Origin: Delftia acidovorans NBRC 14950
GTDB taxonomy: Bacteria > Pseudomonadota > Gammaproteobacteria > Burkholderiales > Burkholderiaceae_C
DNA length: 32,000 nucleotides
Reading direction: 5' to 3'
Assembly: GCF_001598795.1 (NCBI RefSeq)
Contig: NZ_BCZP01000021.1
Location: forward strand, 60,001-92,000
Part shown: positions 1 to 32,000 of the stretch, piece by piece
Position numbering within the stretch: position 1 is the first letter of the stretch
Layout: every line of letters starts with the position of its first letter
The notes under the pieces: model-generated
What the model was told of the DNA's origin: nothing
Databases searched by the model: none
What the model saw: the letters and a program-made list of their open reading frames with translations, nothing else
Translations under genes and position numbers: made by a program

Positions 1-449
1 TCGGCCTGAAGGCCACGCTGCCGCGCATGCAGGTATTGGAGATGTTTCGCCAGAGCGAGTCGCGTCACCTGCACGCCGAAGACGTGTTCCGCCTGCTGGC
101 CGAGCGGCGTGCCGAGGTGGGCCTGGCCACCGTCTACCGCGTGCTGTCGCAGCTGGAGGCCGCAGGCCTGCTGCTGCGCCAGACCTTTGAAAGTGGCAAG
201 GCGGTGTTCGAGCTCAATGAGGGGCCGCACCATGACCACCTGATCTGCCTGCAGTGCGGACGCGTGGATGAATTCAGCAACGACCACATCGAGGCGCTGC
301 AGCACCAGGTGGCCCAGGCCCACGGCTACCGCCTGGCCGACCACCGCCTGGCCCTGTACGGCCATTGCGGCGCATGCTCGCAGCTGCCACCCGAATCACC
401 GGCACAGCCCGTGCAGGCAAGACAGCCTGCGCTGCAGGACAACGAATGA
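1..449 (+). CDS. fur: Ferric uptake regulator (Fur family), 5'-truncated by the window edge
   Basis: The frame is open from base 3 (GLKATLPRMQVLEMF...). It has a winged-helix segment (ATVYRVLSQLEAAGLL), an HHDHLIC metal site, CLQCGRV and a C-terminal CGAC pair. The stop TGA is at 447-449. Confidence 0.9.
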   Translation, partial: GLKATLPRMQVLEMFRQSESRHLHAEDVFRLLAERRAEVGLATVYRVLSQLEAAGLLLRQTFESGKAVFELNEGPHHDHLICLQCGRVDEFSNDHIEALQHQVAQAHGYRLADHRLALYGHCGACSQLPPESPAQPVQARQPALQDNE

Positions 450-1093
450 GCACCAACGACAGATCCCTGACCCCCGAGCAGCGCGCCGCGCTGGACCTGC
501 TGATGTCGCGCCAGTCACGCTGGCCGCTGCAGGAGCCGGCGCCCGGCCCTGGCGTGATCGACACCGTCATCGACGCGGCCTTGCGCGCCCCCGACCACGG
601 CCAGCTGCGCCCCTGGCGCTTCGTGCTGGTGCAGGGCGATGCGCGCCATGCGCTGGGCGAGGTGTTCGTGCAGGCCGCCAAGGCGCGCGACCCCCAGGCC
701 GACGTCGAGCGATTCCGCGCCAAGGCCCTGTCCGCCCCGCTGATCATTGCGCTGGGCGTGCACCTGCAGCCCGAGCACAAGGTGCCTGAAAGCGAGCAGC
801 TGCTGGCCGGTGGCGCTGCCGCCATGAACATGCTCAACGCCCTGCACATCCTGGGCTTTGGCGGCTTCTGGGCCAGCGGCGCCAACAGCCACGATGCGCG
901 CGTGCGCGAGGCCCTGGGATTCGAGCCCCATGACCGGCTCGTCGGCCTGCTGTATGTGGGCACGCCCGTCTCGGCCGGCCGCGAAGCCCTGCGGCCGCCG
1001 CGCAACCGCTTTGTGCGCGAATGGCAGCCCGGGCAAGACTTGGTGCAAGGCCTGGCCCTGGCCCTGTCCTCCAGCGCGGCCGACGAAGGCTGA
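446..1093 (+). CDS. Nitroreductase family protein
   Basis: The ATG at 446 overlaps the fur stop (ATGA). The sequence MSTNDRSLTPEQRAALDLLMSRQS...APDHGQLRPWRFVLV...GFGGFWASG is typical of the NAD(P)H nitroreductase fold. GC3 is high. Confidence 0.85.
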   Translation: MSTNDRSLTPEQRAALDLLMSRQSRWPLQEPAPGPGVIDTVIDAALRAPDHGQLRPWRFVLVQGDARHALGEVFVQAAKARDPQADVERFRAKALSAPLIIALGVHLQPEHKVPESEQLLAGGAAAMNMLNALHILGFGGFWASGANSHDARVREALGFEPHDRLVGLLYVGTPVSAGREALRPPRNRFVREWQPGQDLVQGLALALSSSAADEG

Positions 1094-1110
1094 TCCTGGT
1101 TCGCTGAAAC

Positions 1111-1139
1111 AAAGATGCCCGGCTAGACCGGGCATCTTT
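1111..1139. terminator. Bidirectional intrinsic terminator hairpin between convergent genes
   Basis: There is a perfect 12-bp stem, AAAGATGCCCGG (1111-1122) / CCGGGCATCTTT (1128-1139), with a 5-nt loop. T-rich tracts follow it on both strands (TTTCGTT on +, TTTGTTTC on -). Confidence 0.55.
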
Positions 1140-1160
1140 CGTTGCGGCTGCACAATCGGC

Positions 1161-2048
1161 CTAAGCCGCCGTCTCGACCGACTTCAACTGGTAGATGGCA
1201 TAGAAGTGCACGCCAAAGGTCCAGCGGAATGCCGGCCCCACCAGCGAGTAGGGCGGGCCGTAGCCTTCCATCACCTGGTGCGCGGCCACCAGCTGCAGGC
1301 GCGGATGGGCTTGCGCCAGATCGGCCTCGCGGCGCAGGCCCCAATGGAACTGGGCCTGGGTGAGCCGGACCGAGGGGTGCTGGCTTGCGCGCCCGGCGGC
1401 CAGCCAGCACATGGCGTCGAACACCAGTTCCGAACCCGGCGGGCTGCATTGCGCAAACGTGGTCCACAGCGCCTGTATCTGCTCTTTTTGCAGGTACATG
1501 GAAACGCCTTCGGCCATCATGAACACGGCAGGCCCTGACCTGTCGGCCGGCAGTCCCAGCCGCCGCCACCAGTCGGCGTCGGCCAGGTCGAATTCGCGGA
1601 TCTCCTGGCGCTCCGATTGCCAGGGCAGCAACTGCCTGCGCAGGGCTACCACCGGCCCCAGGTCCGCATCCGTCATGCGCATCTGCCCGTTGTCCAGCCA
1701 TTGGAAATAGTCGCTGAGGCCGCAGCCCAGGTTCACCACATGGCCCTGCGGCTGGCGCCGGAGAAAGTCCTGCGCCAGCGCGCGAAAGCAGTGCGTGCGC
1801 GCCAGCACGCCGTAGATGCTCTGCCTGTCCTGAAGCCAGCGGCTGCCGTCGTCGCCCAGCTGGGTCAGCGTGTCCAAGGCGTGGGCGTCACTGACGGCCA
1901 TGCCGGGAAACAGCCGGTCGCCCAGGGCGCGGGCGGTCAGCGGAATGCGCAGCGTCTCGCTGACGTCGGACAGTTTTTCCTGCCGGGGCGTGGAGGGCGG
2001 CGCATCGGTGAAAGCCGGGCCGGCCGACGGTGCAAGAGGTTCGGGCAT
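1161..2048 (-). CDS. Class I SAM-dependent methyltransferase (TcmP / leucine-carboxyl-MTase-like, COG3315-type)
   Basis: It carries the motif I sequence VVNLGCGLSD and has O-methyltransferase-like overall similarity. I chose the ATG at 2048 (MPEPLAP...) because it is preceded by AGGAG. The track ORF extends further, to 2096. Confidence 0.75.
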   Translation of the reverse strand: MPEPLAPSAGPAFTDAPPSTPRQEKLSDVSETLRIPLTARALGDRLFPGMAVSDAHALDTLTQLGDDGSRWLQDRQSIYGVLARTHCFRALAQDFLRRQPQGHVVNLGCGLSDYFQWLDNGQMRMTDADLGPVVALRRQLLPWQSERQEIREFDLADADWWRRLGLPADRSGPAVFMMAEGVSMYLQKEQIQALWTTFAQCSPPGSELVFDAMCWLAAGRASQHPSVRLTQAQFHWGLRREADLAQAHPRLQLVAAHQVMEGYGPPYSLVGPAFRWTFGVHFYAIYQLKSVETAA

Positions 2049-2195
2049 TGCTCGCTCCTGTGGTGCGCTGCAGGCCAGCATGCCAGGCCTGCGCACGTCA
2101 TGAACCAGTTAACGGGAATCATTCATATTGGTTTGATGCAAGGCTGCCACGGCACGACCCGCGACGCTGCCAGGGCCATCATGCGCGAAGTCCGT

Positions 2196-2543
2196 TCAGA
2201 ACCGGCAGTCCGCAGTCTGCACCAGTTGCGCAAAGGCGCCGCCCAGCGTGCGGTTGTGGTGGCCGATGATGAGCTCGGCCTGCAGCAGCGGCGAATCGGT
2301 GGTGGTATGGGCATCCGCCACCAGCACCGGGCGAAAGCCCAGGCCGGCTGCGGCACGGCACGTGGTGTCCACGCAGAACTCGGTCTTCATGCCGGCGATG
2401 ACCAGTTCGGCAATGCCGGCTTCGGCAAGCCAGGTGGCCAGGCCGGTGCCCTCGAAGCAGCTGGGCCCTGTCTTGTCGAAGACGCGGTCCCGCTGCGCAT
2501 CGATGCCCAACTGCGGCAGCAGTTGCGTGAGCGGGCCTGGCCC
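2196..2543 (-). pseudogene. Isochorismatase / cysteine-hydrolase family, C-terminal fragment only
   Basis: The fragment ...VFDKTGPSCFEGTGLATWLAEAGIAELVIAGMKTEFCVDTTCRAAAGLGFRPVLVADA... covers the Cys-containing half of the fold. The N-terminal ~70-80 aa, which carry the catalytic Asp/Lys, are absent. The frame is closed by the TGA of the upstream gene at 2544-2546, and only a TTG start is available at 2510. Confidence 0.6.
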
Positions 2544-3050
2544 TCACGACTTGTTGACCTTGTGGTCCTCGCCCTTGGCTTCTTCCATGGCCTCGGGCTC
2601 CAGCTCCTCGGCGGAGCGGTTGAGGTGGATGAAGGCGCCCCAGCCCAGCAGCAGGACGCCCACGGCGCTGACCAGGGCGGCGGGGTAGAGCAGGTGGGCG
2701 GGTTCTTCCTGCGTCTTGAAGGCAGCGACCAGTGCTTCCACGGCCAGCGCGACGACCAGCACCACCAGAAAGCGCGAGAGAAAGCGGCGCACGCGCGTGG
2801 GGCCGCTGATGTGGGCCTCGCGTATGACTTCCTCTTCGGTGATGGTCTGGGCGATCTGCAGTGCAACCACGCCGGAGGCCAGGATGCCCAGCGCCTCGAC
2901 GATGCGCAGGCCCGATTCGCCATCCACGCCATGCGCCATGGCGTTCCAGCCCTTCAGGCCCGCGATCCAGAGCAGGGCCACGGCGGCCAGCGAAAACAGC
3001 AGCGCGATGAGGGCGTGCAACACGGTGAAAAGGGTATGGATGGCTTTCAT
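2544..3050 (-). CDS. Hypothetical inner-membrane protein (about 4 TM helices, acidic/Lys-rich C-terminal tail)
   Basis: The sequence MKAIHTLFTVLHALIALLFSLAAVALLWIAG... has four hydrophobic helices and high GC3. The start is uncertain: ATG at 3050 or GTG at 3089. I see no clear SD. Confidence 0.6.
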   Translation of the reverse strand: MKAIHTLFTVLHALIALLFSLAAVALLWIAGLKGWNAMAHGVDGESGLRIVEALGILASGVVALQIAQTITEEEVIREAHISGPTRVRRFLSRFLVVLVVALAVEALVAAFKTQEEPAHLLYPAALVSAVGVLLLGWGAFIHLNRSAEELEPEAMEEAKGEDHKVNKS

Positions 3051-3183
3051 GGCAGAGGGCGGAGAGTGGGCCGTGGCGCATGTTTCCACGGCTGCGGCGC
3101 GCCGCTTGTAGGAAGCGGCGAACAGCGGTGGACAGGCGGCCTGCCTGTCTGCGGGTCACGGGCATGGATAGAATCCGAGGACC

Positions 3184-3546
3184 ATGTCCAGATGGTTCAT
3201 CGCGGTTTTCTCCCTGCACTTCGTCGTCAGCGTGGCTTTGTCCACGCTGGGGCTTGCGCCATGGCGTGCCCTGCCGCACGAGCCATGCGAGCCGCCCGGT
3301 GTCCACCCGCGCGCCGCCTGCGCCGGCCCGGAACGCGCGGCGGCGCCGCGGGTGGACACGGTCTCCCTGCTCGATGACTTCGACCACGCGCTGATGGACG
3401 ATCAGCAGGACCTCCCCGATGTCGTGCACGCCGTGGACGGCATGCCGGCACCCCGCCTGCAGGCCGGGCGCCACATCACCGCCAGCCTGCGCGAAGGCCC
3501 TTGGCGCAGCCTGGCCCCGCCCGACCGGCCTCCCCGGGCAGCCTGA
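3184..3546 (+). CDS. Hypothetical protein with an N-terminal TM segment (weak call)
   Basis: The ATG at 3184 follows GAGGA at short spacing. The N-terminus is hydrophobic (MSRWFIAVFSLHFVVSVALSTLG) and GC3 is high. However, the ORF contains a ~20-bp inverted repeat (3299-3359) and has no recognisable family. Confidence 0.3.
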   Translation: MSRWFIAVFSLHFVVSVALSTLGLAPWRALPHEPCEPPGVHPRAACAGPERAAAPRVDTVSLLDDFDHALMDDQQDLPDVVHAVDGMPAPRLQAGRHITASLREGPWRSLAPPDRPPRAA

Positions 3547-3726
3547 TCCCCCATTGCCGTTTTTCTGACCTGCAGTGCCCTGCGCCTGCGGTGCCTCTGC
3601 CGCTTCGGGACCCTGTCCTGAATGCCCGGCTGCCGGGCTGGCCCCTGGCTTTCCTTCTTCCCGGACCCATCGCCGCATGGGCCCTTTCTGCCGCAACTGC
3701 GGCTCCCGGTTCCCACAACACGTATC

Positions 3727-5064
3727 ATGGAAATTGCCATACTTTTTGCGCTGATCCTGCTCAATGGCGTCTTCGCCATGTCCGAGATCGCGCTGGTGAC
3801 GGCGCGCAAGGCGCGCCTGCAAAAACTCATAGACGAGGGCGATGCCGGCGCCGCCGCCGCCGCGCAGCTGGGGGCCGATCCCACGCGCTTTCTGTCCACC
3901 ATCCAGATCGGCATCACCTCCATCGGCGTGCTCAACGGCATCGTCGGCGAGGCCGCGCTGGCCGCCCCGCTGGCCGAGTGGCTGCAGCGCATGGGCGTGC
4001 CCGCGCCCTATGGCGGCTACACGGCCACGGCGCTGGTGGTGGTGCTGATCACCTATTTCTCCATCGTCGTCGGTGAGCTGGTGCCCAAGCGCATCGGCCA
4101 GACCTACCCAGAGACCTTTGCGCGCCTGATCGCACGCCCAGTCAACTGGCTGGCCCATCTGACCAAGCCCTTCGTGGTGCTGCTGTCCGTGTCCACCCAT
4201 GCGCTGCTGCGCCTGCTGGGCGTCAAGGAAAACAGCGGCAGCGCCGTCACCGAGGAAGAGATCCACGCCATGCTGGCCGAAGGCACGACGGCCGGCGTCA
4301 TCGAATCGCACGAGCACACCATGGTGCGCAACGTGTTCCGCCTTGATGACCGCCAGATCGGCTCGCTCATGGTGCCGCGCAGCGACGTGGTCTGCCTGGA
4401 TGCGGATGCGCCGTTCGAGGACAACCTGCGCGTGATCGAGCAGTCCGACCACGCGCGCTTTCCCGTGGTGCGCGGCGGCATGGACTCCATCATCGGCGTG
4501 CTCAATGCGCGCCAGTGGCTGTCGCGCGCGCTGCAGGGCAAGGAGCAGGGCCTGACCGACCAGCCCATGCAGACCGCGCTCTATGTGCCCGAGACCATCA
4601 CCGGCATGGAACTGCTGGAGAGCTTTCGCCTGTCCGACGTGCACATGGCCTTCGTGATCGACGAGTACGGCGAGGTCCAGGGCATCGTCACTCTGCAGGA
4701 CCTGGTGGAAGCCATCACGGGCGAATTCCAGCCCCGCGATCCGCGCAACTCCTGGGCGCTGCAGCGCGAGGACGGCAGCTGGCTGCTGGACGGCCACATC
4801 CCCGTGCCCGAACTCAAGGACCGGCTGGAGCTGGCCACCGTGCCCGAGGAAGAGCGCGGCCGCTACCACACGCTGGCCGGCATGGTCATGCTGCTCACGG
4901 GCCGGCTGCCGCGTGTCACCGACACCGTGCAATGGGAAGGCTGGCGCTTCGAGGTGGTGGACATGGACGGCAAGGCCATCGACAAGGTGCTGGCCATGCG
5001 CGTGGACGTGTCGCTGCAGGTGCCGGGTGGTGAAGACGGCGGTGCGGCCCATGCCGCGCGCTGA
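3727..5064 (+). CDS. CNNM/DUF21 - CBS pair - CorC_HlyC family transporter (TlyC/CorC-like 'hemolysin family' protein)
   Basis: The start MEIAILFALILLNGVFAMSEIALVTARK is a DUF21 signature. It continues with VGELVPKR, a CBS pair region (RNVFRLDDRQIGSLMVPR..., AFVIDEYGEVQGIVTLQDLVEAITGE) and a C-terminal CorC_HlyC domain (WLLDGHIPVPEL...FEVVDMDGKAIDKV). Confidence 0.9.
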   Translation: MEIAILFALILLNGVFAMSEIALVTARKARLQKLIDEGDAGAAAAAQLGADPTRFLSTIQIGITSIGVLNGIVGEAALAAPLAEWLQRMGVPAPYGGYTATALVVVLITYFSIVVGELVPKRIGQTYPETFARLIARPVNWLAHLTKPFVVLLSVSTHALLRLLGVKENSGSAVTEEEIHAMLAEGTTAGVIESHEHTMVRNVFRLDDRQIGSLMVPRSDVVCLDADAPFEDNLRVIEQSDHARFPVVRGGMDSIIGVLNARQWLSRALQGKEQGLTDQPMQTALYVPETITGMELLESFRLSDVHMAFVIDEYGEVQGIVTLQDLVEAITGEFQPRDPRNSWALQREDGSWLLDGHIPVPELKDRLELATVPEEERGRYHTLAGMVMLLTGRLPRVTDTVQWEGWRFEVVDMDGKAIDKVLAMRVDVSLQVPGGEDGGAAHAAR

Positions 5065-5560
5065 ACGCCGGGGCCCGCGCGGCGCATGGAAACTGCTGGC
5101 ATGCGCGGCGGCCGTGGTCTTCATGGCCGCCTGCCTGGACGGCGTGCAGGGCTACCCGCAACAGCAGGCGCCCATCATCAGCCCCTACGACATGACCCAG
5201 GAGCAGCGGCTTGCCGAAATGAACGTCATGGGCGCGGCCGGCCATGCCGACCATCGCTGGACCTACGAACTGCGCCCCGGCTGCGTGCTGCGCGTGGACC
5301 TGGACGGCCCGCAGGGCCCCAGGCCTTCGCATGACATCGCGCTGCTGGGCAGCGTGGTGGCCGTCACGGCCCAGCGCGAACGCGGCAGTTTCCGCGTGGA
5401 GCTGCAGCCCGGCGACGGCCTGCAGGCCGCGCGCTCCCTGGTGCTGGAAAGCGCCAAATGGGCCGACGCCAGCTGGACCCAGCTGCTGCTGCGCCTGATG
5501 CAAAAGGGCTGCGTGGAAATGCAGGGCCGCTCGCATGGCAGGGCCGCAAGCCGGCACTGA
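5051..5560 (+). CDS. Putative lipoprotein, unknown function
   Basis: The ATG at 5051 overlaps the end of the preceding gene by 14 nt. The signal/lipobox-like N-terminus is MPRAERRGPRGAWKLLACAAAVVFMAAC|LDG. GC3 is high. Confidence 0.6.
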   Translation: MPRAERRGPRGAWKLLACAAAVVFMAACLDGVQGYPQQQAPIISPYDMTQEQRLAEMNVMGAAGHADHRWTYELRPGCVLRVDLDGPQGPRPSHDIALLGSVVAVTAQRERGSFRVELQPGDGLQAARSLVLESAKWADASWTQLLLRLMQKGCVEMQGRSHGRAASRH

Positions 5561-5627
5561 CACTGGCGTTGAAGGCGGCATCGCCATGGCACGGAGCGCG
5601 GCAGGCAAGCCGCTTTGCGCGCCCTTG

Positions 5628-5656
5628 AAAACAAAAGGCGGCACCGAAGTGCCGCC
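5628..5656 (-). terminator. Intrinsic terminator downstream of azurin
   Basis: The stem is GGCGGCAC (5637-5644) / GTGCCGCC (5649-5656) with a CGAA tetraloop. On the minus strand the hairpin is followed by TTTTGTTTT. Confidence 0.6.
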
Positions 5657-5702
5657 GGTTTGAACGCGGGACGAGAGCCCCGCGCCAAGGCAGATCGCCG
5701 GC

Positions 5703-6158
5703 TTACTTGGCCAGCGTCAGCGTGCCCTTCATCAGAGCGGAGTGGCCGGGGAACGAGCAAAAGTAGCTGTAGGCCTCGCCGGCCTTCAGGGCAGCGGTGG
5801 AGAAGGTCACGGAGTCGGTCTCGCCGCCGCCGATCACCTTGGTGTGGGCGATCACGCGGGCATCCTTTTCCTTCACGAAGTCCTTGGCCGCACCAGCGGC
5901 GATGCCGTCATTGGCCACGGGCTGCAGGTCGGCCGTCTTGCTCAGCACCCAGTTGTGGCCCATGGCCGTCTTGGGCAGCTTGCCCACATGCTTGAGCTTG
6001 ACCGTGAACTGCTTGCAGCTGGCGGGCACGCTGATGGTGGGCTTGTTGAATTGCATGGCGTCGTTGCCTTCGATCTCGACGGCGCAGTCGGCGGCCCAGG
6101 CGGGAGCGGTCGCGGACACGGCCAGAACCAGGAAGACGGATTTCCATTGCATTGCCAT
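5703..6158 (-). CDS. azu: Azurin (type 1 blue copper protein), with Sec signal peptide
   Basis: The signal is [22 protein letters not shown]|[16 protein letters not shown]. The mature part reads ...[20 protein letters not shown]...RVIAHTK.IGGGE.DSVTF...[18 protein letters not shown] and is near-colinear with Pseudomonas azurin, including the Cu ligands His(GHNW), Cys, His and Met. AAGGAG lies 6 nt upstream of the ATG. Confidence 0.95.
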
Positions 6159-6281
6159 TGTTTTCTCCTTGAAAAGCGGGTGAGGTGGCTGGCATCCGAG
6201 GGCCATGGACCGGCAGGCGGTCTGTCGCCATGGATGCCTTGTATGGCTGCCCCAAGCATAGACAGGATCGGGGGCGGCAGG

Positions 6282-6295
6282 TTGATTTGAATCAA
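6282..6295. promoter_or_regulatory. Perfect FNR/ANR-type box TTGAT-N4-ATCAA upstream of azurin
   Basis: TTGATTTGAATCAA at 6282-6295 matches both half-sites of the FNR consensus exactly. A minus-strand TATGCT (6260-6255) would place the box centre near -40.5/-41.5, which is class II geometry. Confidence 0.6.
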
Positions 6296-6486
6296 GTCAA
6301 AAGAGTTCGAAGACTTGCGCTTGGAGCATGCGGTATGGCGTCGCGCATGCAGGGCATGCATTCGGGCTGCCGCAGGAAAACGGTTTTGCCGCCCGTGGTC
6401 TTTTGGCGACGGGCAACCCCACAGCTCGCATGCCTCTACTCACGTCAGTCACATTTGGGTACGATTGCGGGAAATAGAGGGAATGT

Positions 6487-6777
6487 ATGAGATTGCTTGT
6501 TTTCATAGGCTCGATCATCGGCGCCATCTTTCTGCTGACGGCGTTCTTCGTCGACAGCTCCCATCAACAGGCGGCGCTGGCGGCCATGGCCTGCGCCAGC
6601 GTCCTCATTCCCTATGTGCTGTTCAGATTGCACTCGATCGCCGTCGAGCATGACCAGCTCGACCAGATCCTGCAACTGGTGCGAAAGTCCGGCAGCCAGG
6701 GCGAGGGGCTGGCACAGGGAGGCGATGGGCTCCCTGAGGCGAGCGAGCCTGTGGCGCCCAGGTCCTGGATGTCCTGA
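6487..6777 (+). CDS. Small hypothetical membrane protein (96 aa)
   Basis: The ATG follows GAGGGAAT. There are two hydrophobic helices (MRLLVFIGSIIGAIFLLTAFFV, ALAAMACASVLIPYVLF) and GC3 is high compared with the alternative frame. No family was recognised. Confidence 0.45.
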   Translation: MRLLVFIGSIIGAIFLLTAFFVDSSHQQAALAAMACASVLIPYVLFRLHSIAVEHDQLDQILQLVRKSGSQGEGLAQGGDGLPEASEPVAPRSWMS

Positions 6778-6780
6778 GGC

Positions 6781-6810
6781 CTGGCATCAACAGGTCTGGC
6801 ATCAACAGGT
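6781..6810. repeat. Perfect tandem duplication of a 15-bp unit (CTGGCATCAACAGGT x2, plus a partial CTGG)
   Basis: I read it directly at 6781-6795 and 6796-6810, in the 43-bp gap between convergent genes. Confidence 0.9.
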
Positions 6811-6820
6811 CTGGGAGGTG

Positions 6821-7531
6821 TCAGGCGAACTGCACCACCACGCGCCGGTTGGTGCGGCTTTTCTTCTCGATCTTGGTGACGGCCACCGTGCCGATCTCGG
6901 CCGTGCTGCGCACATGCGTGCCGCCGCAGGGCTGGCGGTCCAGGCCGGGGATGTCGATGATGCGGATCGTCGCCGTGCCGCCTGGGGGCGCTGCGCCTGC
7001 GGTGCGCACCAGGTCGGGCTGGGCGGCCAACTGCTCGGGCGTGATGCGGTCCACGTTCACCGCATGGCTGGCGGTGATCAGGGCGTTCAGGCGCTCCGTC
7101 AGATCGGTCTTGTCCAGCGTGGACTCGGGCAGATCGAAATCCAGGCGCGCCGAGTCGGGCGAGATGCTGCAGCCCGTCACGGGCACAGGCACCAGCACGC
7201 CCAGCAGGTGCAGGCAGGTGTGCAGGCGCATCAGCCGGTGGCGCCTGTCCCAGTCGATCACCACCTGGACACGTTCACCCACCTGAGGCGGGGCATCGGT
7301 CTGCAGCACATGCAGGATGCGCTGCCGGTCATCGGCATAGACGGTGTCGATCAGGGCCAGGCTGCGGCCATCGGCCAGGGTCAGCGTGCCGGTGTCGCCG
7401 GCCTGGCCGCCGCTGCGGGCATAGCAGACCGTGGCGTCCAGCTCGATGCCCTCGGGGCTGACGGCCGTCACGGTGGCTTCGCAGCGGTCCAGGTAGGCGT
7501 CGTCATCAAAGAACTTGTGCGTCTGGGGCAT
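6821..7531 (-). CDS. AlaX-type alanyl-tRNA editing protein (Thr/Ala-tRNA synthetase second additional domain)
   Basis: From MPQTHKFFDDDAYLDRCEATV onward it shows the HxxxH motif (HTCLHLLG) and the CxxxH motif (CGGTHV) of the editing-site zinc cluster. It is 236 aa. The track ORF runs to 8107, but that extension is low-complexity and Arg/Pro-rich. Confidence 0.85.
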   Translation of the reverse strand: MPQTHKFFDDDAYLDRCEATVTAVSPEGIELDATVCYARSGGQAGDTGTLTLADGRSLALIDTVYADDRQRILHVLQTDAPPQVGERVQVVIDWDRRHRLMRLHTCLHLLGVLVPVPVTGCSISPDSARLDFDLPESTLDKTDLTERLNALITASHAVNVDRITPEQLAAQPDLVRTAGAAPPGGTATIRIIDIPGLDRQPCGGTHVRSTAEIGTVAVTKIEKKSRTNRRVVVQFA

Positions 7532-7853
7532 GGGGTGTCTCCGGTGTCCTGGTTCTTGGGTTAGGGGCTTCAGCGCAGGGCGCACAGACCCTGGGCGGTT
7601 TCCATCTGGGGATCTGAGGGGCGTGGGAGCCGCCGGCCCGGGGTGCAATGCCCCGAAGGTCGGCCGCATGTCGGGCGCATGCCGGGCGCCGCGGTCCAGG
7701 CCGGCTGCGGCGGCGATGAGATGGTCAGGCTCCCGTGTCACGGCGCGTGTCATGTCGCGGTCCATGGTATCGGCTGCATGGCGGGGCCGGGCAGTACGCC
7801 TGGGCGAAAAGTCCCCAGTACAGTCCATGGCCCGCAGCGGTGGCAGTCGCCTG

Positions 7854-7870
7854 CTTGACAGCCTGTCAAG
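7854..7870. promoter_or_regulatory. Candidate operator: perfect 17-bp palindrome CTTGACAG-C-CTGTCAAG, with a third near half-site at 7886-7894
   Basis: I read it directly. It lies in the 595-bp divergent intergenic region between the alaX-like gene and the first gene of the large locus, and contains TTGACA on both strands. Confidence 0.3.
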
Positions 7871-8126
7871 TGGCGGTGCCCGCGACCTGACAAGATCGGC
7901 GCCCGCACCGCGTGCGTGCCGGGGAACAATGGCGTGGCCGTTGCGGATGGCGCTACAGATTTTTCCAAAGCTGACGACATACGCAGGGCATGAATCTGTG
8001 AGTTTTCCGAGGGACTGTCCGGATGGATCAAGAACTTTTGCTTCCGTCCGGTGCAGGCTCCACCCCCGTCTCCATCCCGGCAGGCCCTGGTTTGCGGCTG
8101 CCCACATTGTTCATCTCCTCATCCCC

Positions 8127-11069
8127 ATGAGCACTACCGATCTTCACGCGGCTTCCCTGAGCGATCTCTATGACCGGCTGCATGAAAGCCTCAGCGACGA
8201 GGCCTTTGCCGCCGAACTCGACGCCCGCCTGCATGACGGGCGGGCTGACGAGGTCCGCACCTTCCTGCGCGGCTGCGAGGAGCGTTGTCTCAACATCCTG
8301 GGGCATCTGAGCGGCAGCGACGCACCCTGGTCGCGTGACGGCGATCGCTGGCTGGCCTTTGCGCGGCTCACCGTGCCGCGCGGCCATGTGCTGTCGGGCC
8401 GCAGCGAGGAGCTGACCAATGCCCATGTGGCTGCCGAAGTGCGCGTGCTGGCCGAGCAATGGCTGGCCCACGCCCGCAGCGCCGACCTGCCTGTGTACAA
8501 GGGCATAGGCCTGGTGCTCGGCAGCCTGCTGCCCTGGCTCAGCTATCCCGGCATGCCCTATGACGAGGTGACGTCCACGCTGGACTGGGCGCTGGCGCTG
8601 CGCGAGGAGGCCGGGTTCCGCCGCAGCCATGAGTACCACGCGGCCTGGAAGCCCCTGGTCGCCCAGCTGAACGATGCCGACCTGCTGCGCTACGCCGCAG
8701 TGGGCGGCAAGCTGTTCGACGATGTGCTGGACCACTACCGCAACGAGCGCCAGCCCGGGCAGCCCAAGGGCCAGGGCTGGAAGGACTGGCTGCCTTTCTT
8801 TGCCGAGCATCCCCAGCTCTTCGACAAATCCTACATAGATGATCCCGACCTGATCGGGCAGCGCTGGGCCAGTGCCGGCGCGCCCCGGCGAGAGGAACTG
8901 GCCGCGCTGCTGCTCAGCCAATTGACCTACTCCCAGCGTGCCGAGCGGACGAGCGCATTGCAATTGCTGGACCGCCTCGTGGCCGAGGATTCCGCGCCCT
9001 TTGCCAAGCAGCTGCGTGAGAACGGCCGCTACCAGATCAGCCTGGCGCTGGCCATGCATGTCATGAAGCAGGACGATGCCGCCTTGCTGCCCCTGCTGCT
9101 GCCCGCCATGGCCCAGCGCTGCGACCGCGAGGACGAGCTGCGCCGCTACCGCAGCGTGATCCGCGAACTGGTGACCCGCCGCCCGGCCGATCTGGCCGAG
9201 GTGCCTGTCAAGGACCTGGTCAATGTGCTGCCCGCGTTCGACACCGCCAGCCTGAAGGCCACGCTGCCCACCTTGACCCCGCTCATCGCAGGCAGCAGCG
9301 CAAAGGGCCTGCGCGCCGCCATGGCCGGTCTGGCCGCCCATATTCCGCTGGCCAGCTTGGTGGATGCCGGCTGGCTGAACAAGCCGCCCAAGAACCTGCT
9401 GCTGACCTGCCGCGACGTGCTGCTGGCCCACCCCGACCCCGCTGTCGGTCCCTTGCTGGCGCAGTTGCTGGCCGGCGGCAAGCTGGATGCGGCCTCGGCC
9501 AGCAGCGTGCAGCAGCGGCTGCAGCAGTTGGGCCTGACAGGGCAGGGCGCCTCGACATCGGATGAAAGCCAGGCAGATGCCGCATCGCCAGCGTCTGCCG
9601 CTGGCGGCGTGGATCTGCAAGCCCAGCTCGCCTCCATCAAGCGCCTGAGCGCGGCCATCAAGCCCTTCGATACGCCCGAGCTGCTGGCGCTGTGCGCGCC
9701 GCTGTCCGAACACGCGGCCCGCGTGCTGCTGCATGTGTCTGCCATTGCCGAAGGCGGCCTGCCGCCGCTGGCCGGCGAGCTGCTGGCGCGCATTCCGGCC
9801 GACAACCGTGCCCGCCTGGCGCTGGCCCTGGTGCAGCAATGGATTGCTTCCGAGGGCGAGCCCAAGCAGCGCTGGGCGCTCAGGCTGCTGCCCGGCCATG
9901 CCGATGACCGCGTGGTCGATGCGCTGGTGTCCGCCGTCCAGGCCTGGAACCGCCCGCGCCTGCAGCGCGCGGCCGCCGCCGTGGAGCATCTGGGCGAGGT
10001 GGACAGCCTCTACGCTCTGCTGCGCGTGCAGGAGATCTCCGAGTCGCGCTCGCTCAAGGACCAGGTGCAGCGCACGGCGCGCATCGCCCTGCGCGCTGCC
10101 GCCGCGCGCCGCAAGATGAGCGTGCCCGAACTCTTCGACGAGCTGACGCCGGACTTCGGCCTGGGCCAGGGCCTGACGGTCACGGTCGGGCCGCAGAGCT
10201 ACCGCGTGGAGCTGCAGGGCGATCTGAGCCTGCGCGTCATCAACGACAAAAACAAGGCCAGCAAGACCATTCCTGCGGTCAAGGACGAGGCGCTCAAGCC
10301 CGAATGGGAGGCGGCCACCGCGCAGCTCAAGACCCTGGCCACCAGCCTCAAGACCGTGGTCAAGCAGCAGGCGCCGCGCATGCTGGCGGCCCTGGTCAGC
10401 GGCAAGCGCTGGCCGCTGGATCGCTGGCAGCGGCTGTTCGTGGCCCACCCGTTGCTGCGCATCGTGGGGCGCAGCCTGATCTGGCGCGCCGAGGATGCGC
10501 CGGGCCTGGCGCGCACCAGCTTCCGCTTGGCCGAGGATTTCTCGCTGGTCGATGTGGAGGATGAAACCGTGACCCTGCCCGCTGGCTGCAGCATCAGCCT
10601 CTGGCACCCGGCCACGGCCCAGCCCGGCGAGCGCGAAGCCTGGCAGGCCTACATGGCCGACTATGAGCTGGAGCCCCTGGTCGACCAGCTGGGCGCCTGC
10701 GCCGAGCAGCCCGCGCCCGGCCAGTTCAAGAACGGCATGCTGCTGCCGCCCGCGCCGATCACGCTGGCGCAAGAGCAGCTTGGCGGCCTGCTCAAGAAAT
10801 TCGGCTACCGGCCCGGCCCCGTGGGCGATGGCCCCAGCATCAATGAGCATGTGTGGCGCCTGCCCGCGCTGGAGCTGAGCCTGGAGTTGTCGCACGGCTA
10901 TTTCCCGCCCTACCTGGACCTGGGCCTGCCCGTGGCCGTGGAAGGCCTGCGAGTGCACGACCTGAGCAAGGAATACGGGGCCAGCGCCGACCCGGCGCGG
11001 CTGCCCAAGCCGCTGCTGGCCACGCTGCAAGGCCAGTGGCTGGCCCTGGCGGCCAAGGCGGCTGCCTGA
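8127..11069 (+). CDS. Large helical-repeat protein with a C-terminal DUF4132-like module (YehI/MolR-like), paralog 1, 980 aa
   Basis: The ATG at 8127 gives an N-terminus colinear with paralogs 2 and 3. The shared C-terminal signature is ELTPDFGLG...LQGDLSLR...KQQAPR...RWPLDRWQRLFVAHPLLRIVGRSLIWR...LWHP...ADYELEPLVDQL...GPVGDGPSI. I recall the family assignment from memory and did not search for it. Confidence 0.85.
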   Translation: MSTTDLHAASLSDLYDRLHESLSDEAFAAELDARLHDGRADEVRTFLRGCEERCLNILGHLSGSDAPWSRDGDRWLAFARLTVPRGHVLSGRSEELTNAHVAAEVRVLAEQWLAHARSADLPVYKGIGLVLGSLLPWLSYPGMPYDEVTSTLDWALALREEAGFRRSHEYHAAWKPLVAQLNDADLLRYAAVGGKLFDDVLDHYRNERQPGQPKGQGWKDWLPFFAEHPQLFDKSYIDDPDLIGQRWASAGAPRREELAALLLSQLTYSQRAERTSALQLLDRLVAEDSAPFAKQLRENGRYQISLALAMHVMKQDDAALLPLLLPAMAQRCDREDELRRYRSVIRELVTRRPADLAEVPVKDLVNVLPAFDTASLKATLPTLTPLIAGSSAKGLRAAMAGLAAHIPLASLVDAGWLNKPPKNLLLTCRDVLLAHPDPAVGPLLAQLLAGGKLDAASASSVQQRLQQLGLTGQGASTSDESQADAASPASAAGGVDLQAQLASIKRLSAAIKPFDTPELLALCAPLSEHAARVLLHVSAIAEGGLPPLAGELLARIPADNRARLALALVQQWIASEGEPKQRWALRLLPGHADDRVVDALVSAVQAWNRPRLQRAAAAVEHLGEVDSLYALLRVQEISESRSLKDQVQRTARIALRAAAARRKMSVPELFDELTPDFGLGQGLTVTVGPQSYRVELQGDLSLRVINDKNKASKTIPAVKDEALKPEWEAATAQLKTLATSLKTVVKQQAPRMLAALVSGKRWPLDRWQRLFVAHPLLRIVGRSLIWRAEDAPGLARTSFRLAEDFSLVDVEDETVTLPAGCSISLWHPATAQPGEREAWQAYMADYELEPLVDQLGACAEQPAPGQFKNGMLLPPAPITLAQEQLGGLLKKFGYRPGPVGDGPSINEHVWRLPALELSLELSHGYFPPYLDLGLPVAVEGLRVHDLSKEYGASADPARLPKPLLATLQGQWLALAAKAAA

Positions 11070-11139
11070 GCCTTTGTGAACCTTTGCTCCCTTGAAACGT
11101 TGGCCGCCCGACCGCCCATCACCGAAGACTCCACAGACC

Positions 11140-14136
11140 ATGAGCAACAACGAGACAGCAGCGCTTCCCCTGCAGGCTTTGTACGAACTGCACACGGCCG
11201 CTCCGGCCGGGCGCGAGGGCATGCCGGCCTTTGCCGCCGAACTGGCAAAGCGCCTGGCCCAGGGGCGTGATGCCGAGGTGGCGGACTTCCTGCGCGACAG
11301 CAGCAGCCTGTGCCAGGAACGGCTGCACCAGCTGCCCGGCGAGCATGCGCCCTGGCAGCGCGACCACGCGCTGTGGCTGGCGCTGGCGCGCATCAGCCTT
11401 CCGCTGGGACAGTTCTATGGGGGCAACTCGGGCGTGCCCCGGCGCAGTGCCGAGCTGACCGCGGAGCTGACGGCACTGGCCCGCGCCTGGCTGGATGACT
11501 GGGGCACCCGCACCCACCAGCCCTGGAGATTGCGCGATGGCTACGACCTCGTGCTCAGGCAGGTGTTTGGCGTGCTGGGCCATGAAGGCATGTCCAGTGC
11601 CGAGGTCACCGGCCTGCTGCGCTGGGCGCGGGAACTGAGCGCAAAGGCCGGCATTGCGCCCGGCGCGCAGTACTACTGCCACTGGCAGCACCTGCTGCAC
11701 CAGCTGCCCGAGCCCGAACTGCTGGCCATGGCCATCGAGGACGGCGGCGGCCAGCTCAGCCGCGACATCGTCCAACGCCAGCTGCCGCTGCAGCGCACGC
11801 GGCCTGCAGGGCAGCGCTGGGCGCTGTGGCGGGATTTTTTTGCGCAATTCCCCGCCGTGCTTGACCAGCTGCGCCTGCCCGAGCCCGTGCTGATTGCATC
11901 GCGCTGGGAGGCGGCCGATGCCGCGCGCCGCGACCTGCTGGCCCAGGACCTGTTCAAGGCCTTGTGCTTTGCCTCGGACGATGACTGGCCGCATGACCGT
12001 GCCCTGGTGGAGCGCATGCTGCAGACCGATGCCGCACCGCTGGTCGCCTGGTTCAAGCAACTGGGCCACCTGGCGATCAATCCCGTCGTGGCGCAGCGGC
12101 TGTGGGACGCCCGGTGGCCGGCCCTGCTGCCGCTGCTATTGCCGGCCTGCGCAGACGGCTGCAAGCACGAATCCGACCGCGCCGGCTACGCCCCGGTGGC
12201 CGAGACCCTGCTGGCCGATCGCCCTGGCGACCTGGCCCGGCTGGCCGCCGGCCCGCTCACGCACCTGCTGCCCGCGCTGCGCGTGGACACGCTTCAGCGG
12301 CTGCTGCCGCAACTGGGCAAGGCCGCCTCCAGCAGTGCCTCCAAGGGCTTGCGTGCGGCGCTGGCACAGGCCCTGTCTGCCTTGCCCGTGGATGCGCCCC
12401 AGGCCGCCGGCTGGCTGGCCAAGCCCAACAAGAACCTGGTGCTGGCCTACCGCGATGTGCTGGTGGCCCATTCTGATCCGGCGTCTGGCAGCCTGCTGTC
12501 GGCACTGCTGTCCGGTGGATTGCTGGAGGTGGCCGAGCAAGGCCCGGTGCAGGCGCGCCTGAAGGATCTGGGTGCCGCAGCCCCGGTTGCGGACGCAGCC
12601 AGGCCACCTGCCGGCGAGGTCGCTCCGGCAGGCAGCGATGGTGCCGGCTCCCTGGCAGATCTTGAAGCCCAGGCCGCCAGCCTGCAGCGCCTGTCGCCCG
12701 CCATTGCCGCGCTGGACCAGCCGGCGCTGCTGGACCTGCTCGCGCCCCTGTCGGCCCAGGCCGCGCGTGCGCTGCTGCACCTGGCGGCCACCAGCCCGCA
12801 GGAGCTGCCGGCGCTGGCCCACCACCTGCTGGCCCAGGCCAGCGCCGAGAATCGCGCGCGGCTGGCCCAGGCCCTGGTCCAGCACTGGGTGGCTGCCGAT
12901 GGCGCGCCCGAATCGCGCTGGGTGCTCAAGCTGCTGCCCGGCGCGGCGGACGACCGCATCGTCGATGTGCTGTCCTCGGCCGCCCTGGCTTGGCACAAGA
13001 CGCGCAAGGAGCGCGCCGTGGTCGCGCTGCAGCAGCTGGGCCGGCTCGACACGGTCTATGCCCTGTCCTGCGTGCAGGCCCTGGCCACCGGCAAGACGCT
13101 CAAGCCCAGCGTGCTGGCTGCCGCGCAGGCCGTGCTGGCCGAGGCCGCCACGCGGCGCGGCATGGTGCTGGCCGACCTCAGTGATGAGCTGACCCCGGAC
13201 TTCGACCTGGGCCGGGGCGTGCAATTGCAAGTGGGCGCGCAGACCTATGACGTGCTGCTGCAGGGTGACCTGTCGCTGCGCCTGCGCACGCCGGCCGGCA
13301 AGCTGGTGCGCAGCCTGCCGGCCCTGGCCGACGAGGGCCTGCGCACGGAGTGGGATGCGGCCGCCGCGCGGCTCAAGACGCTGTCCAAAGGCATCAAGGC
13401 CGTGCTGCAGCAGCAGGCGCCACGCCTGCAGTCCTGCCTGATGCTGGGTCGGCACTGGCCGCTGGACACCTGGCGCCGCCTCTTCCTGGAGCACCCGCTG
13501 CTGCGCGTGGTGGCACAGGGCCTGGTCTGGCGGGTGGAGCCCGCGGCCGGCCAGCCGTTCAGCCTGCGCATTGCCGAAGACTTGTCCCTGGTCGATGCCG
13601 AGAGCGACGCGGTGCAACTGCCGGGCGAGGGCCGCATCGCCCTGTGGCACCCCGCGCAGGCCACCGAACAGGAGCGTGCGCAGTGGCGCGAATGCCTGGC
13701 CGACTACGGCCTCAAGGCCCTGATCGAGCAGGTCGATGCGCCCGCCGACCTGCCACTGGCCAGCCAGTGGCAGCATGAGCTGCTGCAGCCCCAGGCACCG
13801 ATACGGCTCACGCAGCAGGCGCTGGACGGCCTGGCAGGCCCATGGCGCTTTCATGCCGGCCCTGTGTGCGATGGCCCCGGCATCTACCTGCACCTGCGGG
13901 ACTTTGCCGTGCAGCGCTGGCGCGTGGAACTGCTGCACAGCGCGGCCATGCCGTACTACGAGCCCGGCCATGAAATCGACATCGAAGGCTTTGCCCTGCG
14001 CGACATGGCCGCCGACCGCCTGCTGCCCCCGGCCGAATGGCCGCTGCCGCTGCAGGCATCGCTGTGCGGCATGCTCCAGGCCCTGGCCTCGCGCGCTGCG
14101 GGCGCGGCAGCCGCAGCGGCTGCAGCCCAGGTTTGA
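11140..14136 (+). CDS. DUF4132-like large protein (YehI/MolR-like), paralog 2, 998 aa
   Basis: I preferred the ATG at 11140 (MSNNETAALPLQALYELH) over the TTG at 11092 because it aligns with the other paralog N-termini. It has the same motif series (APWQRD..LWLALAR, GWLAKPNKNLVLAYRDVLVAHSDP, ELTPDFDLG, LQGDLSLR, QQAPR, HWPLDTWRRLFLEHPLLRVV, LWHP, ADYGL) and ends in a poly-Ala tail. Confidence 0.85.
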   Translation: MSNNETAALPLQALYELHTAAPAGREGMPAFAAELAKRLAQGRDAEVADFLRDSSSLCQERLHQLPGEHAPWQRDHALWLALARISLPLGQFYGGNSGVPRRSAELTAELTALARAWLDDWGTRTHQPWRLRDGYDLVLRQVFGVLGHEGMSSAEVTGLLRWARELSAKAGIAPGAQYYCHWQHLLHQLPEPELLAMAIEDGGGQLSRDIVQRQLPLQRTRPAGQRWALWRDFFAQFPAVLDQLRLPEPVLIASRWEAADAARRDLLAQDLFKALCFASDDDWPHDRALVERMLQTDAAPLVAWFKQLGHLAINPVVAQRLWDARWPALLPLLLPACADGCKHESDRAGYAPVAETLLADRPGDLARLAAGPLTHLLPALRVDTLQRLLPQLGKAASSSASKGLRAALAQALSALPVDAPQAAGWLAKPNKNLVLAYRDVLVAHSDPASGSLLSALLSGGLLEVAEQGPVQARLKDLGAAAPVADAARPPAGEVAPAGSDGAGSLADLEAQAASLQRLSPAIAALDQPALLDLLAPLSAQAARALLHLAATSPQELPALAHHLLAQASAENRARLAQALVQHWVAADGAPESRWVLKLLPGAADDRIVDVLSSAALAWHKTRKERAVVALQQLGRLDTVYALSCVQALATGKTLKPSVLAAAQAVLAEAATRRGMVLADLSDELTPDFDLGRGVQLQVGAQTYDVLLQGDLSLRLRTPAGKLVRSLPALADEGLRTEWDAAAARLKTLSKGIKAVLQQQAPRLQSCLMLGRHWPLDTWRRLFLEHPLLRVVAQGLVWRVEPAAGQPFSLRIAEDLSLVDAESDAVQLPGEGRIALWHPAQATEQERAQWRECLADYGLKALIEQVDAPADLPLASQWQHELLQPQAPIRLTQQALDGLAGPWRFHAGPVCDGPGIYLHLRDFAVQRWRVELLHSAAMPYYEPGHEIDIEGFALRDMAADRLLPPAEWPLPLQASLCGMLQALASRAAGAAAAAAAAQV

Positions 14137-14159
14137 CTCCCTCCAGAACCCCTGAATCC

Positions 14160-17087
14160 ATGACCTCTTCGACCCTAGAACACACCGACCAGGCCACGCT
14201 GGAGGAACTGAGCGCCTCGCTGCCACCCGCCGAACTGGTCCAGGTGCTGGCCAGCCGCATGCGCGCGGGCCGGCATGACGAAGTGGGCGCCTTCACGCGC
14301 AAGGCCTTCGACGACTATTCCAACCCCATCCGCGCCCTGGGCAACTTCGATCTGCCCTGGACCCATGACCATGACCTGTGGCTGGCCTTCGCGCGGCAGA
14401 CCATCCCCTTCGGGCGCAGGATCGACGGCAGCCTGGACGGCGACATTCCACGCCACAGCCCCGAGCTTGCGGCCGAGTTCGAGCAGATGGCGCGCGCCAG
14501 CCTGGCCCGTCCACCTGCGCCGGACGGCGACAACGACTACCGTGAAATCCGCATCCTGGACATGTTCGGCTGGCTCTGGTACCCGGGCATCAGCCGCGAA
14601 CGGGTGATGCAGCAGCTGGACTGGGCCGCAGAGCTGAACGTCCAGTCCGGCGCCAGGTATGACAGAACCGACTGGAAGCTGCTGCTGGGCAGCCTGGAAG
14701 ACCAGGACCTGATGGAGCTGGCCGAGCGCGGCGGCGCGCTCTATGCCGACATCCGCGATGTCTACATGACGCGGCACAGCGACGTTCCGCACCCGCAGCG
14801 CTGCGCGCCCTGGTACGACTTCTACCGCCGCCATCCCGACTGGTTCGACGACAAGCCCATCAACGAAGACCCGGGCCTGATCGCGCTGCGCTGGGACCTG
14901 GGCGCCGACGCCCAGCGGCGCCTGGAACTGGTCAACCTGCTGCTGGGCAGGGCGGACCGCGAGCCGGCTGATTACTTCATCTCCATTTTCGACCGCCTGG
15001 TGCGGGAGGATGCCGCGCCCTTCGTCGCCTGGATCGAAGGATGGCAGCCCAAGTACCACTTCGATGCGGTGGTCGCCCGGCAGATCTGGACGGCACGCTA
15101 CCCGGAGCTTTTGCCCCATCTGCTGCGCTGCATATTGCAGAAATCGCGCATTGAGCCCTTCATCGGCCTGCTCAACCAGATGCTGACCGAGCAGCCCGAC
15201 TATCTGCGCGAGATTCCCACCGTGCGCCTGGCCCCGCTGCTGGCGCAGCTGGACCCGGCCATGCTGCATGCCCGGCTGCCCCTGCTGGGCGAACTGCTGG
15301 CGGCCAGCAGCTCGCGGGCGCTGCGCGAAGCGGTGGCGCGCTTCATGCAAGGGCTGGATGCGCAGGCCGTAGGCGCTGTCTTCGAGTCCAACGCCTGGCT
15401 GCAGCGGCGCGAGAAAGCGATGCAGCTGGCCTGCCGCGACATCCTGCTGGCCCACCCCGATCCCGGGGTCGCACCGCTGCTGCAGGCGCTGCTGCGCACG
15501 GGCCTGGACCTGGGCTCCGAAAGCATGGTCGAGGGCCGGCTGCTGGCCCTGGGTGTCTCAGTGCCAGGCGCTCTGACCGTGGCGCAGGGGGAGGGGGGCC
15601 GGGTCCCGCTCGATGCGCTGGAGGCCCGCGTGGCGCGCTTCAAGCGCTTTTCCAGCAGCATCAAGGCCTATGACCAGCCAGAGACCCTGGCCCTGTTCGC
15701 GCCGCTGTCCGGGCATGCGGCACGCACCGTGCTGCACCTGGTGGCCACGGCCGAGGAAGAACTGCCGCCGCTGGTGGAGCAGTTGCTGGCCCATGTGCCG
15801 GCCGAAAGCCGCGCCCAGCTGTCCCTGCACCTGGTCAATGCCTGGGTGGCCCTGGAGGGCGAGCCCAAGGCGCGCTGGGCGCTGCGCCTGGCCACCGGCC
15901 ATATCGACGACCGCCTGGTGCAGACCCTGGTGGCCGCCGTGAAGGCCTGGGGCTGGAGCAAGAAGCTGCGCGCCATCATCGCCGTGGAGCAGCTCGGTGC
16001 GCTGGACACGCTGTACGCGCTGTCCCAGGTCCAGACCCTGTCCAGCTCGCGCAAGCTCAAGGATCTGGTGATTGAAGCCACGCATGACGCGCTCAAGGCG
16101 GCCGCCCAGCGCCGCGGCCTGAGCCTGATCGAGCTGTATGACGAGCTGACGCCCGATTTCGGCCTGGGCGGCGAAGGCCTGGTGCTGGAGGTGGGCCCGC
16201 AGCGCTACCGCCTGCAGCTGCAGGGCGACCTGAGCCTGCGCGTGGTCGGCGACAAGGGCAAGGCCTCCAAGACCCTGCCTGCGCTCAAGGACGAATCGCT
16301 GCGCCTGCAGTGGAATGCGGCCCAGGCCGAATTCAAGACCGTTGCCGCAGGCGTCAAGGCCATCGCCAAGCAGCAGGTGCCGCGCCTGGGTACCGCCTTC
16401 ATGACGGGACAGCGCTGGTCCGTCCCGCGCTGGCGCAGATTGTTCCTGCTGCATCCCCTGCTGCGCATCGTGGGCCGCAGCCTGATTTGGCGGCTGGAGC
16501 AGGGCGCCAGCTTTCGCATTGCCGAGGACTTTTCCCTGCTCGACGCCACCGACGATGCCGTGGAGCTGCCCGACGACGCACAGGTGCTGCTCTGGCATCC
16601 GGTCGATGCCGCAGCGGGCGAGGTTGAAGCCTGGCGCACCTGCCTGGCCGACTACGAGCTGCAGCCGCTGATCGACCAGCTGAACGCAGGCGCACAACTG
16701 CCCGAAGCCGGGCAGTGGAAGAACCATGCCCTGCACCCCGCCGGCCCGCTGCAGATACGCCAGGGCGCGCTGTCCGGCCTGCTGGCCAAGTGGAACTACC
16801 GCCCCGGCCCCGTGGGGGACGGCCCCGGCATCTACGAGCACAAGCTGGACCTGGCAGGCCCGCAGCTGTACATCGAACTCCACCACGGGCGCTACCTGCC
16901 GTTCATGGACCTGGACAACCGCGTGGACATCACCCATGCCGTGGTCTATGACAGCAGCCACCGCGGCGACGATGGCCGCTGGCCCCGGCTGCAGCCGCAG
17001 CAGTGGCCGCGCGCACTGCAGGCCACGCTGATGGCGCAGTTCGCGGCCATCGCCGCCAAATCGGCCAGCACCAAAGAGAGCGACTGA
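14160..17087 (+). CDS. DUF4132-like large protein (YehI/MolR-like), paralog 3, 975 aa
   Basis: It starts at the ATG at 14160 (MTSSTLEHTDQATLEELSASL) and has the same motif series. By eye it is closest to paralog 1 in the C-terminal third (ELTPDFGLG, LQGDLSLRVVGDKGKASKTLPALKDE, HPLLRIVGRSLIWR, ADYELQPLIDQL, RPGPVGDGPGI). Confidence 0.85.
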   Translation: MTSSTLEHTDQATLEELSASLPPAELVQVLASRMRAGRHDEVGAFTRKAFDDYSNPIRALGNFDLPWTHDHDLWLAFARQTIPFGRRIDGSLDGDIPRHSPELAAEFEQMARASLARPPAPDGDNDYREIRILDMFGWLWYPGISRERVMQQLDWAAELNVQSGARYDRTDWKLLLGSLEDQDLMELAERGGALYADIRDVYMTRHSDVPHPQRCAPWYDFYRRHPDWFDDKPINEDPGLIALRWDLGADAQRRLELVNLLLGRADREPADYFISIFDRLVREDAAPFVAWIEGWQPKYHFDAVVARQIWTARYPELLPHLLRCILQKSRIEPFIGLLNQMLTEQPDYLREIPTVRLAPLLAQLDPAMLHARLPLLGELLAASSSRALREAVARFMQGLDAQAVGAVFESNAWLQRREKAMQLACRDILLAHPDPGVAPLLQALLRTGLDLGSESMVEGRLLALGVSVPGALTVAQGEGGRVPLDALEARVARFKRFSSSIKAYDQPETLALFAPLSGHAARTVLHLVATAEEELPPLVEQLLAHVPAESRAQLSLHLVNAWVALEGEPKARWALRLATGHIDDRLVQTLVAAVKAWGWSKKLRAIIAVEQLGALDTLYALSQVQTLSSSRKLKDLVIEATHDALKAAAQRRGLSLIELYDELTPDFGLGGEGLVLEVGPQRYRLQLQGDLSLRVVGDKGKASKTLPALKDESLRLQWNAAQAEFKTVAAGVKAIAKQQVPRLGTAFMTGQRWSVPRWRRLFLLHPLLRIVGRSLIWRLEQGASFRIAEDFSLLDATDDAVELPDDAQVLLWHPVDAAAGEVEAWRTCLADYELQPLIDQLNAGAQLPEAGQWKNHALHPAGPLQIRQGALSGLLAKWNYRPGPVGDGPGIYEHKLDLAGPQLYIELHHGRYLPFMDLDNRVDITHAVVYDSSHRGDDGRWPRLQPQQWPRALQATLMAQFAAIAAKSASTKESD

Positions 17088-18211
17088 TGGCCACCAAACG
17101 CATTGCAGCGGCCACCCCGGAACCTGCCGCCCAGCGGCTGCCGGCCGAGATGGCCCACGCCCAGGAACTCGCGGCCCTGCAGGCCGCCGACCAGGGCCCG
17201 CGCCCCGACGGCTGGCGCCTGAGCCCGCGCTCCGTGCGGCGCTTCATCCTGGGCGGTGCGGAGCCTGACGGCGGCGGGCCTGCCATCGCGCGCAAGATCC
17301 ACGGCAACGATGCCCTGGTCGAGCGCGCCATCGTCACCCTGGCCGGCCAGCGCGGCCTGATGCTGGTGGGCGAGCCGGGCACGGCCAAGTCCCTGTTGTC
17401 CGAGCTGCTGGCCGCCGCCATCAGCGGCGACAGCAAGCTCACCGTGCAGGGCGGTGCCGGCGTGGTGGAAGAGCAGATCCGCTACGGCTGGAACTACGCC
17501 CTGCTGCTGCGTGACGGCCCTGGCCCCGAAGCCCTGGTGCCCGGCCCGCTGCACCGCGCCATGGGGGAAGGGCGGCTGCTGCGTTTCGAGGAAATCACGC
17601 GCTGCTCCACCGAAGTGCAGGACTGCATGGTGCCCGTGCTCTCCGAGCGGCTGCTGCAGATTCCCGAACTCAAGCACGAGCAGCCCTGGCTGCTGGCACG
17701 GCCGGGCTTCAATGTGATTGCCACGGCCAACCTGCGCGATCGCGGCGTCAACGAGATGTCGGCCGCGCTCAAGCGCCGCTTCAACTTCGAGACCATGCGC
17801 CCGCTCGAAGGCGTGGCCGCGCAGGCCGCATTGATAGGGCAGGAGGTGGGCCGCGCACTGGCGCAGCAGCGCATCGGCACCACCGTCGCGCCCGATGTGC
17901 TGGCCCTGCTGGCCACGGCCTTCCAGGAGCTGCGCAGCGGCAGCGTTGAGGGCACGGCCGTGGAGCGGCCGGGCACCGTGCTGTCCACGGCCGAGGCCAT
18001 CGACGTGGCCTTCAACGCCGCCTGCCAGTGCTGGTACTTCGGGCAGGAGCAGGTGGGTCCGGCCCACCTGGCGCGCCACCTGCTGGGCACGGTGATCAAG
18101 GACGACGACGAGGACCGGCGCCGTTTCGCCGAATACCTGCGCGTGGTGGCACGCCAGCGCGCAGGGCAGCCGCAGTGGCAGGACTTTGTCGCAGGCGGCC
18201 GTGAGCACTGA
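17087..18211 (+). CDS. MoxR-like AAA+ ATPase (YehL-like), 374 aa
   Basis: The ATG overlaps the upstream stop by 1 nt (TGATG). Motifs: Walker A GEPGTAKS (17369-17392), Walker B-like LLRFEEITR, sensor-1 NVIATAN and the Arg-finger region SAALKRRF. Confidence 0.85.
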   Translation: MATKRIAAATPEPAAQRLPAEMAHAQELAALQAADQGPRPDGWRLSPRSVRRFILGGAEPDGGGPAIARKIHGNDALVERAIVTLAGQRGLMLVGEPGTAKSLLSELLAAAISGDSKLTVQGGAGVVEEQIRYGWNYALLLRDGPGPEALVPGPLHRAMGEGRLLRFEEITRCSTEVQDCMVPVLSERLLQIPELKHEQPWLLARPGFNVIATANLRDRGVNEMSAALKRRFNFETMRPLEGVAAQAALIGQEVGRALAQQRIGTTVAPDVLALLATAFQELRSGSVEGTAVERPGTVLSTAEAIDVAFNAACQCWYFGQEQVGPAHLARHLLGTVIKDDDEDRRRFAEYLRVVARQRAGQPQWQDFVAGGREH

Positions 18212-20603
18212 CGCTGCCGCGTGGCTGGCGCCGCTGCCGCAGCTGCGCCTGGTGCCCGTGCGCCACCACAGCCCGCGCTGCGCCCACCACCTGCGCGCGC
18301 TGATGCGCGAGTTCAAGCCCACCCACGTGCTGATCGAAGGCCCGGGCGAGCTCGATGCCCTGCTGCCCGCGCTGCAGCACGCCCAGGCGCGTCCCCCGCT
18401 GGCCGCCTACCTGCATGCGGCCATGGCCGGGCCCGGCGCGGCCGAGCAAGACTGGCGCTGCCGTTGCTACGTGCCCTTTGCCGCCTTCTCGCCCGAATGG
18501 GTGGCCCTGCGCGAGGCGGCGCGGCTGCGCAGCGCCGTGCGCTTCATCGACCTGCCCTATGCCGACAGGCTGGCGCAGGCCGCGCAGCTGGACTACTTCG
18601 CCTGCGCGCCCGAACCCCTGCTGGCCGACGAGCCCGCACGGCGCGCGCCCGACGTGCTGGCCGGCCTCATCCAGGCCAGCGGCTGCCGCGATTTCGACGA
18701 ATGGTGGGACCGGCATTACGAATCTGGCAACGAGGACGCCTCGCCCCAGGCGTACTTTGCCGGCGTGCTGGCCTTCAGCCAGCTGCTGCGCGAGCGCGAG
18801 CAGGGCGCGGGCGGCAGCGGCATGGATGCCGAGGACGTGGCGCGCGAGGCCCACATGGCCGCTCAGGTCAGCGCGGCCCTGGCCGAAGGCGGGCGCTGCC
18901 TGGTGGTCTGCGGCGGCTTCCATGTGCCCGGCATCGTTGCCGGCCTCTCGGCCCCCGCCTGGCCTGCGGACGCCAGGCCCGCCATCGATGTAGGCGTGCA
19001 CCTCATTGCCTACACGCTGCAGCGGCTGGAGCGCGCCGGCGGCTACGCGGCCGGCATGCCCATGCCTGGCTACTACCAGGGCGTATGGCAGGCGCTGGAA
19101 CAGGGCGCTTCGCAACCCGATGCCCAGGCCTGGCCCGAGATGGCGGCACGCACCGTGAACAGCCTGCGCGCCCGGGGCATGCCCGCCAGCCTGCCTGAGG
19201 CGGCCGAGGCCGTGCGCCTGGCCCATGGTCTGGCCGCCTTGCGCGCCTGCCGCGGCGGCCGGGCCGAGCTGCTGGAAGCGCTGGACAGCGCCGTGTTCAA
19301 GGAGCATGCCCAGGCCCTGCGACCGCAGCCTATGGTGCAGCAGACCGGGCAGCAGACTGCTCAATGGCTGCTGGACGCCGACGACTACGGCCAGCTGCCA
19401 CCCAACGCGCCGGCCGCCCCGCTGCTGGTCGATGTGCAGGCCTTCTGCCTGCGACACCGTCTGCCCGTGCGGCCCGCCGCCCCCGTGCGCAAGGAGCTGG
19501 ACATCTACCGCAGCGCCCGCCACCGCCGGCTGTCGCAGGGGCTGCACCGCCTGTGCTACCTGGGCGTGCCCTATGCGCAGCGCCTGGCCGGGCCGGACTT
19601 CGTGGCGGGCACGGGCCTGGCGCGTGTGCGCGAGGTCTGGACGCTGGGCTGGCAGGTCGAGACCACGGTGGCCCTGACCGAGGCCATGTGTCACGGCTCC
19701 AGCCTGGAGGAAGCCGCGGTGCACCTGGTGCGCGAGCGCCTGGCGCAGACGGCCCACACGGAGCCCGCGCAGCGCGTGCTGGAGGTGCTGGTCATGGGGC
19801 TGGACGGCATCGCCCAACAGGTGCTGGACACCGTGCAGGCCTGGATGGAGCGCAGCCACGACGCGCTGGCCCTGGCCCGCGCCACGGGCTGCCTGGCCCT
19901 GGCCTACGAGGCCCGCCATGCGCTGGGCGGCGTGGGCCTGGCGCGCCTGCTCCCGCTGCTGCGGCGCTGCTTTGCGCAGGCCTGCCTGCGCCTGCCCTGG
20001 CTGGGCGAGGGCGATGCATCCCAGCAGGCACAGGCCCTGGATGCCCTGGCCGATCTGCACGGCATGGTCTGCCGCCACGCGCCCTGGGCCGACGCCGGCC
20101 TGTTCCACGATGCCTGTGCCGCCCTGCATGAGGCAGGCGCCGACAGCACGCCCGAGCCCGTGCGCGGCGCCACGGCCGGCATCCTGAGCATGGCCGGCCG
20201 CTGGCAGATCGCGCAGACCGATGCCGCCCTGCGCGCCATGCTGGGCCTGGCGCAGGTCGATGCTGCCGCCATGGGCGAATACCTGCAGGGCTTTGTGCGC
20301 GTGGCCAAGGGCTGGCTGCTCAGCCATCCGCCGCTGCTGCGCCTGCTCAGTGACGGCATTGCGCACTGGCCGGAAGACGCCTTCCTGGCCGGCCTGCCCG
20401 CCTTGCGGCTGGCCTTTGCCCAGCTGACCCGTGCCGAACTGCGGCAGCTGGCCGGGCGGCTGGCGGGTCTGTCGGGCGCGGCCACGTCACCCGGCGCAAC
20501 CACGCTGGCCTCCGTGCACCTGCCATCGGACGAGGCCCTGGCGCACGGCCGCGCCTTGGCGGCCCAGGTGGGCCGGCTGCTGCAACCCTGGGGACTGTCA
20601 TGA
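18201..20603 (+). CDS. Large uncharacterised protein, YehM-like (DUF5682-type, recalled from memory), ~800 aa
   Basis: The frame is open from the TTG at 18186. The GTG at 18201 overlaps the ATPase stop by 11 nt, so the start is uncertain by +/-15 nt. The N-terminus is LRLVPVRHHSPRCAHHLRALMREFKPTHVLIEGPGE...FSPEW, and the rest is Ala/Leu-rich and helical. The stop overlaps the next ATG (ATGA). Confidence 0.75.
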   Translation: MSTDAAAWLAPLPQLRLVPVRHHSPRCAHHLRALMREFKPTHVLIEGPGELDALLPALQHAQARPPLAAYLHAAMAGPGAAEQDWRCRCYVPFAAFSPEWVALREAARLRSAVRFIDLPYADRLAQAAQLDYFACAPEPLLADEPARRAPDVLAGLIQASGCRDFDEWWDRHYESGNEDASPQAYFAGVLAFSQLLREREQGAGGSGMDAEDVAREAHMAAQVSAALAEGGRCLVVCGGFHVPGIVAGLSAPAWPADARPAIDVGVHLIAYTLQRLERAGGYAAGMPMPGYYQGVWQALEQGASQPDAQAWPEMAARTVNSLRARGMPASLPEAAEAVRLAHGLAALRACRGGRAELLEALDSAVFKEHAQALRPQPMVQQTGQQTAQWLLDADDYGQLPPNAPAAPLLVDVQAFCLRHRLPVRPAAPVRKELDIYRSARHRRLSQGLHRLCYLGVPYAQRLAGPDFVAGTGLARVREVWTLGWQVETTVALTEAMCHGSSLEEAAVHLVRERLAQTAHTEPAQRVLEVLVMGLDGIAQQVLDTVQAWMERSHDALALARATGCLALAYEARHALGGVGLARLLPLLRRCFAQACLRLPWLGEGDASQQAQALDALADLHGMVCRHAPWADAGLFHDACAALHEAGADSTPEPVRGATAGILSMAGRWQIAQTDAALRAMLGLAQVDAAAMGEYLQGFVRVAKGWLLSHPPLLRLLSDGIAHWPEDAFLAGLPALRLAFAQLTRAELRQLAGRLAGLSGAATSPGATTLASVHLPSDEALAHGRALAAQVGRLLQPWGLS

Positions 20604-21844
20604 GCCGGGAAGATCCGCCAATGCACGAACCGCCAATGCACGAGCCGCCAATGCAGGAACAGGCAATCGATGCCGCCACCCTGAGGCGCTGGCGACTCAT
20701 CCTCGGGCCCGAGGCCGCCCAGCCCCTGGCTGCCGCGCAGCCGCTCGATGCCGCCGATGCGCGCCGCGACGCGGCACTGGACTATCTCTACCAGCGCGAG
20801 CACCGCCTGCGCGAGCAGGCGAACACCTCGGGCACCGATGCGTGGCAGGGCACGGGCGGGCTATCCGCGCGCCAGGGCGGCAGCGGCGTGCCCGAGCCCC
20901 AGGCTGTGCACTGGCTGGGCGAGGTGCGCGATCTGTTCCCGCGCAGCGCCGTGGAAACGCTGCAGCGCGATGCGCTGTCGCGCTATGGGCTCCATGGCCT
21001 GCTCAGTGATCCCCAGGTCCTGGCCGAGGCCGCGCCCAGCATCGAACTGGTGGCCGCCTTGATGGCGGTGCGCACCAGCCTGCCCCCCGAGGTGCTGGCC
21101 GAGGCCCGCCGGTTGGTGGCGCGCGTGGTGGCCGATCTGCAGGCGCGGCTGTCCTCGCGCGTGCACTCGGCCCTGGGGCGGCGGCGCAGGCGCCGCAGTA
21201 GCCGGGGCCAGGGGCAGATGAGCGATCTGGACTGGCCGCGCACCCTGCGCCACAACCTGCGCCACTACCAGAGCGAGGAGCAGGTGCTGGTGCTGGAGCG
21301 CCTGTTCTTCAGGGAGAACGAAGCACAGCGCCTGACCTGGGACCTGTGGCTGGTGGTGGACCAGAGCGGGTCCATGCATGAATCCGTCATCCACAGCGCC
21401 GTCATGGGCAGCATCTTTGCGCGCGTGCGCGCCCTGCGCACCCATGTGCTGCTGTTCTCCGATGCCGTGGCCGATGTCACCGGCCAGCTGCATGCGCCCG
21501 AAGAGCTGCTGCTGGGCGCGCAACTGGGCGGAGGCACCAACATCGGCGCGGCACTGGCGCATGTGGCCGGGCAGTTGGCCGCGCCGCGCCGCAGCGTGAT
21601 CGTGCTGATCACCGACCTGTACGAAGGCCATGACGAGGCCCGCGTCATCGCCGAGACCGAGCGGCTGGTTGCCAGTGGTGCCCGCGTGCTGGTGCTGGCT
21701 GCGCTGGACCGCCGCGCCCACCCCGACTATGACCGCGACCTGGCCGCGCAGCTGGTGGCGCGCGGCGCCCAGGTTGCCGCCATGACGCCCGACCATCTGG
21801 TGGATTGGCTGGCCCGTGCCATGCAGGGAGGGCAGCCTTCATGA
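20600..21844 (+). CDS. VWA (von Willebrand factor A) domain protein with an intact MIDAS (YehP/CoxE-like), 414 aa
   Basis: MIDAS DQSGS lies at 21359-21373 (VVDQSGSM), with downstream GGGTN and VLITDL. A basic RRRRRRSSR linker precedes the VWA domain. The gene has ATGA overlaps at both ends. Confidence 0.85.
   Translation: MSREDPPMHEPPMHEPPMQEQAIDAATLRRWRLILGPEAAQPLAAAQPLDAADARRDAALDYLYQREHRLREQANTSGTDAWQGTGGLSARQGGSGVPEPQAVHWLGEVRDLFPRSAVETLQRDALSRYGLHGLLSDPQVLAEAAPSIELVAALMAVRTSLPPEVLAEARRLVARVVADLQARLSSRVHSALGRRRRRRSSRGQGQMSDLDWPRTLRHNLRHYQSEEQVLVLERLFFRENEAQRLTWDLWLVVDQSGSMHESVIHSAVMGSIFARVRALRTHVLLFSDAVADVTGQLHAPEELLLGAQLGGGTNIGAALAHVAGQLAAPRRSVIVLITDLYEGHDEARVIAETERLVASGARVLVLAALDRRAHPDYDRDLAAQLVARGAQVAAMTPDHLVDWLARAMQGGQPS
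20615..20659 (+). repeat. In-frame tandem repeat, 3 x 15 bp (CCGCCAATGCACGAA / ...CACGAG / ...CAGGAA), encoding PPMHE-PPMHE-PPMQE
   Basis: I read it directly at codons 6-20 of the VWA gene. Each unit contains an in-frame ATG. Confidence 0.9.
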
Positions 21845-23529
21845 TGCAGGAATGGCTGCGCACCCTGGACGATGACGCCATTGCCGACTGGGCCAACAAG
21901 GGCCTGCTCAAGCGCGGGGCCAAGGCCCTGGCGGCGGTGGATGCGGGGCAGTGGGAGCTGGCGGCCAACCAGGCCCGCGCCGGCATCGAAGGCCATGTCC
22001 AGACCCTGGCCGGCGCGGGCTTTGCCACGCTGCAATGCAGCTGCCCCGCCTTTGGCCCCTGCCACCATCTGTGCGCCTTGCTGCTGGGCCTGCGGGCGCG
22101 GCTGGCCCACGAGACCCCGGCCGATGGCATGGCCCAGGCGCCCGCTGCCCCGTGGCTCGACGGCGATGCCGGCGCGGTGGCCCAGGCCTTTGGAATGGCC
22201 GCCCAGCGCAAGGCCTTGCGCTGGATGGCCCAGGGCTTCGAGGCGGTGCTGGAAGAGGCCCCGGCCACCCTGATCGGCGAACTGTCCAACCCCGACGAAG
22301 TCACCGTGCGCCTGCCGCGCGCCGGTGGCCTGGCGGCGGCCAGTTGCAGCTGCAAGGCAGCGGCCTGCGCCCACCGCGCCCTGGTGGCATTGCAGGCCCG
22401 GCGCCTGGCGGGCGCACCCATGCCGGAGCTGCCGGCGCAGGCGCTGGAAGCCGGCGCACTGCAGCGGCTGGCCCAGGCGCGCCAATGGCTGACCGGCTGG
22501 GTGCTGCAGGGCCGTGCAGGCATGAGCCCGGCCTTCCTCGACCAGGGCGAGGCACTGGCCACCGAACTGCGCCAGGCCGACCTGCCGCGCCCCGCCAGCG
22601 TGCTCAACCTGCTGGTACGCGCCTTGCGTGACGAGCGCGCAGGGCGTGCCGGTGCGGCCGAACGCGTGGCGCCCTTGCTGGCCGCGCTGTGGATGCTGCT
22701 GCGCGGCCTGGCGCAACAGCCCATGCCACGGCCCCTGAGCGAACTGGCGGGCGTGCACAGGCGCAGCTACCGGCGCGTGCAAGGCCTTTGCCTGCACGCC
22801 GTGGCAGCCGAGCTATGGCATGCGCGCGGCGGGCAGCGCGGGTTTTCCGTGCATTTGCAGGACGCGGCCAGCGGTCGGTATCTGACCTGGTCCGCATCGC
22901 GCGCCGAAGGCTTCGACCCGGAGTGGGAACCAGCCGGGGCGCTGGACTCGGAAACCCTGGGCGGCCTCACCGCAAGGCAGCTGCTGCAAGGCCCCCATGT
23001 GCTGCTGGACGGCTGGGCCAGCGACGATGGCCGCCTGTCGGCGCGCGACGCCACGCGGCTGGCACCGGCCCAGGCGACCGGCCCGCTGCCGATCCAGGTG
23101 ACCAGCCCGCTGCCGGTGGCCGACGATCCCCAGGCCCTGCTGCAGCGCCATCTGCAGGAGCTGCATGCCGACCCCTGGCGCCTGCAGCCGCCTCTTTGGG
23201 CACGGCTGCAGGTGGCCGGCAGCGGCCTGGCGCAGCGTGACGAGCTGCTGCAGCGCTGGACGATTGCATTGCGGTCGCCGGTGCCCGGGCCTTCCCTGTC
23301 CCTGGTGGGCGATCTGCACGGCATGCAGGGCAGGGCGGGTGAGGCATTGCGCAGGGAACTGGCGCGCGGCCGCGTGCTGCGGGAAGTCTTTGGCCGCGTG
23401 GAATTCGTGGCAGGGCAGCTGCAGATTGCCGTGGCTTCCGTGCGCTGGCGGGACAGCGCGCACTGGCACCATCCCAGCACGGCCTGGCCGCCGCCGCTTG
23501 CCGAAGTCGGTGTGGAGAAGGCTCCATGA
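21841..23529 (+). CDS. SWIM zinc-finger protein (YehQ-like), 562 aa
   Basis: There is an ATGA overlap with the VWA gene. Two CxCxnCxH motifs are present: CSCPAFGPCHH (22036-22065) and CSCKAAACAH (22345-22374). Confidence 0.8.
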   Translation: MMQEWLRTLDDDAIADWANKGLLKRGAKALAAVDAGQWELAANQARAGIEGHVQTLAGAGFATLQCSCPAFGPCHHLCALLLGLRARLAHETPADGMAQAPAAPWLDGDAGAVAQAFGMAAQRKALRWMAQGFEAVLEEAPATLIGELSNPDEVTVRLPRAGGLAAASCSCKAAACAHRALVALQARRLAGAPMPELPAQALEAGALQRLAQARQWLTGWVLQGRAGMSPAFLDQGEALATELRQADLPRPASVLNLLVRALRDERAGRAGAAERVAPLLAALWMLLRGLAQQPMPRPLSELAGVHRRSYRRVQGLCLHAVAAELWHARGGQRGFSVHLQDAASGRYLTWSASRAEGFDPEWEPAGALDSETLGGLTARQLLQGPHVLLDGWASDDGRLSARDATRLAPAQATGPLPIQVTSPLPVADDPQALLQRHLQELHADPWRLQPPLWARLQVAGSGLAQRDELLQRWTIALRSPVPGPSLSLVGDLHGMQGRAGEALRRELARGRVLREVFGRVEFVAGQLQIAVASVRWRDSAHWHHPSTAWPPPLAEVGVEKAP

Positions 23530-23840
23530 GCAGTTCAATCAAAGCAAGCAACGAGAGCACCACCGCGCCGCTGCGCCATTGGCTGGCACAAGGCCAGGCC
23601 TGGCTGGCCGACATGCAGGCCGCAGGCCTGGCGGGTGCCGGCGCACCGCTGCTGGCCGCAGGCCGGGCCTGGGCCGACGAGGGCGCGCTGCTGGGCTGGG
23701 GCGCCCTGGCAAGGCAGATGGACGGCGTGCTGGACCCGCAGCTGCCGCCGGCGGAGCGCGCGGCCGCCCTGCTCGATATCGCGGTCTGGGTCATGACCGC
23801 GCAGCGGCTGCAGGCCGGTGCGGATCAGTCCTTGCCCTGA
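23526..23840 (+). CDS. Small hypothetical protein (104 aa), translationally coupled to the SWIM gene
   Basis: There is an ATGA overlap at 23526-23529. GC3 is high and the protein is Ala/Leu/Trp-rich. Its 3' end overlaps the convergent downstream gene by 16 nt. No family was recognised. Confidence 0.55.
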   Translation: MSSSIKASNESTTAPLRHWLAQGQAWLADMQAAGLAGAGAPLLAAGRAWADEGALLGWGALARQMDGVLDPQLPPAERAAALLDIAVWVMTAQRLQAGADQSLP

Positions 23841-24652
23841 AAAAAGCCATTGAGTTCGGCGCCCGGCGTGGCCTGGGCGAACGCGTCGAAGCGCCCCGTC
23901 TCGGCAATGGAGCGCGCCGCATGCAGAAACCCGCTCCAGGCTGCGCGCGCCAGTGCGCCGCCCACGCTGATGCGGCGCACGCCCATGGCCTCGGCATCCT
24001 GCAGGCTCCATTCGCTGGCCCCTCCGATCAGCAGATTCACCGGCTTGGGTGCCACGGCCGCCACCACGGCACGGATCTGCTCGGCGCTGCGGATGCCGGG
24101 TGCGTACAGGCAGTCCGCGCCGGCCTCGGCATAGGCCTTGAGCCGGGCAATGGTGTCGTCCAGATCGGGCCGGCCCACGAAGAAATTCTCCGCACGCCCG
24201 ACCAACAAAGTGCCGCCACCGGCCTCGTCGATGGCTGCACGGGCGGCGCGCAGCCGGGCCACGGCTTCCTCGATGCTGCGCAAGGGGTTGGCTGCATCGC
24301 CTGTCGAGTCTTCGATGGACAGGCCCGCCACGCCGGTGTCCACGGCCATGCGCACGCTTTCGGCAACCTCCTGCGGGCCCAGGCCGAAGCCGCTTTCAAA
24401 GTCCGCATTCACGGGCAGATCGGTGGCCGCGACCAGGCTGCGCAGATGCTCCAGCGTCATCTCGCGGGAGATGGCGCCATCGGGCTGGCCCAGCGACCAG
24501 GCATGGCCTGAGCTGGTGCTGGCCAGCGCCTTGAAGCCCAGGCCCTGCAGCATGCGGGCGCTGCCCGCATCCCAGGGATTGGGCAGCACAAAGCAGCCCT
24601 GGCGGTGCAGGGCGTGGAAGGTGGCGCGCTTTTGTTCGGTGGTGGGGGTCAT
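23825..24652 (-). CDS. Isocitrate lyase / PEP mutase superfamily enzyme (2-methylisocitrate-lyase-like)
   Basis: From MTPTTEQKRATFHALH it shows FVLPNPWDAGSARML, DLPVNADFESGFG, AGLSIEDS and ADCLYAPG, which are characteristic ICL/PEPM motifs. It is 275 aa. Confidence 0.85.
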   Translation of the reverse strand: MTPTTEQKRATFHALHRQGCFVLPNPWDAGSARMLQGLGFKALASTSSGHAWSLGQPDGAISREMTLEHLRSLVAATDLPVNADFESGFGLGPQEVAESVRMAVDTGVAGLSIEDSTGDAANPLRSIEEAVARLRAARAAIDEAGGGTLLVGRAENFFVGRPDLDDTIARLKAYAEAGADCLYAPGIRSAEQIRAVVAAVAPKPVNLLIGGASEWSLQDAEAMGVRRISVGGALARAAWSGFLHAARSIAETGRFDAFAQATPGAELNGFFQGKD

Positions 24653-24672
24653 GGGGGCACTCCGTTGCGGGG

Positions 24673-25842
24673 TCAGGGCGCTGGTGGAAACAGCAGGGGC
24701 CGCGCGGCCAGGGACGGCAGCACGCAAGCCACATCATGGGCGCAGTCCGGCACCACGACGAAGCGGCGTGGCCGCTGCGGCGCCAGCAGCTCGCGCTCGT
24801 AGGCCGCGAAGGCGTGGCCTCGCTGCAGCCGGAACGGGCCTTGCAGCATGGCGGCACAGGACTTGTCGAGGATGGGATAGAACGCGCCCTTGTCCGCGCT
24901 GCTGTCCAGGGCGCCTTCCAGGTAGTCGATCTGCGCGGCCGCATAGCGGGCCCGCGCGGCAGCCGCATCGCGCCCCAGGTGGCCGGGCAGGTCCTGCAGG
25001 CCGTACTTCCAGCGGTCATGGCCCGGGCAGGCGCTGGCGGCGGGCGGCGCATGGAAGACATAGCTGCACGCCCCCGGAAACGCCGCGCCTGTGCCGCAGG
25101 CTGCCCAGTCGGTGCTCTGCCCGGCCATCTGCGGCTGTGGCCGCACGGGATCGAAGTACAGCCAGGTACCCGGGTCGGCGATCACGTAGCGCAAGGTGAC
25201 TGTGCCCGGCGCGTCGGCAGCAAAGGCCACGCTGTGCTGCAGCATCTGCGCCCCTGCCGAAAACCCCGCCAGGGTCACGCTGCGCAGGCCGGGCCAGCGC
25301 TGCACGAGCTCGGCCACCAGCGCATCCAGCGCGGCGAAAGAACCTATCGGATGCGGCCCCAGCGAGGGCTCGCCGGCCAGCCAGCCCGCGCAGGTCCATA
25401 CCGCGTCTGCGTTCCCGGCTGCGGGCACGCCACGGCTGTGGCAATGCGCAGCCTGGTCCTCGGGCACCTGGTACAGCGGGGCGATGACCAGGGTGTCCTG
25501 CAGCCGCTGCGCGCCTTCGGCGGCCCGCAGGCCGGCCTCGAAGCTGCGGTTGGCATCGCGCGGATGCCCGTGCATCACCACCAGCGCGGACCGGGGCATG
25601 GCGCCGTTGCTGGCGCCCGGCGCCTGCGATGCGTAGTAGCGCATGCGCCCCGCGTTGCCGGGCAGGTTGAAGGATTGCAGGCAGGCGGTGTCGGCCCGGT
25701 GCCTGCAAACGGAAGCATCGGCGGAAGCATCGGCGGACACAGCCGCGGGGACAGGTTCGGGAGCTGTCGCTTGCGCCAGCGCCTCGACCGAGATCGCCAG
25801 AAACAGCAAAAGCAGGGGGCGCAGAGGACGGATGGACGGCAT
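24673..25842 (-). CDS. Secreted alpha/beta-fold hydrolase (putative esterase)
   Basis: The signal peptide is MPSIRPLRPLLLLFLAISVEALAQA. The nucleophile elbow is GFSAG (LAGFSAGAQM), with VVMHGHPRD upstream. The track ORF starts further upstream, but the ATG at 25842 gives a canonical signal peptide. Confidence 0.7.
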   Translation of the reverse strand: MPSIRPLRPLLLLFLAISVEALAQATAPEPVPAAVSADASADASVCRHRADTACLQSFNLPGNAGRMRYYASQAPGASNGAMPRSALVVMHGHPRDANRSFEAGLRAAEGAQRLQDTLVIAPLYQVPEDQAAHCHSRGVPAAGNADAVWTCAGWLAGEPSLGPHPIGSFAALDALVAELVQRWPGLRSVTLAGFSAGAQMLQHSVAFAADAPGTVTLRYVIADPGTWLYFDPVRPQPQMAGQSTDWAACGTGAAFPGACSYVFHAPPAASACPGHDRWKYGLQDLPGHLGRDAAAARARYAAAQIDYLEGALDSSADKGAFYPILDKSCAAMLQGPFRLQRGHAFAAYERELLAPQRPRRFVVVPDCAHDVACVLPSLAARPLLFPPAP

Positions 25843-25942
25843 TTGCGGGACGTCATTCGCAGGGGTGGGTCGGCCTGCTAGTATGCGGGCGGCCGCAAGC
25901 CATGGCCTGGCTTGTTTCTCAAGACCCACTCCCTTGTCGCAT

Positions 25943-26269
25943 ATGCCACTTCTGCCGCGTTTCAGCCTTGTCCTTGCCTGTCTCGCACTGCCGGCCTTCG
26001 TTCACGCCGCAGACTTCGACAAGAAAAACTGCACCTACAAAGGCATCCGCCTCTACGGCAAGGTCCAGATCGTGCACTCCTTTCCCGACATCAAGGTCCA
26101 GGCCACCAGCTCTTTCCCGGACCTCAAGGTCAAGGTGGTGGACTCCTTTGCAGACAGTTGCGGAGAGTGGAAGATCGTCACCTCCTTCCCCGACTTCAAG
26201 GTCCAGATGGTCAGTTCCTTCCCGGACCTGAAAGTCGACATGGGCAGCTCGTCGCCCGGCGTGCGATAG
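25943..26269 (+). CDS. Small secreted protein made of tandem SFPD[ILF]KV repeats (108 aa)
   Basis: The signal peptide is MPLLPRFSLVLACLALPAFVHA|ADF. It is followed by KVQIVHSFPDI-KVQATSSFPDL-KVKVVDSFADSCGEW-KIVTSFPDF-KVQMVSSFPDL-KVDMGSSSPG. Confidence 0.75.
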   Translation: MPLLPRFSLVLACLALPAFVHAADFDKKNCTYKGIRLYGKVQIVHSFPDIKVQATSSFPDLKVKVVDSFADSCGEWKIVTSFPDFKVQMVSSFPDLKVDMGSSSPGVR

Positions 26270-26307
26270 CCGCCTGGCGCTGTCCAGCATTGCCCCATCG
26301 CAGCACC

Positions 26308-27273
26308 GTGACCTCCTCCACACCCGACGAATTCGAAGCCCTGCACGACCAGGCCTATGCCGACATGGGATGCGGCGCGCTGGCCGAGGCCGCCCAGGCC
26401 TTCGAGGCGCTGGCAGCCCACATGCCGGACAACCGCCACTACCACTACATGCTGGGGCTTGCGCGCAAGTACCAGCGCGATTGGCAGCCATCGCTGGAGC
26501 ACAACCTGCGCGCCATTGCACTGGCGGGCGAAGACGACGAAGCCAGCCTCTGGAATGGCGCCATCGCGGCCACGGCGCTGTCCGACTGGACCACGGCGCG
26601 CAGGCTGTGGAAGGCCTGCGGCATCCAGGTGCCTGGCGAGCAGGGCCCCATCGAGGGTGACTACGGCGTGGCCGTGGTGCGCCTGCACCCCTGGCAGGGC
26701 GGCGAGACCGTGTTCATGCGCCGCATCGACCCCGTGCGCGCCCAGTTGCTCAACGTGCCGCTGCCCGAAAGCGGCCATCGTTTCGGCGACATCGTGCTGC
26801 ACGACGGCGCCTCCACCGGCCAACGGTTCAACGGCCAGCGCGAAGTGCCGGTCTTCAACGAGCTGCAGCGGCTGGCGCCCTCGGCATTCCAGACCTTCGT
26901 GGTCTTCATCACCTGCGCCAATGCGCAGGACTTGCAGGAATTGCTGGGTACCGAAGCCCCGGGCATCGGCTATGCCGAGGACTGGACGGCCAGCATCCGC
27001 CACTACTGCATGCGCTGCAGCTATGGCACGCCCCACCAGCATGCCGAGGCAGCTTCGCCACCCGAGGGTGAACCGTCCTGGCAGACCGATCGCAACCTGG
27101 GCATCGCCGCAGTGGACCGCGCCGCCGTCGATGCCTTGCTCAACGCATGGCAAGCCGGTGGCGCCGGGCGCCGTATCGACGCAGTGCAGACCCGCGAACT
27201 GCCCGTGCCCGACGAGGAAGAAAGCTGGGCCTGGTGGGTAGGGCCCGAGGGCGCGGAGGATGAGGCGCCGTAG
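26308..27273 (+). CDS. Hypothetical protein (about 321 aa) with a TPR-like helical N-terminus
   Basis: The long frame has high GC3. The start is uncertain: GTG at 26308 or ATG at 26365. There is a Cys pair (YCMRCSYG) and an acidic C-terminus. No family was recognised. Confidence 0.6.
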   Translation: MTSSTPDEFEALHDQAYADMGCGALAEAAQAFEALAAHMPDNRHYHYMLGLARKYQRDWQPSLEHNLRAIALAGEDDEASLWNGAIAATALSDWTTARRLWKACGIQVPGEQGPIEGDYGVAVVRLHPWQGGETVFMRRIDPVRAQLLNVPLPESGHRFGDIVLHDGASTGQRFNGQREVPVFNELQRLAPSAFQTFVVFITCANAQDLQELLGTEAPGIGYAEDWTASIRHYCMRCSYGTPHQHAEAASPPEGEPSWQTDRNLGIAAVDRAAVDALLNAWQAGGAGRRIDAVQTRELPVPDEEESWAWWVGPEGAEDEAP

Positions 27274-27306
27274 CTGAGCAATGCGAGCGAGCATGGCCCG
27301 CATCGA

Positions 27307-27801
27307 TCACCGACCCTGTGCGCTGGCCCCCTCAAGTCCGGGCGCGTGAAGCCGGACCCTGAAGCCTTCCGACACGCTGTAGCGAGGGATGCCGTGCCCC
27401 TCATACCGCCGCATCAGGCCAAGAAAGCGGTGCTTGAGCTGCATGGCCGCGCTGAACTCTTCCCAGGCGATCAGCGCACAGGGTGAATCGCCGTAGGTAC
27501 TGCAGATGCGCACCTGGCGCTGGTCCTGCTCCATCTGCGCCCAGCCGTCCTCACGCAGGCTGACGGCGCGCACCTGAGGATTGCGCAGATCCAGAAGCGC
27601 GGCGAGATAGGGCAGGTCCAGGTCGTTGAGCCAGTGGTAGTTGAAGAAGTGGTGCATCACGTCCAGTGCATCGGGCGAGCCCCTGGCTTCGAGATCCATG
27701 TGCATCCGTGCGATGCAATTGCAGACGCTCATGCCCCGCACGCGCACGGCGCTCAGCTGGATGTCTTCGGTGGTGTTCTCGCAAGAGAGGGTGTGCAGCA
27801 T
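27307..27801 (-). CDS. Hypothetical protein (about 164 aa)
   Basis: GC3 is high from the ATG at 27801 (MLHTLSCENTTEDIQLSAVRV...). The track ORF extends to 28221, but that part overlaps the divergent gene and its upstream region and is low-complexity. No family was recognised. Confidence 0.5.
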   Translation of the reverse strand: MLHTLSCENTTEDIQLSAVRVRGMSVCNCIARMHMDLEARGSPDALDVMHHFFNYHWLNDLDLPYLAALLDLRNPQVRAVSLREDGWAQMEQDQRQVRICSTYGDSPCALIAWEEFSAAMQLKHRFLGLMRRYEGHGIPRYSVSEGFRVRLHAPGLEGASAQGR

Positions 27802-27982
27802 GCTGTCTGGTGAGGTGGGACGGATACGGTGCTTGCCAATGTAGCGTGCGCGGCCCCGGATGGACGATGGACTTGCTTGATCCGCGACGGATTGGCCTTG
27901 GCCGTGCGTTGAAGTGATGTGGCAAGCCGGCATCGGCTTTCTGCAAGCAACGTCCGTCCACATCCTTTCAAGAAGAAACACC

Positions 27983-28312
27983 ATGTCCCTGCGCAAAGCC
28001 TTCATGCTCGTCATTGCCACTGCTTCGTTGGCCGGCCTCGGCAGCGCCGCATCCGCCGCCACCTGGGACCAGGCCCATCCGCGCCGTGCCGAGGTCAACG
28101 GCCGCCTGGCCAACCAGGACCGCCGTATCCACAACGAAGTGCGCAAGGGCGAGATCAGCCATGGCCAGGCGGCTGCGCTGCACCAGCAGGACCACAGGAT
28201 CCGCCAGGAAGAACGCCTCATGGCCAGCCAGAACGGCGGTCATATCACGCGCAGCGAGCAGCATGTGCTGAATCAGCAGGAGAACCAGGTCAGCCGTGAG
28301 ATCGGCCACTGA
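27983..28312 (+). CDS. Small secreted helical protein (109 aa), Gln/Arg/His-rich
   Basis: The signal peptide is MSLRKAFMLVIATASLAGLGSAASA|ATW. The mature part has repeated polar heptad-like segments (RLANQDRRIHNEVRKGEIS / LHQQDHRIRQEERLMAS / LNQQENQVSREIG). A terminator follows. Confidence 0.65.
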   Translation: MSLRKAFMLVIATASLAGLGSAASAATWDQAHPRRAEVNGRLANQDRRIHNEVRKGEISHGQAAALHQQDHRIRQEERLMASQNGGHITRSEQHVLNQQENQVSREIGH

Positions 28313-28388
28313 GCAGGCGCTGAGCGGCCACTGAGCAGCCACTGCGCGGCCGCCGGTCAGATATCGCCAGATCTTGCGCACATGACAC

Positions 28389-28424
28389 AAGGGCCGGCCG
28401 CCTTGAGGCGCCGGCCCTTTTTCA
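28389..28424 (+). terminator. Intrinsic terminator
   Basis: The GC-rich stem is AAGGGCCGGC (28389-28398) / GCCGGCCCTT (28410-28419), with extra inner pairing, and is followed by TTTTT. Confidence 0.6.
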
Positions 28425-28444
28425 TGTTGGCGTGGGGCCCGCGT

Positions 28445-29668
28445 TCAGGCTCTCAGCAATGGCGGCAGCGACCGCGCCGGGGCACCGCCTGGCAGGACAT
28501 GGCCTTGGGGGAACAGGTTGCGCGCCAGCCGCTGCGGGTCGATGCCGAAGCATTCGCCGGCTGCCGAGGCAATCAGCGCATCGACGCTGGTGGTCGGTTT
28601 CAGGTCCCGGTTCTCCAATAGCTGGCCGGGCTGCAGGCCAGGCCAGTCGGCCAGCACGCGGCCGCCCTGAACCGCGCCGCCCATCAGCATGGCGACGGCG
28701 CCTGTTCCGTGGTCGGTGCCACCGGTGCCGTTGGCCGCAGCCGTGCGGCCGAACTCGGTGGCCACCAGCACCACGGTCTGCGACCAGGCATCGCCGAGGC
28801 CGTCATGCAGCGCCGCAATCAGTGCATCGAGGTTCTTGAGCTGGGCTGCCAGCCGATTGTTTTGTGCACTGTGCGTGTCCCAGCCGCCGGTTTCGATCAT
28901 GGCGATGCGCAGCCCGTCCTGGCGGGCAAGAAAGCCGGCTGCCAGCTTGCCCAGGCTGGCGCCATCCAGGCGCGGCCGGTTGTTGCCACCGTCCATGGCC
29001 ACGCCGCGCGTGTCCATGGCGGAAGTCCAGAGAGCATGCAGCTGCGCATCGCCCTCGTAGAGCCTGGCCACGCGCAGCAGCAGGTCGTCACTGGCCTGGG
29101 GCAGGGAGGAAGGCGCGTAGGAGGCCACTTGCGCCGGCCCGCGCAGCGCCATGGGCACGGTGGGCGCGAAGGCAATGGCCTCTTCCCGGTGCGGCAACTG
29201 GGCGACCAGGCGGTTGAGCCAGCCGTCCTTGACCTGGTAGGGCGCGCTGCCTCCGGTTTCCAGCACGTTCTGGCCGTCGAAATGCGAGCGGTCACTGTAG
29301 GGCGATGCGACCGCGTGCACGAACAGCGCCTGGCCCTGGGCGTAGAGCCTGCCGGTCTCGGCCAATGAGGGATGCAGCGCGAACATGCCGTCCAGCCGCG
29401 TGGCCGCAGCCGTGTCCACGGCGATGGCGCCGCGCAGCCGGGCGTAGCCGGGGTCGGCATAGGGAATCAGGGTCTCCAGCCCGTCGGCCGCGCCGCGCTG
29501 GATGATGAATACGAAGCGGCGCTCGGTGGCTGCACGCGCCAGCGCCAGGTGGGGCGCGGCCAGTGCCAGCCCGGTGCCTGCGGCCAGCAGGCCCAGGAAA
29601 TGTCGGCGATTGCGCCTGGCCATCGTGCTGGGCGCGATGTTCGTGGCGGTCGTATGGATCGTGGTCAT
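28445..29668 (-). CDS. DUF1501 family protein (Tat-exported, sulfatase/alkaline-phosphatase-like fold)
   Basis: It has the twin-arginine signal MARRNRRHFLGLLAAGTGLALA and the motifs GGWDTH and GTDHG. AGGTGA lies upstream of the ATG at 29668. Confidence 0.85.
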   Translation of the reverse strand: MTTIHTTATNIAPSTMARRNRRHFLGLLAAGTGLALAAPHLALARAATERRFVFIIQRGAADGLETLIPYADPGYARLRGAIAVDTAAATRLDGMFALHPSLAETGRLYAQGQALFVHAVASPYSDRSHFDGQNVLETGGSAPYQVKDGWLNRLVAQLPHREEAIAFAPTVPMALRGPAQVASYAPSSLPQASDDLLLRVARLYEGDAQLHALWTSAMDTRGVAMDGGNNRPRLDGASLGKLAAGFLARQDGLRIAMIETGGWDTHSAQNNRLAAQLKNLDALIAALHDGLGDAWSQTVVLVATEFGRTAAANGTGGTDHGTGAVAMLMGGAVQGGRVLADWPGLQPGQLLENRDLKPTTSVDALIASAAGECFGIDPQRLARNLFPQGHVLPGGAPARSLPPLLRA

Positions 29669-29673
29669 GGTGT

Positions 29674-31044
29674 TCACCTGCGCAGGAAGTCGGGCGAGAC
29701 CAGCAGCAGCGCGAGTGCGCCGCTGCCGCTTTCGGATCGGGCAATGGCCTCGGCCGTGCCCGCGCCCAGTGCATCGCCGGGCAGCAATCGGGGTGCCAGC
29801 GCGCGCGCATCGACGCTGTTGCCGGCCTGGGCTGCGAGCCGCTGCGCCAGCTCGACACGGCGCACCAGCGCATCGGGCGCAGCCCAGCTGGCGGCGATGT
29901 CGTCGTAGCCGGCCGGCGAGCCGGGGCGCCACACCGGCTGGCCGAGCTGGTTGAGCAGGCCGGCGGCCTGAGCACCCTTCAACTCGCGCCGGCCCAGTGC
30001 ACGCATTGAGGAGACGGCCCATTCCCAGGGGGTCTTGAACTTCGTGGCTGGTGCGGCCCAGGGTTCTGGCGAATCGATCAGCGTGCGGTAGACGGCTGGC
30101 AGGTCCCCGCCGCTGCGCTGGTAGGCGGCCGCAAGGCGCTGCACCAGCGCGGGCGGCGGATCGTCGGCGACGAAGTGCCGTGCCAGCTTGGTCGCGACAT
30201 GGAGCGCGGTAGCGGGGGAGGCCGCCAGGTCGCGCAGGATGGCCAGCGCCTGCTCCTGCCCGCCTGCGGCATAGCTGCGGCCCAGCAGGCGGCGCGGTCC
30301 GGGCTCGTGCAATGCAGGTCGGTACTGGAAACCGGCGCTGGCGGCCGGGCTGCCTGCGTCATTGCCCAGGCTCCAGCCGGTGAGCGCGCGGGCGAACTCG
30401 GTCACGTCCTGCTGGGTGTAGCCGCTGCGCACGCCCAGGGTGTGCAGCTCCATGATTTCCCGCGCCAGGTTTTCGTTCAGGCCGCGTGTCTTGTCCGGGT
30501 TGCGCCGGGCGGCGCGCTGTGCAGCGGGGCTGGCGGGTCCCACCGACTGGGCCTGGTCCAGATAGACCAGCATGGCCGGGTGGCGCACGGCGGCAAGCAG
30601 CAGGTCCTCGAATCGGCCCAGCACGTGCGGGCGTATGGCCTCGGCCTCGTAGGCGCCGGCCAGGTCGAGCACCACGGGCTTTTCCACCGAGACCGCGAAG
30701 TGGTTCGACCAGAAATGCACCAGGCGTTCCACAAACGGCGCGGGTGTGTCGATGGCGCTGGCCAGGCGCGCGTTCACTGCGTCCAGGTAGCCGTTGCGTG
30801 CGCCACGGCGCAACTGCTGGCGGGCGGCGGCGCGCTGGTCTTCAGGCAGGCTGCGCAGCTCGCGCTGCCGGGACTGGTAGTCGGACAGCAGCGCGTCCGT
30901 GTCCGCGTGACCGGCCCAGGCAGGGGGCTGTGGCTGGTAGCGCGCGAACTGGTCCAGCAGCCAGCGCTGCGGGTCGGCGGGCAGTGCGTCGTCAGGGCGG
31001 GCACCCAGGCCGAAGCGGTTCAGGGCGATGGCGGCAGAATTCAT
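29674..31044 (-). CDS. DUF1800 family protein
   Basis: It shows LNRFGLGARP, VHFWSNHFAV and NENLAREIMELHTLGV, which is the typical DUF1800 signature. GAGGTG is the SD. It sits 5 nt upstream of its usual DUF1501 partner. Confidence 0.85.
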   Translation of the reverse strand: MNSAAIALNRFGLGARPDDALPADPQRWLLDQFARYQPQPPAWAGHADTDALLSDYQSRQRELRSLPEDQRAAARQQLRRGARNGYLDAVNARLASAIDTPAPFVERLVHFWSNHFAVSVEKPVVLDLAGAYEAEAIRPHVLGRFEDLLLAAVRHPAMLVYLDQAQSVGPASPAAQRAARRNPDKTRGLNENLAREIMELHTLGVRSGYTQQDVTEFARALTGWSLGNDAGSPAASAGFQYRPALHEPGPRRLLGRSYAAGGQEQALAILRDLAASPATALHVATKLARHFVADDPPPALVQRLAAAYQRSGGDLPAVYRTLIDSPEPWAAPATKFKTPWEWAVSSMRALGRRELKGAQAAGLLNQLGQPVWRPGSPAGYDDIAASWAAPDALVRRVELAQRLAAQAGNSVDARALAPRLLPGDALGAGTAEAIARSESGSGALALLLVSPDFLRR

Positions 31045-31063
31045 GGATTCACCTCGAAAAATC

Positions 31064-31090
31064 GCGGGCGTGGCGGGCGTGGCGGGCGTG
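31064..31090. repeat. Perfect 3 x 9 bp tandem repeat (GCGGGCGTG)
   Basis: I read it directly in the 57-bp gap between the sensor gene stop (31102) and the DUF1800 start (31044). Confidence 0.9.
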
Positions 31091-31101
31091 TCCTGTGCTC
31101 C

Positions 31102-31665
31102 TCAGCGCCTGGCCGGGGGTGCGGGCACATGGAAGGGGCCTTGCTGCGCTGCCAGCCCCTGCACCAGTGTCTGTCGCTCGGCCGGCGTGAGCTGGGCCGC
31201 GAAGTCGACCACGTGCGCCTCCACGCGCTCGCGCACCGCCGTGTCGGCGGCCCGGGTGCGTGCCAATGCAGCCTCGACGGCAGCGCGATCGAACTGCGGC
31301 GCAGCCAGCAGTCGAACCACCTCGGCGCGGCCTTCGCGGCTGCCTTGGGTCAGCGCAGCAGCCTCGCGCCGCACTTCACGCAGTCCTGTGCGGAAGGCCT
31401 GGCGCCGCTCGGGCGGCAGGCCGTCTGCGGCAAAGCGCAGTCCGCGCGCAGTGGCCGGGGAGCTGCCTGCCGGTGCTCCGGTGGGTGTTCCTGTCTGCGT
31501 GGATGTGGCTACCGACCTGGCCTCGGCCTGGTGCGCCCACCAGCGCCAGGTGCCACCGGCAATGCCGCCCACCAGAAACAGATTCAGCAGGGCAGAGGCC
31601 CACAGCCAGCGGCGCAGGTGCGTCGTGCGGGGGGCATCGCCGATGGGGGATTCGTTCATCGTCAT
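31102..31665 (-). CDS. Periplasmic heavy-metal-sensor / Spy-CpxP-like (LTXXQ-type) protein with an N-terminal anchor
   Basis: After MTMNESPIG comes the TM helix LWASALLNLFLVGGIAGG, then helical repeats with LPPERRQAF and LTPAERQTL motifs. GAGGA is the SD. The start overlaps the upstream gene stop (ATGA). Confidence 0.65.
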   Translation of the reverse strand: MTMNESPIGDAPRTTHLRRWLWASALLNLFLVGGIAGGTWRWWAHQAEARSVATSTQTGTPTGAPAGSSPATARGLRFAADGLPPERRQAFRTGLREVRREAAALTQGSREGRAEVVRLLAAPQFDRAAVEAALARTRAADTAVRERVEAHVVDFAAQLTPAERQTLVQGLAAQQGPFHVPAPPARR

Positions 31666-32000
31666 TCCTCGCTTCCTTCCACCAAGGCGCCGCCCGTGTC
31701 GAAGGCGGTGCCCGGCCACCAGCCGCCTTCGGACTGTGCCGGCCGGGCCGTGGGCAAGGCCGTGCCTATCAGCAAGGCCACGGCCAGGGCGCCTGCGGCC
31801 ACACCGGCCAGGCCCGCACCGGCGATACTGGCGCCGGACCACCAGCCATGCCAGGGCTTGCGGCCGCTGGCACGCACCGGCCGTGCGGGCGAGGTACCAC
31901 GGGGCTGCGGCCATGCATGCGGCGATGGTTGGCCTGGCGCAGTCGCCATGCCTGGGCGCGCTTGCAAGCCGGCCAGCACTGCGCTTGCCAGCGCTGCGCT
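31662..32000 (-). CDS. Membrane protein, 5'-truncated by the window edge (possibly an anti-sigma-like partner of the sensor)
   Basis: The frame is open to base 32000. It has one TM helix (SIAGAGLAGVAAGALAVALLIG) and is translationally coupled to the downstream sensor gene. The function is a guess from context. Confidence 0.4.
   Translation of the reverse strand, partial: SAALASAVLAGLQARPGMATAPGQPSPHAWPQPRGTSPARPVRASGRKPWHGWWSGASIAGAGLAGVAAGALAVALLIGTALPTARPAQSEGGWWPGTAFDTGGALVEGSEE

What the first reader, a model, noticed from the sequence alone, without database searches (positions are those of the whole stretch)
8127..17087. Tandem triplication of the ~1000 aa DUF4132-like gene with mosaic divergence
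The three head-to-tail genes (980, 998 and 975 aa) are colinear from the first residues (MSTTDLHAASLSDLYDRL / MSNNETAALPLQALYELH / MTSSTLEHTDQATLEEL) to the end. The C-terminal ~350 aa share long identical strings (ELTPDF.LG, LQGDLSLR, QQ.PR, W..LF..HPLLR.V...L.WR, LWHP, ADY.L, GPV.DGP.I). By eye, paralogs 1 and 3 are roughly 60% identical in that region. The N-terminal ~500 aa are much more diverged. Each protein has a different low-complexity Ala/Gly/Pro/Ser linker in the middle (about nt 9530-9610, 12560-12660 and 15550-15600). A conserved docking half with a diversified other half is the pattern expected for interchangeable specificity subunits. The three copies could also support recombinational shuffling, because short near-identical nucleotide patches exist, for example around 10141, 13186 and 16144.
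Basis: seen in the sequence. Interest (0 to 1): 0.7.

Follow-up and report, generated by a model that had tools for sequence, protein, structure and literature searches.

The report
Three old DUF4132 paralogs, MoxR operon
Three diverged copies of a large protein of unknown function (DUF4132, the E. coli YehI/MolR family) sit head to tail in front of a chaperone-like ATPase gene cluster in Delftia; the arrangement is real but old, stable and seen in other bacteria, and the copies show no sign of actively recombining with each other.

Summary
Three colinear + strand genes (980, 998 and 975 aa) each carry Pfam DUF4132. Their N-terminal ~470 aa are 34-39% identical and their C-terminal ~480 aa 47-55%.

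- The array is the upstream part of an operon. The downstream genes encode AAA_5/MoxR, DUF5682, VWA_CoxE and SWIM proteins, the counterpart of E. coli yehH-yehI + yehLMPQ.
- Relatives carry 1-4 DUF4132 copies. An unrelated lineage has the same three-copy layout.
- G1 and G3 each have orthologs in other genera. G2 is restricted to Delftia.
- All three genes are under purifying selection (omega 0.23-0.31).
- The N half evolves about twice as fast as the C half among orthologs as well as between paralogs, so the partition is a family-wide difference in constraint.
- The longest exact DNA match between copies is 18 nt. Trees of the N and C halves agree on the clades. Ongoing shuffling is therefore not supported.
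- AlphaFold gives an N-terminal HEAT/ARM-like solenoid, a disordered linker and an alpha/beta core with no solved relative.

The function is unknown. The most likely role is as alternative partner or client scaffolds of the MoxR-VWA machine. Interest is modest.

The parts
8127..11069 (+). G1, DUF4132 paralog 1 (980 aa). Predicted N-terminal alpha-solenoid aa 1-470, disordered linker aa 473-494, helical region aa 497-672, alpha/beta DUF4132 core aa 683-950, terminal helix aa 961-979.
   Evidence: Translation. Pfam PF13569 at aa 712-891, E 5e-29. AlphaFold2 pLDDT 86.7. Orthologs in 7 other loci. omega 0.31 versus D. tsuruhatensis.
11140..14136 (+). G2, DUF4132 paralog 2 (998 aa). It is the most divergent copy and is restricted to the D. 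acidovorans/D. tsuruhatensis lineage.
   Evidence: Translation. PF13569 at aa 720-866, E 3e-26. Forms a single 50%-identity cluster (P0049 plus fragments) among 1.84 billion representatives. omega 0.23.
14160..17087 (+). G3, DUF4132 paralog 3 (975 aa). Its stop codon overlaps the ATPase start codon (TGATG).
   Evidence: Translation. PF13569 at aa 700-843, E 2e-28. Orthologs in L002, L006, L003 and L007. omega 0.23. Junction sequence.
9543..9608 (+). G1 disordered Ala/Ser/Gly/Asp-rich linker (aa 473-494). The wider low-complexity stretch is nt 9519-9656.
   Evidence: pLDDT below 50. A/G/P/S fraction 0.63.
12541..12714 (+). G2 Ala/Pro/Gly-rich linker (aa 468-525).
   Evidence: A/G/P/S fraction up to 0.73.
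15540..15610 (+). G3 short inter-domain linker, at approximate coordinates. It is not low-complexity by the 60% A/G/P/S criterion.
   Evidence: Alignment gap region in A1 columns ~495-520. No window reaches 0.6.
8144..9043 (+). 5' segment of G1 (about aa 1-305) that is 79-87% identical in nucleotides to D. tsuruhatensis. The rest of G1, G2, G3 and the ATPase gene are mostly 93-99% identical in 150-nt windows. There is a sharp breakpoint near 9044.
   Evidence: Sliding nucleotide identity. dS 0.43 versus 0.075, omega 0.32. This indicates an imported divergent allele, not positive selection.
17087..18211 (+). MoxR-type AAA+ ATPase (AAA_5; YehL-like), about 374 aa counted from the ATG that overlaps the G3 stop codon.
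   Evidence: PF07728 E 5e-33. Walker A GEPGTAKS. Homologous to the E. coli yehL product (phmmer 338 bits).
18186..20603 (+). DUF5682 protein (YehM-like). The exact start codon was not determined.
   Evidence: PF18934 E 1e-109.
20600..21844 (+). VWA_CoxE protein (YehP-like) with an intact MIDAS motif, DQSGS.
   Evidence: PF05762 E 5e-48. Motif at aa 254.
21805..23529 (+). SWIM zinc-finger protein (YehQ-like). The exact start codon was not determined.
   Evidence: PF04434, 20.6 bits against a cut-off of 19.6. Motifs CSCPAFGPCHH and CSCKAAACAH.
7565..8126 (+). Non-coding leader of about 560 nt upstream of G1. It has no coding periodicity, no LexA box and no Rfam match.
   Evidence: GC3 profile. 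LexA-box search. Rfam scan.

Best explanation
The three genes are old, individually maintained paralogs of the DUF4132 (E. coli YehI/MolR) family. They form the 5' part of one operon with a YehLMPQ-type module: a MoxR AAA+ ATPase, a DUF5682 protein, a VWA/MIDAS protein and a SWIM protein.

Each protein has two parts joined by a flexible linker. The first is a fast-evolving N-terminal HEAT/ARM-like solenoid. The second is the conserved family core, a helical region followed by an alpha/beta DUF4132 domain. The conserved-C/variable-N pattern reflects this domain architecture and a roughly two-fold difference in constraint that holds across the whole family. It does not reflect cassette diversification or shuffling.

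Inferred mechanism: MoxR-VWA pairs are known to remodel dedicated client complexes through a VWA adaptor. By analogy, the conserved C-terminal module would be the part that engages the shared ATPase/VWA/DUF5682/SWIM machinery, or carries the common activity. The three different solenoids would bind different partners. The three proteins would then act as alternative scaffolds, adaptors or clients of one machine.

Shown here: homology, domain layout, operon linkage, copy-number variation, age of the duplications and purifying selection. Inferred only: physical interaction with the machine and any specificity role.
For: GENE CONTENT AND OPERON
- Pfam DUF4132 is present in all three genes.
- The downstream genes on the same strand encode AAA_5, DUF5682, VWA_CoxE and SWIM proteins.
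- Gaps between the genes are 70 and 23 nt, and the G3 stop codon overlaps the ATPase start codon.
- No terminator-like site lies in the short gaps between the genes.

SAME LAYOUT ELSEWHERE
- E. coli K-12 has the same gene order: yehH(pseudo)-yehI-yehK-yehL-yehM-yehP-yehQ.
- The distant locus L082 has WGR+DUF4132, DUF4132, DUF4132, AAA_5, DUF5682, VWA_CoxE, SWIM.
- Relatives carry 1-4 copies.

AGE AND SELECTION
- G1 and G3 form ortholog clades that span genera, and the N-half and C-half trees recover the same clades.
- omega is 0.23-0.31 for all three genes. Both halves are below 0.5.
- The N:C distance ratio is about 2 within orthologs and between paralogs alike.
- Most of the 5,916 family representatives match only profile positions ~540-950. 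YehI matches only G1 aa 562-948.
- All three copies keep the family's near-invariant residues W572, W583, W607, W762, W786, R800, H827, P828, W839, D845, Y846 and Q854.

STRUCTURE AND MOTIFS
- AlphaFold model with pLDDT 86.7 shows a solenoid, a linker and an alpha/beta core. Foldseek hits are HEAT/ARM solenoids.
- Walker A, MIDAS and SWIM motifs of the partner proteins are intact.

BACKGROUND
YehL is one of seven recognised MoxR subfamilies. MoxR proteins are thought to have chaperone-like roles in the maturation of specific protein complexes (PMC3893208).
Against: - No experiment and no interaction prediction links DUF4132 proteins physically to the ATPase/VWA module.
- Most distant ATPase-DUF5682-VWA loci have no DUF4132 gene within 10 kb. 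They carry DUF5691 instead, which shows no detectable homology to DUF4132.
- Some DUF4132 genes occur without the module, for example Streptomyces L083. The association is therefore not obligatory.
- The DUF4132 core has no solved structural relative, so its activity cannot be read from the fold.
- DNA-damage regulation in E. coli and Deinococcus points to a role that the adaptor model does not predict.
Confidence: 0.6

Rival explanations
1. First reader's model. The copies are interchangeable specificity subunits whose variable halves are actively re-assorted by recombination between the tandem genes, as in a cassette or shuffling system.
For: - There are three tandem colinear copies with a more conserved C half.
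- Copy number varies between lineages.
- G2 shows a possible old chimeric signal. Residues 613-960 group with the G3 clade in 183/200 bootstraps. Residues 1-470 group with the G1 clade in 127/200.
Against: - The longest exact nucleotide match between copies is 18 nt, and in-register identity is 61-78%.
- No recombinase gene was seen among the genes characterised in the window. An inverted-repeat scan was not run.
- The N-half and C-half trees recover the same clades.
- Each paralog is conserved as an ortholog across species under purifying selection.
- The N:C rate ratio is no higher between paralogs than among orthologs.
Confidence: 0.03
2. The DUF4132 proteins are DNA-damage-response factors in which the alpha/beta core carries an activity of its own. 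The conserved R800/H827/D845/Y846/Q854 residues would form the active or binding site. The three copies would be functionally diverged isoforms, and the link to the MoxR module would be secondary.
For: - E. coli molR (yehH) is listed as a LexA-regulated gene with a known SOS box (PMC6590174).
- D. radiodurans DRA0166 (DUF4132) and DR2173 (WGR) are strongly induced on DdrO depletion (PMC8533742).
- Many family members carry or neighbour a WGR domain. From general knowledge, this domain is also found in poly(ADP-ribose) polymerases.
- Polar residues are near-invariant across 127 diverse members.
Against: - No LexA box lies upstream of G1. CTGT-N8-ACAG with up to 1 mismatch has no site in 7560-8126, and the window has fewer sites than chance predicts.
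- None of the three Delftia proteins has a WGR domain.
- There is no fold match to any enzyme.
- Translational coupling to the ATPase gene argues for joint function.
Confidence: 0.2
3. The locus is an unrecognised anti-phage or conflict system. The multiple fast-evolving solenoids would be sensors for different invaders.
For: - The distribution is patchy in a way that suggests horizontal transfer. The ATPase is 78-83% identical across Comamonadaceae, Rhodocyclaceae, Ectothiorhodospira and Pseudomonas.
- Copy number ranges from 1 to 4.
- G1 aa 1-305 and the DUF5682, VWA and SWIM genes show mosaic divergence between the two Delftia species.
- The locus in L082 lies next to an AbiEii gene.
Against: - None of the seven proteins matches PADLOC.
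- The core has no phage hits and is rare on plasmids.
- Flanking genes here are housekeeping types: an AlaX-like gene, an azurin-like gene, CorC and PEP mutase.
- omega is below 0.5 everywhere.
- No recognisable effector domain is present.
- The array is disrupted in a successful E. coli ST131 sublineage, where the paper reports no associated phenotype (PMC9334617).
Confidence: 0.1
4. One or two copies are redundant duplicates drifting towards pseudogenes.
For: - E. coli K-12 yehH is a pseudogene.
- Some Massilia copies look truncated, e.g. 636 aa in L011 and a 442-aa fragment in L009.
Against: - All three reading frames here and in D. tsuruhatensis are intact.
- omega is 0.23-0.31.
- The family's near-invariant residues are kept in all three copies.
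Confidence: 0.03

Closest known systems
E. coli yehH (molR)-yehI with yehLMPQ (YehL subfamily of MoxR AAA+ ATPases)
   Same: Tandem DUF4132 genes lie directly upstream, on the same strand, of AAA_5 ATPase, DUF5682, VWA and SWIM genes. The DUF4132 core is homologous: G1 aa 562-948 versus YehI, 28% identity, E 2e-30. The function is unknown in both.
   Different: - E. coli has two copies, one of them a pseudogene in K-12, against three here.
- E. coli has a separate WGR protein (YehF) and a small yehK gene. No WGR domain is found here.
- YehI is 1210 aa, and its N-terminal part has no detectable similarity to G1-G3.
- A LexA box is reported for molR. None is found here.
SWIM-DUF5691-AAA_5-DUF5682-VWA five-gene clusters (e.g. 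Vitreoscilla L031, Dyella L037, cyanobacterial L069)
   Same: The ATPase (42-48% identical), DUF5682 and VWA core is homologous, and a SWIM protein is present. A helical accessory protein, with a weak HEAT-like match in one member (L069), sits immediately upstream of the ATPase.
   Different: The accessory protein is a single ~520-aa DUF5691 protein rather than a DUF4132 array. SWIM is upstream rather than downstream. No profile similarity between DUF5691 and DUF4132 was detected (hhalign probability 0.5%).
Characterised MoxR-VWA pairs (RavA-ViaA, CbbQ-CbbO, NorQ-NorD, CoxD-CoxE)
   Same: An AAA+ MoxR-family ATPase is encoded next to a VWA/MIDAS protein. The family is thought to have chaperone-like roles in the maturation of specific protein complexes (PMC3893208). 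The other named pairs are from general knowledge.
   Different: This system has additional DUF5682, SWIM and DUF4132 components. No client complex is known. The ATPase scores far below the curated cut-offs of the only two NCBIfam AAA+ models it weakly matches, GvpN and MadB.
Multi-copy specificity-subunit cassettes (e.g. phase-variable Type I restriction hsdS loci, shufflons)
   Same: There are several tandem copies with one better-conserved and one more variable part.
   Different: There are no long identical repeats. No recombinase gene was seen among the genes characterised in the window. There is no evidence of exchange between copies.
Eukaryotic HEAT/ARM solenoid adaptors (exportin CRM1, karyopherins, CAND1)
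   Same: The helical parts of G1 match these at the fold-class level (Foldseek E about 1e-4).
   Different: TM-scores are only 0.15-0.21 and identity 9-14%. This is generic solenoid similarity and does not indicate homology or shared function.

Membership tests
DUF4132 (Pfam PF13569; YehI/MolR family) | Match to the PF13569 profile above the gathering score (27 bits) | tested here: met
   G1 101.8 bits, G2 92.8 bits, G3 100 bits.
DUF4132 (Pfam PF13569; YehI/MolR family) | Retention of the family's near-invariant core residues (W572, W583, W607, W762, W786, R800, H827, P828, W839, D845, Y846, Q854 in G1 numbering) | tested here: met
   These residues are at least 90% conserved over 127 diverse members. 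They are invariant columns in the G1/G2/G3 alignment.
WGR + DUF4132 architecture (MolR-type) | N-terminal WGR domain (PF05406) in the protein or in a gene at the head of the array | tested here: not met
   G1-G3 give no WGR hit at E <= 0.01. The upstream ORFs give no hit either. E. coli YehF and the first gene of L082 do have WGR.
YehLMPQ-type MoxR system | Adjacent same-strand genes for an AAA_5 MoxR ATPase, DUF5682, VWA (CoxE-like) and SWIM proteins | tested here: met
   PF07728 5e-33, PF18934 1e-109, PF05762 5e-48, PF04434 20.6 bits against a cut-off of 19.6. Motifs are intact. The order is the same as in E. coli K-12.
YehLMPQ-type MoxR system | Physical or functional interaction of the DUF4132 proteins with the ATPase/VWA machinery | not testable with these tools
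   Only operon linkage and start/stop codon overlap are shown. No complex prediction or experiment was available.
MoxR-vWA-beta-propeller ternary systems (bpMoxR, PF20030) | bpMoxR domain above the gathering score, plus a beta-propeller partner | tested here: not met
   bpMoxR scores 20.5 bits against a cut-off of 27. None of the seven operon proteins has a beta-propeller domain.
Known anti-phage defence systems (PADLOC-DB v2) | Match of any component to a PADLOC model | tested here: not met
   No families matched any of the seven proteins.
Recombinational cassette / shuffling loci | Long near-identical direct or inverted repeats between copies, and a site-specific recombinase | tested here: not met
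   The longest exact match is 18 nt, and direct in-register repeats are 61-78% identical. No recombinase gene was seen among the genes characterised in the window. Inverted repeats were not scanned.
HEAT/ARM repeat proteins | Alpha-solenoid of paired helices, with sequence-profile matches to HEAT/ARM repeat families | tested here: inconclusive
   The fold class is supported by the model and by Foldseek. G1-G3 have no Pfam HEAT/ARM hit. Some relatives carry HEAT_2 matches: P0047 and, weakly, the neighbouring DUF4132 gene in L084.
LexA (SOS) regulon member, as reported for E. coli molR | CTGT-N8-ACAG operator in the promoter region | tested here: not met
   No site with up to 1 mismatch lies in 7560-8126. 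The window has 6 such sites against 10.5 expected by chance.

The most novel reading that the evidence does not exclude
The DUF4132 paralogs would be alternative substrate-selecting adaptors. Each would dock through the conserved C-terminal module onto a single MoxR-VWA-DUF5682-SWIM remodelling machine. The number and identity of solenoid 'heads' (1-4 per genome) would set the client range. The system as a whole would belong to DNA-damage or stress responses, as suggested by LexA control in E. coli and DdrO control in Deinococcus. That would define a modular, multi-adaptor AAA+ system in bacteria with a new alpha/beta docking fold.
Probability: 0.2. Interest if true: 0.6.

Novelty: new member of a known kind. 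Interest (0 to 1): 0.3.

Why it matters
DUF4132 proteins and the YehLMPQ-type MoxR module are widespread. The DUF4132 family has 5,916 clusters at 50% identity, and related ATPase modules occur in many phyla. Yet no function is known, and the alpha/beta core has no solved structural relative. This locus adds a clean, fully intact three-paralog example with orthologs for comparison. It shows which part of the protein is the conserved family core and which residues are invariant. Together with the literature, it points to testable links with a MoxR-VWA machine and with DNA-damage regulons. It does not reveal a new genetic mechanism. The suggested cassette shuffling is not there.

Tried and rejected
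- The 981-aa minus-strand ORF 2179-5124 was checked as a possible fourth paralog. It is a spurious high-GC antisense frame.
- An N-terminal extension of G1 was considered, because the frame is open back to 7497. There is no coding periodicity upstream of 8127, and the orthologs start at the same Met.
- PADLOC and NCBIfam gave no names for any component.
- Sequence search of the PDB with the paralog profile gave no hit.
- A profile-profile test for homology between DUF5691 and DUF4132 was negative.
- A LexA-box search upstream of G1 was negative.
- The sigma-70 promoter scan found no sites. The Rfam scan found nothing.
- An iterated HMM search for DUF4132 in 65 distant ATPase loci found none within 10 kb.
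- A second word-indexed homolog search with an alignment added only two new proteins.
- No dS-based dating of the paralogs was attempted, because they are only 34-55% identical. Only ortholog comparisons were used for dN/dS.
- Literature searches for DUF4132, yehL/M/P/Q, DUF5682/DUF5691 and MoxR+SWIM+vWA+WGR found no functional study of the system.
- A chimeric origin of G2 was tested. The raw three-sequence maximum chi-square test is not significant (p = 0.09). The clade-consensus test and the segment bootstraps are suggestive only. The G1-like 5' / G3-like 3' polarity is the opposite of what one unequal crossover in a G1-G3 array would leave in the middle gene. I therefore do not claim it.


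Full report
WHAT IS THERE

The window is about 70% G+C. It comes from Delftia acidovorans or a very close relative: G1 is 98-99% identical to D. acidovorans proteins, and the ATPase is 99% identical to that of D. tsuruhatensis NBRC 16741.

Three + strand genes lie head to tail:
- G1, 8127-11069, 980 aa
- G2, 11140-14136, 998 aa
- G3, 14160-17087, 975 aa

They align over their full length. Identity to G1 is 43% for G2 and 46% for G3. Each carries Pfam DUF4132 at about aa 700-890 (E 3e-26 to 5e-29). A 981-aa minus-strand ORF of similar size (2179-5124) is a spurious antisense frame.

CHECKING THE DESCRIBED PATTERN

The C-terminal part is better conserved than the N-terminal part.
- Residues 1-470 are 34-39% identical and residues 500-980 are 47-55% identical.
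- For G1/G3 the last 350 aa are 54% identical and aa 660-910 are 59%.
- The change is graded, and the last ~60 residues are again poorly conserved.
- The N halves alone are still clearly homologous (E 2e-52 to 3e-66).

Ala/Gly/Pro/Ser-rich linkers are present in G1 (nt 9519-9656) and G2 (nt 12541-12714). The G3 linker is short and not low-complexity.

The 'near-identical nucleotide patches' are not confirmed. The sites at 10141, 13186 and 16144 are the codons of the DELTPDF(G/D)LG motif, with a 14-nt exact match. The longest exact match between any two copies is 18 nt. An independent repeat scan finds only in-register copies at about 3.0 kb spacing with 61-78% identity.

GENOMIC CONTEXT

Directly downstream on the same strand are four genes:
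- an AAA_5 MoxR-type ATPase
- a DUF5682 protein
- a VWA_CoxE protein
- a SWIM zinc-finger protein

Their Walker A, MIDAS and CxC...CxH motifs are intact.

The gaps between the DUF4132 genes are 70 and 23 nt. The G3 stop codon overlaps an in-frame ATG of the ATPase gene (TGATG at 17085-17089). No terminator-like site lies in the short gaps between the genes.

This is the gene order of E. coli K-12: yehF(WGR)-yehH(DUF4132 pseudogene, 'molR')-yehI(DUF4132)-yehK-yehL-yehM-yehP-yehQ. G1 matches YehI only over aa 562-948 (28% identity, E 2e-30). YehL names one of seven recognised MoxR subfamilies, and no function for it turned up (PMC3893208).

None of the seven proteins matches PADLOC, and NCBIfam offers no usable names.

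RELATED LOCI

Eighty loci anchored on the ATPase were fetched. DUF4132 copy number next to the ATPase varies:
- 1 copy: an Azoarcus MAG, Ectothiorhodospira, a Rhodocyclaceae MAG
- 2 copies: Delftia sp. PS-11, Pseudomonas linyingensis, another Rhodocyclaceae MAG, E. coli
- 3 copies: this window and D. tsuruhatensis
- 3-4 copies: Massilia, some of them truncated

In three Lysobacteraceae loci the single copy lies between the ATPase and DUF5682 genes.

A distant lineage (L082, 26% identity to G1) has WGR+DUF4132, DUF4132, DUF4132, AAA_5, DUF5682, VWA_CoxE, SWIM. This is the same three-copy layout, and it sits next to an AbiEii gene.

More distant ATPase loci instead have the order SWIM-DUF5691-AAA_5-DUF5682-VWA. 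DUF5691 shows no detectable profile similarity to DUF4132. Some DUF4132 genes occur without the module.

The family is large: 5,916 representatives at 50% identity, most matching only profile positions ~540-950. It is essentially chromosomal, with 30 of 72,556 plasmid records and no phage record.

AGE AND MODE OF EVOLUTION

Trees built separately from the N half (aa 1-470) and the C half (aa 500-940) recover the same groups:
- a G1 clade and a G3 clade, each spanning Delftia, Rhodocyclaceae and Pseudomonas
- a long G2 branch found only in D. acidovorans and D. tsuruhatensis
- three separate Massilia clades

The G1/G3 duplication is therefore old, and Massilia expanded its array independently.

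G2 forms a single 50%-identity cluster among 1.84 billion representatives. Every other relative scores higher against G1 or G3 than against G2. In Delftia sp. PS-11 the G1-like and G3-like reading frames are 13 nt apart, which leaves no room for a G2 remnant.

Comparison with D. tsuruhatensis gives these omega values:

| Gene | omega |
|---|---|
| G1 | 0.31 |
| G2 | 0.23 |
| G3 | 0.23 |
| Four downstream genes | 0.14-0.24 |

N halves give 0.26-0.45 and C halves 0.11-0.29. These ranges include the comparisons with Delftia sp. PS-11. None of the copies is decaying, and no part of them approaches omega = 1 when averaged over halves.

If the N halves had diversified specifically between paralogs, the ratio of N-half to C-half distance should be higher between paralogs than among orthologs. 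It is not:

| Comparison | N:C distance ratio |
|---|---|
| Within G1 orthologs | 2.48 |
| Within G3 orthologs | 2.08 |
| G1 clade versus G3 clade | 2.10 |
| G2 versus the G1 or G3 clade | 1.49, 1.69 |

The N half simply evolves about twice as fast everywhere. Distant relatives retain only the C-terminal core. The pattern is therefore a property of the family's domain architecture.

STRUCTURE

AlphaFold2 models G1 with mean pLDDT 86.7:
- aa 1-470: all-alpha solenoid
- aa 473-494: disordered linker
- aa 497-672: helical
- aa 683-950: mixed alpha/beta (the DUF4132 core)
- aa 961-979: terminal helix

Foldseek hits for the whole model are HEAT/ARM solenoids such as CRM1, karyopherins, CAND1 and FANCD2/I. 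E is about 1e-4 and TM-scores are 0.15-0.21, so this is fold-class similarity only.

The core modelled alone (pLDDT 89, pTM 0.84) has no significant match in the PDB or BFVD. The paralog profile finds no solved relative by sequence.

Across 127 diverse family members the near-invariant residues are W572, W583, W607, P675, G688, P716, W762, W786, R800, H827, P828, W839, D845, Y846 and Q854. G1, G2 and G3 keep all of them.

FUNCTIONAL LEADS FROM THE LITERATURE

No paper describes the function of DUF4132 or YehLMPQ. The available leads are:
- E. coli molR/yehH is listed among LexA-regulated genes with a known SOS box (PMC6590174). It is also activated by BglJ-RcsB (PMC3950696).
- In D. radiodurans the DUF4132 gene DRA0166 and the WGR gene DR2173 are strongly induced on depletion of the damage-response repressor DdrO (PMC8533742).
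- In E. coli ST131 sublineage L1a the DUF4132 region is disrupted by a transposon in 184 isolates, so it is dispensable (PMC9334617).

In Delftia I found no LexA box upstream of G1 and no WGR domain.

BEST EXPLANATION

The three genes are old, individually maintained DUF4132 paralogs that are co-expressed with a YehLMPQ-type MoxR-VWA module. MoxR-VWA pairs are known to remodel dedicated client complexes through a VWA adaptor. By analogy, I infer that the conserved C-terminal module engages the shared machinery or carries the common activity, and that the divergent solenoids bind different partners.

The evolutionary and architectural statements are shown. The interaction and any specificity role are inferred. 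Rivals are listed with their weights: an autonomous damage-response enzyme, an unrecognised defence system, active shuffling, and decaying duplicates.

SECONDARY OBSERVATIONS

Between this window and D. tsuruhatensis, the first ~900 nt of G1 are only 79-87% identical, with a sharp breakpoint near 9044. The rest of G1, G2, G3 and the ATPase gene are mostly 93-99% identical in 150-nt windows. In that segment dS is 0.43 against 0.075 for the rest of the gene, with omega 0.32. This indicates an imported divergent allele and not local positive selection. The DUF5682, VWA and SWIM genes show similar patchiness (dS 0.18-0.37).

G2 shows a tentative chimeric signal. A clade-consensus maximum chi-square test finds a breakpoint near aa 612 (0 of 2000 permutations reach it). 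Residues 613-960 group with the G3 clade in 183/200 bootstraps, and residues 1-470 group with the G1 clade in 127/200. The raw three-sequence test is not significant (p = 0.09). The polarity does not fit a single unequal crossover. I leave this open.

VERDICT

The locus is a new member of a known but uncharacterised kind. Interest is modest (0.3).

Noticed in passing
window 8144-9043 (G1 codons ~1-305) versus L002: There is a sharp mosaic boundary between Delftia species. This segment is 79-87% identical in nucleotides (dS 0.43, omega 0.32). From about 9044 onward, through G2, G3 and the ATPase gene, identity is mostly 93-99% in 150-nt windows (dS 0.06-0.09). It looks like homologous import of a divergent allele of the G1 N-terminal solenoid.
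   Followed up: partly
window 18186-23529 versus L002: The DUF5682, VWA and SWIM genes are patchily divergent between D. acidovorans and D. tsuruhatensis. Per-gene dS is 0.18, 0.26 and 0.37, and 60-codon blocks reach up to 0.54. The ATPase gene next to them has dS 0.06. All are under purifying selection.
   Followed up: partly
window 11140-14136 (G2): G2 is restricted to the D. acidovorans/D. tsuruhatensis lineage and sits on a long branch. Its residues 613-960 group with the G3 clade (183/200 bootstraps). Its residues 1-470 lean towards the G1 clade (127/200). An old chimeric origin is possible but not established.
   Followed up: partly
window ~7544-7750 (leader upstream of G1): About 200 nt of the non-coding leader are absent from D. 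tsuruhatensis L002, appearing as an alignment gap. No Rfam family, LexA box or sigma-70-like promoter was found in the leader.
   Followed up: partly
window 6821-~7530 (-): An AlaX-like editing-domain gene (tRNA_SAD plus the C-terminal part of tRNA-synt_2c) is transcribed divergently from the array. Coding periodicity supports only the 3' ~240 codons of the 428-aa ORF.
   Followed up: partly
window ~24666-27350: This segment has no counterpart at the syntenic position in D. tsuruhatensis L002, where only 27350-27845 matches again, at 86%. It includes ORF 25912-27273 (453 aa, only a weak ARM-like hit) and has lower G+C (0.65). It may be a strain-specific insertion.
   Followed up: no
L082 5139-23483: A distant lineage has the same layout: WGR+DUF4132, DUF4132, DUF4132, AAA_5, DUF5682, VWA_CoxE, SWIM. 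An AbiEii (toxin/abortive-infection family) gene lies immediately upstream.
   Followed up: partly
L031 6886-14649; L037 7001-14571; L069 6880-14817: A commoner variant of the system is SWIM-DUF5691-AAA_5-DUF5682-VWA. A ~520-aa DUF5691 protein, with a weak HEAT-like match in L069, occupies the position of the DUF4132 array. No homology between the two was detected.
   Followed up: yes
L013-L015 (~11100-14300): In Thermomonas and Lysobacteraceae loci the single DUF4132 gene lies between the ATPase and DUF5682 genes instead of upstream of the ATPase.
   Followed up: no
L009 2828-4153; L011 8033-9940: Some Massilia arrays contain truncated DUF4132 ORFs (442 and 636 aa), suggesting turnover of copies within these arrays.
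   Followed up: no
window 8028-11393 (-), 12136-14226 (-), 2179-5124 (-): Very long antisense ORFs (up to 1121 aa) overlap the real genes. They are the usual artefact of 70% G+C and lack coding periodicity of their own.
   Followed up: yes
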